Virus record (IMG/VR): IMGVR_UViG_3300008259_000009
Source of the DNA: a virus
Length of the DNA: 64,000 nt
Direction: 5' to 3' (one strand)
Shown here: positions 1 to 64,000 of the stretch, piece after piece
How positions within the stretch are numbered: the stretch's first letter is position 1
Layout of the letters: each line of letters starts with the position of its first letter
Made by a program: the position numbers and the translations under genes
The notes under the pieces: model-generated
The model's database searches: none
Told to the model about the DNA's origin: nothing
The model's input: only the letters and a program-made list of their open reading frames with translations

Positions 1-344
1 TTAGGTTGTTGAGCACCTTGTAATGAAGTCAACGCTGTTTGAACTGCCGCCGCTGTTTTTGGTCCCCATTTACCATCAACAACTAATCCTGAATTAAATT
101 TTTCATTTAATTTAGTTTGTAATGCCTCAACTTTTGGGTTTTTAACGCCTTTTTGGATTACCGTGGGTTGTACTGTCGCACCTGATGTCGCACCTGATGT
201 CGCACCTGATGTCACTCCTGATGTTGTGGTACCTTGTTGTAAAGATGGGTCAATACCACCAGGTCCCGCCTCATTTATAAATTTTCTATGAAGATTTATA
301 ATTTGATTTTTCTCTTCTTCAGTTATAATTAATCTTTGTTTCAT
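1..344 (-). CDS. Putative peptidoglycan-binding domain protein with shared N-terminal ITEE motif (3'-truncated at window edge)
   Basis: Manually translated, not in ORF track: MKQRLIITEEEKNQIINLHRKFINE...(TSGA)n...QKGVKNPKVEALQTKLN...VDGKWGPKTAAAV; the DGxWGPxT signature is typical of PG_binding_1. Confidence 0.7.
   Translation of the reverse strand, partial: MKQRLIITEEEKNQIINLHRKFINEAGPGGIDPSLQQGTTTSGVTSGATSGATSGATVQPTVIQKGVKNPKVEALQTKLNEKFNSGLVVDGKWGPKTAAAVQTALTSLQGAQQP
175..225 (-). repeat. 12-bp tandem repeat encoding a TSGA linker
   Basis: TCGCACCTGATG x3 plus a degenerate copy on the + strand. Confidence 0.85.
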
Positions 345-355
345 AATATAATTTC

Positions 356-1048
356 TTATCCTAATTTAGCTAATATTGCGTCAATATCCGCATCGGTTAA
401 TTGTCCTGTTGGAGTTTGAACCCCTAAAGATGTTTGTATTTGTGTATTTAAATTTGCAACATCTTGAGTGAATTGTGATGAACCTCCTCCTGAGCCTGAA
501 CCTCCTCCTGAGCCTGAACCTCCTCCTGAGCCTGAACCTCCTCCTGAACCCGCATTGGCGTCTTTTACAGGGGGTTCTTGTTTTGGTGCTTTATATTGAC
601 AAACTTTAGTTAGTTGAGCCGTTAAATATCTTTCCTCATCATACCATCGTTGACTTTTGTCTTGGAATTGTACTGATGGTGTTTTTATATTCTTAACGTT
701 AGTTAAACTAAATTTACCTGTTGCACAATTATACATAACACTTGCGGTCGCCTGACCATTTATTTTTCCTGTTAAAACAAATTTGGTTCCTTTAAAAAAT
801 TTTAATTCATTGTTAGATGTACCTCCTTTAGCATTTTCTAAAGAATAACTTGCAGAACTTACAGTCCATGATTGTAGAGGAGTTATTTTTTGTTTTGGTT
901 GTGCGTTTGATTTACCATAATTAGGGTCAGATACGTTTCCACCTTCCTCATTAATAATATTTAAATACTGATTTTTAGTTCTTTCCTCATGTAATGATAA
1001 AATCCTTTTTACTTCGTCAGATTCTATATCAAATAATTTTTTTTTCAT
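356..1048 (-). CDS. Hypothetical protein, probably virion-associated, with Gly/Ser linker
   Basis: 230-aa ORF; N-terminus MKKKLFDIESDEVKRILSLHE...IINE; TATTTAT motif just upstream. Confidence 0.75.
   Translation of the reverse strand: MKKKLFDIESDEVKRILSLHEERTKNQYLNIINEEGGNVSDPNYGKSNAQPKQKITPLQSWTVSSASYSLENAKGGTSNNELKFFKGTKFVLTGKINGQATASVMYNCATGKFSLTNVKNIKTPSVQFQDKSQRWYDEERYLTAQLTKVCQYKAPKQEPPVKDANAGSGGGSGSGGGSGSGGGSGSGGGSSQFTQDVANLNTQIQTSLGVQTPTGQLTDADIDAILAKLG
480..550 (-). repeat. 18-bp tandem repeat (~4 copies) encoding GSGGGS
   Basis: GAACCTCCTCCTGAGCCT repeated on the + strand. Confidence 0.9.
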
Positions 1049-1087
1049 AAAAAATGTTTATTTATAAATATCTGAAAATAAGAAAAA

Positions 1088-1564
1088 TCACCCCTCCAAT
1101 TTATGTTTTTGATACATAACTGACATAACGTGTATAATACTATGGAGATGATATGAACATAAAATAATAATACCATAAATTTCAAGGTATAATAACCCTA
1201 ATAAAAAACCAACTAATGGTGATAAAAGGTATAAATAAGCATAAAATTTAAATCGTTTACTTTTAAATAAAGGATAAAGACAAGATAAAAAAAACATAAC
1301 GGCAACAACGTTATGTATCATTGGATATAATTTAACTGAGAAAGCGGTTACCATCACTAATAAAAAAGATGAAAACCTCCAATTGTCTATTCCAAAAAAG
1401 AAATATGCTGTCATTACATTCGCAACAATAAATAATGGTTGTAATGAAGTATTCCAATATTGTGATAATGATAAAAGTTCACCCTCAACTGACAATAACA
1501 CAAAAGGATATAGTAATGATATTAATATAACTATAATTTTTAGTATGTGTTGGGTGTAATTCAT
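1088..1564 (-). CDS. Multi-pass membrane protein
   Basis: 158 aa with several hydrophobic segments. Confidence 0.7.
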   Translation of the reverse strand: MNYTQHILKIIVILISLLYPFVLLSVEGELLSLSQYWNTSLQPLFIVANVMTAYFFFGIDNWRFSSFLLVMVTAFSVKLYPMIHNVVAVMFFLSCLYPLFKSKRFKFYAYLYLLSPLVGFLLGLLYLEIYGIIILCSYHLHSIIHVMSVMYQKHKLEG

Positions 1565-1578
1565 AAAGAGGATTTTAT

Positions 1579-2265
1579 TTATAAATAGTCTAATTTATTT
1601 GACTTGCGAATATTTTCATCACCCCACAATGGTTGCAAATTGTTTAATGACCAACATTCTATAAACTCATTGTCACCAATCTCTTGGATGTTGAATGATG
1701 AAATCGGTTTTATATGGTCAACATGCCATTCACCATAATTGTCCCAAGACATTCTTTCATCAAATTGTTTTTCCAAATGTACAATTAAATCTTCGGGTGA
1801 GTATTTTAGAATATCAAAATAATGACCGTTTTTTTTAACATTGTTTTCCTTTAAAACCTGATAAATTGCGGTTCTGAAATTGTTGATTAGTTTATAAATG
1901 GGGTCGTTCGCTTTACGGGTTTTTTCGTAATTACGTTTTATTTCACGAATTTTTTCTTTATTTTTTTCACGGTATTCTTTTATATATTCGTTCCATTTAT
2001 CTTTGTTATCTTCATACCATTGTTTATGATATGATAATCTTTTTTCTTTATTTTTATTATAATGTCTTTTATCTGAAGCACTTTTACCACCTTTATATTT
2101 TCTTCCAGATGGACCAATATTAACTTTATTTTCTTTAAGTACTCTTAAAACTATGTGTTTTTTAATATTTAATTTTTCAGAAATAGATGGACTACCTAAA
2201 TATTCTTCGTTGTAAAGTCTTAAAATTTCTTTTTCTATAATTCCATCAATAATTATTTTTTTCAT
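1579..2265 (-). CDS. Free-standing HNH-family (homing-like) endonuclease
   Basis: WHVDHIKPISSF...NNLQPLWGDENIRKSNK HNH motif; basic repetitive N-terminal region. Confidence 0.8.
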   Translation of the reverse strand: MKKIIIDGIIEKEILRLYNEEYLGSPSISEKLNIKKHIVLRVLKENKVNIGPSGRKYKGGKSASDKRHYNKNKEKRLSYHKQWYEDNKDKWNEYIKEYREKNKEKIREIKRNYEKTRKANDPIYKLINNFRTAIYQVLKENNVKKNGHYFDILKYSPEDLIVHLEKQFDERMSWDNYGEWHVDHIKPISSFNIQEIGDNEFIECWSLNNLQPLWGDENIRKSNKLDYL

Positions 2266-2309
2266 ATATTATATATATAAACATATTAACGATTATATCA
2301 ATATCAAGT

Positions 2310-2342
2310 AAAAAAAAAGGTCAGATTAACTCTGACCTTTTT
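2310..2342. terminator. Intrinsic terminator after the major capsid gene
   Basis: AAAGGTCAGA-ttaac-TCTGACCTTT flanked by A/T tracts. Confidence 0.85.
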
Positions 2343-2364
2343 CATATTTTATTTAAGATTTTGA

Positions 2365-4248
2365 TTATCTCAATTCTCTTAAATCAAATGTACGAACTCC
2401 ATCTACAGTAATTCTACCGTAAAATCTATTGTTGACCATCTTCTTCGCGTATCTCGTCATGATACCTTTGATTGGTGTGAAGTTGAATGGGTTGTACATT
2501 GTAGGAGTTAATTGTAGAGGTACATACGGTGCGTAGATGTAACCTGTGTCTAACAATGACGTTCCTTTGTGTCCAATTAACACTTGGTTAGCTGGGAAGT
2601 AAGGGTCACGGTAAACTTGGTAACGACCTGCTAATGTACCAACTCTTTCAATACCCATGTTGTATTGGTCTTGCTCAGGAGACGCATTAGATACGTGGAA
2701 GTATTCTAAGTCATCAAAGATAGCTGAAACTTCAGAAGAAACAACAATCCAGTTAGCTCCACCTCTCAATGTAGATTTGTGGATTTGTGCTGACAATTGG
2801 TTGATTGCTGTAATCAAAGTTTGGTTCCAATCTTTTTGAGTGTAAGATGTAGTTGCTTGAATTCTTCTCCATCCATTGTAATCCCAACGTAGGTTCCAAG
2901 CCGCTCCTTTACGTAGGTCACGTAAAATTTCACGGTCAATTTCAGCTGCAACTTGTTCTGACAACAACGCTGTCAATTCAGCTTCAGCATCAATGTTATG
3001 GAACGCTGCAACGTCCTGAGCTAATTCTGGAGACCATTGTGCTCTTAGTTTTCTTTCTGTCACAGAAACTGTAACTGACTCAAGGTCAAAAGAAACCTCA
3101 CCAATTTTGTCTTCAAATTCTAACTCTTCGTAACGTCTGAAGATAGCTGTGAAAGCCGCGTCATCAACAAGAGTGTCAATCAATGTACCATTGTATCCGT
3201 CAATTGATTCTGCTTCACAAGTAGCACATACAGGACAAGAAAGGTCAATTTCTAAATAGATACATCCGTTAGCGTCACATACGTTTCTGAATGAACCACC
3301 ATTACCATCAGTAGCCCAAGTTGTTTGTTTAACAGGGTTTAAACCACTAACAATTCCTTGACCATATTGTTGAGTAACAACTCTGAACAATAATGAAACA
3401 GGATTACCATCAGCATCAACTACTGTATTACAAGCCGATGTTGCAGAAACTGTGAAGTCAGCAACGTTAGCAATAACGTGTAAATCAGCTAAGAATGCTT
3501 CAGTATCCATTTCGTTTCCATCAGGTCCAATTAATTTACCAGCACCTGTATCAGCAAAACCACACATTTTGATGATAAGTTTTCTTACATTTTTACCGTC
3601 AAATGCCGCACCAGCGTCAACTAAACTACCATTATCCCATTTTTGAACAACAGTAGAAGATGTAATTGCTGACCAACGACCTTTAGAGTAGTCAAATAAA
3701 CCTGCTGGGTCTAAACCTGGCTCAGTTCCTTCGTAGAACAAATCATAAAGATTTTTCTTGTAAGTTGGGTTGTAAGAACCTGAAGAATAAGCTGGGTCAT
3801 AACCTGCTGCAACTGCCGCTCCGTCTGTATCAGGATTACTTGGTGAACCAATTGGTGCGTAGTGTGCTCCTGATTGACCAGCGTCTAATCCATTATAAGT
3901 ACCACCATTATAACCTTGGATTTTAGGTACGAAGTAGAACAATTTACCAATAGGTAAGTTCATTGCTTGTACAGAAACGATATCGTTTGCCAACAATTTA
4001 GAGAATACACGTCTAACGATTGGGAAAACCACAGTTTCAAAAGAACCTGATGAACCGTCAGAAGTTGCTTCGTTGATTAGGTGAGACGCTTGGTTCTCAT
4101 ATAACTGAGCTACGTTCTCTTTAAGATGTCCTTTAAGACCATCTAGGAATCCTAATTTATCCCATTTGTTAATAGTATCTTCTTTGATAACTTTAAGGTG
4201 CTTAAGACCGATGTTACCAACAAGACCTGATTCTAATAATGCTCCCAT
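2365..4248 (-). CDS. gp23: Major capsid protein, T4 gp23-like, with large insertion
   Basis: PIVRRVFSKLLANDIVSVQAMNLP; TERKLRAQWSPELAQDVAAFHNIDAEAELTALLSEQVAAEIDREI; YAPYVPL...GIMTRYA. Confidence 0.97.
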   Translation of the reverse strand: MGALLESGLVGNIGLKHLKVIKEDTINKWDKLGFLDGLKGHLKENVAQLYENQASHLINEATSDGSSGSFETVVFPIVRRVFSKLLANDIVSVQAMNLPIGKLFYFVPKIQGYNGGTYNGLDAGQSGAHYAPIGSPSNPDTDGAAVAAGYDPAYSSGSYNPTYKKNLYDLFYEGTEPGLDPAGLFDYSKGRWSAITSSTVVQKWDNGSLVDAGAAFDGKNVRKLIIKMCGFADTGAGKLIGPDGNEMDTEAFLADLHVIANVADFTVSATSACNTVVDADGNPVSLLFRVVTQQYGQGIVSGLNPVKQTTWATDGNGGSFRNVCDANGCIYLEIDLSCPVCATCEAESIDGYNGTLIDTLVDDAAFTAIFRRYEELEFEDKIGEVSFDLESVTVSVTERKLRAQWSPELAQDVAAFHNIDAEAELTALLSEQVAAEIDREILRDLRKGAAWNLRWDYNGWRRIQATTSYTQKDWNQTLITAINQLSAQIHKSTLRGGANWIVVSSEVSAIFDDLEYFHVSNASPEQDQYNMGIERVGTLAGRYQVYRDPYFPANQVLIGHKGTSLLDTGYIYAPYVPLQLTPTMYNPFNFTPIKGIMTRYAKKMVNNRFYGRITVDGVRTFDLRELR

Positions 4249-4285
4249 TTTGTTTTTGTTTTTATTTTATTTGTTTATTTTATTT

Positions 4286-5812
4286 TTATTTTAATTTTGC
4301 CATTAAATCTTTCATTCTCAAGAATTGAGGATTTTCGTAAGTTTTTGACTCAATTAAATTAACCGCTGAACCTGTTGATGGTGAGTTATTAATAGCTCTA
4401 TCAATTGACTCATTCATTGGTTGTGATTTTGTGTTTGTTAATTCATCCTTAATAGAATGATATAAGTTTTTAGATTCTTTAATAGTTTCTACAGAATCAA
4501 ATCTTTTTAGGATGTTGATTTTTTCTTGTTTAGTTGTAGTATGCTCAGTAAACAAACGTGTAGCGTAAGCCAAGTTTGAATTGAACACTGCAACTTCATT
4601 CAACTTATCTCTAAATACATTCAATGCTTTTCTGTATTCTTCGTTCTTTTCTCTTAAAACTTTGATTTCGTTGTTGTTAACGTTTTCTAGATTAAGATTT
4701 CTATTAGGTGTAATACCTTTTCTCAAACCACGTCCTGATTTAGAACCATTTCCGTAAGTACGAGCGGCTTCTTTAGTTTCAGATTTTTTACCTTTAACTA
4801 ATTTCATTTTACCGTCTAAGTTTTCACCATCTTTATAAGAGAAACCTTTTTTAGCACTTCCTGTACCCATAGTTTTGTTAGCTGTTTTCTTAACAGTTTT
4901 AAAACCACCTTCTTGGTTAGGTTTAGCTGAATAGATTTTTTTCTTATTTGGTTTACCCATTCCTACACCTTTAGCTTTAAACGATTTAGATTCCATTACT
5001 GAATCCAAATCATAAGACTCATCTTCTTCCTCTTCAAACTCTTCGTCCAATTCGTAAGACTCATCTTCTTCTTCATCTTCCATCTCAATTTCGTAAACGA
5101 TTTCTTCCTCTTCTTCGTCTTCAAACTCTTCGTCTAATTCGTAAGATTCATCTTCTTCCTCGTCCTCCATTTCAATTTCGTAAACGATTTCTTCATCCTC
5201 TTCTTCTTCAAACTCTTCAGTTGCGAAAACTTTATTAATGATATCCTTAACTTCAGATTCAGATTCGTCTTCATCTTCATACATTTCAGACTCAAATGAG
5301 AAATCATCCTCTTCGTCCATTTCTGAAAAATCAAACTCTTCTTCTGATTCTTGTACAATCATATATTCTTTGTTTGTTTGGTTGTCTTTTAAATTGATGT
5401 TACCTGTTTCATCTTTCTTAACGATTACCTCATCTTCAGGTCCCATTAGTTGGAATACTCTCAACATCTCTTGAGTATCCTCTTCACTGTCACCTAATGT
5501 TGTTAAATCAATAACAGGTTCTTCGTCATCAGAATCCTCTAAGTCATCCATTTCAAAATTATCAACATCAGCGTCGTCCATTTCGTCGTCAGCCATTTCC
5601 TCATCGGAATCAACTTCATCCTCAACGTCTTCAACGTCAGTCTCTGGTTCTTCAATCTCATCACCTTGTTCCGTAAGAGATTCTTTTACTAATTCTTTGA
5701 TTTCTCCTGCCATAGTTGACTGAAGTATTCCTTTTGCATTCTCGGCAATAGCTTCTTCCAAATTCTTAATTTGAATTACCGCTTCTTCTACCAAATTTTT
5801 TTTATTTTCCAT
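4286..5812 (-). CDS. gp22: Prohead core scaffolding protein, gp22-like
   Basis: Very acidic middle, coiled-coil C-terminal region, located between protease and MCP. Confidence 0.8.
   Translation of the reverse strand: MENKKNLVEEAVIQIKNLEEAIAENAKGILQSTMAGEIKELVKESLTEQGDEIEEPETDVEDVEDEVDSDEEMADDEMDDADVDNFEMDDLEDSDDEEPVIDLTTLGDSEEDTQEMLRVFQLMGPEDEVIVKKDETGNINLKDNQTNKEYMIVQESEEEFDFSEMDEEDDFSFESEMYEDEDESESEVKDIINKVFATEEFEEEEDEEIVYEIEMEDEEEDESYELDEEFEDEEEEEIVYEIEMEDEEEDESYELDEEFEEEEDESYDLDSVMESKSFKAKGVGMGKPNKKKIYSAKPNQEGGFKTVKKTANKTMGTGSAKKGFSYKDGENLDGKMKLVKGKKSETKEAARTYGNGSKSGRGLRKGITPNRNLNLENVNNNEIKVLREKNEEYRKALNVFRDKLNEVAVFNSNLAYATRLFTEHTTTKQEKINILKRFDSVETIKESKNLYHSIKDELTNTKSQPMNESIDRAINNSPSTGSAVNLIESKTYENPQFLRMKDLMAKLK
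5020..5205 (-). repeat. 87-bp (29-aa) internal duplication in scaffold
   Basis: TCGTAAACGA at 5091 and 5178; IVYEIEMEDEEEDESYELDEEFE x2. Confidence 0.85.
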
Positions 5813-5929
5813 TTACAGTTTGGTTTTTTTCTATATAAATAGTTTTAATTTTTAAAAAAGTTATTATTGAGGATTATTCCTCGTAACTTTTTTATTTAAA
5901 TAAATATTCTGAAAAATGTTAAAAACAAA

Positions 5930-5955
5930 AAAAGGAGGGTATTATCCCTCCTTTT
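5930..5955. terminator. Intrinsic terminator
   Basis: AAAAGGAGGG-tattat-CCCTCCTTTT. Confidence 0.8.
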
Positions 5956-5976
5956 AAATTTATCGTTGAAAAAATT

Positions 5977-6186
5977 TTAGTCTATCACCTCATCAATTTT
6001 ACTTTCAACAATAGCGGTGATTCTCCAATCCATTGTGTAGTTTTCGTAAATTTTGGTAACCTTTGCTTCTACGTCTGTGGGACTGTAACCTTTTACCAAT
6101 TTTTCTTCTTTAACTTTTTTCACTTTACCTGAATCGGAATCTACCAAGTCAGTCGTAATTCTTGCTACAAAATATTTTTCGTCCAT
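5977..6186 (-). CDS. Small protein resembling DUF4494 family
   Basis: YFVARIT...SGKVKKVKEEKLVKGYSPTDVEAKV...WRITAIVESKI; resemblance from memory only. Confidence 0.55.
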   Translation of the reverse strand: MDEKYFVARITTDLVDSDSGKVKKVKEEKLVKGYSPTDVEAKVTKIYENYTMDWRITAIVESKIDEVID

Positions 6187-6197
6187 AATTAATTTGT

Positions 6198-6923
6198 TTA
6201 ATATCCCAAATAATCGGACAATCTTTTCATTAAGTCAAGTGATTTGTTATTATTATCACTAACTTCTGTTCCCGCTCTCATCTTCTTTTCTTCCTCAAGA
6301 TTCTCTTCATACTTAAATCTATCATCAGGATTTGAGAAAAGATAAGCACCAGGTGTTGATGGTGACGATACTAAGTCAAAACAAATTAGTTCAAAGTCAT
6401 CTTGAACTTCGTTTCTTTCACCTACTTTTTTTAATGAACCAACACCTCTTGATGAAATACCTAAAGTAACTCCTTGTCTTAGATAGTTAGCGGCCATATC
6501 ACCTTTAGTTGATACAATACCTCTTTCATGAAAACCTGGACTTGTTAGTAATAATAATTTACCCATAAGGATATTACCTTCCCACCATATTTCAGTTATC
6601 ATATGGGATACTCTATCTAAATCAATCAATGATGATTCTGGGTGATTTAATTCAGATAGAGATACTCCTTTCTCAATCATTTTTTTATAATTGTCGGCTT
6701 CACGTTTTAAAATACGTTCAGGATATATTCTACCATTTCTATTTGGGGTGTCATATTTCTGTAACACCGCATAAAATTCAAACGGTTTAGAATGGTCTAA
6801 AAAATTTTTAGATTCCTTTATAAAGTTTAAATTATGTTTTTCTTTAGGAGATATATATCCCGCATCATATTCTATAAGAATACCCTTCCCGATTTCGTTA
6901 GGGTTTAATATTTTTAAATCCAT
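6198..6923 (-). CDS. gp21: Prohead protease, T4 gp21-like
   Basis: NRNGRIYP, ELNHPE, GISSRGVGS, FDLVSSPS motifs. Confidence 0.93.
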   Translation of the reverse strand: MDLKILNPNEIGKGILIEYDAGYISPKEKHNLNFIKESKNFLDHSKPFEFYAVLQKYDTPNRNGRIYPERILKREADNYKKMIEKGVSLSELNHPESSLIDLDRVSHMITEIWWEGNILMGKLLLLTSPGFHERGIVSTKGDMAANYLRQGVTLGISSRGVGSLKKVGERNEVQDDFELICFDLVSSPSTPGAYLFSNPDDRFKYEENLEEEKKMRAGTEVSDNNNKSLDLMKRLSDYLGY

Positions 6924-6948
6924 TTTGAATGTTTTTATTTAATAAATA

Positions 6949-7416
6949 TTAAACACTTTCGGTTTGGAGCAATTCTTCTTGTTTTTTGGTTTTGGTTAAT
7001 GAAAAATTAAAATAATAATTTCCATTAAAATTCTCGTCATAAATTCTTGTTACAATATCTTTTAAATTCTCTTTTATTTCTTTTGATTTAAAATCAAGTT
7101 CTTCTGATGACAGATAAAAATTTATTTCTAAATTCATAAATGATTTTTTTCCTAATGTTAATCCACTTGAGCGTAAGTCTAAATCAACAATGAAATTCTC
7201 ATCAAATAAATCTCTGTCTAATGTTTCAAATACCGAATGTTTAATTGACCTACTTAAATTAAGAACAACCCTTGTCCAATTTTCAGGTTCTTTTATTGGT
7301 TCTACCCACGTTTGTAAATTTAAATACAATGATTTAAAATTAATTGAATCAACAGTTCCATACACAATTTTAGATGTACCAAACCCTTGTATTTTTGAGG
7401 TTTTCCCCTTTTTCAT
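6949..7416 (-). CDS. Hypothetical protein in head module
   Basis: 155-aa ORF divergent from bS21. Confidence 0.7.
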   Translation of the reverse strand: MKKGKTSKIQGFGTSKIVYGTVDSINFKSLYLNLQTWVEPIKEPENWTRVVLNLSRSIKHSVFETLDRDLFDENFIVDLDLRSSGLTLGKKSFMNLEINFYLSSEELDFKSKEIKENLKDIVTRIYDENFNGNYYFNFSLTKTKKQEELLQTESV

Positions 7417-7491
7417 TATTTTTCATATTATAATCGTTTATTTTTTTAAAATATAAGTATATTTACCATTATAGTCAAAAACCTAAAAATT

Positions 7492-7686
7492 ATGTTAATA
7501 GTTAAAGTAGATAAGAACTCAAATATTGAAAGGGCACTTAAAGAATATAAGGGTAAAATTATTAAAACAAGACAAAGTTCTAAATTAACTGAGAGAAAAG
7601 AATTTGTTAAAAAATCAGTTAAAAAAAGAAACGTACTCAACAAAGCTAAGTACGTTCAAAAAAAATATAAGAACAATCCTAATTAA
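7492..7686 (+). CDS. rpsU: Ribosomal protein bS21
   Basis: MLIVKVDKNSNIERALKEYKGK...LTERKEFVKKSVKKR; matches the bS21 pattern IERALK..K...R.EF.KPS. Confidence 0.88.
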   Translation: MLIVKVDKNSNIERALKEYKGKIIKTRQSSKLTERKEFVKKSVKKRNVLNKAKYVQKKYKNNPN

Positions 7687-8399
7687 AGATTCTCATTTAA
7701 ACTTTTCATCTTAAAATATGTAAGTTTATCATATTTTTCAGATTCAACTTTACTTATAGTTTCATTAATTCTTTTACCAGTTTCATAATCAGTATTTTCT
7801 CTTTTTAAAGAAGATAATTTAGAGATTACCGATTCTTTTAGAGACTGAAAGTCTTTACTTAATTTATCGTCATCCTCAGATAATAAATTATATAATTCTT
7901 TTTTATCTGATTCACTCAATGTCTCAATATAGTTTGTAATTGTTTTATTAGCTATTGATACCATAGAACTAATAGGTACTTTTGGAGATTCCTTTTTAAC
8001 GGTAGGTTTTTTCTTTAGTGACTCATATATTAACCTTTTACTGTTAATTCTTGACTCAATGGTTAATATATTATCTGAAAATAATTCATCAATGTGAGAA
8101 TAAACATTTTCTGTTTTTATATTTTTAACCCACTCATTTAATTGTTTTAAACTACTTGGTTTAATTTTTGAAGTTGTTTTAGAATATAAATTTTTACATT
8201 CAGTAATAAATTCATCAACAACTGACTCAGTTAATCCTTTATTTGAGGTTAACTCATCGTAAAGATAAAACAATTTACTAATGTCTTTGTTCTCCAACAC
8301 ATACGTCTTAAAGTTCTTTATCTCGTCTTTAAAAGTGTTTTTACCATATGATTCAGTTAATAACTTCTCAACTTTTGATTTTAATATCCCTATTTTCAT
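7683..8399 (-). CDS. Hypothetical helical protein in head module
   Basis: 238-aa ORF downstream of portal, TATTTAT motif upstream. Confidence 0.75.
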   Translation of the reverse strand: MKIGILKSKVEKLLTESYGKNTFKDEIKNFKTYVLENKDISKLFYLYDELTSNKGLTESVVDEFITECKNLYSKTTSKIKPSSLKQLNEWVKNIKTENVYSHIDELFSDNILTIESRINSKRLIYESLKKKPTVKKESPKVPISSMVSIANKTITNYIETLSESDKKELYNLLSEDDDKLSKDFQSLKESVISKLSSLKRENTDYETGKRINETISKVESEKYDKLTYFKMKSLNENL

Positions 8400-8421
8400 T
8401 TTTTCGTTTTTAATATAAATA

Positions 8422-10248
8422 TTAACTATTTAGAAGTTTATCCAATTGAGACTCTATATCCCCTAAAGAATTCTTAGCTTTAGATAAATCAATGAAAGAA
8501 TCGTCTTCGGTTAAATTATCACTTTCTAATAATATTTTTAAATTATCTCTCCTCTCAAAAGATTCAGGTGTTACTCCCGCTTCACCACCTGGTGGTGGTC
8601 CTGGAGGTGGTGGAGGACCTCCTATTTCACCACCTAATCCACCCATGTCTCCACCAGGAGGAGGTGGAGGTGTTGCCGCAGCATTTTGAGTTCCGCCTGA
8701 TTTATTACCATATAATTTATCAATATTATCAAACACACCTGTGTGAGTTATTATTGTTGCGGTATTTGTTAATTCAGCGCCAACTGCTTTCTCAATTCTT
8801 TGTTGTTGTAAATCAAGTTTAATTTCTTCATCTGAAAACCCTAAAATATGTTTTTTAGCCCAAGAAACTGAAACAGGGGCAATACCCTCAATACCAGCAA
8901 CCGCATCTTTATATAATAATATTTTTTCTTTCCAAATATCAACTTTCAATAAATCAGCTTGTGAAGAAGGGTTGGTTAATCCTAATGTGAAGTTTGATAA
9001 TTCATCTTCAAACCCTAATAAGAATAAATGAACAATTGCAATTTTATTTAATTCGGCAATCATACATTTTTGAATTCTGTTAATGGTTCTTGCAAATCGG
9101 ATATCCATTAAAGATAAATCTTTACCTCCACCAACAGGTTCCTCAAATCCTAAGAATGCTTTAGGTACACGTAACGCTGTTAATAACTTCTTTTGGATAT
9201 ATTCAATATCGGCAATTTCAGCCAAGTTTTGGGCACCAGGCAATGTATCAATTGGGCTAGCCGCTGCTGGGTCACGTACAGGAATGAAGTAATCTTGGTC
9301 AACCGCCATTTGGTTAAATCTCATATCAACATTACCTGTTTGAGAATCTACAACCTGACTTCTTTTGAATTTGTTTGCAACACGTTGTACATATGGTTCA
9401 ACGTCTTTATCGTCCATATTACCAACAAATACTTTGAATACACGTCTTTCAGGGGCTCTTGATGTACGATATATTAACATCGCATCTTCAGATAACAATA
9501 ATTGTTTCCAAATACGTCTTGCTTTTTCTAACATTGACGTACCATAAGGTAATTTACGGTCATCACCTAATAAACGGAAGTGAGCAATTTCCCAAGAATT
9601 AAATTCCATATCTTTCGCTTTCCATTTAAATCTTAAACCTTTGTTTTCAACAGGCTCTTCAACATTTGCAGATTTTGCCGCCATACCTCTTTCCAAACGT
9701 TCAATTTCAATGTTTGGTAATTGCATACAACCAATAATACCTTTTTCAGCATCTAGTTTTAAATAAACAAAGTTATCACCGTACTTACAAGTGTTTCTTG
9801 TCCACATAGGTAAATTGGTGTTAACATCTAAAACATTATTAAATAAATCCGCTAAGATTGATTTAATACGTTTTGATTCTGAATATATTTGTAACATGAA
9901 CCCATTTTGGTCCACAGTTGTGGATTCTTCACCGTATATGTCTAACGCCGCAGAAATCTCAGGGGTATACTCCATTGATTCATAATCGTAGAATGAAGCC
10001 AAACGTGTTGGTTCATAATACACTGCCTGAGTATATAAGTTACTTTCAATTTTAGTCCATTGATTAGCTAAATAATAAGTTTGTTGTGCTTGTAATTTTT
10101 CCCTATCATAGTCTTGTTTTGATGTGGTTTTTAATAATTGTTCCTTATCAAACTTATAAGTGGGATAATCTTGATTTAATAACGAGTTTGGTCCAAACGC
10201 TTGAGACAATCGTTGCCAAACTGTTAGATTATTTTGTTTATTTTCCAT
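8422..10248 (-). CDS. gp20: Portal protein, T4 gp20-like
   Basis: EISAALDI, EDAMLIYRTSRAPERRVFKVFVGN, QDYFIP, IDTLPG, KLLTALRVP motifs; Pro/Gly-rich tail. Confidence 0.95.
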   Translation of the reverse strand: MENKQNNLTVWQRLSQAFGPNSLLNQDYPTYKFDKEQLLKTTSKQDYDREKLQAQQTYYLANQWTKIESNLYTQAVYYEPTRLASFYDYESMEYTPEISAALDIYGEESTTVDQNGFMLQIYSESKRIKSILADLFNNVLDVNTNLPMWTRNTCKYGDNFVYLKLDAEKGIIGCMQLPNIEIERLERGMAAKSANVEEPVENKGLRFKWKAKDMEFNSWEIAHFRLLGDDRKLPYGTSMLEKARRIWKQLLLSEDAMLIYRTSRAPERRVFKVFVGNMDDKDVEPYVQRVANKFKRSQVVDSQTGNVDMRFNQMAVDQDYFIPVRDPAAASPIDTLPGAQNLAEIADIEYIQKKLLTALRVPKAFLGFEEPVGGGKDLSLMDIRFARTINRIQKCMIAELNKIAIVHLFLLGFEDELSNFTLGLTNPSSQADLLKVDIWKEKILLYKDAVAGIEGIAPVSVSWAKKHILGFSDEEIKLDLQQQRIEKAVGAELTNTATIITHTGVFDNIDKLYGNKSGGTQNAAATPPPPPGGDMGGLGGEIGGPPPPPGPPPGGEAGVTPESFERRDNLKILLESDNLTEDDSFIDLSKAKNSLGDIESQLDKLLNS

Positions 10249-10304
10249 ATAGCAATTTTAATTCTATTTATCAATAACTAAATAGTATGTTTCTTTGATA
10301 AATA

Positions 10305-12074
10305 TTATCTAGTACCAAATAACCACCCATATCTCATATAGTCTTCGCGAGAAACTTGAGAACCCCCATTCATTTGTCTTATTCTATCTTGATAATGAGG
10401 TATAACAGGGTTAAAATCTAATGTTTTTGACGCTTCATCATTATTACTTACCGTCCAAGATTCTAACATTGATTTGGTATGTTCGGTTACTTTTGTTAAA
10501 TTACTAAACGATGACTCACCTACATAAGTAGCCATTGCGATAGACATAAGTAAGTCATCGTGTCTTCCTTTTTGGTGGTCAGGTCTACCGTTAATATATA
10601 TAAATGTATCCATTTCATTATATAAACGATGACTATATATTTTAAAATCGTGTCTCATCGCTTCTTCGTATGAAGCAATAATTTGGACACGTTTATTGTT
10701 AAAGTTAATACCTGGTATTTTTTCGGCCGATTTAGGATTGTACTTCCAAGTATTACCCAATTCTACACCATCAGTATATAAATTTTTATAACCTAATTCT
10801 TGTAATTTACGTGAGGTTGATACTCCCATACCTCCTGTAATATCTATCACAATATACGCTGAATACATATTACCCCATTTGTAACATATTTCAGCCATTG
10901 TATCTGGGGGTAATTTCCCAACAAATTCCGCAACTTGCTCACGACTATCAAAGTCAATTATTTGGAAGGAACTAAAATCTTCACTATCACCACGACTAAC
11001 GTCAACCCCCATTATGTATTTGTGACCCACAACAGGTTCTTTCCAAATCCATAATTGATTACCCAACATTTTATTTTGAGGTTCTAATAAGTAATTCTCA
11101 CGAATTTTTTGCATTAATTTTGAGTCAAATACATTATCACCTGAACCAAGAAAGTTACATTCCAACTCTTGAGAAACTTTACGTTTATCGTATTTAAGTT
11201 TCTTAACCATTCGTTCAAACCAATCAGAACACGGTTTATATCCGTTATTCATCAATTCTTTAACGTCATCAAAATTTCTTTCTGAAAATGGTTTGTCAGC
11301 CCAACTAATTATTTTTTCAGGACCATACTCCTCTTTGTTTAAAAGGTAATGAATTGCGTCATCAGTTTTAATAAAATATAGGTCACTAGTATAACGTGGG
11401 TCACGATACCAATACATTTCGGTAATTTTGAAGTCGTTCATACCACGTAATGCTTGGTCGTAAATTTCATAATAAATAGGGTCATTACCGTTAGGTGTTG
11501 AGACTACAATTACTTTACCACCCGTAGACAAGGACGCCATACAAGCTGACCAGAAGTCACCATCAGCATCAATGAAGGCCGCCTCATCAAATATTAATAT
11601 TGTTGGTGTAAACCCACGTAAGGCATCTTTGGATGTTGCAACGGCTTTCACCTCACATCCATTTGTTAATTTATAATGTTTTTGTGAATTTTTCTCAGGT
11701 GCAAATCCAACCCCAACCCAAGATGGCCATTGACCGACAAACGCACGAATTTTATTAGCCATCTCTAAAGATGTATCTAATTTATTGGCGATTATAAGAA
11801 TTTTTTCAGGTTTTTCTTTGGACGCTAAGACCAATTTTTTAGAAGACCAAGCGGCGGTAACCGTAGATACCCCCGCCTGTCTATATTTTAATGCAATGTT
11901 TTCATTGTAATTTTCGTAATCCTCTAACAAAGTAATTTGGTCAGGGAATAACTCTAGTGGGACATACTTAGAAACTGTATTGTCGTATGTCTGCAAATAT
12001 GTTCTTAATGCGTATACAGTATCTCTTTTACATTTAACATATTCTAATAATATCTGTTCTTTACTTAAAGACAT
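10305..12074 (-). CDS. gp17: Terminase large subunit, T4 gp17-like
   Basis: YRQAGVST Walker A, IFDEAAF Walker B, STPNG, GVDVSRGDSEDFS nuclease motif, HDDLLMS. Confidence 0.96.
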   Translation of the reverse strand: MSLSKEQILLEYVKCKRDTVYALRTYLQTYDNTVSKYVPLELFPDQITLLEDYENYNENIALKYRQAGVSTVTAAWSSKKLVLASKEKPEKILIIANKLDTSLEMANKIRAFVGQWPSWVGVGFAPEKNSQKHYKLTNGCEVKAVATSKDALRGFTPTILIFDEAAFIDADGDFWSACMASLSTGGKVIVVSTPNGNDPIYYEIYDQALRGMNDFKITEMYWYRDPRYTSDLYFIKTDDAIHYLLNKEEYGPEKIISWADKPFSERNFDDVKELMNNGYKPCSDWFERMVKKLKYDKRKVSQELECNFLGSGDNVFDSKLMQKIRENYLLEPQNKMLGNQLWIWKEPVVGHKYIMGVDVSRGDSEDFSSFQIIDFDSREQVAEFVGKLPPDTMAEICYKWGNMYSAYIVIDITGGMGVSTSRKLQELGYKNLYTDGVELGNTWKYNPKSAEKIPGINFNNKRVQIIASYEEAMRHDFKIYSHRLYNEMDTFIYINGRPDHQKGRHDDLLMSIAMATYVGESSFSNLTKVTEHTKSMLESWTVSNNDEASKTLDFNPVIPHYQDRIRQMNGGSQVSREDYMRYGWLFGTR

Positions 12075-12077
12075 AAA

Positions 12078-13514
12078 TTAATCCTCATCGTCTAACCAAG
12101 ACATATCACTGTCCCAATCATCTTCTTCACTTTCTTCATCATCATATTGAGGAGCATTTTGTAAGTATTCTTTAATTTCCTCAATCATTTTATTAATCAT
12201 TTTTTGGGAGCTATTATCACCTCTTAATATTGCGTCAGTCAATTTTTTCATTTCATCAGCGGATAACCTACTGAACCTGTTGAACAAATATAACTGAATG
12301 TGTCTTTTATCATCATCAAATAAATCTGAAGGAATCATGCTTTGGAATTTAGACCAAATTACAGGTCCTAATAATGAATCCCAAATTTCACCTGGTAATG
12401 TGTCTTCAGCACCTAAAACCATTTGTGCCTGTTTTTCATTTTCAGGCAAACTATCCCAAGCCATGAAATCAAGTAATCCTTTTACCAATTCGTGAACCAA
12501 TAATGGTAATGTTGGCGCTTTAGCTTTAATAACAAATGGACCACCCTCATCTTCAGGTTCTTCAAATGATGACTGACCTAATTGGCCACCACCACTACCA
12601 GCCATTTGTTCCATATCAGGATATAACCAATATAAATGTTCCATAATTGCTTGTGAAACATTGTATAGGTTCATTAATCTTGGGTCAATACTTGCAACCT
12701 CATCGTTTAATGTTTTATATAAATGACCTAAACTAAATGCCGCTCCTTGAATCATAGTGTTAACCATTCTTCTTTTACCTCTTTCACCTTCAAACGATTT
12801 TAATGCGTCTTGTTGCATTTTTTTACCGAAAACTTCCTCAGCTTGTTTTGAATCAAATTTACCACCTAATTCCTCAACTTCACGAGCAAAGTCTTCAAGT
12901 TCCTCTTTGTGTTTCTCAGCATCTTTAAACGCTTCAATAACATCTTCTTCTGAAGGTTCTTCAGCCGAAGTTCTCATACCTTCCGCTGCACCCATTGGTC
13001 CCGAAATTAATGTTGCTTCAAGTCTAACTCTTTTATTAAATGGTGGTTTGTCTAAATTAAAATGACTCGCAACCAAGTTTTCGGCTAACTCCTCAATCTC
13101 TTCTTTCTTTCTACTCTGTATTGACATAATGGTTTGCAAATCTCTCATCGCCGCCATCATCAATTGCATAAATACTTGTTGTGGATTACCCTCCACTACA
13201 CCTGACTTATCACCAAGTGCTCTTTTTACTTTCTCAACTGATTTTTTAAAACCTTCACTACCTAAAATATCAATCAATTCTTGGGACATACCATATTTGG
13301 CATATGGATTTTCACCCTTTTCAAATTTACGTTGACGTTCAGGCTCCATTCTAGCACCGCCAACTTCTGAGTAATCAATCGGAGCTTCACCAATTTCTTT
13401 CTTAACTCTTTCTAAAAGAACTTTTTCATCTTTAGTTAACCCCTCATTAACTAATTTTTTTTCTAAAGTTTTTTTTACTTTAAAAAATTTCTCCATATTT
13501 TCGTTTAAACTCAT
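12078..13514 (-). CDS. Hypothetical protein upstream of TerL
   Basis: Start reassigned to ATG at 13514 (MSLNEN), removing overlap with the upstream ORF; 478 aa. Confidence 0.75.
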   Translation of the reverse strand: MSLNENMEKFFKVKKTLEKKLVNEGLTKDEKVLLERVKKEIGEAPIDYSEVGGARMEPERQRKFEKGENPYAKYGMSQELIDILGSEGFKKSVEKVKRALGDKSGVVEGNPQQVFMQLMMAAMRDLQTIMSIQSRKKEEIEELAENLVASHFNLDKPPFNKRVRLEATLISGPMGAAEGMRTSAEEPSEEDVIEAFKDAEKHKEELEDFAREVEELGGKFDSKQAEEVFGKKMQQDALKSFEGERGKRRMVNTMIQGAAFSLGHLYKTLNDEVASIDPRLMNLYNVSQAIMEHLYWLYPDMEQMAGSGGGQLGQSSFEEPEDEGGPFVIKAKAPTLPLLVHELVKGLLDFMAWDSLPENEKQAQMVLGAEDTLPGEIWDSLLGPVIWSKFQSMIPSDLFDDDKRHIQLYLFNRFSRLSADEMKKLTDAILRGDNSSQKMINKMIEEIKEYLQNAPQYDDEESEEDDWDSDMSWLDDED

Positions 13515-13521
13515 CTTATTA

Positions 13522-14115
13522 TTATTTAATTCCAAGTGATTTTGATGATAACCAATCAGGTAATTTTGCCTTTGGTGCTGGTTTAGGTTGTTGTCTTTTA
13601 CCAGGTCTGAAAGGGTCGTTCTTATCGGGTGTTGTTTGTTTTTCTCTTTCGGGAACTTTAACAGGTGCGGGCGCAACTTCAGGTGCCTCACTCATTTCTT
13701 TATGATGTTTCGCCTTTGGTGCTGGTTTTGGTTGTTTTCTTTTACCAGGTCTGAAAGGGTCATTTTTGTCAGGACGTTTTTCGGTTTCTCTTTCTTTTTC
13801 CTTTTCTTTAGTTCTTTCCTTTTCAGGAGCAACTTCAGGAGATTCCATTATTGTTTTTATAAAATCTTTTTTTGTCATTTTTGGGAAAACCGTATTCTCA
13901 ATTATTTGAGAAAATTCATCTTCTAAAATACTTTCCCATTTTAAACTTGGCCTAATATCCGCAATTTTATTAGCCATATTTTTGTTAAATGCTTTACCAA
14001 CCATGTCCATATAACCACCTTCTTTAGCTTCAGTTTTTTTAACTTTTTTAGGTAGTCCTTTATGTTTTGTTGATGCAAAATCTTCTAAATCTTTTTCAGA
14101 CATTTTTTTAGCCAT
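13522..14115 (-). CDS. DUF3008-like protein with duplicated Pro/Lys-rich repeat
   Basis: EDFASTKHKGLP motif; PDKNDPFRPGKRxQPKPAPKAK x2. Confidence 0.6.
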   Translation of the reverse strand: MAKKMSEKDLEDFASTKHKGLPKKVKKTEAKEGGYMDMVGKAFNKNMANKIADIRPSLKWESILEDEFSQIIENTVFPKMTKKDFIKTIMESPEVAPEKERTKEKEKERETEKRPDKNDPFRPGKRKQPKPAPKAKHHKEMSEAPEVAPAPVKVPEREKQTTPDKNDPFRPGKRQQPKPAPKAKLPDWLSSKSLGIK

Positions 14116-14398
14116 ATTTTTCAGTCATTTCACCCTCTTTAGTGACAATCATTTTTTTCTGATTAGGGTCTATAGTAGCCACCCCCTGTAATTGTTTGTT
14201 AGCCAAATTCACATCAGCAGAATTACTTAAATCAAAAGTTGTAGTTGTTGAAGTTTTAGTTACCGCTTCTTTAGTTTCTTTTTTGGATTTACTCATCCTT
14301 TTATGTAAACCATCAATTTGTGATTCATTAAGGGACATAACCCAAGATGGTTTTAATCCGTAACTGATTAGTCCTAATATTTTTTCATTAGTTTTCAT
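14108..14398 (-). CDS. Hypothetical protein, possibly N-terminal half of the next ORF
   Basis: Start at MKTNEK; 8-bp overlap with 13522-14115. Confidence 0.55.
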   Translation of the reverse strand: MKTNEKILGLISYGLKPSWVMSLNESQIDGLHKRMSKSKKETKEAVTKTSTTTTFDLSNSADVNLANKQLQGVATIDPNQKKMIVTKEGEMTEKYG

Positions 14399-14798
14399 AG
14401 ACCACTTTTTTTTCAAATTCTAAAACGATATCACGTTCATATAATTTATCTTTTACTTTCTGTTCGTCATCACCAAAATTAAAAACTAATCTTTTAACTC
14501 GTGTAAAGTCAACATACTCATTTTCTTTCTCCCAAGCCAGTGCGATAACACCGTCCATAGAATCCTCCATACAAAAATAGTCAGAATTTTGAATAACTTC
14601 CAATTGTATGGTATCATTTTTCAAAACCCCGACTTTCTTTACAAATTCTAAATCGGGAGGACTTGGGTATCCATTTGAAGGTTTGGATTCCCAAGATTCT
14701 CCCCAAATCTCATCCAAAGTATCTGAGAAGATAAATTCGTAGATATTATCACCCTTATAATTTGGACCTAATTCATTTACATAAATTAAATAACTCAT
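14388..14798 (-). CDS. Hypothetical protein
   Basis: 136-aa ORF in operon. Confidence 0.75.
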   Translation of the reverse strand: MSYLIYVNELGPNYKGDNIYEFIFSDTLDEIWGESWESKPSNGYPSPPDLEFVKKVGVLKNDTIQLEVIQNSDYFCMEDSMDGVIALAWEKENEYVDFTRVKRLVFNFGDDEQKVKDKLYERDIVLEFEKKVVYEN

Positions 14799-16045
14799 AG
14801 TAGTTTATAACCACCTTTAGTTGATATTTTTAATTTTTTATCCTCAACTTCAAAAACTAAATCTTTGTTAGGTGTTTTACCAACAAGTTTTGCGGTTGGG
14901 TATTTACTCATAACTTTAGCCGAAGCCGCTTCTTGAGACTTACTTTCAGAAAGTTTTTGTATTTTAGTAAACATAGTTTCTTTTTTAGAAACACTTTCTT
15001 TAATAACTTTCTTAGTCGGTTCTTCACCAAAATATTTATTTAATACTTTATCAATTTTTGATTCAGAGAAAATTTCTTCAAACATATCCTCAACGTGATA
15101 TGATTCGTCATCAGTTAAATCATCGTGATGTATTCTTCTACGTCTAGCAAAACTTTCGGCCATTTCAGGTTCAGGAACTTCAGGTGTTTCAGGTGATAAT
15201 TCTTCACCTTCTTCATCATCCATTTCAGGTTCTTCCATATCAAAATCTTCTTCACCTTCTTCTTCACCAACACCTTCTAATTTATCCAAGATATCTTCTT
15301 TATCTTCTTCATCTAAATTATCTAATTCTAATGCCGATAAAACCGAGTTAATCACATACTTAATATCTTTTGATGTCATTTCGTTTTCTTCATCTGATAA
15401 GAACGCTCTAATTTTTTGACCTAATTTACCTGTAAGTTTTTGGATTGTTTTAAATGTAACAACATCTTCATCTTCATCTTCAGGCTCTTCCATATCAAAA
15501 TCTTCTTCGCCTTCAGGTTCTTCCATACCCATGTCTTCACCACCCATGTCAGGCATTTCTCCACCTTCAGGAGCGGGTGCAGGAGCGGGTGCGGGAGCGG
15601 GTGCAGGAGCGGGTGCGGGAGCCGCCGCAGGTGATGCTGGTTGTTCCTCAACTTCACCACCATTATTCAATTTTAAATAATATTTCGTGTCATCACTTTC
15701 GTTAAACAACGAAACATTCTTATCATATCCTTCATTAACATTAACTTCTTTAGCAATTAAGTTCAATCTTTTAAATGCTTGAGAATATGAAGAATAATAC
15801 TTTCTGTTTTTCATTGGTTCCATATAGTCATAAGACTCATTCAAACCCTTTTTAATAACATAACCATTTTTCTCTTTATCAATACGATAAGTATTACCAT
15901 CAGCTAATGTTATTTTATATTCAACAGATGTATCTTCATTTACAGATTTAGGTATATTTTCATTATATCTCGCAATTTCCATAATGCGATTTATTTTATC
16001 CATTCCCTGTAATTTTTCACTACCAATTGGTTTTATTCCTCCCAT
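14795..16045 (-). CDS. Acidic low-complexity protein, probably head-associated
   Basis: 416 aa, (AP)n linker encoded by 12-bp repeats at 15570-15622, Glu/Asp-rich; TATTTAT upstream. Confidence 0.75.
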   Translation of the reverse strand: MGGIKPIGSEKLQGMDKINRIMEIARYNENIPKSVNEDTSVEYKITLADGNTYRIDKEKNGYVIKKGLNESYDYMEPMKNRKYYSSYSQAFKRLNLIAKEVNVNEGYDKNVSLFNESDDTKYYLKLNNGGEVEEQPASPAAAPAPAPAPAPAPAPAPAPEGGEMPDMGGEDMGMEEPEGEEDFDMEEPEDEDEDVVTFKTIQKLTGKLGQKIRAFLSDEENEMTSKDIKYVINSVLSALELDNLDEEDKEDILDKLEGVGEEEGEEDFDMEEPEMDDEEGEELSPETPEVPEPEMAESFARRRRIHHDDLTDDESYHVEDMFEEIFSESKIDKVLNKYFGEEPTKKVIKESVSKKETMFTKIQKLSESKSQEAASAKVMSKYPTAKLVGKTPNKDLVFEVEDKKLKISTKGGYKLL

Positions 16046-16125
16046 TGTTTTTTGTTTTAAAAATTATTTTTATATATAAATATATTACCAAATAGAAATG
16101 TCAAAATTTTCTATGTGTAATGGTT

Positions 16126-16875
16126 TTATCTTGATTCTTTTAACGATAATTCTTTATCCGTTATTTTATTTTTTAAACCCTTTAATTTTGCCAAATATCC
16201 GTTTCGTCTTAAGACTTTAAATACTAAATTTTCATCAGAATATTCTCCTCCTTTTTGGAGTCCGCATGTACGGTATTTTCTTAACTTACTCCTATACTTA
16301 TTAATTAATTCTTTTGCATCATCAAGGTCTTCATCTTTAACATTATCAATTACACCATCAATAATATTCATCCATTGTTGTGCTTTAAATTTAACCCTTT
16401 CATTATTAAACTTAACGTCATTTTTAATTGGGGTTTCAATCCACTCATTATTTAATACTGAAAATTTTGCGATGTTTTTAACGTCATAATGTTGAGTTAT
16501 ATCCTCAACATATAATTCAACTTCATAACCGTATATAGTTATGTCGTGTTTTTTATTGTACAGTGATTTTTTAACTTTAAATAATTCTTCGTATAAAGGT
16601 TTTTCTCTATCATTAAATTGAGTAAAGTCCGCAGTGACATGTAAATCAATATCTGAATAGTCAGACCAATTATAATTAGCCAATGAACCTGACATAATAA
16701 TATCAGATATTACTAAATCAACTTCTAAAAATTCAATAAAATCGTTTGCGATTTTTAATAGACGTTCTCTAACTCTTGGTTTCATGTGATACTCACCATC
16801 TGATTCAACCCAAATGTCAGTATTCAAACTATCCTTTAATTTAAAACTTGATAATATCTTTTTGAATTCATTCAT
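16126..16875 (-). CDS. Pol-beta-type nucleotidyltransferase domain protein
   Basis: GSLANYNWSDYSDIDLH (GS-x10-DxD) motif. Confidence 0.75.
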   Translation of the reverse strand: MNEFKKILSSFKLKDSLNTDIWVESDGEYHMKPRVRERLLKIANDFIEFLEVDLVISDIIMSGSLANYNWSDYSDIDLHVTADFTQFNDREKPLYEELFKVKKSLYNKKHDITIYGYEVELYVEDITQHYDVKNIAKFSVLNNEWIETPIKNDVKFNNERVKFKAQQWMNIIDGVIDNVKDEDLDDAKELINKYRSKLRKYRTCGLQKGGEYSDENLVFKVLRRNGYLAKLKGLKNKITDKELSLKESR

Positions 16876-16905
16876 TAATAATAAATACTTAAATAAAGTA
16901 ATTTA

Positions 16906-17148
16906 TTATAATTTTTTGTATTTAAAAGATTTGGATATTTTACCGCTAAAAAATTTACCTTGGGATTCAGACATTCTAAATTGCGTGTATAGTTGATGAG
17001 GTACCTCATCGTACTCATACCTTAACCCATTTTTAAATTCAACAATCAATTTTTTAGTTTCAGTGTCATACTCAGTCTTTGTAATATTACTTGACTGAAT
17101 TTCATTTAAAATCTTAGTTCCAACGATTTCTTCTTTTAAAATTGCCAT
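16906..17148 (-). CDS. KTSC domain protein
   Basis: SSNI...YD...LIVEFKNG..YEY..VP..LY..F..SESQGKFF. Confidence 0.85.
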   Translation of the reverse strand: MAILKEEIVGTKILNEIQSSNITKTEYDTETKKLIVEFKNGLRYEYDEVPHQLYTQFRMSESQGKFFSGKISKSFKYKKL

Positions 17149-17194
17149 AATTATTTTTTTATAAAATAATATAGAATCTTATTAAAGTGTAGTA

Positions 17195-17632
17195 TTAAGC
17201 TACTTTAGTTAACGTTGCATTAAAACTCCCCTCAACACCCGCAACTTCACCAGTACCTGAAATATTTACTTGTTTTGCGTTAGTTTTAGCAGCATTTACC
17301 ATTTTTTGTAATTCTGTAGTTGGGATTTTAAAGACTTTATCGGTATTATCTTTAGCATAATATCCATTTGGACTTTTCCAAAAAGCGACAACACCAATCT
17401 TACCTTTATATATATTAATACCTAATTTAGTAACGACAACATTTATAGTATACTTAGTTTTTACCCCGTTATAAGTTAGCATAACAGGTCCTCCGTATTG
17501 CGTATTAGTTGGCGCTATTTGTACTCCACCATATTCAATCCCTTCTTTTAATACTTGTTTTTCAGATTCATTAATAACTCGTTTAACAATTTTCATTAAA
17601 TCAGACTCTGTTAATCTTATGACTTTTTTCAT
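17195..17632 (-). CDS. Hypothetical protein with shared N-terminal LTES motif
   Basis: MKKVIRLTESDLMKIVKRVINE; TATTTAT upstream. Confidence 0.75.
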   Translation of the reverse strand: MKKVIRLTESDLMKIVKRVINESEKQVLKEGIEYGGVQIAPTNTQYGGPVMLTYNGVKTKYTINVVVTKLGINIYKGKIGVVAFWKSPNGYYAKDNTDKVFKIPTTELQKMVNAAKTNAKQVNISGTGEVAGVEGSFNATLTKVA

Positions 17633-17733
17633 AATAATTTTTATTTATAAATATATCTCTTAAAAAAAAAAGAACATTTTTAACCTTTGATAATTTTAAA
17701 AAAATATTTATAATTAACTAAAAACATAACAAT

Positions 17734-19779
17734 ATGATAGAATCTGCAGAGAATAGCGGTAAAGGAAATAAGAAAGGTGATTCATCCACACCTGTATTGG
17801 ATAACTTTAGTCGTGATTTAATTAAGTTAGCCGAAGAAGGTAAATTAGACCCTGTTATTGGTAGGGACCAAGAAATAACGAGGATAGCACAAATCTTATC
17901 AAGACGTAAGAAAAATAACCCAATCATTATTGGTGAACCAGGTTGTGGTAAAACCGCAATTGTTGAGGGTCTCGCAATTAAAATTTATAATGGTGAATGT
18001 CCGAGAAATTTAATGGATAAAAAGATTGTTTCTTTGGATATGACATCAATTGTGGCAGGAACAAAATACCGTGGTCAATTTGAGGAAAGGATGAAGGTAA
18101 TCCTTGAGGAACTTCAGGCTAACCCTAACATCATAGTCTTTATTGATGAAATTCACACAATGGTTGGTGCGGGCAATTCATCGGGTTCTATGGACGCTTC
18201 CAACATATTTAAACCAGCACTTGCAAGAGGAGAAATTCAATGCGTAGGTGCAACCACTTTGGATGAATACCGTAAGAACTTTGAAAAGGATGGAGCTTTA
18301 GAGAGAAGGTTTCAAAAAGTAATTGTTGACCCAGCATCCAAAGAAGAAACTTTACAAATTCTTCTAAATGCAAAAGATAAATATGAAGCTTATCATAAAG
18401 TTACTTATAATGATGAAGTATTAACTTTATGTGTTGATTTAGCCGAGCGTTATATCACGGATAGAGAGTTTCCTGACAAAGCATTTGATATCATTGATGA
18501 AGTTGGTGCTCGTAGTCAAGTGGAAGTTAAAATGCCACCAATTATTGACGAACTAAAAGCCGAAGCACAAGAAATTAAATTACAAAAATTAGATGTAGTT
18601 AAACGTCAAGACTATGAGGAAGCGGCTAACCTTAGAGATAAAGAAAAACGAGTTCTAAATAAATTAGAACAAGAAAAGAAAAAATTTGAGGAAGAGTTAG
18701 GTATACATAAAAAAGAAGTGTCTCTTGAGTTAGTTTATGATGTAGTATCTAATATGACAAAAATTCCAATTTCTAAATTAAACTCTGACGAAGCAAAATC
18801 ATTAAGTAACTTGGAGAATAGTTTAAATGATAGTGTTATTGGTCAACCTGATGCAATTAAAAAGATTGCGAAATCTATTAGAAGAAATAGAATTGGTATT
18901 AAGGACCCAAATAAACCAATCGGTTCATTTATCTTCTTAGGTTCAACGGGAGTCGGTAAAACATATTTGGCGAAACAATTGGCTAAACAAATCTTCGGAA
19001 ATGAGGATGCTTTAATTAGAATTGATATGTCCGAATTCCAAGAGAAACATACAATCTCAAGATTGATTGGTGCTCCTCCAGGATATGTTGGTTATGATGA
19101 AGGTGGTCAATTAACAGAACAAGTTAAAAACAAACCATATTCAGTTATTTTATTTGATGAGATTGAAAAAGCGAATAAAGATGTATTCTCAACTTTATTA
19201 CAAGTATTGGATGATGGTCACATCACTGACGGTCTTGGTAGAAAGATTAACTTCAAAAACTGTGTTATCATTATGACATCTAACTTAGGAGTTAAAAAAT
19301 TACAAGATTTTGGTGGTGGAATCGGGTTTGGAACTCAAGCGAAAACTTATGTTCAAGAAGAACATAAAAGAGATATGTTAAAGAAAGAACTACAAAAATT
19401 CTTCGCACCTGAATTCTTAAACCGTATTGATGAGGTTATTATATTCAATCAATTAGTTAAAGAGGATGTTAAGAAAATTGTTAAACTTGAAATTAACGTT
19501 TTATCAAAACGACTTTCAAAAATGAAATATAACTTTACGTTTGATGATACCGTTACAGAACTAATATCCGAAGTTGGATTTGATGAACTATATGGTGCAA
19601 GACCTCTTAAACGAGCGATTCAAGATAAAATTGAGGATTATATATCTGAAGAAATTTTAAACGGAAATGTTTTAGAAGATGTTGATTACACTATGACTGT
19701 AGTTGATAAAGAAATTAAAATTAATGTTCTTATTGATAATAAACCGAAAAAGGGTAGAAAGAAAAAAGGGGTTGAATAA
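17734..19779 (+). CDS. clpC: ClpC-type AAA+ ATPase lacking the N-domain
   Basis: Two Walker A motifs (GEPGCGKT, GSTGVGKT), UVR-like middle coil (DYEEAANLRD), GIGF ClpP-docking loop. Confidence 0.9.
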   Translation: MIESAENSGKGNKKGDSSTPVLDNFSRDLIKLAEEGKLDPVIGRDQEITRIAQILSRRKKNNPIIIGEPGCGKTAIVEGLAIKIYNGECPRNLMDKKIVSLDMTSIVAGTKYRGQFEERMKVILEELQANPNIIVFIDEIHTMVGAGNSSGSMDASNIFKPALARGEIQCVGATTLDEYRKNFEKDGALERRFQKVIVDPASKEETLQILLNAKDKYEAYHKVTYNDEVLTLCVDLAERYITDREFPDKAFDIIDEVGARSQVEVKMPPIIDELKAEAQEIKLQKLDVVKRQDYEEAANLRDKEKRVLNKLEQEKKKFEEELGIHKKEVSLELVYDVVSNMTKIPISKLNSDEAKSLSNLENSLNDSVIGQPDAIKKIAKSIRRNRIGIKDPNKPIGSFIFLGSTGVGKTYLAKQLAKQIFGNEDALIRIDMSEFQEKHTISRLIGAPPGYVGYDEGGQLTEQVKNKPYSVILFDEIEKANKDVFSTLLQVLDDGHITDGLGRKINFKNCVIIMTSNLGVKKLQDFGGGIGFGTQAKTYVQEEHKRDMLKKELQKFFAPEFLNRIDEVIIFNQLVKEDVKKIVKLEINVLSKRLSKMKYNFTFDDTVTELISEVGFDELYGARPLKRAIQDKIEDYISEEILNGNVLEDVDYTMTVVDKEIKINVLIDNKPKKGRKKKGVE

Positions 19780-19789
19780 CCCCTTTTTT
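19762..19789. terminator. Bidirectional terminator
   Basis: AAAAAAGGGGTT-gaat-AACCCCTTTTTT between convergent genes. Confidence 0.85.
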
Positions 19790-20601
19790 TATAAATAATA
19801 TTTTGATTTCTCTTTGAATTTGTATTTGGAATATCCCAATTTTTCAATCATCTTTTTTCCAGTTTCAATTCCTGAATACACATCTTCAACAACCACATAT
19901 TCGTTAGGTGTATGATATCTATAATAACCGATTGAAAAGTTAATACAAGAAAAATCAAATGATTCTTTAAGCGCGTATACATCAGTGTATGGGTGTGATT
20001 GGAACTGATGTCTACCATCAAATGTTTCAGTTAACACTTCGTTACACATTTCTTTAAATTCACCTTTATCATCAAACATTCTAACCCCCATAGAGTACTC
20101 AGTGACCATGTGATTACCAGGCGCGTCAAACTGAATCGCATATCCGACATTATCAAAAAAGTTGGGGTCGGCATTACGAGAACCATGACAACCTGTTTCT
20201 TCAGACACAAAGAAAGCAACCTTAAGGTTTGGCAATTCTTTTAACAATTCCAAACAAGCATAAACACCACACTTGTCATCCCCACCAATACCTGTTGGAT
20301 TACCCTTATCGTTATAAGCCTTTAATGCTGGTTTTAACACACCTTGTTCATTAGGTAACGACTCTTCTCTAACATTGATTGTGTCTATGTTATGAACAGT
20401 GTCAGTATGAGCAACAACACAAGGAAAAAACTCAACATCATCAGTTTGTTTGGTAACATAGATGTTCCCCATATCGTCAAGGTAATGTTTGTACCCATTT
20501 CTGGTTAAATACTTAACCAAAAATTCCACCATTAAACCTTCTTTGTAAGTTTTTGTCGGAACTGACAAAACATCTTTCAATAATTGATAATCTCTTTCCA
20601 T
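19789..20601 (-). CDS. M20/M28-family zinc peptidase
   Basis: AHTDTVH, GGDDKCG, SEETGCHGS, QFDAP, YHTPNE. Confidence 0.8.
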   Translation of the reverse strand: MERDYQLLKDVLSVPTKTYKEGLMVEFLVKYLTRNGYKHYLDDMGNIYVTKQTDDVEFFPCVVAHTDTVHNIDTINVREESLPNEQGVLKPALKAYNDKGNPTGIGGDDKCGVYACLELLKELPNLKVAFFVSEETGCHGSRNADPNFFDNVGYAIQFDAPGNHMVTEYSMGVRMFDDKGEFKEMCNEVLTETFDGRHQFQSHPYTDVYALKESFDFSCINFSIGYYRYHTPNEYVVVEDVYSGIETGKKMIEKLGYSKYKFKEKSKYYL

Positions 20602-20618
20602 ACGACAAATGTATGAAA

Positions 20619-21713
20619 TTATTTAATTAGAAAAAATTTTTTTTGACGTTTTGATTCAAATAATTTATAATTCTCAATAAAAGTCGGGAAGTCATCAAAT
20701 TTAATTAATCTCTTTTCCCTATACGCATCGTCATCATTCTTATGTATTGTAATCTCAATACCCTTGGCATAGTTAACATTATTAATTGTGAATGCGTAAC
20801 CTTTCATTGTTGGTATCGGATACCACATCTTACCATTATGATTCACACCCTTTAATTTTTGGATATACTTAATAATTCTTTCATATTGTTCTCGGTCAAA
20901 ATCTTCATCTTCCATCCCTTCCTCAATCTTCTCAAGAATCTTTTCTAATTGACGATGAATTTCTATGTTTAATGATTCATCATCAAAATTACGACAACCC
21001 ATACCATATATTTCTTCATGATAACCACCAATACTACTACCAATCTCTTTTTTTAACAATATTTTAAAAAGACCCAAAACGCTATTGTGAGGAGAAACAT
21101 TATATTCATTATACAGCCTATATAAATTACCAACGGTGGTATAGTAGTTCTTCATAAAAAACTTCTCAATTATGTTGTAAGGTAATAGTTTGTTGGATAG
21201 TTCACCCATAATGTATTCCTTTAAACTCTCAAGTCCACATTGATTGTATAAATCCTGATATTCAGTTGTAATCCAATCAATTTCTCTTTCAAATTCTTTT
21301 TTTGATAGGAATTGAATTATAGATTCATTATCGGTAATATCAATTAGAGTTGGGGAATACTTTAAAATCTCTTTTAAAAGTTCTATGCTTTCATTATCAA
21401 AATATCTAAGTATATACCCACCTTCCCAATCCTCTGAGGCCGAATCCCAACTCATAAATTCATAATCAGGACCATAATAACCACCAAATAAATTTAATAT
21501 GATGTTTTTATCATCCTCAGCATAATAAAGAGAATCCTTAATCATATGAATAAAATCACCCACATCTAATGTGATATTTGCCAAAGATTTTGCGGGACTG
21601 TTTTTATTAAATCTAACTCTTAAATTATCTGATACATAACCCCTACCAGGGTCATTACCCTCCATAATAGATTTTATCTCAGCGTAATCATCAGAATATT
21701 CATTTTCATCCAT
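20619..21713 (-). CDS. Hypothetical protein
   Basis: 364-aa ORF with TATTTAT upstream. Confidence 0.75.
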   Translation of the reverse strand: MDENEYSDDYAEIKSIMEGNDPGRGYVSDNLRVRFNKNSPAKSLANITLDVGDFIHMIKDSLYYAEDDKNIILNLFGGYYGPDYEFMSWDSASEDWEGGYILRYFDNESIELLKEILKYSPTLIDITDNESIIQFLSKKEFEREIDWITTEYQDLYNQCGLESLKEYIMGELSNKLLPYNIIEKFFMKNYYTTVGNLYRLYNEYNVSPHNSVLGLFKILLKKEIGSSIGGYHEEIYGMGCRNFDDESLNIEIHRQLEKILEKIEEGMEDEDFDREQYERIIKYIQKLKGVNHNGKMWYPIPTMKGYAFTINNVNYAKGIEITIHKNDDDAYREKRLIKFDDFPTFIENYKLFESKRQKKFFLIK

Positions 21714-21788
21714 AATAATAAATATAAAGGTGTTTCTTTATTAGATAAATATTTATATATTTGTAGAACAAATCGTTATTTGACATAT

Positions 21789-22048
21789 GGGGGTGTTTTT
21801 TGGTTTTGACAGGTATCGGCTGAAGAATAAGGGCACGTGGGGACTGAGTTAATCTCCTTAAAAACTGATTCAGAAAAACAACTGGCAATGTGCTAAACAA
21901 AATGGAAGCTATCGGATTAATCCGTACTTCTGTTTTTGGTCAAATAAAAATCAAATATTTTGGGGTATTAGAAAATACCAACCTAAACGTGTAGTCCTTA
22001 TCTGACAGGATGTTATGGACAAGGGTTCGACTCCCTTCACCTCCACCA
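21789..22048 (+). ncRNA. ssrA: tmRNA, compact 260 nt
   Basis: 5' GGGGGTG...TTTTGAC; 3' AAGGG-TTCGACT-CCCTT-CACCTCC-A-CCA; G3-U70 Ala identity; AACT-GGC resume context. Confidence 0.92.
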
Positions 22049-22053
22049 ACTAT

Positions 22054-22085
22054 AAACCCCACCTTTTTAGGATGGGGTTTTTTAT
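22054..22085 (+). terminator. Terminator after tmRNA
   Basis: AAACCCCA...TGGGGTTT followed by T tract. Confidence 0.75.
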
Positions 22086-22138
22086 TTTTTAAGATATTTA
22101 TCAGTATAAACCTAATAAAAAATTAAAAAAAAATTAAA

Positions 22139-22915
22139 ATGGCGGAAGATAGTTTTAGACCATCAAGAGTGATTTTAGCAGAAATTAAAATAAATAATGC
22201 TGAAGTCACCAGATTAAATGCTTTAATTAGAAAATACACAAAACTTAAAGCGGAATTAAGTAAAGAGAGAGAATCATTAAAGGAATTGATTAACCAACTT
22301 GAAAAAATAATTAAAGAGACTGGTGGTACCAGAGAACAAATCCTTTTATTAAGAAATTATAGAAATAGGGAACAAGAATTACCCGAACTTCAAAAAGATA
22401 ATGAGGAAAACTTATCACGAACTCAACAAGAATATGAGGTGGCAATTCGTTTACAACAATCTTTAGATAAAGAGCTACAAGAAACTCTTGCTTACGAAGC
22501 CGAACTTAAGATAAGATTACAAATAACCATTGTTGAACCTAAAAGTGCGACAAATACTTCATTGTTACCTATTAACGGTTTAAATATACCTGCGGGAACT
22601 CCTATTGAAATATTGAGTTATGAAGGTGATAATTATATTAAAGTAGGGTCAATTCCTGAACCTCTTGACAAAATAGAATTTAGAGATATTGATTACTCTA
22701 AAATTTTAATAGGTTCTGGAGGTAAGGTGATTCATGCTGGATTTGGGGAAGGGTTGCCTTCGGAATTTTTCACTTATCACACAATGACGTATAATTATGA
22801 TGTTGCAGTGTCTACTGACATACCATTTATTTTATTTGATGATTCATATTATCATTCAGATGGTTCTGTTTGGGCATTAGTGTCTAATGGGTTGAGACCT
22901 TTTCCAATAAGATAA
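22139..22915 (+). CDS. Hypothetical protein with N-terminal coiled coil
   Basis: 258-aa ORF, + strand TATTTAT at 22095. Confidence 0.7.
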   Translation: MAEDSFRPSRVILAEIKINNAEVTRLNALIRKYTKLKAELSKERESLKELINQLEKIIKETGGTREQILLLRNYRNREQELPELQKDNEENLSRTQQEYEVAIRLQQSLDKELQETLAYEAELKIRLQITIVEPKSATNTSLLPINGLNIPAGTPIEILSYEGDNYIKVGSIPEPLDKIEFRDIDYSKILIGSGGKVIHAGFGEGLPSEFFTYHTMTYNYDVAVSTDIPFILFDDSYYHSDGSVWALVSNGLRPFPIR

Positions 22916-22940
22916 TAAACAAATAAAAAAATAAAAAAAT

Positions 22941-23010
22941 AAAACCCATCCTAACAGGTGGGTTTTTTTATGTGATATAAACAAAAAAAGGGAAAGTTTC
23001 CTTTCCCTTG
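22941..23010. terminator. Two back-to-back terminator hairpins
   Basis: AAAACCCA...TGGGTTTT and AAAGGGAAAG-tttc-CTTTCCCTT. Confidence 0.7.
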
Positions 23011-23018
23011 TAATGTCG

Positions 23019-23091
23019 TAGCAACGCCTCGGAATCGCACCAAGTTTATCTGGCTTATGAGACCAGTGAGATTCTATACCTCCCGCCTGCT
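23019..23091 (-). pseudogene. Degenerate tRNA-Met(CAU)-like element
   Basis: Anticodon arm CTGGT-CTCATAA-GCCAG intact; T-loop TGCGATT; two acceptor-stem mismatches. Confidence 0.6.
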
Positions 23092-23099
23092 ATATGTAA

Positions 23100-23820
23100 A
23101 AAGAACGCTGAGATTACACGTTTTATTGAGAACCTTTAGAGTCATTATTGCTTCTACTCCTATCCACTTCCTTTTGAGAAGTATTTCTCAGTGACGGTTA
23201 TTTAGGTGAACCACTCCTTGAGGTCTAATCTACTCTCCTATTACTCAACTCTCTTTGAGGATGCCTCCCCAACTAGTCCTTGCGGGATTAGAGGTCTTTG
23301 GTAAAAATACACTCAGCCTTGGGAGCTTTGTGTGCCGTGAACAGCTCACGACTAGGTAGTCACCTTTAAACTAGACCTGACGGACACTTTTCCTTACTGA
23401 TTAAATTAGTTTCATAATTTTTTCATAGGTTTTGTGTCGTGGATTGTGAAAGTAGTGGTCCGCCCACGAGCCAACTCATCTTTTGAACGAGCCGATACTC
23501 AACTACTCTCTGAAATGTCCCCATCTCCATATTTTAAGATTACTTCGTGATTAACTCCTTGGTAGAAGTTTATCAAGGTTAGTAACGACACCACTCGTAC
23601 ACTAACATACCTTTCGGTTTTAAGTACCCTCTGATATTGGGAAACGCAATAATAGAATCGGATAATCCTATGTTTTGCAATATCCCTACGAGTTATTCCT
23701 ATTGGTGTTCCCACCTCAATCAGACGACCCACATCGCCCAATCATCTAACCACTTTCCCTACACTGCCATTTACTCGGTGGATAATATCACCGACACTTT
23801 TGTGTTTCCTGAATGGATAT
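23100..23820 (-). ncRNA. Large ornate ncRNA, GOLLD-like (~720 nt)
   Basis: No credible ORF; more GC-rich than flanks; many hairpins; long-range helix 23434-23439/23792-23797; promoter and boxA-like motif upstream; tRNA-like element and terminator downstream. Confidence 0.65.
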
Positions 23821-23864
23821 ACTAATTTTTCAAAGAACGTTTCGGACTTTTCCGATTTGTTTTA

Positions 23865-23895
23865 CAAACTTACGACATTCATTTCTGTTTGTCAA
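23865..23895 (-). promoter_or_regulatory. Bacteroidota sigma-A type promoter
   Basis: TTG-N20-TAAGTTTG. Confidence 0.75.
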
Positions 23896-23915
23896 GTAGT
23901 TTGTGAACTTTTTTT

Positions 23916-24068
23916 TTATTTTTCTGTGTAGACTTGATAAGTTCCGTACTTGTTAGCCTGTGACTGAGCGAATACTACGTTTGGAGTCCAAAGTAGCATC
24001 CCCTTGTCGTTACGGTAACCGTACAATACTTCTTCGTCATTTTCTACGTCAACATTTTTATCTGACAT
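23916..24068 (-). CDS. Small hypothetical protein (50 aa)
   Basis: Manually translated MSDKNVDVENDEEVLYGYRNDKGMLLWTPNVVFAQSQANKYGTYQVYTEK. Confidence 0.6.
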   Translation of the reverse strand: MSDKNVDVENDEEVLYGYRNDKGMLLWTPNVVFAQSQANKYGTYQVYTEK

Positions 24069-24117
24069 CTGAAAAAGATTTAAGGGTTAATAAATAAAGA
24101 ACTGTCTGTTTGTTTTA

Positions 24118-24148
24118 CAAATGTATGAAATAAATATTGGTAGGACAA
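24118..24148 (-). promoter_or_regulatory. Bacteroidota sigma-A type promoter
   Basis: TTG-N20-TACATTTG. Confidence 0.75.
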
Positions 24149-24165
24149 GCGAAAAGACAAAAAAC

Positions 24166-25323
24166 TTACAATAATTTTTTAATTCTATTGATTTCTTCTG
24201 TTATTTGGTCTTCTTCATCATCCTTTTTTCCAATTTTAGTAGCTCTTTTCGCCAAATCAAATGGTGATGAAACCGCTGAAGTAAATAAATTACTTATCGC
24301 TTTAGCCGCTCTATCACTTGGATTATCTGATTTATCAACAGTGGTAGTGGTTACCTCTTTGGTTTTTTTAGGGTAGAATTTACTTAATAACTGTGGTTTA
24401 TCATTTTCATTTAAAATTTTAAATGTGATATCACTAATACCTGAATAACCAATTCTTTCTCCTTGAGTTAAACTTTGACCTTTAGACACAACAATTTTTT
24501 CTAAACCACTAATTTCTGAAAAATAAAACTTTGCATTAACTGTATGTCTTATAACTACGGTATCGTTATCGTCTGATACAACAACCCCTTTATTAGGTGA
24601 TACTACTTTTACACCATACAATCCTTTAAAAATAATTTTTTTATCTTTTTCCGATTTTATTTTAGATTCAATTGGTAATATAAAATCATTTGTTGTTATT
24701 GACTCACTAATTTGTGGTACCATTTTTTTAATTGAATCCATATCAATGGCATTAATTTTGCTCACTAATGAATTTATTTCTGTTGAGTAGTTACCACTAC
24801 TTGAGCTAGTATCATCTGTTGGTGTTGTAGTTGTGGATGTATCCCCACTTGGGATAACTGTGTCATCAACAGTTATATTTGCCCCCATATTCTTCGCACT
24901 TTGTTTATGTTCCCAATGCCAAGGTTCGGTTCTTGGGTTAGAAAATGGATTTGAGAATCCAAATTTAGCTGCGTTCTTAGTTAACCAAGTATGGGCTTTA
25001 TCACCATATTTAACTTTTAAATCAACCGCACTACCCCATCCGTGATTTGATTTACCAGGGTACGCTACGGGTGTTCCTGAAGTACCTTTTTTTCTTTTTT
25101 TACCTGTCTTTTTATAATAATCCCAATCAAAAATTCTATTTTGAGTTTCATAATTCCTATATGAGTCAGTAATACCCCAAGTTATTCCATCATTTTTTGC
25201 CGCTTGGACCATTTTTTCATATGCGGCGGCGGCTTCAGCATTCATTTTATGCCCACTACCTGTAGATATTGGTGTTAAACCTGTTAACTTACCATTACTC
25301 ACTTCATTAATTGTATTTTTCAT
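24166..25323 (-). CDS. M15B (VanY-like) peptidase fused to a degenerate M23-like domain; candidate endolysin
   Basis: DSYRNYETQ, PGKSNHGWGSAVD, TEPWHWEH; C-terminal M23-like pattern lacks zinc ligands. Confidence 0.75.
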   Translation of the reverse strand: MKNTINEVSNGKLTGLTPISTGSGHKMNAEAAAAYEKMVQAAKNDGITWGITDSYRNYETQNRIFDWDYYKKTGKKRKKGTSGTPVAYPGKSNHGWGSAVDLKVKYGDKAHTWLTKNAAKFGFSNPFSNPRTEPWHWEHKQSAKNMGANITVDDTVIPSGDTSTTTTPTDDTSSSSGNYSTEINSLVSKINAIDMDSIKKMVPQISESITTNDFILPIESKIKSEKDKKIIFKGLYGVKVVSPNKGVVVSDDNDTVVIRHTVNAKFYFSEISGLEKIVVSKGQSLTQGERIGYSGISDITFKILNENDKPQLLSKFYPKKTKEVTTTTVDKSDNPSDRAAKAISNLFTSAVSSPFDLAKRATKIGKKDDEEDQITEEINRIKKLL

Positions 25324-25325
25324 AA

Positions 25326-25931
25326 TTAATATGACATTAAAACACCACCTAATAATGATGCGTGTCTCTCCAATTCATTTATTGATTTTTGACTTAAATT
25401 CATTTTTTCTTTAGTGTAATCCAACCCTAAAGTTGCAATAAATTTATCATCAATTGTTTTTATAGCAAATAAATATCCTGATTTACAATCAGTACTTTCC
25501 GCAACATATTTTAACCCATAAGTTGCGACCGTAATGTCTTTATAATCAGGGATAATAATTTTATCATTTTCTAACAATTCATTAATTGACTTACTAAATA
25601 AATTAACAGGGATATTTCTAAAATTTGATTGAATTGATGATACATTCGCTTGAACTGTTTCATATATCACACTAAACTTGGCAATAGATTTACCTGTTGG
25701 GTAAAAATTACCTCCATTATGAAATTGAGTAATCCAAACTCTATCGGCTTTATACGTTTCTTTAATTGTTTCTAAATGGTCATCAACTAATTCACTTACC
25801 TTTAACGTATCTCTAATGATATCAGGTTTACCCTTTCTAGAGTTTAACCAGTTTTTTAAAATAATAACAGAAATAGGTCCTAAAACCCCCGTTATAAATG
25901 CGACTATAATACCAACGTAATTATTCAACAT
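25326..25931 (-). CDS. N-terminal TM plus GAF-like domain; candidate holin
   Basis: Start at MLNNYVG; single hydrophobic helix followed by soluble domain; adjacent to peptidase. Confidence 0.5.
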   Translation of the reverse strand: MLNNYVGIIVAFITGVLGPISVIILKNWLNSRKGKPDIIRDTLKVSELVDDHLETIKETYKADRVWITQFHNGGNFYPTGKSIAKFSVIYETVQANVSSIQSNFRNIPVNLFSKSINELLENDKIIIPDYKDITVATYGLKYVAESTDCKSGYLFAIKTIDDKFIATLGLDYTKEKMNLSQKSINELERHASLLGGVLMSY

Positions 25932-26310
25932 CTGACATTTTATTTTCTTCGTATTCTTCAGATAAATCATTCAACATTCTCTCTGCAATACGACAAATTA
26001 TAGGTCTACCCTCATCATCTTTTTTATCATACATATTATCACTTACTTGAGGTCCATAACCATAAACAATTTTTCTATTAGTTTCTTCATCATTATAATA
26101 TATAACGATAAACTCAAAACCACTTTTAAAATTACTTTCTCCTGATATAGTGGCAATACCCGCATGTAAGTCACCGATTGGTTCTACACAATCTATATCA
26201 TCAATATCCTCAAAATCACTTTGTCCAAGTTCATTTAACTCAGATTCCTTAATGATTTTTTTTATTGTATTTATAAGTTGAGATTCAGTCAACCTTATAA
26301 CTCTTTTCAT
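25921..26310 (-). CDS. Hypothetical protein with shared N-terminal LTES motif
   Basis: MKRVIRLTESQLINTIKKIIKE. Confidence 0.75.
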   Translation of the reverse strand: MKRVIRLTESQLINTIKKIIKESELNELGQSDFEDIDDIDCVEPIGDLHAGIATISGESNFKSGFEFIVIYYNDEETNRKIVYGYGPQVSDNMYDKKDDEGRPIICRIAERMLNDLSEEYEENKMSDVE

Positions 26311-26343
26311 AAAATTTTTTATTTTATAAATATCTTTAGTAAC

Positions 26344-26370
26344 AAAAAAAGGTCCTTTCGGACCTCTTTT
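26344..26370. terminator. Intrinsic terminator
   Basis: AAAAGGTCC-tttc-GGACCTCTTTT. Confidence 0.7.
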
Positions 26371-27178
26371 ATTTCTCGTGTTTAATTTTTACTTCCCACC
26401 CAATACAATTTTTACTTTCAGTCGTCATAGACTGAGGGTTTTTCTTTGGGGGGAGTATTATTCCTTTATTAATATTTCGTCTCATTTTCGCAACTGATAA
26501 TTTATTTTCATTACAAAATTTAATAAACTCACCTTTTATTATTTTTTCTTCATTATCGGGACTTATAAAAGTAAAGGTTTTTGACGTAAAGTTATTTTCC
26601 CCAATAAATTTACCGATTTTTTTTTGACGAATCAAATCAATAGTTTCTTTTGTATGTTTTTTACCATAAAAACCATTTTTTTCACCCATCCTATTTTTGG
26701 ACATTTGATTTTTATGAAAATCATTTAATTTGCGACCAATAGATTTTTCCCTAATTTTATTTTTAGTTTCTTCTGTATGGGTTTTACCAAACATTCCGTT
26801 TTTATCTCCTTTAGTTGAGTTTGACATATTAATTCTATATTCCTCAGTTGGTGCCCACCCTGATTGTCCTTCTCCACCATCACTTAAATTAAGTAAACTC
26901 CCGTGACCTAAATCAAACCTCCCATATTTTTTAATTAATTCTTTCTCCAACTCAAAAGATTGAGTCTCGGTTAAACCTGTTTTAATTAAATTTATTATTG
27001 GTCTTAGACCTTCTTTAAGAAGTTTTTTTATTTTATTAGTTTTATGTGGATTGGTGACATCATTTAAGTTTTTCAAATGATAAAAACGCCTATCTCCCTG
27101 TCCTTTACCAATATAAAAAGGGATTTTTGTTGTTGGGTCAACATATTCATAAACATAATATTTTTTCTCATCATTCAT
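26369..27178 (-). CDS. GIY-YIG-like homing endonuclease with NUMOD3 repeats
   Basis: YYVYEY...FYIGKG...R; NLSDGGEG; repeated GKTHTEETKNKIREK / GKKHTKETIDLIRQK. Confidence 0.85.
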   Translation of the reverse strand: MNDEKKYYVYEYVDPTTKIPFYIGKGQGDRRFYHLKNLNDVTNPHKTNKIKKLLKEGLRPIINLIKTGLTETQSFELEKELIKKYGRFDLGHGSLLNLSDGGEGQSGWAPTEEYRINMSNSTKGDKNGMFGKTHTEETKNKIREKSIGRKLNDFHKNQMSKNRMGEKNGFYGKKHTKETIDLIRQKKIGKFIGENNFTSKTFTFISPDNEEKIIKGEFIKFCNENKLSVAKMRRNINKGIILPPKKNPQSMTTESKNCIGWEVKIKHEK

Positions 27179-27183
27179 AACTA

Positions 27184-27219
27184 ATTGGTGTTGATATACA
27201 TATAAATATCAACACCAAT
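27184..27219 (-). promoter_or_regulatory. 14-bp perfect hairpin overlapping the TATTTAT motif just upstream of the endonuclease ATG
   Basis: ATTGGTGTTGATAT-acatataa-ATATCAACACCAAT. Confidence 0.7.
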
Positions 27220-27223
27220 CAAC

Positions 27224-28234
27224 TTATTCGTATTTTAATAAAAATTTATTTGATATCACTTTGAATGAGATTTTTCTGTCTAAGGTTCTAATCACAATAC
27301 CTTCTCTATCGTAGTTAGGATTTAACTCTGATTTACTATCTGCAAATTTTAATAACTCATCAATAGTGTCAGGTAGTTTGAAATTAGTGTCTAACACGGG
27401 TACGGTTTCCAAACCTAACATCTCTACAGTATCTTTAAACTCAGTTAACGAAGAATACTCCTGAGTATCAATATTATACAAGTTGAAGCATCTTATGGTT
27501 TGCCCTTTAATTTTATATGGATTCCCTTGCACCGATTCTCCAATAAGTTCTGCCTGAATTGAAATGTTTTTACCCAAAGATTTCATTTTATTCTCCAAGT
27601 TTAATTCACGAGCAACTTTCCAAAATGTATTACCCTCAGTTTCCAACAATTCCAAGTTACGAGAACAAACCCCAAACTCACCATTTCTTAAATAGAATGT
27701 TGCGGAAGACCCATCCAATTTCTCGGTCACATAAAACTTATGGTCAGATGTTCTGTATTCCTCGTATTCGGATGTCAAGTTCTGAACCCTTTCTTCATCT
27801 GTCTTGCGTAAAAAAGACGGGAACAAACCTTTTACCTTGCCAGCCAATTCAGCGGGAACTGGTGGTTCGTATTTAACAATACCCAATACTTCAGTAACAT
27901 CTTGTCCTTCATGAAATGCTTCGCCAAAAGGTAAAATGTGGATTGGTAAAATCAAACCCTGAGACAATTGTCCTCTCAATCTAATTGTCTTTAAACGGAA
28001 TCCTTCTTGGTCTCCCATTTTTTTGTGGGAACTTTTTCTTAAAAACTCAAATTCCTCTCTGATTGGTAAGAAGGAATCCACCTCGCAGTAAACAACTAAA
28101 TCACCAACCTTATGGTTAACATCTTTTGCTACAACAACTTTCCACCCATCAATTGTCGCAACCTCAATTTTGTCGGCACCCTCAATTGGAGATAAATCAC
28201 TAATCTTTCTAATGCTCGCTAATTTCCTTTCCAT
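27224..28234 (-). CDS. RNA ligase, DRB0094/Rnl2-like
   Basis: N-terminal IEGADKIEVATIDGWKVVV; motif I TEKLDGSS; QAELIG; REGIV; FKVISN. Confidence 0.9.
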   Translation of the reverse strand: MERKLASIRKISDLSPIEGADKIEVATIDGWKVVVAKDVNHKVGDLVVYCEVDSFLPIREEFEFLRKSSHKKMGDQEGFRLKTIRLRGQLSQGLILPIHILPFGEAFHEGQDVTEVLGIVKYEPPVPAELAGKVKGLFPSFLRKTDEERVQNLTSEYEEYRTSDHKFYVTEKLDGSSATFYLRNGEFGVCSRNLELLETEGNTFWKVARELNLENKMKSLGKNISIQAELIGESVQGNPYKIKGQTIRCFNLYNIDTQEYSSLTEFKDTVEMLGLETVPVLDTNFKLPDTIDELLKFADSKSELNPNYDREGIVIRTLDRKISFKVISNKFLLKYE

Positions 28235-28237
28235 ATT

Positions 28238-28543
28238 TCATTTTTTTGTGTATTTCTTAATTAAATTAAATATTTCTTTGATGTCTGTAAACTCTGAAAC
28301 TGGTGCATCAGTCCTACCAGGAAGAAACATTACCGTAAACCCATGATTCCCCTGAAAAGTCTCAGTAACTTTTTTACCACAAACCTCATCAAGATAAACC
28401 CAAGGGAAATTACCAATTAATTTAACTTCAATACCAATTTTTTTAAGTCGTTCAACAAATGTGTTCAACTTGTTAGCACTTTTCTTTGCACTTGATTCGG
28501 CACCAACTTCAACTGACCCAAATTTAGTTTGTTTTGTTTCCAT
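28238..28543 (-). CDS. Hypothetical protein
   Basis: Start at METKQ directly after TATATTTG motif. Confidence 0.65.
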   Translation of the reverse strand: METKQTKFGSVEVGAESSAKKSANKLNTFVERLKKIGIEVKLIGNFPWVYLDEVCGKKVTETFQGNHGFTVMFLPGRTDAPVSEFTDIKEIFNLIKKYTKK

Positions 28544-28559
28544 CCCGCAAATATATGAA

Positions 28560-28775
28560 TTATTTTTTAATATTGGGAAAACTTTTTCCATATTCCCACT
28601 CCTTACCGTCCTGATAACCGAGTTCATAAACTTCTTTTCGTTGTTCTTGTTCCATCAATAGATGCTCCTCAACGATGTTCTGAATCATTGTATCACTTAC
28701 TTTTGTTCTATCAATAAACGGGAGTAGTTGTTCAATTAAACTATCCACCGATGTTTGTTTCTTTTCTGCTCCCAT
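28560..28775 (-). CDS. Small hypothetical protein
   Basis: Short ORF in operon. Confidence 0.5.
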   Translation of the reverse strand: MGAEKKQTSVDSLIEQLLPFIDRTKVSDTMIQNIVEEHLLMEQEQRKEVYELGYQDGKEWEYGKSFPNIKK

Positions 28776-28932
28776 AACATTCAAGTTTTTTATCTTTTAC
28801 ATTCCACAAATCTTTTTTACCCTCCGTCATATGACAATTATGTTTCTTACCAGTTCTATTAGCAAAATCAACAATCATATCATTATGACGATTACGAACT
28901 ATATGGGGACACTCTTTACAGGTTTTTTTCAT
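28741..28932 (-). CDS. Small Cys/His protein, possibly metal-binding
   Basis: CKECPH...CH...C; TATCTTTG upstream. Confidence 0.6.
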   Translation of the reverse strand: MKKTCKECPHIVRNRHNDMIVDFANRTGKKHNCHMTEGKKDLWNVKDKKLECYGSRKETNIGG

Positions 28933-28950
28933 TACACAAAGATATGAAAA

Positions 28951-29130
28951 TTAATTAATGTTCAAAGGAAATTGATGAACATTAATTGAATCTAAGTTAA
29001 TATTTTTTGATTTTACGGTATTAGTTGCACATTTAGATAATTTCTTAATCATCTTTGATGTGATTTTTTCCAAATCATCCTCACTTGATAACTCAACACT
29101 AATTGTAATTGTCTTAAAATTCTTTTTCAT
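28951..29130 (-). CDS. Small hypothetical protein (59 aa)
   Basis: Manually translated MKKNFKTITISVEL... Confidence 0.5.
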   Translation of the reverse strand: MKKNFKTITISVELSSEDDLEKITSKMIKKLSKCATNTVKSKNINLDSINVHQFPLNIN

Positions 29131-29133
29131 AAT

Positions 29134-29958
29134 TTATCCGATTCTTTTTAGAACATCACTTAATCTTGTATACATCTCAATTGCCACAGGTACTGATAAT
29201 AACGATATTAAGAAGTTATTAACATATGAATATACGGTAATAATACTACCAATCGTAATGTCTTTTGCCGTAAGAACCAATAATATAATGGAGATAAACA
29301 AAAATATATTTTTAATCAAACCAATTAAAAACCAATTCTTTCCTTGAATTGTTGAGTCATATATATTCAATTTTCTCATCCGTTTAAAAAACGATATTGA
29401 TTGCTCATACCCTTCCTCTAATGAATTTGCTTTCTTTTCGTTATGGTTATTTCTAACTCGTATTGATTGTTGGATTTTCTTATAGTAAACCATACCAGCC
29501 AAAATAATTAAAATCATTGCAAAAGTTACCAAAATACCAACTTTCCAATTCTCAGAATATATGAATCCAATTGACCCAACAATTGTTACTATTGTTGCAA
29601 TATAGTAATGAACATATCCCTCAAGTACATGAACTATTTCATTAGCCATCTCAGTTCTAGCAACTTTTGTTGATGTATCAGTATCTTTAGTTTTTAAAAA
29701 ATTGAATACGATGTTGTTGTAAATTTTAGTATAAACTTTGGTGTCATAAACCATTCTTTTATAATGAAAGAAAGTTGACAAGAAATACGACAAACCCAAT
29801 AATACCAACCAATGATAAGTACCACCTAGCAACCCATCAATACTTTTACCAAGTAAAAATGGGGTTGCCAAAATGGACAGTTCAGTGAGCAACATGAATA
29901 AATAAATCCATATCAATTCATATTTGAACTTTTTAAATATCTCAATAATTTTACTCAT
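29134..29958 (-). CDS. Stand-alone ABC transporter transmembrane-domain protein
   Basis: Six-helix pattern with ATPFLLGKSIDGL and ITIGSIITVYSYV; no nucleotide-binding domain. Confidence 0.7.
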   Translation of the reverse strand: MSKIIEIFKKFKYELIWIYLFMLLTELSILATPFLLGKSIDGLLGGTYHWLVLLGLSYFLSTFFHYKRMVYDTKVYTKIYNNIVFNFLKTKDTDTSTKVARTEMANEIVHVLEGYVHYYIATIVTIVGSIGFIYSENWKVGILVTFAMILIILAGMVYYKKIQQSIRVRNNHNEKKANSLEEGYEQSISFFKRMRKLNIYDSTIQGKNWFLIGLIKNIFLFISIILLVLTAKDITIGSIITVYSYVNNFLISLLSVPVAIEMYTRLSDVLKRIG

Positions 29959-29960
29959 AC

Positions 29961-30620
29961 TTATCCCACAACTCCTTTCATTTCTTCAGTATGGTGGTCC
30001 CAACTCATCTCAGATTGGATTGGTCTGTTTTTCAACAACGGAACGCATTCACGGATTACATTGTAAGGACGAAACTCAGGGTGACCATCCATACCAACAT
30101 CCATTCTTTTACCTTTACCAAATCTTAAATCAGTAGGTAGGTGACAGTGACCATGCAAGTGCATAACACCTTTGCTCAAACCATCCCAAGAACTGATTGG
30201 GTAGTGCATCAATCGGATTGTATAGTCATCAATTTTTAAGGTGTTGTAATACTCCACCGATTTGAATATCCCACGAATACCCTCACGGTTTTTCTCAATG
30301 TGAGTATCGTGGTTTCCCAAGATGAGGTGAATGTTTTTACAAACCAATCGGTCCCAAAATTCTTTGATGGATTCAAAACCACCAAAGGACCAATCACCAA
30401 GGCAAATTAAAATATCATCTTGCATAACAACCTGATTAATGTTGTTAACAATTGCGGCATTCATTTTAACCAAATCAGGATAATCCCTTGTTTGTTTTGT
30501 TGGGATTTCACCATTCTCCAAGCGCCAATTTGTAAGACCACGACAAATGTTTTTGTGGTTATAATGGGGGTCAGAAAACACCCAAACATCTCCTTTAAAA
30601 TCTTTCTCTATTTTAATCAT
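29961..30620 (-). CDS. Calcineurin-like metallophosphoesterase
   Basis: SDPHYNH, LGDW, GNHD, HLHGHCH. Confidence 0.9.
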   Translation of the reverse strand: MIKIEKDFKGDVWVFSDPHYNHKNICRGLTNWRLENGEIPTKQTRDYPDLVKMNAAIVNNINQVVMQDDILICLGDWSFGGFESIKEFWDRLVCKNIHLILGNHDTHIEKNREGIRGIFKSVEYYNTLKIDDYTIRLMHYPISSWDGLSKGVMHLHGHCHLPTDLRFGKGKRMDVGMDGHPEFRPYNVIRECVPLLKNRPIQSEMSWDHHTEEMKGVVG

Positions 30621-30666
30621 AGCGCAAATCTAATTCTTTTTTCTGTAAAAACCAATATTTATAGTT

Positions 30667-31269
30667 ATGAAATTTCTAATTACCGAATCCCAATATAATA
30701 AAATATTAGAAAATATTGAGCCTTCTGACAGGGCAATTAAAAACATTTGCGATTCCGAGAAATTTTGTAAAGCTCAAGGTAAAATAACTTTTGGTCAATT
30801 ACGAGGTCTTGTTGATTCGGCAACGAAAAAAAGAATCTTCTACCATTTAGGTGAAGGAGGTTATAAAGCAACATTAAGATTATTACCTTGGTTTTTCCCA
30901 CAAATAACATTTGCTGGTGTTGCCGCCTCAATAACAAGAGCTATTAACAAAATTATAAAACCCGCATTAGAAGATACCGATAGTTATAAAACTTGGTGGG
31001 GTAAAGCAATTATGAAGTCATTTAATGTTGTTGAGGGTGAGTTAGGTATTGATGACCCACTTTCAAAAGTTTTCTTTATTTCAGATGGATTAATGACAAT
31101 GTTAAGTAACACATATAAAATTAAATTTGCTCGTTATATCGCCGAAATTGCCAATGAAAAGTCTGATGATGAAATTGTTCCTGAATATTTTGTTGAAAAC
31201 GAGTTAAGAAATTGGTTAAATCATAAATTTTTATTGAACCCCCCTTTACCACCAAAATCAGATAACTAA
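30667..31269 (+). CDS. Hypothetical protein with shared N-terminal ITES motif
   Basis: MKFLITESQYNKILE; + strand TATTTAT at 30656. Confidence 0.75.
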   Translation: MKFLITESQYNKILENIEPSDRAIKNICDSEKFCKAQGKITFGQLRGLVDSATKKRIFYHLGEGGYKATLRLLPWFFPQITFAGVAASITRAINKIIKPALEDTDSYKTWWGKAIMKSFNVVEGELGIDDPLSKVFFISDGLMTMLSNTYKIKFARYIAEIANEKSDDEIVPEYFVENELRNWLNHKFLLNPPLPPKSDN

Positions 31270-31746
31270 CTCTTTTTGATTTAAATACCAATCGGGAGTT
31301 TCACGATTTTTCCAAACCGCAAACCCCGACTTGGCTCCTATATAATAATTTCTATACGACTCAACAACATCATCAACCTTATATTCTTCAGGCATTGCTT
31401 TTGGTGGGTTGGTAAATCCAATGTCTTTGATATATGGTTTATTATCCAAACACCACTCAATAACATCTTGGGATTTATGTCGTTTTCCATATCGGTATGT
31501 ATATTCCTCACACAACGCAAGACCCAACTCACACAAGTACAAATAGTTGGATAGGGATTCCCTTGACCATATTGCGCATGGGTGGTTTTTGTGGGATAAT
31601 TTATAAGGTATCTCATATTGGGATTCAGCAACATGGTGAACACCACACAAAAGTTGTGCGGTTTCCAATATCATTTTGACAACATGTTTATCGCAATGAT
31701 ACACCGCACACTTTTTAACATCAAAATCTAAGAAGAAAATATTCAT
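31258..31746 (-). CDS. Pyrimidine-dimer DNA glycosylase-like (DenV family) protein
   Basis: MNIFFLD...HCDKHVVKMILETAQLL...HKNHPC. Confidence 0.75.
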   Translation of the reverse strand: MNIFFLDFDVKKCAVYHCDKHVVKMILETAQLLCGVHHVAESQYEIPYKLSHKNHPCAIWSRESLSNYLYLCELGLALCEEYTYRYGKRHKSQDVIEWCLDNKPYIKDIGFTNPPKAMPEEYKVDDVVESYRNYYIGAKSGFAVWKNRETPDWYLNQKELVI

Positions 31747-31762
31747 ATTGCTAATATATAAA

Positions 31763-31957
31763 TTATTTTCTTAATCGCTCTATTAAATGGGGGAATTTCA
31801 CAATCATAAAATATTCAGCAACGAGAAATAAAAACCTACCAAACCAATTACTAAATAGTAACCATCGGGAGGGGTTTGTCTCACCAGAAATAAAACAACC
31901 CAAAACATATAACAATAAGTTTATCGCAATTAATCGGTTTATGATTTTATCGTCCAT
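31763..31957 (-). CDS. Small membrane protein
   Basis: Two hydrophobic segments. Confidence 0.55.
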   Translation of the reverse strand: MDDKIINRLIAINLLLYVLGCFISGETNPSRWLLFSNWFGRFLFLVAEYFMIVKFPHLIERLRK

Positions 31958-31958
31958 A

Positions 31959-32369
31959 TTAATCTACTGTATGTTCAATTTGTACTCTTACACAATTTTG
32001 TGGTAATCTGTTGATATGACGATAATTGTTGATATAACCCATAATGTTCGCACTACCGATAGCGTTTGCCGAGTGAGTATATACATCAACAACTGGTTTA
32101 CCTTCCATCCATTGAGAAACCAACCATTTGGCAGCATCGTAACCTGTCTTTTCGGTGATGTTATCATAATTTAATTCATAGTTATGATAAACATTGTTAT
32201 GCCATTCTCTCATAGCGGTATCACCCAAATCGTGGTCCAATGAAATAACCTCAATGTTTTCAAGACCAACTTTGTTAACCAAGTCAACAAAACTATCGTA
32301 GTTACGAGCTACGAGCCAACTTTTGTCTTTTGGACTTCTAACGTCGTCCAAATATATTTTCTTCTTCAT
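31959..32369 (-). CDS. Cyclic-phosphate-processing receiver-like domain protein
   Basis: Start MKKKIYLDDVR; ISLDHDLG; KTGYDAAKWL; HSANAIG. Confidence 0.75.
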   Translation of the reverse strand: MKKKIYLDDVRSPKDKSWLVARNYDSFVDLVNKVGLENIEVISLDHDLGDTAMREWHNNVYHNYELNYDNITEKTGYDAAKWLVSQWMEGKPVVDVYTHSANAIGSANIMGYINNYRHINRLPQNCVRVQIEHTVD

Positions 32370-32390
32370 AATACAAATATAATAAAAATA

Positions 32391-32481
32391 AAACACACTC
32401 TCAGGCATTCTGGGTCTCGCACCCGACAATCCATCTTATTTAACCCTTTGGGGCGATACGGGTACCTGAGTTGATGTGTTT
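32391..32481 (-). ncRNA. Unidentified structured RNA A
   Basis: Nested helices AAACACA/TGTGTTT and CTCAGGTA/TGCCTGAG enclosing CCC/GGG and GGGT/ACCC hairpins. Confidence 0.55.
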
Positions 32482-32483
32482 TG

Positions 32484-32557
32484 TGGTCCTTGTAGGGCTT
32501 GAACCTACGACCCCTTGATTATGAGTCAAGTGCTCTGACCAACTGAGCTAAAAGACC
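32484..32557 (-). tRNA. tRNA with CAU anticodon (elongator Met or Ile2)
   Basis: Cloverleaf; CTTGA-CTCATAA-TCAAG. Confidence 0.9.
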
Positions 32558-32564
32558 TAAAAAA

Positions 32565-32756
32565 AGTTTCTTTCGTCCTCAACCCAGGTCGGGCAAACTT
32601 TCAGTCCATCTCTGTTAAAATGTGTGTTTCCACTGTATCTAATACAACCTACTTTCCCAGTCGTTCTCCCTATACGACAATGTACGTTCCCCTACGGACA
32701 TCACTCCGTTTCTCATTATGTGGGGCACACTAGGGGGTGATGAACCCTACCTCGTG
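32565..32756 (-). ncRNA. Unidentified GC-rich intergenic RNA B
   Basis: GTCGT/ACGAC and GTG-GAAA-CAC hairpins; no ORF. Confidence 0.35.
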
Positions 32757-32846
32757 TAGTCAGGCAAGGACTTGAACCTTGAACGCCGTTTTTAACTCGG
32801 CCTCTCCACTTAAATGGATATCGTCTACCAATTACGCCACCTGACT
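32757..32846 (-). tRNA. Atypical tRNA-Leu(UAA)-like
   Basis: AGTCAGG/CCTGACT acceptor, Leu-type D arm, long variable arm; irregular anticodon stem around TTTAAG. Confidence 0.6.
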
Positions 32847-32853
32847 AAAAAAA

Positions 32854-33013
32854 TGGTGGAGATTTGCGACCAACATAGAATCACCCCTATGTCTCGTTTC
32901 ATTACGTCTTTGGTACTCCACCGTTGTAAGTTCCTCTTACCTTACACCCCCATTCGTGGGACTCCCGAATTCCCCAATGGTTGTTACTGTACTACCAGGA
33001 ATCAAGTAACCGC
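32854..33013 (-). ncRNA. Unidentified structured RNA C, including a 69-nt GGTGGAG...CTCCACCA element
   Basis: 7-bp terminal helix 32855-32922, ACATAG/CTATGT, GTAAG/CTTAC and ATTCG/CGAAT hairpins. Confidence 0.45.
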
Positions 33014-33016
33014 TCG

Positions 33017-33132
33017 TCGTCAGGGAGGGATTCGAACCCACAATGAGCAACCTTATAACTTCTCGCGCCCAAATTGCTCTTGGACCGTGGTGTCTTTCGG
33101 ACTCGGTACCATACCTCATTACGCTCCTGACT
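33017..33132 (-). ncRNA. Expanded tRNA-like RNA 1 (116 nt)
   Basis: GTCAGG/CCTGAC acceptor and GTGGG-TTCGAAT-CCCTC T arm; enlarged D and anticodon regions. Confidence 0.65.
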
Positions 33133-33150
33133 AACCATATGAACTATTTG

Positions 33151-33223
33151 TGGAGGTACAGGTAATCGAAACCTGATTTGTAGAATGCAAATCTACCGTA
33201 ATACGCCATTATACGATACCCCC
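33151..33223 (-). tRNA. tRNA-Ala(UGC)
   Basis: GTAGA-TTTGCAT-TCTAC; G3-U70. Confidence 0.9.
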
Positions 33224-33236
33224 ATAATTTTAAGTG

Positions 33237-33309
33237 AGCGGGTGGAGGGAATCGAACCCTCATCCTTAGAGTGGAAGTCTAATATAATAATCCATTATAC
33301 GACACCCGC
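33237..33309 (-). tRNA. tRNA-Gly(UCC)
   Basis: TTAGA-CTTCCAC-TCTAA. Confidence 0.92.
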
Positions 33310-33313
33310 TTAA

Positions 33314-33501
33314 AAAATGAAACTGTCCTTTCATTCGGGTTTTTACTGATGGTTTGTTCCCCATCACCTGTTGTGTGGCCACACAGAGCAGGGTCCTAAA
33401 CAGAGTATCTTGGGTCATTTCACACTTCGGTTGGGTAGCTACTCCCATGAAGCCAAGATTCCTTTCATCCGTGCTAATCGGACTTCTGTCAGTTTCATTT
33501 T
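33314..33501 (-). ncRNA. Unidentified multibranch RNA D (188 nt)
   Basis: 12-bp closing helix AAAATGAAACTG/CAGTTTCATTTT with four internal arms. Confidence 0.65.
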
Positions 33502-33502
33502 G

Positions 33503-33586
33503 TACTCGGAGAGGGAGTCGAACCCTCACTCCCGTCTGGGAACGGCAGCTTAAATGCAGCGTGTCTACCAATTCCACCATCCGAGC
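33503..33586 (-). tRNA. tRNA-Leu(UAA)
   Basis: Leu D arm, TTTAAGC loop, long variable arm. Confidence 0.88.
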
Positions 33587-33590
33587 ATTT

Positions 33591-33678
33591 GAGGTTGAGA
33601 AGTCCTCTGCGTTGTAAATACTGTTAATTGCCTAACTTTATTTATTATTCGTATTCCTTTCTCAAGGGAACAACACAA
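33591..33678 (-). ncRNA. Kissing-loop RNA E
   Basis: Two hairpin loops with complementary TTGAGAA/TTCTCAA. Confidence 0.55.
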
Positions 33679-33703
33679 TGTATTTCAAAGAACTAATGTT
33701 CAG

Positions 33704-33775
33704 TAGTCGGTACGGGATTCGAACCCGTGTGACAAGAATGAAAATCTTGTATCCTAACCCCTAGATGAACCGACC
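33704..33775 (-). tRNA. tRNA-Glu(UUC)
   Basis: CAAGA-TTTTCAT-TCTTG. Confidence 0.92.
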
Positions 33776-33996
33776 AGATTGTGACAACCTTTGGGGTAAG
33801 TTGTCACATTTACGTGAATGGAGAGGCCAATCTCGCTAATATCACGGGTTCAGATTCGTCACGCCAATCTTCTCTCCTAAAAACGTTAGTTGTTTCTCGT
33901 AAAACTAAAAAAACCGACCTTGATACCTTGTAACCCCCCTTTAAAGTGCGTGTTACCATCCTTTCTCAAGTAGAACTCTACTGCTTACACTCCCTG

Positions 33997-34068
33997 CGGT
34001 CCATGCGAGAATCGAACTCGCGGCTCATCCGTGACAGGGATGAATGTTAGCCACTACACCAATGGACC
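33997..34068 (-). tRNA. tRNA-Asp(GUC)
   Basis: CATCC-CTGTCAC-GGATG. Confidence 0.92.
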
Positions 34069-34069
34069 A

Positions 34070-34375
34070 AAAACCACACTTTAAAACCATATAGGTACAA
34101 CTCCTGCGGCCTGCGTTGTTCATCTCAATAGGTTGATAGTGATGGAGTACCCATCTCGCTCCAATCTTAACTGCTTCATCTGAGTTTTCTCAGGGCCCTG
34201 GCAGGGGGTTTTGACACTATATTACCTTACAACTACTCCGTCGACTTTCATTGTAAGAGTGACCACTATCAATATTTTTTTATGTGATGCAGTAGTTGAC
34301 AATCGCACTCGTTTCACCATCTATTGTCAACAGGTCTATGAACTTAACGAGTTCACCTTTTCTTACCACCACATT
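34070..34375 (-). ncRNA. Unidentified structured RNA region G
   Basis: 9-bp helices 34133/34272 and 34295/34331, plus CTTACAA/TTGTAAG, CTGAG/CTCAG, GATGG/CCATC and TGAAC/GTTCA stems. Confidence 0.55.
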
Positions 34376-34397
34376 TTTTACTTTCAAAGAACTTATT

Positions 34398-34428
34398 CAA
34401 AGATATGGGTTTCATTTTAAATTGCCAA
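34398..34428 (-). promoter_or_regulatory. Bacteroidota-type promoter followed by boxA-like motif at 34384-34392
   Basis: TTG-N20-TATCTTTG then GTTCTTTGA. Confidence 0.75.
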
Positions 34429-34586
34429 ATCTTTTTTCATGTGTTAGTATCATTACTCCATAGTTAAATACTTAGTGTTGCCTCTTACAGTTACCACTCT
34501 GATGCGGAGCACATCAATTCATCACACGCTTTACAGAATTTTTTCCTTGTTCTGTTAAAATAATTTACAACACAATATTTTAAAAA

Positions 34587-34809
34587 TGGTAAGACCTTAA
34601 GATTTACTCATTCGTGGGTCACCCCATCCTTACTACCTATACCTCGCCTTTAACATCCGTTCTACCCAAACCATCGTTTTTACCTGTTAACCTCTCGGAA
34701 AACTTTGAGTACCTCCTCAACCTTTTAATCTGATAGGGGCTCCGTCTTGCTCGTTATTTCTAACTCCCTGTGGGATTCTGCTGATATAGGTCTATCTGCT
34801 ATCTTACCA
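34587..34809 (-). ncRNA. Unidentified structured RNA H (223 nt)
   Basis: TGGTAAGA/TCTTACCA closing helix, CCTATA/TATAGG, GTTA-GAAA-TAAC, TTGAG/CTCAA; preceded by boxA-like motif at 34820-34828. Confidence 0.6.
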
Positions 34810-34893
34810 ATCTAATATGTCAAAGAACTTTTTCTTTTTGGGAGGACAGGTCCCACTCACATCATCAACCCTGTCCCCCCGTCTTTCATATTA

Positions 34894-34924
34894 CAAATCT
34901 AAGTATTCTATTTTAGACTGCCAA
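34894..34924 (-). promoter_or_regulatory. Bacteroidota-type promoter
   Basis: TTG-N20-TAGATTTG. Confidence 0.75.
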
Positions 34925-34945
34925 ATGTTTTTTTACTTTTTTTTG

Positions 34946-35027
34946 TACCCTCGGTGGGATTCGAACCCACACGCTCTTGGAGCATTAGTTCCTAAAACTA
35001 ACGTGTCTACCATTCCACCACGAAGGC
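34946..35027 (-). tRNA. tRNA-Leu(UAG)
   Basis: TTAGT-TTTAGGA-ACTAA, long variable arm. Confidence 0.92.
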
Positions 35028-35034
35028 ATTGTTG

Positions 35035-35107
35035 AGGTCTCTAACGGATTCGAACCGTTATCTCTGGGTTACAAAACCAGAATAATAAGCCATTATACTA
35101 AGAGACC
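35035..35107 (-). tRNA. tRNA-Thr(UGU)
   Basis: CTGGT-TTTGTAA-CCCAG, one stem mismatch. Confidence 0.82.
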
Positions 35108-35170
35108 TTATTTACACCGATATGTCAAAGAACCGTTTGTTTTACAAATGTATAAAAAATAAACATACAT

Positions 35171-35205
35171 AAAACAAAAAACCCCTCTTTTTTGGAGAGG
35201 GGTTC
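35171..35205 (-). terminator. Intrinsic terminator after leader peptide 2
   Basis: AACCCCTCT-ccaaaaa-AGAGGGGTT then TTTTGTTTT. Confidence 0.8.
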
Positions 35206-35225
35206 TTAAAATATTATTATTTAAG

Positions 35226-35303
35226 TTAACATACCTTCTCCGTTACAAAGGGCTTGTCCCCCTCCGTTCTCGCGTCTAAAAGTATGTTAAGTAAATTTTT
35301 CAT
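35226..35303 (-). CDS. Candidate leader peptide 2 (25 aa)
   Basis: Manually translated MKNLLNILLDARTEGDKPFVTEKVC; directly upstream of a terminator and the Thr/Leu/Asp/Glu/Gly/Ala tRNA cluster. Confidence 0.6.
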   Translation of the reverse strand: MKNLLNILLDARTEGDKPFVTEKVC

Positions 35304-35351
35304 TGTCTTTTTAATTAAATATATCAGAGTTTTTAAAAGTATCAAGGTTTT

Positions 35352-35684
35352 TTATTTTTTATAAAACCAAAAAGAGTTTTTACCACAATTACCAAGTTTA
35401 AATAAACTACCTTCAAAGACATCATTTAATTTTTCAATAACTTCTTCGGCAATTTCTTCAGTATCCTCACCTGATTGTTTAAATTTGACCATAAATCTAT
35501 CGTATGGTTTATCTGAGGATTCACGGTGACCACCAATCCATTCATCTTCACCAACGTAATCGTCCATAAGTTTGTTTAACTCAGATTCAATTTTTTTATT
35601 TGATGGGTCTTTCTTACTTTCATTGATTACTCGTTTAACAAATCTTGTTAAATCCGATTCTGTTAGCCTAATTACTTTTTTCAT
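35352..35684 (-). CDS. Hypothetical protein with shared N-terminal LTES motif, inside the tRNA array
   Basis: True start MKKVIRLTESDLTRFVKRVINE at 35684 with TATTTAT upstream. Confidence 0.75.
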   Translation of the reverse strand: MKKVIRLTESDLTRFVKRVINESKKDPSNKKIESELNKLMDDYVGEDEWIGGHRESSDKPYDRFMVKFKQSGEDTEEIAEEVIEKLNDVFEGSLFKLGNCGKNSFWFYKK

Positions 35685-35718
35685 ATTAATAAATATTGCA
35701 ATTGGTATAAAAAATAAT

Positions 35719-35837
35719 GTCCAGGTGTGGGAATCTAACCCACTTAGTCCATATTCGTTGCTTGTACGTCTGGGCAATTTATTGTTAGGACCGTCCCATT
35801 CGTCAATGGGGTGTGTAACACAATCCACCTACCTGAA
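35719..35837 (-). ncRNA. Expanded tRNA-like RNA 2 (119 nt)
   Basis: TTCAGGT/ACCTGGA acceptor, GTGGG-TTAGATT-CCCAC T arm, extra CCCATT/AATGGG hairpin, extended GTCC/GGAC arm. Confidence 0.65.
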
Positions 35838-35848
35838 GGTTTTATGTG

Positions 35849-35931
35849 TGGGATGTGATGGAGTCGAACCACCCGAGTCCGAAGACAAACGATTTACAGT
35901 CGTTCCCGCTGCCCCTACGGTATAACATCCC
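35849..35931 (-). tRNA. tRNA-Tyr(GUA)
   Basis: AACGA-CTGTAAA-TCGTT, long variable arm. Confidence 0.92.
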
Positions 35932-35939
35932 AAGTTTAG

Positions 35940-36070
35940 GAAATCAGAAGATGGTTGTGTGGACATCTGATTTTACGATTGGCATTACTTTGGTGTATAT
36001 CTCCCAACTCCGATGATACTGACCGATATACACTCTCGTGTCATTAGTATCACCCTTCCCCAATCAACCT
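35940..36070 (-). ncRNA. Pseudoknotted RNA I
   Basis: Crossing helices 35993-36001/36025-36033 and 36014-36020/36046-36052 inside GATTGG/CCAATC. Confidence 0.6.
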
Positions 36071-36074
36071 ATTG

Positions 36075-36147
36075 CGACTCAGACAGGACTCGAACCTGTA
36101 ACGTTCACATTAACAGTGTGATGCTCTCCCAATTGAGCTACTGAGTC
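36075..36147 (-). tRNA. tRNA-Asn(GUU)
   Basis: TCACA-CTGTTAA-TGTGA. Confidence 0.92.
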
Positions 36148-36153
36148 ATTTTG

Positions 36154-36225
36154 CGCGTCTCCAAGGACTCGAACCCTGACCAAGAGATTTGGAGTCACTT
36201 ATGCTTGCCGTTACACCAAAGACGC
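36154..36225 (-). tRNA. tRNA-Trp(CCA)
   Basis: AGTGA-CTCCAAA-TCTCT. Confidence 0.88.
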
Positions 36226-36251
36226 AAATAATGAAATTAATTATTTCATTG

Positions 36252-36325
36252 AGGACAGAGAGGGATTTGAACCCCCGAATAATGGATTTGCAGTCCACCC
36301 CTTTAAACCACTCAGGCATCTGTCC
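36252..36325 (-). tRNA. tRNA-Cys(GCA)
   Basis: GTGGA-CTGCAAA-TCCAT, U73. Confidence 0.92.
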
Positions 36326-36336
36326 TTGTTAATTTG

Positions 36337-36406
36337 TTTAGAGGTTGGTTTACATTCAGTGACCATGACTTGTACTTCGTCTCAAGGGGTAAACCCTATA
36401 CCTCTA
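36337..36406 (-). ncRNA. Unidentified ~70-nt structured RNA J
   Basis: AGAGGT/ACCTCT, GGTTTAC/GTAAACC and CTTG/CAAG nested stems. Confidence 0.45.
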
Positions 36407-36409
36407 TTG

Positions 36410-36560
36410 TGACCCCAATGGGAATCGAACCCACCTTGTTAACTACATATAAGATGCTTTGACCTAAGTGACCCATATACTAGTACTACGGGTGCCAACT
36501 ACAAATTATCATCGTTAACCCACTCACCGCTTCGGTTGCGACCCTAACAGTTATGGAGTC
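36410..36560 (-). ncRNA. Expanded tRNA-like RNA 3 (151 nt)
   Basis: GACTCCA/TGGGGTC acceptor, GTGGG-TTCGATT-CCCAT T arm, GTTAAC/GTTAAC extended arm containing ACCCG/TGGGT. Confidence 0.65.
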
Positions 36561-36566
36561 GTATTG

Positions 36567-36638
36567 TAGCCCCTGTAGGACTCGAACCTACACTATCTTG
36601 TATGTAAAACAAGCGCTTTTCCTTTAAGCTAAGGAGCT
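36567..36638 (-). tRNA. tRNA-Val(UAC)
   Basis: CTTGT-TTTACAT-ACAAG. Confidence 0.92.
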
Positions 36639-36645
36639 ATTTTTG

Positions 36646-36720
36646 TATCCCCGAAGAGATTCGAACTCTTGACCCCTCCATTAAAAGTGGAGTGCTCTAA
36701 TCCTGCTGAGCTACGAAGAC
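36646..36720 (-). tRNA. tRNA-Lys(UUU)
   Basis: CTCCA-CTTTTAA-TGGAG. Confidence 0.92.
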
Positions 36721-36726
36721 ATTTTG

Positions 36727-36799
36727 TTGTGATGGAGGGATTCGAACCCCCGTAAACTATCGTATCAGGATAGCCCCTACACCGCTCGGGCACATCACA
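36727..36799 (-). tRNA. tRNA-Ile(GAU)
   Basis: CTATC-CTGATAC-GATAG. Confidence 0.88.
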
Positions 36800-36816
36800 G
36801 TTTTAGTTTCTTGGAA

Positions 36817-36848
36817 CAAATATAACCGTTTTTTGGTATATACCGCAA
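36817..36848 (-). promoter_or_regulatory. Bacteroidota-type promoter
   Basis: TTG-N21-TATATTTG. Confidence 0.65.
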
Positions 36849-36855
36849 CATTATA

Positions 36856-37674
36856 CTAATTTTCTTTTTCTTTTTTTCTGTCTTTATATGTTTTATTTAC
36901 TTTATGTTTAGCAACCTCATCGTTAAAGTCAGATATTTCTTTATCAGTTATATTATTAATTCTGTTATTGGCGTTGATAATATATTCCTCAGATATATCA
37001 ATCCCAAAATAGTTATGCCCTAATAGTTTAGATGCAACCGCTGAAGTTCCACTACCCATATATGGGTCAATAATGTCACAACCTTCTTTATCATCCAATA
37101 TTGAGTAAATACATCTTGTCGGTATTTCAATTGGAAATGGTGCGGGATGATTAGATACCGTAGATTTATTCATTTCAGGTCGTAATCTCCAAACTGATGT
37201 CATTAATGCATGTTTAGATTTTAATTCCTCACCATTATCTTTTTTATTTATTGGTTTGTACAACCAATAAATTCTTTCCTCCACTTGCCAAAATCTCCAA
37301 CCTCTAATATTTGCGGCAATTTGTCTATCCCAAATTATTTCTTGTTTAACTGTCCAATCAGTTTTTTTTAACCAATCCATCGGATGAAACATTTCTCCTT
37401 TATCCCATCTAATTTTATGGTTATAAAAGAACGAACCTCCAGGTTTAATAACACGAAACAATTCGTTTAGTATTTCAATTTGCTCTATTTGGTATTCAGA
37501 TTCATTTTTATTATCCGTAATATCCGAATATTTAATATCCTTAACCAAGACACCTTTTCTATTGTTTTGTTTATTATAAGGTGGGGATGTTACACCCATA
37601 TCAAAAATGTTTTCATCAAGTGTTTTTAAAACATCATACACATCACCAAGTACTATATTGTTTTTAATTTCCAT
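36856..37674 (-). CDS. Beta-class N4-C/N6-A DNA methyltransferase
   Basis: VTSPPYN catalytic motif before DPYMGSG SAM motif; HPAPFP. Confidence 0.92.
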   Translation of the reverse strand: MEIKNNIVLGDVYDVLKTLDENIFDMGVTSPPYNKQNNRKGVLVKDIKYSDITDNKNESEYQIEQIEILNELFRVIKPGGSFFYNHKIRWDKGEMFHPMDWLKKTDWTVKQEIIWDRQIAANIRGWRFWQVEERIYWLYKPINKKDNGEELKSKHALMTSVWRLRPEMNKSTVSNHPAPFPIEIPTRCIYSILDDKEGCDIIDPYMGSGTSAVASKLLGHNYFGIDISEEYIINANNRINNITDKEISDFNDEVAKHKVNKTYKDRKKEKEN

Positions 37675-38272
37675 ATTCAATCAACGATTTAAAAAACGGT
37701 TTTGTAAATTTATGTTCATATTCACTAATCATAGGTGAAATATATTCAAGTCTAAACGAATCTGAATTTTTAAAGTGTAAGTAACTAAATTTAACACTTC
37801 TAACATATCTATTTAATTCATCACCGTTTGGTAAGTGTTTAGTTAATTGCCGTTCTATTTCATTTACAAAATCAACTGAGTTATATTGGAAACTTACTAA
37901 AAACAATAATTTACCATCTAAAAACCCCGACACTACCATTTTAACTTTATCATCTTTATATTTTTTGTGTCTTTTCCATGTAAAGTCACTGAAATTACCT
38001 GAACCGTCAAACTTTTTAGTTGAATCTGATGATAAATTCTTTGGTTTAACTTCAATTGGGTATTCGTCAGAATCGTACCCTAATTTGTGAACACTTTGTT
38101 TTACCCCTAAAATCCCCAATGTCACCCCTTCTCTAAATAATGAGGAATTTTTATCATTAGACATCTCATTAAGTAACCCTAATAATAACGTTTCTTTGGT
38201 TTTGTCATCAAGTTCTAATATTTTAGAATTATCTCCTAATGAATAGTTTAATTTTAATTCTGATAGATTCAT
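37664..38272 (-). CDS. Putative type II restriction endonuclease (PD-(D/E)xK)
   Basis: GYDSDEYPIEVKPK motif; stop overlaps the MTase start. Confidence 0.6.
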   Translation of the reverse strand: MNLSELKLNYSLGDNSKILELDDKTKETLLLGLLNEMSNDKNSSLFREGVTLGILGVKQSVHKLGYDSDEYPIEVKPKNLSSDSTKKFDGSGNFSDFTWKRHKKYKDDKVKMVVSGFLDGKLLFLVSFQYNSVDFVNEIERQLTKHLPNGDELNRYVRSVKFSYLHFKNSDSFRLEYISPMISEYEHKFTKPFFKSLIEYGN

Positions 38273-38333
38273 ACAATACATTTTTAACAAAGTACGTAAA
38301 TAAAATAAATTATTCAATACCATTAATTTTTTG

Positions 38334-38408
38334 TAGGGTAGACAGGACTCGAACCTGCACTATGTCCTCATCCCAAATGAGGCGGCCTACCAATTGGCCA
38401 ACTACCCT
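38334..38408 (-). tRNA. tRNA-Pro(UGG)
   Basis: CCTCA-TTTGGGA-TGAGG. Confidence 0.92.
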
Positions 38409-38414
38409 ATATTG

Positions 38415-38484
38415 TACCGAGTATGGGGATTGAACCCACTTGACCATCCTTATGAGAGATAGTTCTTTACCACTAAGCCTCGGT
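38415..38484 (-). tRNA. Degenerate tRNA-Met(CAU), 70 nt
   Basis: CTCATAA loop and T arm present; about 3 nt missing at the acceptor/D-arm junction. Confidence 0.55.
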
Positions 38485-38491
38485 ATCTCAG

Positions 38492-38580
38492 CGGAGAATG
38501 TGGGATTCGAACCCACGCATCATGTTTCAGACCTATCACGTTAGCAATGTGACCCCTTAAACCATCTTGGGTAATTCTCC
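38492..38580 (-). tRNA. tRNA-Ser(GCU)
   Basis: TCACA-TTGCTAA-CGTGA, long variable arm. Confidence 0.92.
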
Positions 38581-38584
38581 GTAG

Positions 38585-38656
38585 AAGTCTCTGAAGGATT
38601 TGAACCTTCTCTAAAACATCCGTAGTGTTTCGTGCTGTCCGTTACACCAAGAGACC
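38585..38656 (-). tRNA. tRNA-Arg(ACG)
   Basis: AAACA-CTACGGA-TGTTT. Confidence 0.92.
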
Positions 38657-38662
38657 AAAGTG

Positions 38663-38736
38663 GGTAACTAATGGGAATCGAACCCATGGCACAAGGAACC
38701 ACAATCCTTTGCTCTACCTACTGAGCTATAGCTACC
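38663..38736 (-). tRNA. tRNA-His(GUG)
   Basis: AAGGA-TTGTGGT-TCCTT; encoded G-1:C73. Confidence 0.92.
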
Positions 38737-38756
38737 ATAAAATTTTATTTTCTATG

Positions 38757-38829
38757 TGGAGAGGGTGGGAATCGAACCCACATTGCTGGATTTTCAGTCC
38801 AGTGCCTTGACCAACTTGGCAACCTCTCC
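38757..38829 (-). tRNA. tRNA-Phe(GAA)
   Basis: CTGGA-CTGAAAA-TCCAG. Confidence 0.92.
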
Positions 38830-38835
38830 TTATTG

Positions 38836-38909
38836 TTGTCCTGGAAGGATTTGAACCTCCAATTTCCTCGTTCAAAGCGAGGTGACTTTGCCAGTTCGTC
38901 TACAGGACA
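38836..38909 (-). tRNA. tRNA-Gln(UUG)
   Basis: CCTCG-CTTTGAA-CGAGG. Confidence 0.92.
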
Positions 38910-38915
38910 GTGAAC

Positions 38916-39053
38916 TCACTTTTTGAGTTTTTTTAAAATCTTTTTTAAAAGTTTTGATTTTACTTTAATTTTAATCCCTTCTTTTCTTAAATTTTCCTGA
39001 CTTGAGTTGAAGGTCCCCTCAAGTACAATTTTAATAGTTTCTTTTTTTCCCAT
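38916..39053 (-). CDS. Small basic peptide (45 aa)
   Basis: Manually translated MGKKETIKIVLEG...KLLKKILKKLKK; amphipathic Lys-rich tail. Confidence 0.45.
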   Translation of the reverse strand: MGKKETIKIVLEGTFNSSQENLRKEGIKIKVKSKLLKKILKKLKK

Positions 39054-39069
39054 AATTTATTTTTTAGCG

Positions 39070-39156
39070 AGGAGGGTGTGGGACTTGAACCCACAAGACC
39101 TATTACACGTCTTACTCGTTTTCAAGACGAGCTCTTCATCCAGCCAGATACCCTCC
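39070..39156 (-). tRNA. tRNA-Ser(UGA)
   Basis: CTCGT-CTTGAAA-ACGAG, long variable arm. Confidence 0.9.
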
Positions 39157-39175
39157 GAATTTTTATACCAATATG

Positions 39176-39213
39176 TCAAAGAACAAAAAACCCCCGAACT
39201 TGTGGTCCGAGGG
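39176..39213 (-). terminator. Intrinsic terminator after leader peptide 1, followed by boxA-like motif
   Basis: CCCTCGGAC-cacaa-GTTCGGGGG-TTTTTT then GTTCTTTGA. Confidence 0.8.
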
Positions 39214-39235
39214 CTTATATCATAGTTAATCTTTT

Positions 39236-39352
39236 TTAACTTATAAAACACTTCGGACTACCATATGACATGCTCGGATACCAATTGCGGTTACACGAGA
39301 TGACAATCTGTGATTGTTTAAAATTAATCATATGTTTACCAAATGTTTTCAT
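39236..39352 (-). CDS. Candidate leader peptide 1 (38 aa)
   Basis: Manually translated MKTFGKHMINFKQSQIVISCNRNWYPSMSYGSPKCFIS between a promoter and a terminator at the head of the tRNA array. Confidence 0.65.
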   Translation of the reverse strand: MKTFGKHMINFKQSQIVISCNRNWYPSMSYGSPKCFIS

Positions 39353-39371
39353 TGTTTTTTAATAACTATTA

Positions 39372-39401
39372 CAAATATAGGAAAAATCCTCGTTTAATCA
39401 A
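39372..39401 (-). promoter_or_regulatory. Bacteroidota-type promoter for leader/tRNA operon
   Basis: TTG-N19-TATATTTG, 20 nt upstream of the leader ATG. Confidence 0.78.
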
Positions 39402-39414
39402 TATTTCTTTAAAA

Positions 39415-39594
39415 TTATATTTTTTTCACTGAATAAATGTGACCTGAATCTGAATTTGTTTGAAATATCTCTTTCATCTTATCAGCCTCCTTTTCAGATT
39501 CAAACTCCCAAACTTCATTATCAGAATTTAAAATTATAACAGGTAACCATTTACCTGATTTTTTGTTTTTAATGCTTTTGATTATTACATACAT
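39415..39594 (-). CDS. Small hypothetical protein (59 aa)
   Basis: Manually translated MYVIIKSIKNKKSGKWLPVIIL... Confidence 0.65.
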   Translation of the reverse strand: MYVIIKSIKNKKSGKWLPVIILNSDNEVWEFESEKEADKMKEIFQTNSDSGHIYSVKKI

Positions 39595-39612
39595 AGTTTT
39601 AGATTTTTTTTA

Positions 39613-39643
39613 CAAATGTAACGTTTTTTTGGTTACGGTTCAA
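39613..39643 (-). promoter_or_regulatory. Bacteroidota-type promoter
   Basis: TTG-N20-TACATTTG. Confidence 0.75.
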
Positions 39644-39644
39644 C

Positions 39645-42344
39645 TTAGTATTTGTTTTTTCTTGAAAATGGGTTATTTGAGTCGTCACGTTTTCTTTTTT
39701 GAGGGAAGAACTCCCTATTTTGAGCCGCCAAAGTACCCTTTTTAATTTCAATAAGTTTATTCCTGTCGTTTGGCACATGTTCTCTAACAGGTTTCACATT
39801 TTTTGATGGATGGTATATATCAGTTCTATTTAAAACTTGATTGATTAAATCATAATTTATTTTGGAATCAGAATTTTTTGGTTTAACATTTAATTTAATA
39901 ACGTCAGTTAATAGAGTATCTATTTTTTGTTTATTAATTATGAATTTTTCATACTCTTCATCAATAATCTTTTTATTAAAAATTTCATAAAAAGATTCGG
40001 TTACTAAATTTTCTATCGGTCCAAAAGTTTTTCTTTTTTTACTTAAATTATAATATTTACCTCTCATTTGAGAAGATAAATTAGTATCGGGATGTTGAGT
40101 TAAACTATTTTTATGGACCCTTCTATAAAACCCTAAAGATTTGGTATGGATTAATTTGACATTATTTTTATATAATCTATTCATTAGGTCAGAATCCGCC
40201 GCACATCTCCACCCCTCAAAACCATTCATGTCTAAAAATAATTTTTTCTCAATTCCAAAAACACCTTCACCATATGTGTTTGCATTTGATTTTTCCAAAT
40301 TAATGTTTTTAACTTCTTCGTTGAAATCTATATACATAGGCTTTATTAGCTTATGTGTTGATTTATAACGAATGATGTCTTGGACAAGTTCTTCTTTCAT
40401 AATGTCATCAGAATCAAAAAACATTAAATAATCAGAATTTGAAATCAGTGATAAACTATTTTTAACAATATAAGGTCCGACATTTTGATTAAAGTAATAG
40501 AATCTAATTCTTGGGTCAAATTTACTGTCTTGAATATAAGATAGTGTTTTTTTGCACCCATCAATTCCAACTAATATCTCAACATTTAAATCTTTAATTG
40601 ATGTTAATACAGAATCTAAACATTCGGTTAAATAATTTAAAACATTATACGTTGGGATGATGATTGATATGTCCTTTTTATTGTTTTTTATATCAAATTC
40701 ATTAACCATTTTATTTAACGTTAATAAATCTTTTAATACCAAAATATTCTCATTTTTATCGTTATTACCAATAACTAACCCTTTATTACCAGGTATCCAA
40801 TTAATTAAATTTTCTAATATTTGATGTGAGAAACTTTTTTTATTATTATCCACCGAAAATAAAATTTTACTATTAAGTTTTTCTTTAAAATTATTTTCTA
40901 AGTAAGTAAGATGGTGCATATACATTTGAGAAATATAATATTTTTTTTCGGGCATTTTTCTTGCAGGGTCAGAAAGAACTGAACTACTTATATGTCTACC
41001 ATATTTTCTTTCATCAATTTTATAAATTGATGGTACGTAAAGTTTGTCCTCAACAAAGTAATATTTATCACTTTTATAATATGACACGATTGGTGAATAT
41101 AATGTGTCAATACCATTCTCATTCATGAATTTTATTTCATCAGTAACATATCTATCATTATAACATTCATCATTATCTAAAGTTAGAATATAATCACAAT
41201 TCGCGTTTTTACATTTAGATAAACCAACATTTCGTTTGTCTATCATTCCGATAATCTTATCTACCACATCTTCATCATATAACACCAATTCATCTATATA
41301 ACCACAATCAACCAATTCTTGTAATAAAATATTATTTTCAATTGAGCCGATTTCACCCGAAAAACTTTTTTTCTGATGAACCACACATATGTAATCAACA
41401 ACATTAATAATTGATTCAATTGATTTTTTTAATACGTCAACATTATAAAAGGAATTATATGAAACCCCAACTTTTAAATTATTAAATTGTTTAGTTTTAA
41501 ACCTATGAGATATTGTTCTACTAAAATCTAACCATTTATTGTTAGTCAACAATTCAGTTAACTTTTTTTCTAAAGTTTCATAATTTTCAAATTCGTGGAT
41601 TAAATCACCATAATAATTCTTTTTACTTAGTTCCGATACAACACATTTACTATTATTTAATAAATAAAATAACCTTACTTGTTCTTGTATTGACGATTCA
41701 TAAAAATGTAAATTTAAAATAATTTTAGTTTCTGAAATTATATTATCTAACTTATCCGAAAAATCTTTAGGTAAAAATTTAATTCCCGAATTATTTAACT
41801 CAACGTTATCTACATCAAAATTGTCACCAATAACAACTAAATTAAATTTAGAATTTATTTTTTTTAAAATTTCAAATCGTTTTTTATTTATTGCACCATA
41901 AAATAAAATGTCGTATTTAGGGTTTTGATTAACCTTTATGTTTTCTAAAGATTTAGAATATTTAAGTGGTACAAATTTTACTTTATTGTAACCAAGAGTT
42001 TCTAAAAACCACTTATTAGATAAATCATATTCCCATATTTCATCACATTCATCCAACCATTTTTTAATGTGAGAGGTTCTATGTTTCACATGTTTTGAAT
42101 TACTATTAGGGTTAAACCAATTTGGGTTATAATTAAAAAGTTGCTCTAATTGGTAAACTATTATTTTTTTATTAGGGTATTTTTCTCTATAGAAATTAAT
42201 CTCTTTACCTAAATTATATCCTAATATAACCAGACAATTATGGTATTTAGAATTATCAGAATATAATTCTTCAACCATTGTCTTTACATGTAAAAATGTA
42301 CCAACATCACTATCTCTGTTGATTACACATTTAAGTTTCTCCAT
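39645..42344 (-). CDS. Multidomain glycosyltransferase (GT-B-like domain plus two GT2-like domains)
   Basis: YDILFYGAIN...KIILNLHFYE; YILTLDNDE; ISIIIPTYN...GPYIVKN...MFFDSDD. Confidence 0.85.
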   Translation of the reverse strand: MEKLKCVINRDSDVGTFLHVKTMVEELYSDNSKYHNCLVILGYNLGKEINFYREKYPNKKIIVYQLEQLFNYNPNWFNPNSNSKHVKHRTSHIKKWLDECDEIWEYDLSNKWFLETLGYNKVKFVPLKYSKSLENIKVNQNPKYDILFYGAINKKRFEILKKINSKFNLVVIGDNFDVDNVELNNSGIKFLPKDFSDKLDNIISETKIILNLHFYESSIQEQVRLFYLLNNSKCVVSELSKKNYYGDLIHEFENYETLEKKLTELLTNNKWLDFSRTISHRFKTKQFNNLKVGVSYNSFYNVDVLKKSIESIINVVDYICVVHQKKSFSGEIGSIENNILLQELVDCGYIDELVLYDEDVVDKIIGMIDKRNVGLSKCKNANCDYILTLDNDECYNDRYVTDEIKFMNENGIDTLYSPIVSYYKSDKYYFVEDKLYVPSIYKIDERKYGRHISSSVLSDPARKMPEKKYYISQMYMHHLTYLENNFKEKLNSKILFSVDNNKKSFSHQILENLINWIPGNKGLVIGNNDKNENILVLKDLLTLNKMVNEFDIKNNKKDISIIIPTYNVLNYLTECLDSVLTSIKDLNVEILVGIDGCKKTLSYIQDSKFDPRIRFYYFNQNVGPYIVKNSLSLISNSDYLMFFDSDDIMKEELVQDIIRYKSTHKLIKPMYIDFNEEVKNINLEKSNANTYGEGVFGIEKKLFLDMNGFEGWRCAADSDLMNRLYKNNVKLIHTKSLGFYRRVHKNSLTQHPDTNLSSQMRGKYYNLSKKRKTFGPIENLVTESFYEIFNKKIIDEEYEKFIINKQKIDTLLTDVIKLNVKPKNSDSKINYDLINQVLNRTDIYHPSKNVKPVREHVPNDRNKLIEIKKGTLAAQNREFFPQKRKRDDSNNPFSRKNKY

Positions 42345-42345
42345 A

Positions 42346-42876
42346 TTAAAATTTATAACAAAGTATTATTCGTTCAGATATTATTTCTGAATGATACGGA
42401 GTGTGACCCATAGTCCATTCTTTAATTATTTCATCATCAATCATGTGATGTTCAATATCGTCAGGGCAATCCCATTTATAGGGTAATGAAATGATACAAT
42501 ATTTTGATATTCTTTTTATTTCATCAAAAACTAATTTTTGACTAGGACTTAAATGTTCTAAAACTTGTAAAGCAACAAATACATCGTATTCTTTATCAGG
42601 TATATCCCAAGGAGTTTTTGTTGCGTCAAAAATATAATTTTTATTTTTTATATTATCAGGGTCAACTGTGTCAATTTCTAACGCTATAGTATCACTAAAA
42701 CCCATTAAAGACATTCTATTAGTACCCATCTCTATTGCGGTCTTAGGATTTATTTTTTTTAACTCATTAACAACAATCTCACTATATTTCCATCTAAAAT
42801 GTTTAGATTTATCCCAATATCTATCATTTAATCTTTTTACTTTGTTGTAATATTCAACTTTATCAACTATATTCAT
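42346..42876 (-). CDS. Class I SAM-methyltransferase-like protein
   Basis: FDATKTPWDIPDKEYDVFVALQVLEHL. Confidence 0.6.
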   Translation of the reverse strand: MNIVDKVEYYNKVKRLNDRYWDKSKHFRWKYSEIVVNELKKINPKTAIEMGTNRMSLMGFSDTIALEIDTVDPDNIKNKNYIFDATKTPWDIPDKEYDVFVALQVLEHLSPSQKLVFDEIKRISKYCIISLPYKWDCPDDIEHHMIDDEIIKEWTMGHTPYHSEIISERIILCYKF

Positions 42877-42974
42877 ATTAAATAAATATAACCAAAAAAA
42901 AATAATAGTGTATTTTACGTATAATCGTTTTTTACTCTTGAATGTTATTTAATTTTCTTATAATGTTATGAGCA

Positions 42975-43466
42975 ATGGATAAAGTATTAGTATTAAATTC
43001 TGATTACACCCCAATAAATGTTACGACATTAATTAGGGGGTTTACATTAGTGGATAAAGGTAAAGCGGAAGTTTTAAAGTCAGGTGATAACCCTATAACA
43101 TCAGGACATAAAAAATACGTTAGACCCCTTATCATACGTTTATTGAATTACGTTAGATTTAGAGTTAAACCTTTAAAAATTAATAGACAACGTATTTTTA
43201 AACGGGATGGTTTTAAATGTTCGTACTGTGGGATATCTAAAAATCTTACTATTGACCATATTTTACCTAAATCAAGGGGTGGTGGAAATACTTGGTTAAA
43301 TCTAACAACTTGTTGTAAAAACTGTAATAGAATAAAAGATAATAAAACACCCGAAGAGGCTGGTATGAAATTGATTAATCGTCCTTTTGAACCTTCATTA
43401 TTTTCAGAAGTTATTAATCCATCTATTTCAGAGATTTGGAATGAGTTTAAAAAATCTTATAGTTAA
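42975..43466 (+). CDS. HNH endonuclease (McrA-like)
   Basis: VLVLNSDY; IFKRDGFKCSYCG; TIDHILPKSRGG; CCKNCNRIK. Confidence 0.9.
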   Translation: MDKVLVLNSDYTPINVTTLIRGFTLVDKGKAEVLKSGDNPITSGHKKYVRPLIIRLLNYVRFRVKPLKINRQRIFKRDGFKCSYCGISKNLTIDHILPKSRGGGNTWLNLTTCCKNCNRIKDNKTPEEAGMKLINRPFEPSLFSEVINPSISEIWNEFKKSYS

Positions 43467-43469
43467 AAC

Positions 43470-43495
43470 AAAAAGGTGTCAAACGACACCTTTTT
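43470..43495. terminator. Bidirectional terminator
   Basis: AAAAAGGTGTC-aaac-GACACCTTTTT. Confidence 0.85.
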
Positions 43496-43555
43496 GCTAG
43501 ATTTGCTCTCCTTTCTTTTAAAATGTTAAGCCTTTTAGACAAATCTAAAAGATTT

Positions 43556-45079
43556 TTATGCCATCACTTTTTGTTTGATAGTTGATGCTGCAGAACCTAA
43601 TTTCTGACCAATACCACCCAATAAAGGACAAATAAATTCACTAACTTTTTGTTCAACTTTTTGACCAAATGAACTGTCTTCAGCCATCTCAATTAATGCG
43701 TTACGTAAAATATCATAACCCGCACCCTCAAATCCTCTTTCAGCTTGTATTTTCTTAGTGGTACCCTCAACAATTGATTTTGATATGATATTACTAACAA
43801 AACTACAATTAGTTAATTTTGGTAATTCACTTATCGGAACGTTACCTATTGCCGTTATAATTATTGACCCTAACCAACTATCAGATTCTATTGGTGTAAA
43901 TTTCTCAACAATCCAAGTTGCAAATTGCTCTTTGAAGTAACTGAAGATGCTTTCAGATGCGTTACCGAATAAACCTTTAACCATGTCAAATAACCCTTCT
44001 TGGATTAATTCAGGTCTATACCCTAATGAATTTAACTCGGCAGTTTCTTTAATTAGTTCATTAACAAATTCTCTAATTTCTTTTTCAGTTTTAATACTTT
44101 TACCTTCAGTTAATACTTCGTATCTATTTTTAATTACCGTAGTTTCACTAATAAGAATATTTTTTTTCTCAATTGATTTTTTAATTAAATTTTCTTTAAT
44201 TACACTTTTAATGCTTGTTGATTCTTTCATATTCATTTTATTAGTTAAAAATTCATTAATACCATACTTACTTGTATCACCTATTATATTTTTCATTTCA
44301 TCACCAACACCTAACGTACCCTCAATAAATTTTTCACCTTGTTCATAACAAGCAAAAACTCCACGTTTTAATGACATTAATTCGGCATCATCAACTTGTG
44401 CGTTAGTTTTTCTTAGATAATCTAAAGTTTTAATCATACTTCTACAATCTTTTTTAGATGTCTCACCACTCTTTACTCTTTTAAGAAGTTTTTTAGCTGA
44501 TTTACTATCAATCTTACCTGTAATTTCGGAATCATCTGTCGGTCTACGTGTGATTCTATCCTTTAATGAATAGTTTTCAGGTGTTTCATCTTCCATTGGA
44601 TATGCGTAAATAGGACCACCTGTCCCACCTAAATCTTTATAATAATCTTTATACTTACCACCCATCAGTAGTCTAATGTCCATTCTTTTGTCATATCTAC
44701 CGTCAGTAATCTCAGGAGCAACTAAAGTATATCCAGCTTTATTTAAAACGTCCTCTACAACTTTATTGTCTGCAGTTATTTTAAGTTTTTCTTCGTCAGA
44801 TTTAAGTTTTTCTTCGTCAGATTTTTTTTGTTCTACCGACTTAAACCCTTCGCAAGATATTTTACCCGTCTTCAATGTTTCTTTAGTAGATGGATTAATT
44901 GCCTCAATAGTTAAATCTTCATAAACAAAAATCCAATTCCCTTTTTCAGTTTTCTTGTATAAAGCAACTTTATTATTAATAGGGTTAGTTACAAACTTAA
45001 AATCATCGGTCACACATTTTTGAGCTTTGATTTCTTTTAAATTTGTTAATCCTGTATTTTGGTCTTCTTTTAATAACAT
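43556..45079 (-). CDS. Hypothetical protein, putative virion-internal
   Basis: 507 aa; C-terminal helical region with hydrophobic stretch. Confidence 0.75.
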   Translation of the reverse strand: MLLKEDQNTGLTNLKEIKAQKCVTDDFKFVTNPINNKVALYKKTEKGNWIFVYEDLTIEAINPSTKETLKTGKISCEGFKSVEQKKSDEEKLKSDEEKLKITADNKVVEDVLNKAGYTLVAPEITDGRYDKRMDIRLLMGGKYKDYYKDLGGTGGPIYAYPMEDETPENYSLKDRITRRPTDDSEITGKIDSKSAKKLLKRVKSGETSKKDCRSMIKTLDYLRKTNAQVDDAELMSLKRGVFACYEQGEKFIEGTLGVGDEMKNIIGDTSKYGINEFLTNKMNMKESTSIKSVIKENLIKKSIEKKNILISETTVIKNRYEVLTEGKSIKTEKEIREFVNELIKETAELNSLGYRPELIQEGLFDMVKGLFGNASESIFSYFKEQFATWIVEKFTPIESDSWLGSIIITAIGNVPISELPKLTNCSFVSNIISKSIVEGTTKKIQAERGFEGAGYDILRNALIEMAEDSSFGQKVEQKVSEFICPLLGGIGQKLGSAASTIKQKVMA

Positions 45080-45105
45080 TGTATTTTATATTAATTTTAT
45101 TTTAT

Positions 45106-46500
45106 TTAAATCCCAGCTAAAAAATCTTTAACATTAACTGATTCAGGTTCTATTGTTGTCGGTTCTGAAATAGGTTTTACTGTTGTAGTTGTGGTTGTTA
45201 CATTTTGTGCAATACCACAAATTCCATCAACATCAGAATCACTAAAAATCAATTTACCAAGTTTAGACTGAACAGCCGCTTCTGTTTTAGGTCCAAATAA
45301 ACCGTCCATTTTAACACCTAAACAACCTTGTACTTTTCTAATTACTTCAGATTTACATCCTTTATTATATGTTCCACTACAAGCTCTGTATGTTGGTTGG
45401 GTTGTTCCTCCACCACCATCTGTGTTAGAACCTCCACCTCCACCATCTGTGACTACAGGTGTTACTGAACCTTTAACAGGATAATATTCTTGACCATCAA
45501 ATTCTAATACTAATTTTTCACCATCACATTCCCAAGTACCTTCAAATTGACCATTTTTTGCGGTTCCATCATTTCTAAAATAAGTATATCCGTTCATGTC
45601 TAACGATTGTAAACCTGTTTTACCTTTAACAGATAAAATACCTGGTTTAATCTGAACCGCCTTTGAAAAATTGTTGTATCCAACAAAATCAATTAAACAT
45701 TGACTCCATATCTTAGGTTTTGCGGAAAACCAGTTTCTCCAAAGATATATCGCCAACCATCCTGCTGCACCATACATAATTACCTTTTTCCAACCAAGTC
45801 TTTTAGCGTATTCAAGTACTTTCAACCCTTTCATTCGGGCCAATTTTTTAAAACCTTCCCATTTACCTTTTTGAGTATTTAAACTAAGTAAATCTTTTTC
45901 AGATTTTATATTTTTACCTGCTTGAACGTCTTTACCTGATGTTTTAAGGATATCTTCACCTGTTTTTATTTTACCTCCAATGTTTTCAGTTTGTTTAACA
46001 ATTGAAGTTATCGCCTCTTCGCTATATCCAGCGGCCTTTAACGCTTTTTCGTACTCAACTTGACCTTTAGCTAATGATGATGAATATTTGTTTATAAAAC
46101 TTTTGTTTCTTGCTAAGTTACTAGCTGCAGCATCAATTAATGATTTATTAGTTGTTCTTGATTTTAATATAGCTAACTCAAGTTCACCTTTTAGAAAACT
46201 ATTTAGTTTACCTAATTTAATCGCACTTGCAAGTTCTTCAGCGGTTCTAACTCCCGTCCTCATTCCTTTAGCATCAGTTAAAGTCACATTTTTAAGTTCA
46301 TTAGCGACTTTACTATCTTTCATCATAGTTTTAAGCACACCCTCAAGTTCACGAGCCGCAACTCCACCACCTCTAACAATATCTTTTATAACACCTTGTT
46401 CTGAAATTACGGATTCAACACTTTCTAAATTTTCAGTTAATGTTGTACTCATATCGTATTTCATTAACAATAATTGTCTTTTTAATAAATCTTCACTCAT
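45106..46500 (-). CDS. Putative virion protein with TM segment and C-terminal peptidoglycan-binding domain
   Basis: WKKVIMYGAAGWLAIYLW; KGCKSEVIRKVQGCLG...DGLFGPKTEAAV. Confidence 0.75.
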   Translation of the reverse strand: MSEDLLKRQLLLMKYDMSTTLTENLESVESVISEQGVIKDIVRGGGVAARELEGVLKTMMKDSKVANELKNVTLTDAKGMRTGVRTAEELASAIKLGKLNSFLKGELELAILKSRTTNKSLIDAAASNLARNKSFINKYSSSLAKGQVEYEKALKAAGYSEEAITSIVKQTENIGGKIKTGEDILKTSGKDVQAGKNIKSEKDLLSLNTQKGKWEGFKKLARMKGLKVLEYAKRLGWKKVIMYGAAGWLAIYLWRNWFSAKPKIWSQCLIDFVGYNNFSKAVQIKPGILSVKGKTGLQSLDMNGYTYFRNDGTAKNGQFEGTWECDGEKLVLEFDGQEYYPVKGSVTPVVTDGGGGGSNTDGGGGTTQPTYRACSGTYNKGCKSEVIRKVQGCLGVKMDGLFGPKTEAAVQSKLGKLIFSDSDVDGICGIAQNVTTTTTTVKPISEPTTIEPESVNVKDFLAGI

Positions 46501-46505
46501 AATAT

Positions 46506-47711
46506 TTATATTTTATTTATATTATATACCGACTTCACATCTGAGTCTGTTAGTGCGGATGCCAATTCCATCTCACCTTTTTCTTGTTTATACCCACTAT
46601 AAGTTCCAATACCACCAACTAAAGCGGTTGTTCCAATCGCAGCTCTTGACCCTCTTGCCAATTTACCAGTTCCAGGTGCAATTGTATGTAACGCCTTAGA
46701 AATAAAATTAGATATCCCTTTTAAAAATTTACCAATTTTACTTAAGATACCACCAATAAATTTAGCACCCATAGGGAATTTAGTTTTTAACCAATTAACG
46801 GCTCTTTCTAAAAGACCAGGGGCTTTTTCAACGGCTCCACCAATTTTAGTTAACAAGTTTTTTACGGTTGAGTTTTTAGCCGCAACCACTCCCAACTCTT
46901 CAGCGGTTTTAACCCCTCTAACAGCACCTTCAAGGGCCACTCTTCCTGATTTAGCTACTGCCCCCGCAAAAACTAAACCTAAGATATCAACTCCTAAGAA
47001 TAATAATCTTTGCCAAGTAGGTAAGTTTTCCTCATAATTACCTGTAACCATTTCATACACATCTAAAGCAACTATTATTGCCCAAGGAATCCACTGAACC
47101 GCTTTACCAATTCCTGTCGCAACTAAAATAGCGTCAAGAATCAACCCGACAGGATGATACAATGCACTTCTTAGTTTTCTTGCCAACCATAAAACTCCTT
47201 TCCCTAATAATGAAAAAACTTCTTTCCATTCACCCTTAGATATTTTATCAACAATATCACCAATACCTTTAACACTTTTTTTAGCGAATTCTTTAAATCC
47301 GTCAATAGTGGATTTACCTGTTTCGTAAGCCCAATTTTTAAAACTACTCCATAATCCTTCATTTAACAGGACCTTGAAATCTGATTTTAAATGTGAAATG
47401 TTTTTTGTACTTTCGGTTATAAGTTTACTACTTAGGATTAATTCTGCCTCTTCCTTTATTTGTTTGGGTAAAGTTGACACAGCAAATGAGTGTGATAAGA
47501 AAGTTTTTAAATTATTAAAGTCTTCCCATATATTCCCAAGTTTGGTTTTGTTTTCAATGTCATATAACTCATCCAAAAATATGATGTATTTTTCATCGGG
47601 AGATAACCAATCGGTAATAACAATTTCCTCACTAATGTTATTAGTTGCGGTTATATTGTATAAACCTAATATATTGTCTTTTTCCGATTCTGTAATCAAC
47701 AGTTTCTTCAT
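46506..47711 (-). CDS. Putative virion protein with shared ITES N-terminus and hydrophobic helices
   Basis: MKKLLITESEKDNILGL; LILDAILVATGIG...WAIIVALD; FLGVDILGLVFAGAV. Confidence 0.75.
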   Translation of the reverse strand: MKKLLITESEKDNILGLYNITATNNISEEIVITDWLSPDEKYIIFLDELYDIENKTKLGNIWEDFNNLKTFLSHSFAVSTLPKQIKEEAELILSSKLITESTKNISHLKSDFKVLLNEGLWSSFKNWAYETGKSTIDGFKEFAKKSVKGIGDIVDKISKGEWKEVFSLLGKGVLWLARKLRSALYHPVGLILDAILVATGIGKAVQWIPWAIIVALDVYEMVTGNYEENLPTWQRLLFLGVDILGLVFAGAVAKSGRVALEGAVRGVKTAEELGVVAAKNSTVKNLLTKIGGAVEKAPGLLERAVNWLKTKFPMGAKFIGGILSKIGKFLKGISNFISKALHTIAPGTGKLARGSRAAIGTTALVGGIGTYSGYKQEKGEMELASALTDSDVKSVYNINKI

Positions 47712-47757
47712 ATCTTATTTTATCTTATAAATAGTTTATAATATAAAAAAGTAAATT

Positions 47758-48009
47758 TTACAATAAAGTATTAGCTTTACCTCTGTTAACTTTTACAATG
47801 TCCGCCCATTTAACTATCGCTATTTGATTGGCAGGTCCTCTAGCAACACCTGATTCCCATTTTGTCACTGTCGGATAATCTGGTTTTGTATCTCCACCAG
47901 TATCTCCTCCGCCCGCCGTAGTGGTATCTTGTTCACTTAATTCTGTGTCATATGATTTATTAATAACCATATTCATAACTGAGATTATATTGTCAATTTC
48001 ACTTCTCAT
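47758..48009 (-). CDS. Small hypothetical protein
   Basis: 83 aa, TATTTAT upstream; KWESGVARGPAN. Confidence 0.7.
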   Translation of the reverse strand: MRSEIDNIISVMNMVINKSYDTELSEQDTTTAGGGDTGGDTKPDYPTVTKWESGVARGPANQIAIVKWADIVKVNRGKANTLL

Positions 48010-48066
48010 AGTTATAAATATTAATGGAAATAAAAAACCCCCTAATTGAGGGGGTGGTTTTAAAAA

Positions 48067-48411
48067 CTATTTTTTAGATAGTATGAAGAAAAATTGAGAC
48101 ACTGAAATTACTATTAAATTTAACATCAGTAATGGAGATATAATAACAAATATAATAATATTAATGTCTTGATATGAATACCCGTAATTTCTACCAATGT
48201 AGTTGATGATATCACAGCATTTTTCAAATAAAGTCAGATTATTATCTTTTAAAAACAAAGTCGCGAACAAATCAAGATATGAATCGTATGAATATCCTTT
48301 TAAAAGGTACGGACTAACAACGTAAGATTCGTTACCACAAAGTAAAATAACTGAAAAAACGACTAACCAAAAAATAACACTACCCCAATAAATTGATTTT
48401 ATGAATTTCAT
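48067..48411 (-). CDS. Membrane protein
   Basis: Two hydrophobic segments; TATCTTTG upstream. Confidence 0.6.
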   Translation of the reverse strand: MKFIKSIYWGSVIFWLVVFSVILLCGNESYVVSPYLLKGYSYDSYLDLFATLFLKDNNLTLFEKCCDIINYIGRNYGYSYQDINIIIFVIISPLLMLNLIVISVSQFFFILSKK

Positions 48412-48454
48412 CTCTTTGTCTTTTTATTATTACAAAGATAATGGATTTTTTCAA

Positions 48455-49624
48455 TTACGCAACATTTTGAGGATAATCTATAGTAATATTTACTTTTGGT
48501 TTATTATTAACATTGGTGTCAGGATGTTCTAAGTAAGCCAAATGTCTAATACAAGCGTACCACCCAGCCTTCGGGTTTTCATTTTTTATTTTTAATATTT
48601 TTTGCGGATATGTTAAGTTTTCAAGTTCCTTTAAATTTGTTTTAGCATCAGGAATAGGACTAAAGTCATAAATGTCGGTTACTTTTAGTTTACCATTTTC
48701 AATTTTATAAGTAAATCTACCTAAAGTTGTTGCTATCATAAATATAGGATTACTATTTAAAGTATTCAAAACCATATCTACAGATTTTACACCACCAGGT
48801 CCGAACCATTTATCGGCATTTTCTTTACCATAATCAACATATTCGGTAGCACCTAATTTAGTTTTACCAGTTCTTTTAACCGCATTATTAACCGCAGTTT
48901 TAATGACCGCCAATTGGTCAGGTTTAAAGTCGGACTCGTCTAAATCCCTTGAATAAAATAACTGAATAACATTTGGAAATTGTTTTCTTAAAAACTTTTT
49001 AACTCCTCTGACCGCCGCATTTCCCGCTGTTTTAACACCAGAGTATGCTGGGGACGTAAAAGTTAAAAACGCATCTAACGCAACACCCGCAACAGATGCT
49101 AAGTTTTTCACATCATCCCAAAGTGTCCCACTTTTTTTAGTTTCTTGTTTTAGAGCACTCACATAAGATTGTTTGTAAGTTTTCATCGCATTTTTTGTTT
49201 CAGGACCATATGTCCCTAGATAATTGTTAGGTAACTTACCACCTTTAAACCAATTGGGTTTATTTTTATTCATCCATAATTGGAACCCCATAATGAATTT
49301 TTGGTTATTCGCTTTTTGATATTTCTTATTTAAAGTTGATGATAATTGTCCGTATAATTTTTTTAATGCTACGGGGTATTTCTCTAAACTAACCCAATTG
49401 TTTGATTTATCTGTTTTTCTTTTAAAGAACCACTTCATATTCTCTAATTTGTAATCGTAAGACTTATCAAAATCTTTATAAACCCCATCATTCATTCTTT
49501 TCATTTTATCAATGACATTAGGGAACAATTTTGATTCCACCGATTTGTTTAAAAGTTGTTCATTTAAAACCTTTCTAATTGAGGTTTTTAATTCCCTTTC
49601 ATTAATGTTAATTCTATTTTTCAT
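48455..49624 (-). CDS. Hypothetical protein with PG-binding-like segment
   Basis: FQLWMNK...GTYGPETKNAM; N-terminus MKNRININERELKTSIRKVLNE. Confidence 0.7.
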   Translation of the reverse strand: MKNRININERELKTSIRKVLNEQLLNKSVESKLFPNVIDKMKRMNDGVYKDFDKSYDYKLENMKWFFKRKTDKSNNWVSLEKYPVALKKLYGQLSSTLNKKYQKANNQKFIMGFQLWMNKNKPNWFKGGKLPNNYLGTYGPETKNAMKTYKQSYVSALKQETKKSGTLWDDVKNLASVAGVALDAFLTFTSPAYSGVKTAGNAAVRGVKKFLRKQFPNVIQLFYSRDLDESDFKPDQLAVIKTAVNNAVKRTGKTKLGATEYVDYGKENADKWFGPGGVKSVDMVLNTLNSNPIFMIATTLGRFTYKIENGKLKVTDIYDFSPIPDAKTNLKELENLTYPQKILKIKNENPKAGWYACIRHLAYLEHPDTNVNNKPKVNITIDYPQNVA

Positions 49625-49628
49625 ATTT

Positions 49629-49946
49629 TTAAAAAAATTCGGCCTTAGGCAAGTTACCTGAATTTATTAAGTAATATTCATTTAAAAACGAAATTACGTC
49701 ATCTTCTAATTCATCATCTTCAAAAAGTTCGTCAAAATCATCATATTCAAATTCGTCCTCATCTAACAAGTCTTCAAATTCATCAATCCTATTAAGTAAA
49801 ACATCATAACCAAAATTTTTAATTTCACTAAAATTTATTTGGTCAGTTCTAATTTCATCGTCAGTATCTAATAAAGTTCTAAAAGTTACGTCTAATGTTT
49901 GCGATGATTCATTAATGTAAAACGACACTAATTCCTTAATTTCCAT
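49629..49946 (-). CDS. Acidic hypothetical protein
   Basis: Start at MEIKELVSF. Confidence 0.7.
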   Translation of the reverse strand: MEIKELVSFYINESSQTLDVTFRTLLDTDDEIRTDQINFSEIKNFGYDVLLNRIDEFEDLLDEDEFEYDDFDELFEDDELEDDVISFLNEYYLINSGNLPKAEFF

Positions 49947-49947
49947 T

Positions 49948-50481
49948 TCAATATTTCTTAAATCTATTGAACATGTCAATAGTTCTATTTAATTGTTCTT
50001 GTAATGGTTCAACCATATCGTCGTCAAGTTCATCAAAGATACTATCGTCGTGGTGGTCACATTCACAGTCAATCATTCCACAAATTGAACATACTTCCTC
50101 ATTAAAGTCAACAGTTCCGTGTTCTAAATCCATGGGTCCATCACCAATTGTATCTAGTTGCATTTCATCTAACTCTTCAAATGTTTCTTCAGGTTCAAAT
50201 CCGTGAGACCCTGAATAAACGTCCTCAGTTGCTTCATCGGAAAACAATCCAGTATCTTTACCATCATATTTCATTTCATTGATATTCATATTTCTATACT
50301 CACCAACTTCACCTCTATTATTAACGGTAATACCGTTTTTATCATTTGCAAAATCTTGGGTATATAATGGTTGTTCATTTGGTTTTGAATATTGAGTCAC
50401 ATATCCGTCATAAATTTCTTTATGCTTGTCTAATATGTTATTTCTTTCCTCGTTTGTAATATTGAAAAAATAAGCGTTCAT
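49948..50481 (-). CDS. Acidic hypothetical protein with related N-terminal motif
   Basis: MNAYFFNITNEERNNILDKH. Confidence 0.7.
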   Translation of the reverse strand: MNAYFFNITNEERNNILDKHKEIYDGYVTQYSKPNEQPLYTQDFANDKNGITVNNRGEVGEYRNMNINEMKYDGKDTGLFSDEATEDVYSGSHGFEPEETFEELDEMQLDTIGDGPMDLEHGTVDFNEEVCSICGMIDCECDHHDDSIFDELDDDMVEPLQEQLNRTIDMFNRFKKY

Positions 50482-50615
50482 AATTTTTTTATTTATAAAT
50501 ATTAGTTGAAAGGGACGGAATGGATGAGATTGAGGCCATTGAGTTTTACGATTTTAATATTCTTGGTTTATATGCTGGTGAACAAAATCCTGTTTTTCTC
50601 ACAATACCATAACAA

Positions 50616-51401
50616 TTAAAAACTTGTCATATAGATTCTTAATACTCTACTTGCCAAATCTTTAATATGTCTATTAGCCAATCTTAATATTTTACTTTGT
50701 TCCATAGAATCCTCATCTTCATCATCACCTAATTTTTCTGAATCAATTTTGTACTTATCTTCAATTAGATTCATTGTGACCATAATCATTATATTTCTAG
50801 CATCATCTGCCATATCTAATACTTCCTCAAACGCTTCATCGTCGCCTATCGTTCCATCACCATAGTGTCTATCAATATAATCTCTACCCATATATAAGAA
50901 CGGAGAAGCTCCAAACATATTAACTATACCCGACTTTTTAATTAATTTTAAAAATCTAACTAATTCCAAGAGGTAATTTTTATTATTCATTTTAAAGTAT
51001 TTAACGACATCGGCATTTTTAATAAAGGTATCCATATCACGGTCTTCATTTACCTTTCTTTTTTTTCTTCCTTGACAATGAGCTTTTTGAGAGAACCCTT
51101 TTGGGTTTTTACAATCAATACTTTTTTTATATTTTTGAGACCATTTCTCTTCAATTGGGGATTTTGCTCTGTTAATTAACATCCATCTGTCTGTAGTTGA
51201 GAATAGATTATTGGTTGATATGAGGTTACCAATATTTTCTTTATCACCATCATCCCAATTAACATAGTAAGCTTCAGAACCATCGTCAGGGTCTCTAAAT
51301 ACACCTCTAACTACACCATAACAACCAGGGTAAGGTTTGGTTTCACCTTCCATATTTAATAATCTAATTCTATCCTTTTCTTGTAATTTTGGTTTAAACA
51401 T
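50616..51401 (-). CDS. Hypothetical protein
   Basis: 261 aa, contains short KWSQKYKKSIDCKNPKGFSQKAHC module. Confidence 0.7.
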   Translation of the reverse strand: MFKPKLQEKDRIRLLNMEGETKPYPGCYGVVRGVFRDPDDGSEAYYVNWDDGDKENIGNLISTNNLFSTTDRWMLINRAKSPIEEKWSQKYKKSIDCKNPKGFSQKAHCQGRKKRKVNEDRDMDTFIKNADVVKYFKMNNKNYLLELVRFLKLIKKSGIVNMFGASPFLYMGRDYIDRHYGDGTIGDDEAFEEVLDMADDARNIMIMVTMNLIEDKYKIDSEKLGDDEDEDSMEQSKILRLANRHIKDLASRVLRIYMTSF

Positions 51402-51447
51402 GATATAAAATATTTATTAATAAATATAACAAGATATTTATATTAAT

Positions 51448-52077
51448 ATGAAAACCACAATTTTAATTACTGAAGAACAAAAAAGAAAACTTATTGTTGA
51501 GTCTCTTAATAACGAAATAGAAGATGATGTGAAACAAAGCTATAATCTTTTTAAACGAATTACAGAATTTTCTAAAGATGAGTTTTCAAACAATCTTGGA
51601 TTTTTAATTACTTGGGGAGCGGGTATTGGTGGTTTTATGAAACCAGTTAATGATTTTTTATCAGGCGAGTATCCTGAATTAAGTGATAGAGATACGACAT
51701 TAATTTTATTAGGTATTGTAGGAACTATTTTTATGGATAATAGAACTTTTATTGGTGATATTATTGATAAAATTAAAGAAAAAGGTTTGTTTGATGTATT
51801 TAAAATCGCACTTAATAAATCTAAAAATTTAAAGAAAACTTTTATTTCATTTTTAAAATCAATTGATATTAATGTTGGTAGTATGGTGACAATGTTATCT
51901 TACGCCTTTATGATACCATCACTAGGACCAATTATAAACTTAGTGCAAACAGGTCAAGTTACATATGACGATACTATGTTATTTGTTTCGTCAATCGGGA
52001 TGTCAAAATTAATTACTTTATCAGGTAAAGTTTTAAGTGAATTTTTTAAGAAACTAATTAGTAAATTACAAAATTAA
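51448..52077 (+). CDS. Hypothetical protein with shared ITEE N-terminus and hydrophobic segments
   Basis: MKTTILITEEQKRKLIVE; + strand TATTTAT at 51435. Confidence 0.75.
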   Translation: MKTTILITEEQKRKLIVESLNNEIEDDVKQSYNLFKRITEFSKDEFSNNLGFLITWGAGIGGFMKPVNDFLSGEYPELSDRDTTLILLGIVGTIFMDNRTFIGDIIDKIKEKGLFDVFKIALNKSKNLKKTFISFLKSIDINVGSMVTMLSYAFMIPSLGPIINLVQTGQVTYDDTMLFVSSIGMSKLITLSGKVLSEFFKKLISKLQN

Positions 52078-61422: not shown

Positions 61423-62097
61423 TTACTCCTCTTTAGATGCATATTTAATACCCATTATAGTACCTATAATTGAGAAAGCGTTAGTTAACAGTATACCAAA
61501 CATATTTGACCAAGCGGCACTTATAACTTGTGTGTCTTTACCCATGAGCATAGTGAATACATAAACCCCTGTTGTAATAAACCCAACACCTACAATAATC
61601 CATAATGCAACTCTAACAATAGTTGAAATTAATTGGTTTTGGGTTCTTTTTTGAAGTAAGTCTAAGTCGTTTTCGGCACTTTGCTTTGCGGTTTCAGCGT
61701 CAATCTTAGCTTGTTCGGCCTTAACCATTTCATTTTTTAGCTCCTCAGTTAATCTAAGGTTATCTTGTTTCCACTCATTAAGTTCTCTATTTTGGACTTC
61801 AAAAGTCAACCTTGATTCCTCAACTTCTCTTAAAGTTTCTTGTAATTCCCCAAGTATTCTTTCATTTTCATTATTGGCGTTAGTTAATTCGTCGTTTTGC
61901 TTTTGAATTTTTTTTGTCATTTCAAGACGTTTTTTTCTTTTTTCTTCATCTTTAGTTTGACAAGTTTTTAAATACTCTTTAAACTCTTCATCATCCTCAC
62001 CATCAATAAGTTTGGTAATATTACCCTCAAGACCTATACCCTTTTTATTATATAAGTCAATTAACGTTTTTTTAGTATTTAAATCTATTTTAATCAT
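61423..62097 (-). CDS. Coiled-coil protein with two C-terminal TM helices
   Basis: Heptad region then IVRVALWIIVGVGFITTGVYVF and AAWSNMFGILLTNAFSIIGTIMG. Confidence 0.75.
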   Translation of the reverse strand: MIKIDLNTKKTLIDLYNKKGIGLEGNITKLIDGEDDEEFKEYLKTCQTKDEEKRKKRLEMTKKIQKQNDELTNANNENERILGELQETLREVEESRLTFEVQNRELNEWKQDNLRLTEELKNEMVKAEQAKIDAETAKQSAENDLDLLQKRTQNQLISTIVRVALWIIVGVGFITTGVYVFTMLMGKDTQVISAAWSNMFGILLTNAFSIIGTIMGIKYASKEE

Positions 62098-62531
62098 CTG
62101 TATATTTTAAATGGTGCGGTTCTATTTTTATACCCATCGTAATCATTTCTAAATTCTTCTAATCTAGGTTCTATCTCATCCGATTTAATAATCCAAAATT
62201 GAGCTCCAGCATGTACTGCTTTAGCTTGCTCTTCAGACTCGTTAGATGAAGAGATTATCCCAATAACTACGTGGTTTCCATATTGAAAATTTATTTTTCT
62301 AATGAGTTCAATACCATCAAATGAACTTCCTACTATGTTTAAATCAACAAACACACATTCAGGTTTGTCCTCGGTATTATTTTCTTCAAACCATTTTTTA
62401 AACATTTTTTCGGCCTCGTCTGCGCTAGTAACTGATTGTAAAGATAAACTTATGTCCAAAAGAGAACACGCATCTTCAAATACTAAATGGAATAAATCCT
62501 CATCATCCACTAACAAAATTGAATCAATCAT
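62094..62531 (-). CDS. Stand-alone response-regulator receiver domain
   Basis: LLVDD, FVDLN phospho-Asp, ISSS, IIKSD. Confidence 0.88.
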   Translation of the reverse strand: MIDSILLVDDEDLFHLVFEDACSLLDISLSLQSVTSADEAEKMFKKWFEENNTEDKPECVFVDLNIVGSSFDGIELIRKINFQYGNHVVIGIISSSNESEEQAKAVHAGAQFWIIKSDEIEPRLEEFRNDYDGYKNRTAPFKIYR

Positions 62532-62534
62532 TTT

Positions 62535-64000
62535 TTAATTTTTTATTTTTATTTTTATTTTGGTCCCTATTTTGTTCTTCTCACAAGATATCTCAAAACC
62601 ATGTTCTTTAAGTATTGCAATACAAATATTTAAACCCAACCCTGTACCAGATTCTTTTTGTCCTTCCTTTCTAGTATACGGTTGAGATAATTTCTCAAAG
62701 TCTTTTTGGGTTATCCCTCTACCATTATCTTGGATGATAATGTGACTTTCTTCACTATAAATTTTTACAAATTTAGTATCACTATCATTATATTTTAACC
62801 CGTTTCTAATTAGATTATCAACTGCGGTACAAAATAAAGATTCATTAACTTCTAATGTAGGTAACTCTTCTAATACGACTTGTGACTTATAAGATGTACT
62901 TGATAAGTAACTATCTAATATTTCTTTTACGTTACAAACAGTTTTTTCTAAAACAGCATCTTTCTTAACTAAATTAGTAAACTCATAAACCCCCTTATAT
63001 ACTTTTTGCGAATGTTTTAACCCTTCCCTCAACATTTTAAGAGGACCTTCAATTTTTAACCTTTCAATATCATCATTAGTTAATCGTCGTTCTAGTGAAC
63101 TCAACCCTCTTGGGATGTAAGTATTTATCCCTGAGTGCATATCGTGTCTTAGTATTTTTGCCGCATGCTCTAAATAGGTGTTTTTTTTGTCAATCTCTTT
63201 TAAAGTTTTCATTAACTCTGTTACATCATATCTTATTGACATAAATCCTGTAAGGTTATTGTCGCTATCAAATTCGGCCTTAATATATGAATCAACCCAA
63301 TACAATTCACCGTTTTTATTTTTATTAGTTACGACATTGTTCCATATTTTATTATCCACTAATATTGTTTTATACATATCGGACCAATATTTTTTTGGGT
63401 GAGCCCCTGAATTAACAATATTATGGTCTTGACCTAAAACTTCAGATAAAGACCAACCTGAAACTTCTTCAAACCTCTTATTAACATAAGTTATTTTACC
63501 ATTTTTATCCGCTTTACTAACCAATACTGAATAGTCAATAAATCCTTCAATGTCTTTAATATTTTTACTTACGTTATTTGATATTTTAACTGAATACGCA
63601 AATGAATAAAGTGATGATAAAATTTGCGCAAAATTAACTTCTAAGTTAGTCCACTCTCGTTTAGTTAGACTTTCAATACAGATAACGCCTATAATATCAC
63701 CCCCATATATTATGGGAACGTCTAACATAGACTTAATACCTAATGGTTTAAGGTAACTATCTTTAAAACAATTTGTCGCCTGATGAGTCTCAGCATCATT
63801 GGCAATTATTATTGGATTATATATTAATGACGTAAAATAAGACTCAAAATCTTTTTTAAATAATTCAGTTCCACTATACCATTTATTTTCACTTTTAACG
63901 AATAATTGTTCACAAATTATTGATGTTTTATCCTCATTATATAACCATATGGAACATCTATCAGTGTTTATTGTTTCAGTCACTTCATTTGTTAATATTT
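62535..64000 (-). CDS. GAF-PAS sensor histidine kinase (5'-truncated at window edge)
   Basis: GAF (SMLDVPII...GVICIE), PAS (ITYVNKRFEEVSGW), H-box LRHDMHSG, N-box NLIRNG, DNGRG, GTGLGL; frame open to position 64000. Confidence 0.9.
   Translation of the reverse strand, partial: ILTNEVTETINTDRCSIWLYNEDKTSIICEQLFVKSENKWYSGTELFKKDFESYFTSLIYNPIIIANDAETHQATNCFKDSYLKPLGIKSMLDVPIIYGGDIIGVICIESLTKREWTNLEVNFAQILSSLYSFAYSVKISNNVSKNIKDIEGFIDYSVLVSKADKNGKITYVNKRFEEVSGWSLSEVLGQDHNIVNSGAHPKKYWSDMYKTILVDNKIWNNVVTNKNKNGELYWVDSYIKAEFDSDNNLTGFMSIRYDVTELMKTLKEIDKKNTYLEHAAKILRHDMHSGINTYIPRGLSSLERRLTNDDIERLKIEGPLKMLREGLKHSQKVYKGVYEFTNLVKKDAVLEKTVCNVKEILDSYLSSTSYKSQVVLEELPTLEVNESLFCTAVDNLIRNGLKYNDSDTKFVKIYSEESHIIIQDNGRGITQKDFEKLSQPYTRKEGQKESGTGLGLNICIAILKEHGFEISCEKNKIGTKIKIKIKN

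What the first reader, a model, noticed from the sequence alone, without database searches (positions are those of the whole stretch)
23100..23820. ~720-nt two-domain ornate RNA (GOLLD-like) with its own promoter, boxA-like motif and terminator
Seen on the minus strand: a TTG-N20-TAAGTTTG promoter (23865-23895), GTTCTTTGA (23830-23838), then a non-coding tract full of stems. These include TCGGTG/CACCGA (23775-23794), CCTTG/CAAGG, ACC-GAAA-GGT, CC-GCAA-GG, CGTGA/TCACG, ACTTC/GAAGT and AGTAGT/ACTACT. A long-range GTGTCG/CGACAC helix closes a ~360-nt 5' domain. An AU-rich linker (23400-23430) follows, then a second domain starting with the same AAAAGTGTC. Established: GOLLD RNAs are ~800-nt, two-domain, tRNA-associated RNAs of phages and bacteria with unknown function; ROOL is a related large class. 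The class assignment is inference.
Basis: partly seen in the sequence, partly recalled or inferred. Interest (0 to 1): 0.78.

Follow-up and report, generated by a model that had tools for sequence, protein, structure and literature searches.

The report
GOLLD RNA gene of lake phage
This stretch is a clear member of the known GOLLD family of giant phage RNAs that build RNA-only cages; this copy lacks 173 bases that other assemblies of the same phage carry, and its leader looks like that of a ribosomal RNA operon.

Summary
The Rfam GOLLD model (RF02032) matches window 23510-23105 (-) end to end at 328 bits against a cut-off of 150. Forty-two IMG/VR relatives share the block 23766-23098. On a 24-sequence alignment, 98.3% of cells pair and 87 of 151 pairs show compensatory changes. 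Three freshwater metatranscriptomes hold exact contigs of the RNA body.

What is added:
- **Conserved leader.** The promoter (TTGACA ... TAnnTTTG), in many relatives a small hairpin, and an invariant GTTCTTTGA(A) box are conserved across the clade. The box differs at one of 11 positions from the NusB-binding boxA of Bacillus subtilis rrn operons, which also follows a small 5' hairpin.
- **Missing 173 nt.** The window lacks 173 nt between 23764 and 23763. This equals about the first 140 nt of the cryo-EM env-38 GOLLD plus 33 nt of leader. Seventeen other contigs with this leader type, three of them of the same phage, carry this piece. The junction was found nowhere else. The tmRNA gene 1.8 kb away has a similar private 152-nt gap. 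An assembly artefact or a rare defective variant is likely.
- **Degenerate tRNA-Met-like element.** It sits where close relatives have a tRNA-Met, just before the terminator.

Family known; interest modest.

The parts
23865..23895 (-). Promoter: TTGACA (23895-23890), 17-nt spacer, TAAGTTTG (23872-23865). Also readable as a Bacteroidota-type TTG ... TAnnTTTG promoter.
   Evidence: Pattern match. The same TTGACA ... TAnnTTTG arrangement stands at the same place in nearly all of the 20 relatives aligned. The generic sigma-70 scan did not list it because the second hexamer matches only 3 of 6.
23842..23855 (-). Small leader hairpin TCGGA-AAAG-TCCGA, at or near the predicted 5' end of the transcript and 2 nt before the box.
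   Evidence: Listed as a stem-loop. Present in about 10 of 22 relatives with compensatory variants (TCAGGA/TCCTGA, TTCGG/CCGAA, TTTCG/CGAAA).
23829..23839 (-). boxA-like element CGTTCTTTGAA.
   Evidence: Exact match. GTTCTTTGA is invariant in 22 of 22 relatives, 702-768 nt upstream of the anchor motif, while the flanks vary. GUUCUUUGAAA differs at one of 11 positions from the B. subtilis rrn boxA consensus AUGAUCUUUGAAA shown to bind NusB (PMC13753749).
23764..23828 (-). Leader remainder: conserved TATCCATTCAGGA, then a lineage-specific hairpin (CGGTG ... CACCG, 23794-23775), ending at ...AAATGGCAG.
   Evidence: The hairpin is shared only with the L008, L035 and L044-type relatives.
23763..23764 (-). 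Junction of a 173-nt gap relative to other assemblies of the same phage.
   Evidence: L044, L045 and L046 carry 173 extra nt here, and L047 reads into them before its contig ends. Their flanks are identical or nearly so (100.0% or 99.9% over the upstream 5560 nt for L043, L044 and L046). The junction is absent from viral contigs and metagenome contigs. No contig of four laid runs bridges it.
23511..23763 (-). Retained part of the GOLLD 5' (cap) domain, including the invariant ACC-GAAA-GGT hairpin.
   Evidence: Homologous in all 42 relatives. Helices 2-12 have many compensatory changes.
23448..23510 (-). Hairpin with an invariant CAAAAG loop and an internal loop holding GGCGGAC (23464-23458). 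This is the first element of the Rfam model.
   Evidence: Rfam alignment; helices 13 and 14.
23393..23447 (-). AU-rich variable linker.
   Evidence: Unaligned and of variable length in relatives; unpaired in the Rfam consensus.
23105..23392 (-). Universally conserved GOLLD 3' domain. GTCCGTC (23385-23379) pairs with GGCGGAC across the linker.
   Evidence: Rfam match. Helices 15-27. The linker-spanning helix is 100% paired, with 3 of 7 pairs changed on both sides.
23019..23092 (-). Degenerate tRNA-Met-like cloverleaf. Anticodon loop CTCATAA, D loop without GG, T loop TGCGATT.
   Evidence: Cloverleaf minimum-free-energy fold. Rfam tRNA scores only 20 bits against a cut-off of 29. ARAGORN is silent. 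Relatives L008 and L003 have an ARAGORN-called tRNA-Met(CAT) at the same offset. The sequence is identical in L043-L046.
22981..23009 (-). Intrinsic terminator: 9-bp stem, GAAA loop, T run.
   Evidence: Relatives without the tRNA have a terminator 30-70 nt after the GOLLD end.

Best explanation
This is a GOLLD RNA gene of an uncultured freshwater jumbo phage.

**Shown**
- It matches the GOLLD covariance model over the model's full length.
- Its helices are kept by compensatory changes across relatives.
- It is non-coding.
- Contigs identical to it are present in RNA libraries, while its flanks are not.

**Inferred from the family's solved structures (env-38 14-mer, S. agalactiae 12-mer)**
- The RNA self-assembles without protein into a closed cage.
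- The conserved 3' domain forms the ring, the 5' domain forms the cap, and the variable linker faces inward.

**Inferred from anatomy**
- Host RNA polymerase starts at a conserved promoter.
- It reads a small 5' hairpin and an invariant boxA-like element. These recruit NusB-S10 and the other Nus factors, as on rRNA operons. That would protect this long untranslated transcript from Rho and help it fold during synthesis.
- The 3' end is set by RNase P cleavage at the downstream tRNA-like element, with an intrinsic terminator behind it.

**The window copy**
- It lacks 173 nt, about the first 140 nt of the canonical 5' domain. Other assemblies of the same phage have them.
- The phage's normal GOLLD is therefore about 910 nt from the box to the 3' end.
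- The short form is most likely an assembly artefact or a rare defective variant.
For: - **Family match.** Rfam GOLLD 328.3 bits, model 1-416, E = 2.6e-93.
- **Relatives.** All 42 IMG/VR relatives align to the conserved block, the full-length ones from 23766/23761 to about 23098.
- **Covariation.** 151 pairs, 98.3% paired, 87 with compensatory changes, against 16-32 in slid controls and 0 of 500 shuffles reaching the observed value.
- **Not coding.** The internal ORF is not conserved.
- **Occurrence.** The stretch is held by 17 DNA or RNA runs with at least half of its sampled words, and by 6 metatranscriptome runs, all aquatic or freshwater.
- **RNA cover.** RNA contigs cover only the bins from 23132 to 23779, with exact pieces spanning 23169-23763, while a DNA run covers all bins.
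- **Phage context.** Major head, portal, terminase, 23 tRNAs and a tmRNA. A contig that carries the same leader type is 291,788 nt long.
- **Leader.** Promoter and box conserved, 22 of 22 for the box. The box resembles the NusB-binding B. subtilis boxA, which also follows a small 5' hairpin (PMC13753749). The two other near-copies of the box in the window lie in the tRNA array, one 4 nt after a TTG-N20-TAnnTTTG promoter.
- **Downstream tRNA.** A tRNA or tRNA-like element sits directly 3' of GOLLD in close and distant relatives.
- **Cage formation and domain roles.** PMC12286853 and PMC12990946.
- **Gap.**
Against: - Cage assembly, Nus factor binding and RNase P processing were not and could not be tested here.
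- The box was not found within 1.5 kb of two distant GOLLD loci, Acinetobacter phage Herod and a 642-kb uncultured phage. It is a clade feature, not a family feature.
- The count of box matches in the window (3) is not above chance (expected 2.2). Conservation and position carry the argument.
- RNA contigs cannot define transcript ends or strand, and RNA libraries can hold DNA.
- The host is unknown. The Bacteroidota reading of the promoter is a hint only, since the nearest terminases are below 30% identical and come from mixed hosts.
- If the 173-nt gap is real, two covariation-supported helices lose their 5' strands and the cap domain may not fold.
Confidence: 0.9

Rival explanations
1. The 173-nt gap is a technical artefact, such as a misjoin or collapsed scaffold gap. 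The phage really carries the full-length GOLLD seen in L044-L046.
For: - Contigs with this leader type carry the full module in 17 of the 19 that reach far enough; the exceptions are the window and L043.
- The window junction is absent from IMG/VR and from the 241 million JGI metagenome records, while the full-length left junction occurs in 22 contigs.
- In four laid runs no contig bridges 23764|23763. Contigs matching either side run on into unlike letters, which on the core side read as the full-length sequence.
- The same window has a second private gap of 152 nt inside the tmRNA gene 1.8 kb away.
- Other assemblies have their own private gaps of 102 nt (L043) and 175 nt (L045, at window 28130-28304) at other sites.
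Against: - A de Bruijn assembler cannot invent a junction without reads or a shared word, and no long repeat flanks the gap.
- The tmRNA gap has a 7-nt overlap and the L043 gap a 2-3-nt overlap. These look like slippage deletions.
- The source reads were not examined.
Confidence: 0.55
2. The gap is a real natural deletion. This is a 5'-truncated GOLLD variant that still oligomerises through its intact 3' domain but forms an uncapped or differently sized assembly, or is simply defective.
For: - The 3' domain alone of S. agalactiae GOLLD forms decamers, and natural 5'-domain differences go with 12-mer versus 14-mer cages (PMC12990946).
- The rest of the RNA is intact.
- Two different gaps fall in the same 5' module in two assemblies, the window and L043.
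Against: - The sequence is otherwise identical to the full-length strain, so there is no sign of a lineage living with the deletion.
- The gap removes the 5' strands of two covarying helices whose partners remain. One helix has 9 pairs, the other 5.
- The junction has not been seen in any other sample.
Confidence: 0.35
3. The conserved GTTCTTTGA box is not a Nus-factor site. It is instead part of the GOLLD fold, a processing site, or a phage-specific protein site.
For: - It is invariant, which also fits a structural or protein-contact role.
- RNAalifold on the 5' 640 columns of the full-length alignment pairs its first bases with the invariant CAC..ACAC segment at the 3' edge of the 5' domain, but these pairs show little or no covariation.
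- It is absent near two distant GOLLD loci.
Against: - It differs at one of 11 positions from a boxA shown to bind NusB, and it has the same hairpin-then-box layout.
- The same box recurs in the phage's tRNA array, once 4 nt after a promoter.
- It lies outside the published env-38 construct, which still assembles into a cage.
Confidence: 0.35
4. The RNA belongs to a new class, or to ROOL, rather than to GOLLD.
For: None found.
Against: The GOLLD match covers the whole model at more than twice the gathering score. No ROOL or other large-RNA match appeared in either Rfam scan.
Confidence: 0.01

Closest known systems
GOLLD RNA (Rfam RF02032; env-38 cryo-EM structure 9MEE, Kretsch et al. 2025, PMC12286853)
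   Same: - Full-length match to the family model of the hairpin, linker and 3' domain.
- Two domains with a variable linker.
- An invariant GAAA hairpin in the 5' domain.
- A GC-type loop where relatives switch GC and CG, as described for the symmetric L21a kissing loop.
- Phage location with tRNAs nearby.
- The module missing from the window aligns by eye with the first ~140 nt of the env-38 construct (shared GGCCG..ATGGTCG, AAATAAA, CGAAAG, GGATAAAGTG and GAGGGTAACAC motifs).
   Different: - The window copy lacks that module.
- This clade has a conserved promoter, a hairpin and a boxA-like leader upstream of the published 5' end.
- env-38 lies downstream of a tRNA-Met. Here a degenerate tRNA-Met-like element lies downstream of the RNA.
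Streptococcus agalactiae GOLLD (700 nt, dodecamer 9L0R; 3' domain decamer 9LMF)
   Same: A naturally shorter GOLLD whose reduced 5' domain goes with a different cage stoichiometry. It shows that the 3' domain is enough for oligomerisation (PMC12990946).
   Different: Sag GOLLD lacks specific distal helices (P9, P11a-c, P21b) and is an evolved, stable form. The window gap cuts across helices and is private to one assembly.
rRNA operon leader (small 5' hairpin plus boxA; NusB-S10 antitermination complex)
   Same: The order is promoter, small hairpin, then a box. The box GUUCUUUGAAA compares with B. subtilis GAUCUUUGAAA and E. coli GCUCUUUAACA (PMC13753749). The product is a long, highly structured, untranslated RNA.
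   Different: No binding or antitermination has been shown for this element. No boxC or leader-trailer helix was identified. The host and its own rrn leader are unknown.
ROOL RNA (Rfam RF03087)
   Same: A large ornate phage RNA near tRNAs that forms RNA-only cages.
   Different: Unrelated sequence and fold; no match here.

Membership tests
GOLLD RNA (RF02032) | Covariance-model score at or above Rfam's gathering score over the conserved 3' region | tested here: met
   328.3 bits against 150, model 1-416 of 416, no truncation.
GOLLD RNA (RF02032) | Helices of the conserved region kept by compensatory changes among homologs | tested here: met
   24 sequences, 98.3% of cells paired, 87 of 151 pairs with changes on both sides; slid controls give 16-32.
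GOLLD RNA (RF02032) | Two domains (variable 5', conserved 3') joined by a variable single-stranded linker | tested here: met
   The AU-rich, length-variable stretch at about 23447-23393 lies between conserved blocks.
GOLLD RNA (RF02032) | Complete 5' domain of the lake/marine type (helices P1-P13 as in env-38) | tested here: not met
   The window lacks 173 nt, equivalent to about env-38 nt 1-144 plus 33 nt of leader. Other assemblies of the same phage have it. This lowers the claim 'intact copy', not 'GOLLD'.
GOLLD RNA (RF02032) | Encoded in a phage or prophage, usually beside tRNAs | tested here: met
   Head, portal and terminase genes, 23 tRNAs 9-16 kb away, and a tRNA-like element 13 nt after the RNA.
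GOLLD RNA (RF02032) | Self-assembly into a homo-oligomeric RNA cage | not testable with these tools
   Known for env-38 (14-mer) and Sag (12-mer) from PMC12286853 and PMC12990946; inferred here.
ROOL RNA | Match to the Rfam ROOL model | tested here: not met
   No match at the gathering score (whole window) or in the permissive scan of 22850-24150 (E up to 5).
boxA / Nus-factor antitermination leader | Box sequence close to an experimentally bound boxA, in the 5' leader of an untranslated transcript, after a small hairpin | tested here: met
   GUUCUUUGAAA differs at one of 11 positions from the B. subtilis consensus. It lies 2 nt after the hairpin 23855-23842 and about 20 nt after the predicted start. 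Invariant in 22 of 22 relatives.
boxA / Nus-factor antitermination leader | Binding of NusB-S10 and resistance to termination | not testable with these tools
   Needs biochemistry or a reporter assay.
tRNA (element 23092-23019) | Score above the Rfam tRNA cut-off or a call by ARAGORN; conserved G18 G19 and T54-Psi55-C56 | tested here: not met
   20 bits against 29, and no ARAGORN call. The D loop lacks GG and the T loop reads TGCGATT. It has a cloverleaf shape only.

The most novel reading that the evidence does not exclude
In this freshwater clade the GOLLD gene is built like a miniature rRNA operon: own promoter, 5' hairpin, invariant boxA, giant structured RNA, tRNA-like processing signal, terminator. 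The phage would borrow the host's Nus-factor antitermination and RNA-chaperone complex to make and fold its cage RNA. The same box heads its tRNA array. I found no paper in the searched library that links GOLLD with boxA.
Probability: 0.45. Interest if true: 0.55.

Novelty: new member of a known kind. Interest (0 to 1): 0.3.

Why it matters
GOLLD is one of the few natural RNAs known to form protein-free cages, and its biological role is still unknown.

This locus does not change what GOLLD is. It adds usable facts:
- A well-sampled freshwater clade (over 40 contigs) with strong covariation for the 5' domain.
- Presence of the RNA body in environmental RNA libraries.
- A conserved rRNA-like leader that suggests how such a long untranslated RNA is transcribed and folded.
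- A recurring tRNA or tRNA-like element directly at the 3' end, which suggests how the end is made.

It also carries a practical warning. This assembly has private internal gaps in two structured RNA genes, GOLLD and tmRNA. 'Compact' or 'short' forms read from this window should not be taken at face value.

Tried and rejected
- **Own genome.** A whole-genome search failed because no genome is held for this window.
- **Isolate phages.** Megablast of 20 kb against isolate phages found nothing.
- **Junction in public contigs.** Absent from IMG/VR and from JGI metagenome contigs. This is absence in assemblies, not proof of absence in reads.
- **Laid contigs.** No contig bridges 23764|23763. RNA contigs give no cover below about 23132 or, in two of three runs, above 23779. 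Contigs cannot show ends, strand or level, so I use these only as 'the body is present in RNA libraries'.
- **Host from prophage copies.** The anchor motif hit one bacterial genome contig, a human-gut Lachnospira MAG, which is uninformative for a lake phage.
- **Host from terminase.** Best hits are below 30% identical and spread over a huge uncultured phage and Microcystis, Flavobacterium and Synechococcus phages.
- **Box near distant GOLLD loci.** Not found within 1.5 kb in Acinetobacter phage Herod, the uncultured phage LR756502 or the Lachnospira contig.
- **Literature string searches.** Searching for the box sequence returned only primers. PMC3177189 held no consensus strings.
- **Helix numbering.** I could not map my helices onto the published P1-P27 numbering because figures are not held. 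I therefore cannot say whether the linker-spanning GGCGGAC/GTCCGTC pairing is already drawn in published models.
- **Protein-coding reading.** Rejected.

Full report
**1. The observation**

Read on the minus strand, window 23900-22980 holds, in order:
- a promoter-like TTGACA-N17-TAAGTTTG (23895-23865);
- a small hairpin (23855-23842);
- CGTTCTTTGAA (23839-23829);
- about 735 nt without a conserved reading frame;
- a cloverleaf-shaped element (23092-23019);
- a strong intrinsic terminator (23009-22988).

The region 23815-23425 folds better than all 100 shuffles, with z = -3.2. The longest internal ORF (80 aa) is interrupted or frame-shifted in most relatives.

**2. Identity**

cmscan of the whole window against Rfam 15 gives GOLLD (RF02032) at 23510-23105 (-). 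The score is 328.3 bits against a gathering score of 150, E = 2.6e-93, model positions 1-416 of 416, not truncated (repeated). No ROOL match or other large-RNA match appeared. The Rfam model covers one hairpin at the end of the 5' domain, the variable linker and the conserved 3' domain. The rest of the 5' domain is not modelled.

**3. Relatives and covariation**

A 22-base motif from the 3' domain found 42 IMG/VR contigs. All align to the conserved block, the full-length ones from about 23766 to about 23098, at 68-86% identity. On 24 distinct sequences, RNAalifold predicts 145 pairs, 83 of them with compensatory changes.

I then added the Rfam outer stem and a linker-spanning helix as a pseudoknot, giving 151 pairs. 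Counting these:

| Measure | Result |
|---|---|
| Cells that form a standard pair | 98.3% |
| Pairs with changes on both sides | 87 of 151 |
| Same count in slid controls | 16-32 |
| Shuffles reaching the observed value | 0 of 500 |

- The retained 5' domain (helices 2-12) is as well supported as the 3' domain.
- The 7-bp pairing of GGCGGAC (23464-23458) with GTCCGTC (23385-23379) closes the linker. It is 100% paired, with three covarying positions. Covariation cannot tell whether it forms within one chain or between chains.
- CCTTG/CAAGG is replaced by an overlapping helix that carries the covariation.
- The long-range GTGTCG/CGACAC helix has its 5' strand in a hairpin that most relatives lack.

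**4. The leader**

Aligning the upstream regions shows conserved features:
- Nearly all of the 20 relatives aligned have TTGACA-like and TAnnTTTG elements at the same place.
- GTTCTTTGA is invariant in 22 of 22, at 702-768 nt before the anchor motif, although the sequence around it varies.
- About ten relatives also have the small hairpin just before the box, with compensatory variants.

A 2026 study reports that B. subtilis rrn operons begin with a small hairpin. It is followed at once by a boxA-like sequence (consensus AUGAUCUUUGAAA; E. coli UGCUCUUUAACA) that binds NusB (PMC13753749). The GOLLD box GUUCUUUGAAA differs from the B. subtilis one at a single position.

In the window, the only two other near-matches to the box lie in the tRNA array on the same strand, one of them 4 nt after another TTG-N20-TAnnTTTG promoter. 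The raw count (3 against 2.2 expected) is not significant. Conservation and placement carry the argument. No paper in the searched library holds both 'GOLLD' and 'boxA'. The box lies upstream of the published env-38 construct. It was not found within 1.5 kb of three more distant loci: the GOLLD genes of Acinetobacter phage Herod and of a 642-kb uncultured phage, and a gut-MAG contig that carries the anchor motif.

**5. The missing 173 nt**

In every relative, the conserved sequence continues upstream of the point where homology to the window stops. I looked up the neighbouring 385-aa VanY/M23 protein by identity. This returned independent assemblies of the same phage. Their flanks are identical or nearly so to the window (100.0% or 99.9% over the upstream 5560 nt for L043, L044 and L046; L045 carries its own 175-nt gap inside that stretch).
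- L044, L045 and L046 carry 173 nt between ...AAATGGCAG and TGTAGGG... that the window lacks. L047 reads into them before its contig ends.
- L043 lacks a different 102 nt of the same module.
- A metagenome scan for the full-length left junction found 22 contigs, one of them 291,788 nt long.
- Of the 19 contigs with this leader type that reach far enough, 17 have the full module; the exceptions are the window and L043.
- The window junction was found in no IMG/VR or JGI metagenome contig.
- In four laid runs (one DNA, three RNA), no contig bridges 23764|23763. Loose ends on the core side read as the full-length sequence. Contigs that match the upstream flank exactly run on into unlike letters.

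The missing piece shares its motifs in order (compared by eye) with the first ~140 nt of the env-38 RNA whose cage structure was solved (construct sequence in the supplement of PMC12286853), plus 33 nt of leader. It is not a clean module. It contains the 5' strands of a 9-bp and a 5-bp helix, both with covariation, whose 3' strands remain in the window.

The window has a second private gap of 152 nt, inside the tmRNA gene (window 21926-21932). L045 has a private 175-nt gap elsewhere. I therefore favour a technical origin or a rare defective genome (about 55% against 35%). I cannot settle this without the source reads. Either way, the phage's normal GOLLD measures about 910 nt from the box to the 3' end.

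**6. The 3' end**

The conserved block ends at about 23098, after the last Rfam hairpin and a U-rich tract. Thirteen bases after the Rfam match lies a 74-nt cloverleaf with anticodon loop CTCATAA.
- Close relatives L008 and L003 have an ARAGORN-called tRNA-Met(CAT) of the same sequence family at the same offset. L004, L007 and L015 have a different tRNA-Met there.
- The window's version has lost the D-loop GG and reads TGCGATT in the T loop. It scores 20 bits against a cut-off of 29. It is identical in all assemblies of this phage.
- Distant GOLLD genes in Acinetobacter phage Herod and in LR756502 are also followed within 10 nt by a tRNA.
- This recurring layout suggests that RNase P cleavage at the tRNA or tRNA-like 5' end makes the GOLLD 3' end. 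This is inference.
- Relatives without a tRNA have a terminator 30-70 nt after the RNA.

**7. Expression and habitat**

The 1-kb stretch is held nearly complete in many freshwater and lake metagenomes. Rows that hold the stretch or part of it come from 16 studies in all, and six metatranscriptome runs hold about half of it.

Laid on the window, RNA-library contigs of three studies cover only the bins from 23132 to 23779. Several pieces are identical to the window and together span 23169-23763. A DNA run covers every bin. One RNA run also has a low-depth contig over 23764-24092. This fits a stable, abundant RNA body. Contigs cannot give ends, strand or level.

**8. Context**

The window encodes a major head protein, portal, large terminase, a Clp-type ATPase, an RNA ligase and a GIY-YIG/NUMOD3 endonuclease. 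It also holds 23 tRNAs, a tmRNA and a freshwater-1 RNA. There is no close isolate. The terminase is below 30% identical to anything cultured. The TAnnTTTG motif hints at a Bacteroidota host, but this is weak.

**9. How it most likely works**

From the solved structures (PMC12286853; PMC12990946), GOLLD protomers assemble without protein into closed dihedral cages. The 3' domains form rings, the 5' domains form caps, and the linker points inward. The function is unknown; cargo holding, for example of tRNAs, has been proposed.

The window's 3' domain has every modelled helix, so I expect the same behaviour. My additions, both inferred, are Nus-factor-assisted transcription and folding through the leader, and 3' end formation at the tRNA-like element.

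**10. Verdict**

This is a correct first-stage call on a known family. It is a new locus of a well-sampled lake clade, not a new kind of RNA. Interest is modest. The leader observation is the only part that might be new. The short length is probably not biological.

Noticed in passing
window 21789-22048 (+), junction at 21926-21932: The 260-nt 'compact' tmRNA of this window lacks 152 nt that L043, L044 and L045 (same phage, otherwise identical) carry. In L044 the Rfam tmRNA match is 412 nt long. The compactness is a private gap of this assembly, not a feature of the phage.
   Followed up: yes
window 28130-28304; L045:1193-1195: Assembly L045 lacks 175 nt here that the window, L043 and L044 have. 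This fuses a 117-aa ORF to the RNA ligase gene, giving a 397-aa call. Private gaps of 100-175 nt recur in different assemblies of this phage at different sites.
   Followed up: partly
L043:5560-5632: A second, different gap (102 nt, GATATT|GGATACCG) lies in the same GOLLD 5' module, in another assembly of the same phage.
   Followed up: partly
window 33684-33694 (-) and 34383-34393 (-), promoter-like 34398-34428 (-): AGTTCTTTGAA, one mismatch from the GOLLD leader box, occurs twice inside the tRNA array. One copy lies 4 nt after a TTG-N20-TAnnTTTG promoter and the other between tRNA-Glu and tRNA-Leu. This resembles the leader and spacer boxA of rRNA operons.
   Followed up: partly
Supplementary ROOL alignment of PMC12286853 (file 5): Four human-gut ROOL rows read UGUUCUUUGAU at what appears to be the first alignment block, that is, the 5' end. 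The other cage-forming phage RNA may carry the same box in some members.
   Followed up: no
L071:1308-1761 (Acinetobacter phage Herod) and L072:1537-2025 (LR756502): In both distant phages the GOLLD match ends 10 nt before a tRNA on the same strand. In the Herod record the GOLLD stretch carries no annotated feature, although the neighbouring tRNAs are annotated.
   Followed up: partly
window 33341-33402 (-): An Rfam freshwater-1 RNA match (72.6 bits against a cut-off of 72) lies inside the tRNA array.
   Followed up: no
window 32756-32846 (-): ARAGORN calls a 91-nt tRNA of undetermined type with a two-base 'anticodon' (ta). Similar odd calls occur in the relatives L012, L036 and L042.
   Followed up: no
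L064 (contig Ga0209296_1000009): A contig of 291,788 nt carries the same leader type, so phages of this group are jumbo phages.
   Followed up: no
relatives L001, L018, L032, L020, L037, L027, L017, L036, L006, L021, L024, L041, L038: In these loci a tRNA-Met(CAT) lies about 1.0-1.2 kb upstream of the anchor motif, that is, a few hundred bases before the GOLLD promoter and leader, instead of directly downstream. env-38 was also described as lying downstream of a tRNA-Met. The link between GOLLD and tRNA-Met in particular may be worth a look.
   Followed up: no

Follow-up and report, generated by a model that had tools for sequence, protein, structure and literature searches.

Three tRNA-shaped RNAs in a phage tRNA array

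The DNA analysed here – a stretch of 64 kb, henceforth the window – is from a T4-like freshwater giant phage, its T4-like character evident from the Gp23 capsid, the Gp20 portal and a T4-type terminase. The minus strand carries a tRNA array in which three oversized tRNA-shaped RNAs, c1, c2 and c3, are embedded. The relevant features are as follows.

21789-22048: phage tmRNA, away from c1-c3
27224-28234: RNA ligase
32483..39156, minus strand: tRNA array containing c1-c3; 23 tRNAs by ARAGORN
32757..32846, minus strand: odd class II tRNA, tRNA-?(Stop/Leu), with a 6-nt anticodon loop UUUAAG (ARAGORN; 34 bits with the Rfam tRNA model)
33017..33132, minus strand: c1, 116-nt tRNA-shaped RNA, long form with insert variant A (sequence and family alignment)
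33115-33105, minus strand: c1 hairpin GGUA-UGG-UACC
33104-33045, minus strand: c1 arm GAG-U-CC...GG-UUG-CUC, with a 46-nt loop region (33098-33053) that includes a 41-nt module
35207-35177, minus strand: terminator-like site dividing the array into two units
35719..35837, minus strand: c2, 119-nt tRNA-shaped RNA (sequence and alignment A7)
35810-35795, minus strand: c2 invariant hairpin CCCAUU-GACG-AAUGGG
35792-35746, minus strand: c2 long arm, basal stem GGUCC/GGACU and second stem UUGC/GCAA
35743-35727, minus strand: c2 T arm GUGGG-UUAGAUU-CCCAC, with an unusual loop, UUAGAUU
36410..36560, minus strand: c3, 151-nt tRNA-shaped RNA (sequence and alignment A4)
36551-36526, minus strand: c3 extended D arm with inner hairpin, next to a conserved GAGUGG junction
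36519-36438, minus strand: c3 long rod arm of four stacked helices, with internal loops GAUG/AAGUA and an apical hairpin
36434-36418, minus strand: c3 T arm GUGGG-UUCGAUU-CCCAU, preceded by an AAG linker

Each of the three follows closely upon a tRNA: the gap is 5 nt from tRNA-Val to c3, 10 nt from tRNA-Tyr to c2 and 17 nt from tRNA-Ala to c1. N73-C74 is encoded by all 23 array tRNAs and likewise by c1 (33017 and 33016) and c3 (A73 at 36410). A metallophosphatase and a cREC domain protein are also encoded in the window.

Structure and recognition

A preliminary description placed the RNAs at 33017-33132, 35719-35837 and 36410-36560, with sizes of 116, 119 and 151 nt, and gave them an acceptor stem of 6-7 bp, a T arm beginning GUGGG, a 3-nt linker on its 5′ side and no 7-nt anticodon loop. 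All of this is borne out, with all three RNAs on the minus strand. The acceptor of c1 has 6 bp (GUCAGG/CCUGAC, 33131-33126 with 33024-33019) plus an A1.G72 mismatch; those of c2 (UUCAGGU/ACCUGGA, 35837-35831 with 35726-35720) and c3 (GACUCCA/UGGGGUC, 36560-36554 with 36417-36411, UA being next) have 7 bp, in each case including one U.G. The T-arm loops of c1, c2 and c3 are UUCGAAU, UUAGAUU and UUCGAUU, their linkers AUU, UAA and AAG; the c1 T arm (GUGGG-UUCGAAU-CCCUC, 33041-33025) holds one U.U mismatch.

The internal arms proposed in that description fared less evenly. Among the hairpins placed in the D region, CCCATT/AATGGG of c2 stands – it follows a D-like stem-loop, with stem GUG/CAC and a loop that is conserved, which comes after the acceptor 5′ strand – but GTC/GAC of c1 and ACCG/CGGT of c3 do not, their bases being taken by other helices according to family covariation. 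Of the long-arm stems, GTCC/GGAC (c2) and GTTAAC/GTTAAC (c3) survive; GAGCAA/TTGCTC of c1 lacks covariation support. GAGCAA is missing from insert variant B and from every short form of c1, where UUGCUC pairs instead with the upstream GAG-U-CC.

Standard searches pass these RNAs by. ARAGORN calls neither a tRNA (with introns off, or allowed at 0-200 nt) nor a tmRNA on c1-c3, and Rfam returns nothing for them apart from a match of c1 to the tRNA model (RF00005) at 14.2 bits, below the cut-off of 29; c2 and c3 have no tRNA match at E<=10. The features of a canonical tRNA – a 5-bp anticodon stem, a 7-nt loop, at least 29 bits and an ARAGORN call – are thus absent from c1-c3, and their single-sequence folding energies are ordinary (z -0.7 to -1.2). 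A scan for a T arm plus acceptor, applied to both strands of the window under a strict rule and a relaxed T-arm rule, recovered the tRNAs, c2 and c3; c1 was missed because of its two mismatches. Each rule gave a single chance oversized solution: 33705-33919 for the strict one, which is a second solution for the T arm of tRNA-Glu, and 37242-37428 for the relaxed one.

Three conserved families

The preliminary description saw one architecture in three divergent copies. Our data do not bear this out: the c3 covariance model (R1), which scores the window copy of c3 at 129 bits, gives c2 22.7 bits versus 24.9 for an ordinary tRNA-Val, and does not find c1. The three are unrelated families, each kept in uncultivated freshwater phage contigs.

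For c3, homologues were found in 20 IMG/VR contigs and in two others (L067 and L173), amounting to 19 distinct sequences (18 in alignment A4); all members are 140-153 nt long, with no short allele. Pairing holds in 95.5% of cells, whereas slid controls reach 34-47%. Compensatory change is seen in 25 of the 37 pairs, and the observed values were matched by none of 500 shuffles. The strongest sequence conservation of the entire RNA falls within the long arm. Of 18 sequences, 17 have A73 and all encode C74.

The c1 family, found in 82 IMG/VR contigs, has a short form of 75-78 nt and a long form of 116 nt with the 41-nt module in the arm loop. In the short form 95.7% of cells pair, versus 33-48% in slid controls, and compensatory change affects 13 of 22 pairs. 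In natural short alleles the arm loop varies in length between 5 and 10 nt and is never a 7-nt anticodon loop. Most relatives lack the A1.G72 and the T-stem U.U of the window copy, which may be weakened by them. Homologues of c2 (two IMG/VR contigs and six metagenome contigs) fall into size classes of 118 nt and 135-138 nt; their alignment (A7, n=5 distinct sequences) shows compensatory change in 10 of 31 pairs, and in one relative, L032, the acceptor is poorly paired.

Members of all families lie on the same strand as the nearest tRNA (17/17, 5/5 and 23/23), and many start 3-10 nt downstream of a tRNA; no protein gene is consistently adjacent to c3 among its contigs. Two of five related complete genomes carry a gene for a CCA-type nucleotidyltransferase. 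The tRNA array of a related contig, L059, contains a group I intron (5037-5224). The c1, c2 and c3 families are widespread among uncultivated freshwater T4-like giant phages, and what recurs in these genomes is a set of genes with conserved structures, set in tRNA arrays and devoid of a decoding loop.

A likely origin of c1

The acceptor AGUCAGG/CCUGACU is common to c1, to the odd class II tRNA that adjoins it and to a larger leucine-tRNA-derived group. Members of this group have hypervariable middles, occur in up to seven copies per contig, and combine this acceptor with A73 and a canonical bacterial tRNA-Leu D arm, GUGGCGGAAUUGGUAGACGC. AGUCAGG...CCUGACU together with ACAGG-UUCGAAU-CCUGU, the acceptor and T arm that mark the group, occurs in c1 and several short c1 forms. 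The Leu-type D arm is gone from c1, and GCGUAAUGA plus a GGCA-NGG-UGCC hairpin stand in its place. The adjoining tRNA is likely to be the evolutionary link between c1 and tRNA-Leu; c2 and c3 have acceptors and D regions unlike those of the group.

Alternative explanations

A critical issue is what such RNAs might be, if not tRNAs of the usual kind. They could be chargeable but non-decoding tRNAs – loaded by LeuRS in the case of the Leu-derived c1 group, or by other synthetases that read the acceptor – that act as non-ribosomal amino-acid donors or as synthetase sponges. E. coli LeuRS makes no use of the anticodon; moreover, c1 has its acceptor and T arm in common with the group that retains the tRNA-Leu D arm and A73, and c3 is nearly uniform at A73 and invariant at C74. 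We nonetheless consider charging unlikely: the D arm in question has been replaced in c1 by the hairpin described above, and the acceptors of c3 and c1 covary freely, contrary to a fixed acceptor identity set.

That c1-c3 are tRNA genes with short introns, spliced to working tRNAs by enzymes of the host or of the phage (its RNA ligase, for instance), has more to recommend it at first glance than on inspection. Lak megaphage tRNAs have been reported with 'enigmatic', highly conserved introns (PMC6784885). The extra module is present or absent among c1 alleles, and likewise in c2; the window encodes the ligase (27224-28234), the metallophosphatase and the cREC domain protein; and the array of a related contig holds the group I intron noted above. 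Set against this, ARAGORN with introns allowed recovers no tRNA from c1-c3, and they contain no match to a group I intron or a ribozyme. The short c1 alleles still lack a 7-nt loop, and the 'insert' of c3 is the very site of strongest conservation and covariation, with no short allele in the family. The ligase set is also compatible with tRNA repair of the T4 kind, this being the role of Pnk/Rnl in T4. Splicing by the phage ligase, as put forward in the preliminary description, thus appears improbable. The companion suggestion there, a decoy for anticodon nucleases, founders on the want of an anticodon loop to serve as bait.

Very improbable, in our estimation, is the view that c1-c3 are bacterial-type Y RNAs (YrlA-like) that tether Ro60, or small tmRNA-like molecules. 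Both known classes mimic the acceptor/T domain of tRNA, and c1 and c2 contain GGUCC stretches. But a TROVE/Ro60 gene is absent from all five related phage genomes (four of them 97-100% complete by CheckV), no Ro60 family match was seen among the window ORFs scanned, and Rfam gives no YrlA or tmRNA match on c1-c3. In YrlA, as reportedly described by Chen et al. in 2014, it is the Ro-binding stem, not an acceptor, that the 5′ and 3′ ends make up. As to a tmRNA, the phage already has one (21789-22048), and ARAGORN calls none at c1-c3.

Decay of tRNA genes enlarged by random insertions might be read into the two mismatches of the window c1 in otherwise conserved helices, the imperfect L032 acceptor and the weak folding z-scores, but it is highly unlikely and largely refuted by covariation: the families are kept in tens of contigs, compensatory changes are well over shuffled and slid controls, and unpaired motifs are conserved too (c3 has GAGUGGGU and its apical loop, c2 the GACG hairpin and c1 GCGUAAUGA). 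The preliminary description had likewise argued against decay, naming homologues with random insertions and no covariation as the pattern that would count against its own proposal; compensatory change is seen instead in all three families.

Proposed role

Phage tRNA clusters are usually credited with aiding codon usage or with providing spares against anticodon nucleases. Having no anticodon loop, c1-c3 cannot read codons; and array RNAs that do not decode, yet are conserved over many phages, must therefore have some other job. Our preferred reading, which we hold to be probable, is that c1-c3 are stable RNAs of tRNA shape that do not decode, that mature through the tRNA machinery and in which the swapped-in arm is the working part.

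The RNAs would be transcribed as parts of the tRNA array. The helix of acceptor stem and T arm would then allow the host tRNA maturation machinery to free them and keep them stable, with RNase P cleaving at the 5′ end before the 3′ trailer is removed and CCA completed. The arm in place of the anticodon region would present its conserved loops to a putative partner, the candidate working arms being the four-helix rod of c3, the long arm of c2 beside the invariant GACG hairpin, and the short arm of c1 with its optional 41-nt module. We infer processing, stability and the binding of a partner; our leading guess for that partner is a factor able to recognise the upper half of tRNA, for example a host toxin or enzyme that targets tRNA, which c1-c3 may bind or titrate.

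More tentatively, c1, c2, c3 and the Leu-derived group could belong to a large, undescribed repertoire of natural 'tRNA-scaffold' RNAs in T4-like freshwater giant phages. Processing, stability and recognition would all rest on the upper half as a universal handle, and the exchangeable arms would be effectors – inhibitors or decoys, for instance, of host defence toxins that target tRNA.

Comparison with known systems

In engineered 'tRNA scaffold' RNAs a cargo substitutes for the anticodon stem, the position taken by another module in c2 and c3; the likeness is one of analogy only. The tRNA-miRNA encoded RNAs of the gammaherpesvirus MHV68 (PMC4337559) form a second parallel. There, reportedly, an unrelated RNA module is processed and stabilised with a tRNA-shaped part as its handle. 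The former are laboratory constructs and the latter belong to a eukaryotic virus, so that the parallel with c1-c3 is of mechanism and not of homology. The tRNA-like domain of tmRNA and YrlA both mimic the acceptor/T-arm half and replace the anticodon region with another functional domain. However, c1-c3 have no tag reading frame, pseudoknot set or Rfam match, and the topology of YrlA is permuted relative to theirs, while their relatives have no Ro60 gene.

Lak megaphages carry oversized tRNA genes with 'enigmatic introns' (Devoto et al. 2019, PMC6784885). Compared by description, these too are unexpectedly large tRNA-like genes within the tRNA sets of giant phages, with inserts highly conserved across genomes; whereas anticodon and intron were assigned there by tRNAscan-SE in eukaryote mode, ARAGORN with introns recovers no tRNA from c1-c3.

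The closest precedent is RNAC of T4, by general plan, sequence homology not having been found: a blastn search with c1-c3 through 50,697 phage records, T4 among them, gave no match, nor did the covariance model of c3, the only family modelled, on the T4 region (L001). RNAC (species 1 RNA, 139 nt), known for decades with no function assigned (PMC3014915, PMC9697503), lies with RNAD in the T4 tRNA cluster; like c1-c3 it is thus part of a T4-type phage tRNA cluster, on the tRNA strand. It is likewise oversized, has a canonical T arm (CCGGG-UUCGAAU-CCCGG) beside an acceptor-like closing stem, and has long hairpins in lieu of D and anticodon arms, with no anticodon loop. It differs in its internal arms and in two U.U mismatches in its acceptor.

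The claim of a new tRNA-mimic family must be qualified accordingly. Mimics they are, on the evidence of covariation and the want of an Rfam entry; but they form three families rather than one, and RNAC and the Lak tRNAs deprive them of the distinction of being without precedent. The three families are undescribed; the kind itself is already known from RNAC. Since they are not in Rfam, annotation overlooks them or labels them 'tRNA-???' or pseudogene. The tRNA-scaffold repertoire, if true, would also account for the 50-year-old puzzle of RNAC, which as a single sequence offered no handle on function. Each of the three families has a structure supported by covariation, and together they can guide experiments through sequence comparison, defined conserved loops and naturally occurring size variants.

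Three conserved RNA genes with tRNA-like ends

Comparative evidence shows that c1, c2 and c3 – three genes embedded in a tRNA array – encode conserved, structured, tRNA-shaped RNAs that are predicted to be unable to decode.

32483-39156, minus strand: tRNA array, 23 tRNA genes (ARAGORN)
36410-36560, minus strand: c3
35719-35837, minus strand: c2
35352-35684, minus strand: 110-aa protein, between c2 and tRNA-Thr
33017-33132, minus strand: c1

The tRNA-like ends are as the preliminary description had outlined them: read on the minus strand, the acceptors, the T arms and the linkers AUU, UAA and AAG were all found. The acceptor of c1 (33132 to 33017) comprises 6 bp, GUCAGG/CCUGAC, and read as 7 bp it would include an A1.G72 mismatch; the T arm, GUGGG-UUCGAAU-CCCUC, contains one U.U. 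The corresponding elements are UUCAGGU/ACCUGGA and GUGGG-UUAGAUU-CCCAC in c2 (35837 to 35719), and GACUCCA/UGGGGUC and GUGGG-UUCGAUU-CCCAU in c3 (36560 to 36410). ARAGORN made no call on any of the three, and permitting introns as long as 200 nt did not change this; the sole Rfam match (gathering threshold and E<=10) was that of the tRNA model to c1, whose 14.2 bits fall short of the cut-off of 29. MFE folds of the single sequences gave no useful information, and in blastn none of the elements had a close match among deposited phage genomes. A scan for T arms whose immediately following strand can pair with a 7-mer located 60-230 nt upstream recovered the tRNAs, c2 and c3; in the 128 kb scanned, the strict rule gave just one chance oversized solution, and a relaxed T-arm rule gave one other.

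Relatives were reached through the 110-aa protein, which led to 77 IMG/VR loci; tRNA arrays are present in many of these. BLAST and motif scans then supplied members of each family. A 219-aa neighbour protein used as query yielded no related loci. The first 25-30 residues of the 110-aa protein (MKKVIRLTESDL...) also open many small proteins encoded by giant-phage contigs from fresh water, each genome having several such paralogues.

Structure and conservation of the families

The c3 family, present in 20 IMG/VR contigs and in the related loci L067 and L173, provides 18 distinct sequences of 140-153 nt that align well. Its eight-helix structure pairs 95.5% of cells, as against 34-47% when the pairing partners are slid, and none of 500 shuffles reached the observed values; compensatory change affects 25 of 37 pairs, although the genomes are related and such counts are not independent events. 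From the acceptor the structure passes through UA into an enlarged D arm that contains an inner hairpin, and a conserved GAGUGGGU junction then leads to a rod made of four stacked helices; AAG separates this rod from the T arm. Sequence conservation across the RNA peaks inside the rod, in the apical hairpin CUCC-UUAAUACUAGGAUC-GGAG and in the internal loop GAUG/AAGUA, the latter possibly a bulged-G (loop E) motif, which it resembles. The apical hairpin partly resembles the 16S 3' end and its loop contains a CUAG palindrome, both very short matches. No protein gene consistently adjoins c3, the best cluster occurring in 4 of 19 loci.

The c1 motif occurs in 82 IMG/VR contigs, and the copies with script-definable ends are either 75-78 nt (~24 copies) or 116 nt long (28 copies). 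In the short form the acceptor and GCGUAAUGA are followed by the hairpin GGCA-NGG-UGCC and then by an arm, GAG-U-CC/GG-UUG-CUC, enclosing a loop of 5-10 nt, with AUU leading into the T arm. Paired cells make up 95.7% (33-48% in slid controls), and 13 of the 22 pairs are compensatory, again counted across related genomes and not as independent events. The long form, to which the window copy belongs, has a 41-nt module in the arm loop. This module exists as sequence variants A and B, whose mutual alignment is uncertain. GAGCAA/TTGCTC, earlier read as an arm of c1, cannot be its conserved pairing, because variant B and the short forms lack GAGCAA. Among the bacterial genomes scanned, the c1 motif appeared only in one 10-kb MAG contig, which is probably phage and offers no clue to the host.

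The c2 family is rare (two IMG/VR and six metagenome contigs, one identical to the window). Its five distinct sequences support the acceptor, a D-like stem, two long-arm helices and the T arm, with compensatory change in 10 of 31 pairs, once more among related genomes and so not independent events. The CCCATT/AATGGG hairpin proposed from the single sequence holds up, CCCAUU-GACG-AAUGGG being invariant in all five. Members are 118 or 135-138 nt long, the larger with an extra conserved hairpin, CGAUUCGAAUCG.

That the three share one architecture, as the preliminary description proposed, is not borne out by a covariance model, built for c3 alone, which matches only true c3 members (window 129 bits, L067 139, L173 105). 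It rates c2 at 22.7 bits, level with ordinary tRNAs (tRNA-Val 24.9), does not find c1, and has no match in the T4 tRNA region. By this measure c1, c2 and c3 have their tRNA ends in common and nothing more.

The Leu-type group and the origin of c1

32757-32846, minus strand: odd class II tRNA, Leu(UAA)-like, 90 nt, labelled tRNA-?(Stop|Leu) by ARAGORN

The acceptor of c1, AGUCAGG/CCUGAC, is identical to that of this adjacent tRNA, whose D arm is of the Leu type and whose anticodon loop (UUUAAG) has 6 nt. This tRNA may be a defective tRNA-Leu(UAA), may serve as a frameshift or stop reader, or may itself be unable to decode. In related loci AGUCAGG/CCUGACU is the hallmark of a large group of RNAs 86-157 nt in length (105 distinct sequences, some of the longest possibly false joins), with several paralogues per phage and up to seven copies in one locus. 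Examples lie at L143:8690-8822 and L113:5188-5344, with others in L067, L046, L022 and elsewhere. Many have a textbook tRNA-Leu D arm, the T arm ACAGG-UUCRAAU-CCUGU and A73; the middles are hypervariable, some nonetheless conserved between contigs. Judged by the acceptor common to c1, the Leu-like tRNA and this group, the origin of c1 appears clear.

Genomic setting and maturation

Since its predicted proteins include a Gp23-type capsid protein, a Gp20-type portal and a T4-type terminase, and given the rest of its gene content, the phage is classed as a distant T4-like phage; ClpB and Hsp70 are also encoded. Related IMG/VR contigs span 250-320 kb, and blastn of the array against deposited phage genomes found no close genome. 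An RNA-repair-like gene set adjoins the array, and other structured RNAs lie in or near it.

26369-32429: RNA-repair-like gene set
26369-27178: GIY-YIG/NUMOD3 homing endonuclease, among the RNA-repair-like genes, recalling segB of the T4 tRNA region
27224-28234: RNA ligase
29961-30620: metallophosphatase
31959-32429: cREC cyclic-phosphate receiver domain protein
21789-22048, plus strand: short tmRNA (Rfam, 109 bits; no ARAGORN call)
23105-23510, minus strand: GOLLD RNA (Rfam, 328 bits), also in related loci L067 and L049
33341-33402, minus strand: freshwater-1 RNA (Rfam)
38416-38484, minus strand: 69-nt tRNA missed by ARAGORN (28 bits, just below the Rfam cut-off), whose loop CUCAUAA points to the anticodon CAU (Met or Ile2)
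34069-34944 and 33776-33995, minus strand: long array stretches with neither tRNA nor convincing ORF

A terminator-like hairpin (35207-35177) divides the array into an upstream unit with c3 and c2 and a downstream unit with c1. Without exception, family members share the strand of the tRNA closest to them (17/17, 5/5 and 23/23 across the three families), and many start 3-10 nt after a tRNA; the gaps in the window are 5, 10 and 17 nt. All 23 array tRNAs encode N73 followed by C (C74), usually with A next in place of the full CCA. This uniform N73-C74 signature is likewise encoded by c1 and by 18 of 18 c3 sequences, and a CCA-type nucleotidyltransferase gene is present in two of five related genomes. 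The shared signature fits a common 3' maturation and CCA completion that tRNAs, c1 and c3 may undergo.

What the RNAs may do

The acceptor/T minihelix is recognised by RNase P, by 3' trimming enzymes and by CCA-adding enzymes. Because of that recognition, the most economical mechanism for c1–c3 would be one in which the acceptor/T-arm helix serves RNase P and the 3' trimming and CCA-adding enzymes as their handle and also confers stability, while the replaced arm carries the function. Two other roles are possible: these RNAs – chiefly the Leu-derived group – may be charged without decoding, or they may act as decoys toward factors recognising the acceptor end or the elbow. Decoys for anticodon nucleases, suggested previously, are unlikely, because c1–c3 have no anticodon loop.

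That the elements are intron-containing tRNAs, or precursors to be spliced as had also been suggested, has a precedent in Lak megaphages (PMC6784885). The reading fails because ARAGORN with introns recovers no canonical tRNA from c1–c3, even the short alleles of c1 found in nature are without an anticodon loop, and the best conserved part of c3 is its 'insert'. No group I intron was detected in the window; one (Rfam 80 bits) lies inside a related contig's tRNA array (L059:5037-5224), ~60 nt upstream of a c2 homologue, and presumably interrupts a tRNA gene. Identification as Y RNAs also fails: the topology differs, Rfam gives no such match, and the TROVE (Ro60) gene is absent from five of five related genomes checked. 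A tmRNA-like identity was rejected, every defining feature being absent. Pseudogenes are excluded by the covariation within families, in keeping with the earlier argument against simple decay.

Comparison with T4 RNAC

A precedent for c1–c3 is RNAC, a 139-nt RNA of the T4 tRNA cluster to which no function has been assigned (PMC3014915, PMC9697503). RNAC has a canonical T arm and an acceptor-like closing stem, with long hairpins in place of the D and anticodon arms. A literature search found no paper describing the c1, c2 or c3 families. In location and plan they resemble RNAC; blastn and the c3 model, however, reveal no similarity to it. The kind is already known from T4 RNAC, and the families themselves appear to be new.

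What the first reader, a model, noticed from the sequence alone, without database searches (positions are those of the whole stretch)
35171..39401. Leader-peptide attenuators whose amino acids match the tRNA cluster each one precedes
Seen, unit 1: promoter (39372-39401), 38-aa ORF MKTFGKHMINFKQSQIVISCNRNWYPSMSYGSPKCFIS, intrinsic terminator (39185-39213), boxA-like motif, then tRNAs for S, Q, F, H, R, S, M, P, I, K, V, C, W, N, Y. All 14 of those amino acids occur in the peptide. It samples both Ser boxes (TCA/TCG and AGC/AGT) and Arg CGC, and it contains no A, D, E or L. Seen, unit 2: 25-aa ORF MKNLLNILLDARTEGDKPFVTEKVC, terminator (35171-35205), boxA-like motif, then tRNAs for T, L (three), D, E, G, A and CAU. 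All occur in the peptide, concentrated in LLDARTEGD. In both units the ORF carries sequence complementary to the terminator 5' arm: GTCCGA and TCCGAG versus CTCGGAC, and GAGGGG and GGAGA versus CCCCTCTCC. Established: ribosome-mediated attenuation uses stalling at control codons to favour an antiterminator. Inference: the phage senses shortage or host-defence cleavage of any tRNA in a cluster and switches on its own replacements. I know of no described tRNA operon regulated this way. Caveat: internal promoters (35145, 34894, 34398, 36817) could bypass part of each unit; no promoter is visible between terminator 1 and the Ser-to-Pro tRNAs.
Basis: partly seen in the sequence, partly recalled or inferred. 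Interest (0 to 1): 0.93.

Follow-up and report, generated by a model that had tools for sequence, protein, structure and literature searches.

The report
Leader-peptide attenuators gating phage tRNA arrays
This T4-like phage of a Bacteroidota-type host puts a tiny translated "test" gene and a switchable transcription stop in front of each of its two tRNA gene blocks. Each test gene is spelled in the amino acids whose tRNAs follow it, so the phage probably makes those tRNAs mainly when ribosomes read these codons slowly. I found no published account of such control of tRNA genes.

Summary
Both units have a promoter, a short ORF (38 and 25 codons), a strong intrinsic terminator, a host-type rRNA boxA and then tRNA genes.

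On the window alone, unit 1 is unlikely by chance (p about 0.001). Unit 2 is not significant (p 0.1-0.26).

I collected 20 such units from related uncultured phages, chosen by terminator, boxA and tRNA, never by peptide.
- An amino acid with a tRNA in the block occurs in the leader in 190 of 198 cases. Without a tRNA it occurs in 96 of 182 (p 3e-24).
- Swapping leaders between units destroys the match, also within one phage.
- Leu, Arg and Ser codon boxes track the anticodons.
- When tRNA-Asn moves from block 1 to block 2, the Asn codons move with it.
- The stop codon always lies 44-59 nt before the U-run. The last codons pair with the terminator's 5' arm, with compensatory changes.

This is classical ribosome-mediated attenuation applied to tRNA operons. 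Translation, stalling and the trigger (tRNA loss or host nucleases) are inferred, not shown. Promoter-like motifs could bypass parts of both blocks.

This scan has noted the same design in other genomes. Five literature searches found no description.

The parts
39372..39401 (-). Promoter of unit 1
   Evidence: TTGATT-16-TATATT. It overlaps TATATTTG at 39379-39372, which fits the Bacteroidota -7 consensus TAnnTTTG. Every related unit has such a box.
39236..39352 (-). Leader ORF 1: 38 codons plus stop
   Evidence: It is the only ATG ORF of at least 18 codons ending 25-85 nt before the U-run. It covers 13 of 13 non-Met tRNA types of block 1 and lacks Ala, Asp, Glu and Leu. It uses rare codons such as CGC, which is 1% of Arg codons in this phage's genes.
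39246..39258 (-). Antiterminator strand of unit 1, inside the last codons of the ORF
   Evidence: In a fold of the transcript cut before the terminator's 3' arm, 11 of 12 bases of the 5' arm pair here, 8-20 nt before the stop codon. Relative L277 shows three compensatory pair changes.
39185..39216 (-). Intrinsic terminator 1 (attenuator)
   Evidence: 12-pair stem, -15.8 kcal/mol, followed by a U-run at 39190-39185.
39162..39184 (-). boxA 1 (rRNA-operon-type antitermination signal), directly abutting the U-run
   Evidence: The same 23-base motif sits in 16S-tRNA-Ile-23S spacers of bacterial contigs L005, L007, L008 and L011, and before the 23S of a Bacteroidia MAG.
38333..39156 (-). tRNA block 1a: Ser(tga), Gln, Phe, His, Arg(acg), Ser(gct), CAU tRNA, Pro
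   Evidence: There is no promoter-like site between terminator 1 and these genes.
36856..38323 (-). Two protein genes inserted in block 1: a 219-aa ORF and an N6/N4 DNA methylase
36817..36824 (-). Promoter-like -7 box (TATATTTG) before tRNA-Ile. It could bypass the attenuator for block 1b.
   Evidence: Read. Function not tested.
35848..36799 (-). tRNA block 1b: Ile, Lys, Val, Cys, Trp, Asn, Tyr
35316..35345 (-). Promoter of unit 2
   Evidence: TTGATA-16-TATATT with an upstream TG. The geometry matches promoter 1.
35226..35303 (-). Leader ORF 2: 25 codons plus stop
   Evidence: It covers 6 of 6 non-Met tRNA types of block 2. It uses both Leu boxes (CTT and TTA), matching Leu(tag) and Leu(taa). 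It lacks Ser, Gln, His, Trp and Tyr.
35234..35265 (-). Two candidate antiterminator strands of unit 2: 35265-35258 and 35241-35234
   Evidence: The best duplex with the terminator's 5' arm is -13.5 kcal/mol, rank 2 of 20. The pairing is not in the minimum-energy fold of the cut transcript. Homologue L141-U2 uses the stop-proximal strand.
35176..35207 (-). Intrinsic terminator 2 (attenuator)
   Evidence: 12 pairs, -13.7 kcal/mol, U-run 35181-35176.
35145..35178 (-). 43-base insert between terminator 2 and boxA 2. It carries a promoter-like TACATTTG (35152-35145) and an upstream TTTG. This is a possible bypass promoter.
   Evidence: Read. The insert is absent in relatives L141-U2 and L022-U2, where the U-run abuts boxA. 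Function not tested.
35111..35133 (-). boxA 2
32483..35107 (-). tRNA block 2: Thr, Leu(tag), Asp, Glu, Leu(taa), Gly, Ala, Leu-like tRNA, CAU tRNA. It also holds long untranslated spacers and three more boxA copies (34828, 34392, 33693).
   Evidence: Promoter-like sites at 34924-34896 and 34428-34400 each precede a boxA.

Best explanation
Each unit is a ribosome-mediated (leader-peptide) transcription attenuator that gates a block of phage tRNA genes.

Proposed mechanism
1. Host RNA polymerase starts at a Bacteroidota-type promoter and transcribes a short ORF. A ribosome translates it close behind the polymerase.
2. If every codon is decoded quickly, the ribosome reaches the last codons and the stop. 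It covers the RNA strand that could pair with the terminator's 5' arm. The terminator forms and transcription ends before the tRNA genes.
3. If the ribosome stalls earlier, because the charged tRNA for one of the sampled codons is scarce, that strand stays free. It pairs with the 5' arm as an antiterminator, and the polymerase reads through.
4. The polymerase then transcribes boxA. By analogy with rRNA operons, boxA loads Nus factors and keeps the polymerase processive across the long untranslated array.
5. The products are the very tRNAs the leader samples, so the loop is self-limiting: more tRNA gives faster leader translation and more termination.

Shown here by computation: the elements and their fixed geometry, the match between leader and tRNA set, the alternative pairing, and the identity of boxA with rRNA-operon boxA.

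Inferred: translation of the leader, stalling, read-through, Nus loading, and the physiological trigger.
For: Sampling. The 20 units came from motif searches for terminator U-run, boxA and tRNAs, without regard to the peptide.

1. A leader ORF is always there.
- All 20 have exactly one or two candidate ATG ORFs of 22-38 codons.
- The stop codon lies 44-59 nt before the U-run.
- Such an ORF is expected at 16-18% of sites, so the chance of all 20 is about 7e-16.

2. Composition tracks the tRNA set.
- With a tRNA in the block, the amino acid is in the leader in 190 of 198 cases. Without one, in 96 of 182. Odds ratio 21, p 3e-24.
- Stratified by amino acid, p = 7e-23.
- Agreement is 276 cells, against 196 +/- 12 after permuting leaders (p < 1e-5). 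The result holds in a 15-unit non-redundant subset.
- Against peptide windows of each phage's own proteins, the combined p is 4e-17.
- In three phages with two units, own leaders cover 13/13, 6/6, 15/15, 5/6, 9/9 and 7/7 types. Swapped leaders cover 2/6, 8/13, 3/6, 10/15, 3/7 and 4/9.

3. Dose and size scale together.
- Mean residues per leader are 0.86, 1.82 and 2.96 for 0, 1 and 2 tRNA gene copies.
- Leader diversity rises with block size (rho 0.71).
- One 31-codon leader holds all 20 amino acids (p 1e-4).

4. Codon boxes of Leu, Arg and Ser follow the anticodons (p 3e-9). 48 codons fall in the box that has the tRNA, against 13 in the other box.

5. Rearrangement test.
- In this window tRNA-Asn is in block 1. 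Leader 1 has 3 Asn codons and leader 2 has 2.
- In L141 and L277 tRNA-Asn is in block 2. Leader 1 has 0 Asn, or 1 in the tail. Leader 2 has 5.
- Phe likewise tracks between L022-U2 and L073.

6. Antiterminator.
- ORF tail against the unit's own terminator 5' arm gives -12.45 kcal/mol. Against other units' arms it gives -7.3 +/- 2.6 (p < 1e-5).
- The paired strand ends at the stop codon in most units.
- There are three compensatory pair changes between this window's unit 1 and L277.

7. Matched codons sit where stalling would matter. The matched fraction is 0.8-0.88 in the mid-ORF, 0.49 in the last four codons and 0.58 in the first four.

8. An independent public example. The 735-kb phage LR756501.1 was reached through boxA similarity only. 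Its leader is rich in Gly, Thr, Ala, Pro, Val and Arg, and it precedes tRNAs for Arg, Pro, Ala, Thr, Val, Trp and Gly.
Against: - No expression data.
- Leaders are not exclusive: 53% of amino acids without a tRNA in the block also occur in them.
- Most control codons occur once or twice, not in runs as in his or leu leaders. Sensitivity to mild shortage should therefore be low.
- Tracking is imperfect. L146 misses 4 of 17 types. L151 keeps a rich leader before only 7 tRNAs. L141-U1 keeps Phe, Lys and Cys codons without those tRNAs.
- In this window, promoter-like boxes could bypass the attenuators for much of both blocks: 35152-35145, 36824-36817, 34924-34896 and 34428-34400.
- Unit 2 alone is not significant, and its antiterminator is not in the minimum-energy fold.
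- Related units share ancestry, so the 20 are not fully independent.
Confidence: 0.8

Rival explanations
1. The short ORF and terminator form a general translation-coupled attenuator that reports overall ribosome activity. It does not report the supply of particular tRNAs. The match to the tRNA set arises because phage genes prefer codons that the phage's own tRNAs read.
For: - Leaders also hold about half of the amino acids that have no tRNA in the block.
- Control codons are mostly single.
- Any slow translation would relieve such a terminator.
Against: - Two leaders in one phage differ according to their own blocks, and swapping them destroys the match.
- Leaders match far better than windows of the same phage's proteins.
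- Leaders use rare codons, not preferred ones. GC3 is 0.35-0.5 against 0.22, and CGC is 1% of Arg codons.
- Asn codons move when tRNA-Asn moves.
Confidence: 0.08
2. Read-through of the terminator is set by a trans-acting factor, not by the ribosome. The factor could be a phage antiterminator protein or a tRNA-binding leader RNA of the T-box type. On this reading the ORF is incidental.
For: - Phages commonly use protein or RNA antiterminators.
- boxA shows that processive antitermination is in play.
- Translation of the leaders has not been shown.
Against: - No T-box or other leader family reached threshold in Rfam. The only hits were chance-level Phe_leader matches at E about 0.8.
- A single specifier cannot explain a match to 6-20 amino acids.
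- An incidental ORF would not be present in 20 of 20 units with its stop at a fixed distance and its tail pairing with the terminator arm.
Confidence: 0.05
3. Promoter, ORF and terminator are an independent small gene, encoding a peptide or a small RNA. The tRNAs are made from other promoters, and the compositional match reflects shared ancestry and chance.
For: - Promoter-like boxes lie between terminator and boxA in this window's unit 2 and in unit 1 of L277 and L020.
- Internal promoter-like sites exist within the arrays.
Against: - In most units the U-run abuts boxA and the first tRNA starts 15-30 nt later. That leaves no room for a promoter.
- The association survives permutation, same-phage and within-phage controls.
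- Peptide sequences are poorly conserved while their composition follows the tRNAs.
Confidence: 0.04

Closest known systems
Multivalent leader-peptide attenuators of enterobacterial amino-acid operons: thr leader (Thr and Ile), ilvGMEDA and ilvBN leaders (Leu, Val, Ile); also trpL, hisL, leuL, pheL
   Same: - The order is promoter, short translated ORF with control codons, alternative antiterminator and terminator hairpins, U-run, then the regulated genes.
- The ribosome's position decides which hairpin forms.
   Different: - The output is tRNA genes, not biosynthetic enzymes, so the product feeds back directly on the sensor.
- Six to twenty amino acids are sampled, mostly once or twice, instead of runs of one to three.
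- The element is phage-borne.
- The context is Bacteroidota-type: TAnnTTTG promoters and no Shine-Dalgarno sequence.
- A boxA follows.
pheST (phenylalanyl-tRNA synthetase) attenuator with the pheM leader in E. coli
   Same: A component of the decoding machinery is controlled by leader-peptide attenuation that senses charged tRNA through ribosome speed.
   Different: - It regulates a synthetase, senses one amino acid, and is chromosomal.
- It is cited here from my own knowledge and was not tested.
T-box riboswitches
   Same: - Transcription attenuation responds to tRNA status.
- A terminator and antiterminator pair switches expression.
   Different: - T-boxes bind one uncharged tRNA directly through a specifier codon and need no translation.
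- No T-box match was found here.
- The leaders are short and sample many amino acids.
rRNA-operon antitermination (boxA with NusB/NusE) and lambdoid nut boxA
   Same: - The 23-base motif after each attenuator is identical to the boxA region of Bacteroidota-type rRNA operon spacers.
- It precedes long untranslated structured RNA genes.
   Different: - Here it is placed just after a regulated terminator in a phage tRNA operon, so only polymerases that escaped attenuation would be modified.
- Nus binding was not tested.

Membership tests
Ribosome-mediated (leader-peptide) transcription attenuator | A short ORF with a start codon lies in the transcribed leader, downstream of a promoter | tested here: met
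   - The ORFs are at 39352-39236 and 35303-35226, behind promoter-like sites.
- Such an ORF is present in 20 of 20 related units, against 16-18% expected by chance.
Ribosome-mediated (leader-peptide) transcription attenuator | An intrinsic terminator lies between the leader ORF and the regulated genes | tested here: met
   - The terminators are at 39216-39185 and 35207-35176, with 12 pairs and a U-run each.
- The stop-to-U-run distance is 44-59 nt in all units.
Ribosome-mediated (leader-peptide) transcription attenuator | An alternative antiterminator pairing exists that a ribosome at the end of the ORF would block | tested here: met
   - Unit 1: 11 of 12 bases of the 5' arm pair with the last codons in the cut transcript.
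- Family-wide: matched -12.45 against swapped -7.3 kcal/mol, p < 1e-5.
- There are three compensatory changes.
- Unit 2 of this window is inconclusive: a good duplex exists but it is not in the minimum-energy fold.
Ribosome-mediated (leader-peptide) transcription attenuator | The control codons correspond to what the regulated genes supply | tested here: met
   - 190 of 198 against 96 of 182.
- Codon boxes track anticodons, p 3e-9.
- Within-phage swaps and the dose relation agree.
- The same-phage null gives p 4e-17.
- Asn codons follow the relocated tRNA-Asn.
Ribosome-mediated (leader-peptide) transcription attenuator | The leader is translated, and read-through rises when the ribosome stalls | not testable with these tools
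   No RNA or ribosome data could be obtained. Reporters, 3'-end mapping or ribosome profiling are needed.
rRNA-operon-type boxA antitermination site | The sequence matches the host group's rRNA-operon boxA | tested here: met
   - The same 23-base motif sits between the 16S end, tRNA-Ile and the 23S side in L005, L007, L008 and L011.
- It follows rRNA-type promoters in L010 and L012.
- It lies before the 23S of a Bacteroidia MAG and in Ignavibacteria leaders.
- There are five exact copies in this array. At up to one mismatch the window has 10 matches against 2.1 expected.
rRNA-operon-type boxA antitermination site | The RNA binds NusB/NusE and makes the polymerase resistant to termination | not testable with these tools
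   Inferred from established knowledge of rRNA operons. Not tested.
T-box riboswitch | A specifier loop and the conserved T-box sequence, scored by the Rfam model | tested here: not met
   There was no T-box match at E up to 1 in 31000-41000.

The most novel reading that the evidence does not exclude
The attenuators make the phage's tRNA genes an inducible counter-measure. Each control codon is single, so the switch responds mainly to near-total loss of a tRNA species. That is the situation when host anticodon nucleases or infection-triggered tRNA degradation remove it. The switch then turns on exactly the block that holds the replacement. This would be a phage-encoded sensor of decoding failure, covering up to all 20 amino acids, and widespread in phages of Bacteroidota, including the 735-kb phage.
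Probability: 0.3. Interest if true: 0.95.

Novelty: new variant of a known kind. Interest (0 to 1): 0.88.

Why it matters
Why and when phages express their own tRNAs is an open question. The current proposals are codon-usage compensation, replacement of degraded host tRNAs, and evasion of anticodon nucleases.

A leader that samples just the codons its tRNAs read would mean the phage measures decoding speed directly. It would then make tRNAs on demand through a self-limiting loop.

This extends textbook attenuation in three ways.
- It reaches a new class of target, the tRNAs themselves.
- It reaches a phylum where leader-peptide attenuation is little studied.
- It reaches a much wider sensing range, from one to three amino acids up to twenty.

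The design is compact (about 170 nt) and modular, and could serve as a sensor of tRNA availability in Bacteroidota. It also gives a simple annotation rule for uncultured phages, and a testable link between phage tRNA arrays and host tRNA-targeting defences.

Tried and rejected
- Megablast of the region against GenBank phages: no match.
- Relatives of the upstream 899-aa glycosyltransferase in viral contigs: none.
- No whole genome is held for the window. Metagenome loci could not be extended.
Leaders were then located by rule from the DNA.
- The leader-1 word scan found only L077 again. Two of four new hits of the leader-2 word were unrelated coding DNA.
Some were rRNA leaders or spacers, and the rest were chance matches in genes. 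A bacterial version was therefore not found, but it is not excluded.
- Closest cultured relative by capsid, Flavobacterium phage immuto (40% identity): it has only four tRNAs. A 51-codon ORF precedes Ser-Glu-Gln, but there is no U-tailed terminator. It is not a clear case.
- I suspected that the two ORF pairs of 274 and 219 aa (29134-30620 and 36856-38323) were duplicates. They are unrelated.
- The Phe_leader hits around unit 2 (25.6-25.7 bits against a gathering score of 55, E about 0.8) are chance-level.
- The formal pair-count tool was not run on alignment A1. MAFFT put the terminator arms one column out of register, so I read the compensatory changes by helix register instead.

Full report
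**What the window is**

The window is AT-rich (32% G+C). It encodes a T4-type major capsid protein, portal and large terminase, plus an Hsp70 and a ClpB-like ATPase. It has no near match among GenBank phages. The closest cultured capsid is that of Flavobacterium phage immuto, at 40% identity.

Three features point to a host in Bacteroidota:
- promoters of the TAnnTTTG type;
- start codons in A-rich contexts without a Shine-Dalgarno sequence;
- a boxA identical to that of Bacteroidota-type rRNA operons.

The - strand between 32483 and 39156 carries 23 tRNA genes by ARAGORN. One more, with anticodon CAU, is seen by Rfam and by ARAGORN at 90% threshold.

**Checking the observation**

The promoters, the 38- and 25-codon ORFs, the two intrinsic terminators, the motif after each, and the order of the tRNAs all check out. 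The two terminators are the only strong ones on this strand of the array.

- Leader 1 holds all 14 amino acids of its block. It lacks Ala, Asp, Glu and Leu, uses both Ser boxes, and uses CGC for Arg.
- Leader 2 holds all amino acids of its block.
- The "third Leu" is a Leu-like long-arm tRNA with a six-base anticodon loop.

Taken alone, unit 1 is improbable. Only 0.6-0.8% of length-matched peptides from the window cover the 13 non-Met types. At most 2e-4 do so with no more than two foreign types. Against this phage's own proteins, p = 0.0009. Unit 2 alone is not significant (p 0.09-0.26).

**The motif after the terminators is a real boxA**

A metagenome scan with the 23-base motif gave two kinds of hit.

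- Bacterial rRNA operons. The motif sits between the 16S end, tRNA-Ile and the 23S side (L005, L007, L008, L011). It also sits directly behind rRNA-type promoters (L010, L012).
- Phage contigs with the same layout as here.

A scan of species genomes showed the motif about 60 nt before the 23S of a Bacteroidia MAG and in Ignavibacteria rRNA leaders. The window's array holds five exact copies of the 13-base core.

I gathered units by searching viral and metagenome contigs for boxA, or for U-run plus boxA, and kept those followed by tRNAs. I extended the contigs where they were held. I then defined leaders by a fixed rule: the ATG ORF of at least 18 codons that ends 25-85 nt before the U-run.

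All 20 units have such an ORF, and 18 have only one candidate. The stop lies 44-59 nt before the U-run in every unit. By chance such an ORF occurs at 16-18% of sites.

The results, with Met excluded:
- **Overall match.** With a tRNA in the block, the amino acid is in the leader in 190 of 198 cases. Without one, in 96 of 182. The odds ratio is 21 (p 3e-24), and p = 7e-23 when stratified by amino acid.
- **Permutation.** Permuting leaders among units gives 196 +/- 12 agreeing cells against 276 observed (p < 1e-5). This also holds in a 15-unit non-redundant subset.
- **Same-phage control.** Against windows of each phage's own proteins, which controls for composition, the combined p is 4e-17.
- **Within-phage swaps.** In the three phages with two units, each leader fits its own block and not the other.
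- **Dose and size.** Residue counts rise with tRNA gene copy number (0.86, 1.82, 2.96). Leader diversity rises with block size (rho 0.71). One 31-codon leader holds all 20 amino acids.
- **Codon boxes.** Where only one of the two Leu, Arg or Ser boxes has a tRNA in the block, 48 leader codons fall in that box and 13 in the other.

In this window the single Arg codon of leader 1 is CGC. That is 1% of Arg codons in the phage's genes, yet it is the box read by the block's only Arg tRNA.

**Rearrangements**

Close relatives of this phage provide natural experiments.

- In L141 and L277, tRNA-Asn lies in block 2, not block 1. Their leader 1 has no Asn, or one in the last codons, against three here. 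Their leader 2 has five Asn, against two here. I made the L277 prediction before reading its leader.
- In L022, Thr and Leu(tag) lie in block 1. Its leader 1 gains Thr and CTT codons. It lacks exactly Asp, Glu and Gly, the amino acids of its block 2.

**An independent public example**

The 735-kb phage LR756501.1 was reached only through boxA similarity. Its leader is rich in Gly, Thr, Ala, Pro, Val and Arg. It precedes tRNAs for Arg, Pro, Ala, Thr, Val, Trp and Gly. The paper describing that genome does not mention leaders, attenuation or terminators (PMC7162821).

**Mechanism**

I folded each transcript cut just before the terminator's 3' arm. In most units the 5' arm then pairs with the last codons of the ORF. 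For this window's unit 1, 11 of 12 bases pair with 39258-39246, which lies 8-20 nt before the stop.

- Pairing energy of each ORF tail with its own terminator arm averages -12.45 kcal/mol. With other units' arms it is -7.3 +/- 2.6 (p < 1e-5).
- The paired strand usually ends at the stop codon.
- Between this window and L277, three pairs of the antiterminator helix changed on both sides. The 5' arm stayed complementary to the unchanged 3' arm through G-U pairs.
- Full-length transcripts fold with the terminator intact.
- Matched codons are concentrated in the mid-ORF (0.8-0.88). They are depleted in the last four codons (0.49), which form the antiterminator strand.

This is the geometry of the classical trp-type attenuator. 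A ribosome at the end of the ORF blocks the antiterminator and termination follows. A ribosome stalled earlier frees it and the polymerase reads through. The boxA that follows would then load Nus factors, as in rRNA operons, for passage through the untranslated array. That last step is inference from established knowledge.

**Limits**

- Nothing here shows translation, stalling or termination in cells.
- Leaders also contain about half of the non-block amino acids.
- Control codons are mostly single.
- Some units track imperfectly (L146, L151, L141-U1).
- The units share ancestry.
- In this window, promoter-like boxes could bypass the attenuators. They lie between terminator 2 and boxA 2 (35152-35145), before tRNA-Ile (36824-36817), and at 34924-34896 and 34428-34400. 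Relatives lack the insert in unit 2.

**Novelty**

Five full-text searches found no description of leader-peptide control of tRNA genes. Earlier notes of this same scan report the design in at least eight other phage genomes. These are unchecked AI notes. I did not use them as evidence, but they agree with what I tested on my own set.

I class the finding as a new variant of a known kind. The mechanism is known attenuation. The target, the logic (self-limiting, up to 20 amino acids) and the carrier are new.

Noticed in passing
window 33341-33402 (-): A freshwater-1 RNA (RF02979) scores 72.6 bits, just above the gathering score of 72. It lies inside the tRNA array between tRNA-Leu(taa) and tRNA-Gly. 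Its function is unknown.
   Followed up: no
window 34070-34830, 36330-36560, 35940-36070, 32560-32750, 32850-33150 (-): Long untranslated, G+C-richer spacers lie within the array. Several end in tRNA-like T-arm and acceptor sequences. At a relaxed ARAGORN threshold one is called tRNA-Ile(tat), at about 36411-36486. They may be unrecognised tRNAs or unknown structured RNAs.
   Followed up: partly
window 34896-34924 with boxA 34816-34828; 34400-34428 with boxA 34380-34392; boxA 33681-33693 (-): Promoter-like sites are followed directly by boxA, without a leader ORF or U-tailed terminator. This resembles rRNA-operon promoters in L010 and L012. They may drive constitutive expression of the distal part of block 2.
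   Followed up: partly
window 32756-32846 (-): A Leu-like long-variable-arm tRNA has a six-base anticodon loop. ARAGORN gives a two-base 'anticodon', and Rfam scores it 34 bits.
   Followed up: partly
window 36856-38323 (-): An N6/N4 DNA methylase and a 219-aa ORF with no Pfam match are inserted in the middle of tRNA block 1.
   Followed up: partly
L274 (LR756501.1, record 363329-371357, reverse complement), about 3760-4030 of the locus: The 735-kb phage of Al-Shayeb et al. carries the same unit: a leader rich in Gly, Thr, Ala, Pro, Val and Arg, then a terminator, boxA and tRNAs for those amino acids. It is a public accession on which to test the idea.
   Followed up: partly
L277 8975-9031 and L020 (same region); L277 after about 13100: In these relatives a TAnnTTTG promoter-like box lies between the attenuator terminator and boxA (unit 1), or directly after the terminator (unit 2). 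Some arrays may therefore combine a basal promoter with the inducible one.
   Followed up: no
L145 about 4198; L146 about 9070; L018 about 320 (oriented coordinates): ARAGORN calls suppressor-type tRNAs (anticodons tta and cta) in or near the gated arrays of some related phages. This hints at stop-codon recoding in those phages.
   Followed up: no
window 59239-61110 (-) and 17734-19779 (+): The phage encodes a full-length Hsp70/DnaK (850 bits) and a ClpB-like double AAA ATPase.
   Followed up: no
L273 2240-2420 (Flavobacterium phage immuto NC_055915.1, record 20739-20918): An annotated 51-codon hypothetical ORF directly precedes tRNA Ser-Glu-Gln in this cultured phage. It is followed by a small hairpin but no U-run. 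It could be a diverged or different form of leader control.
   Followed up: partly
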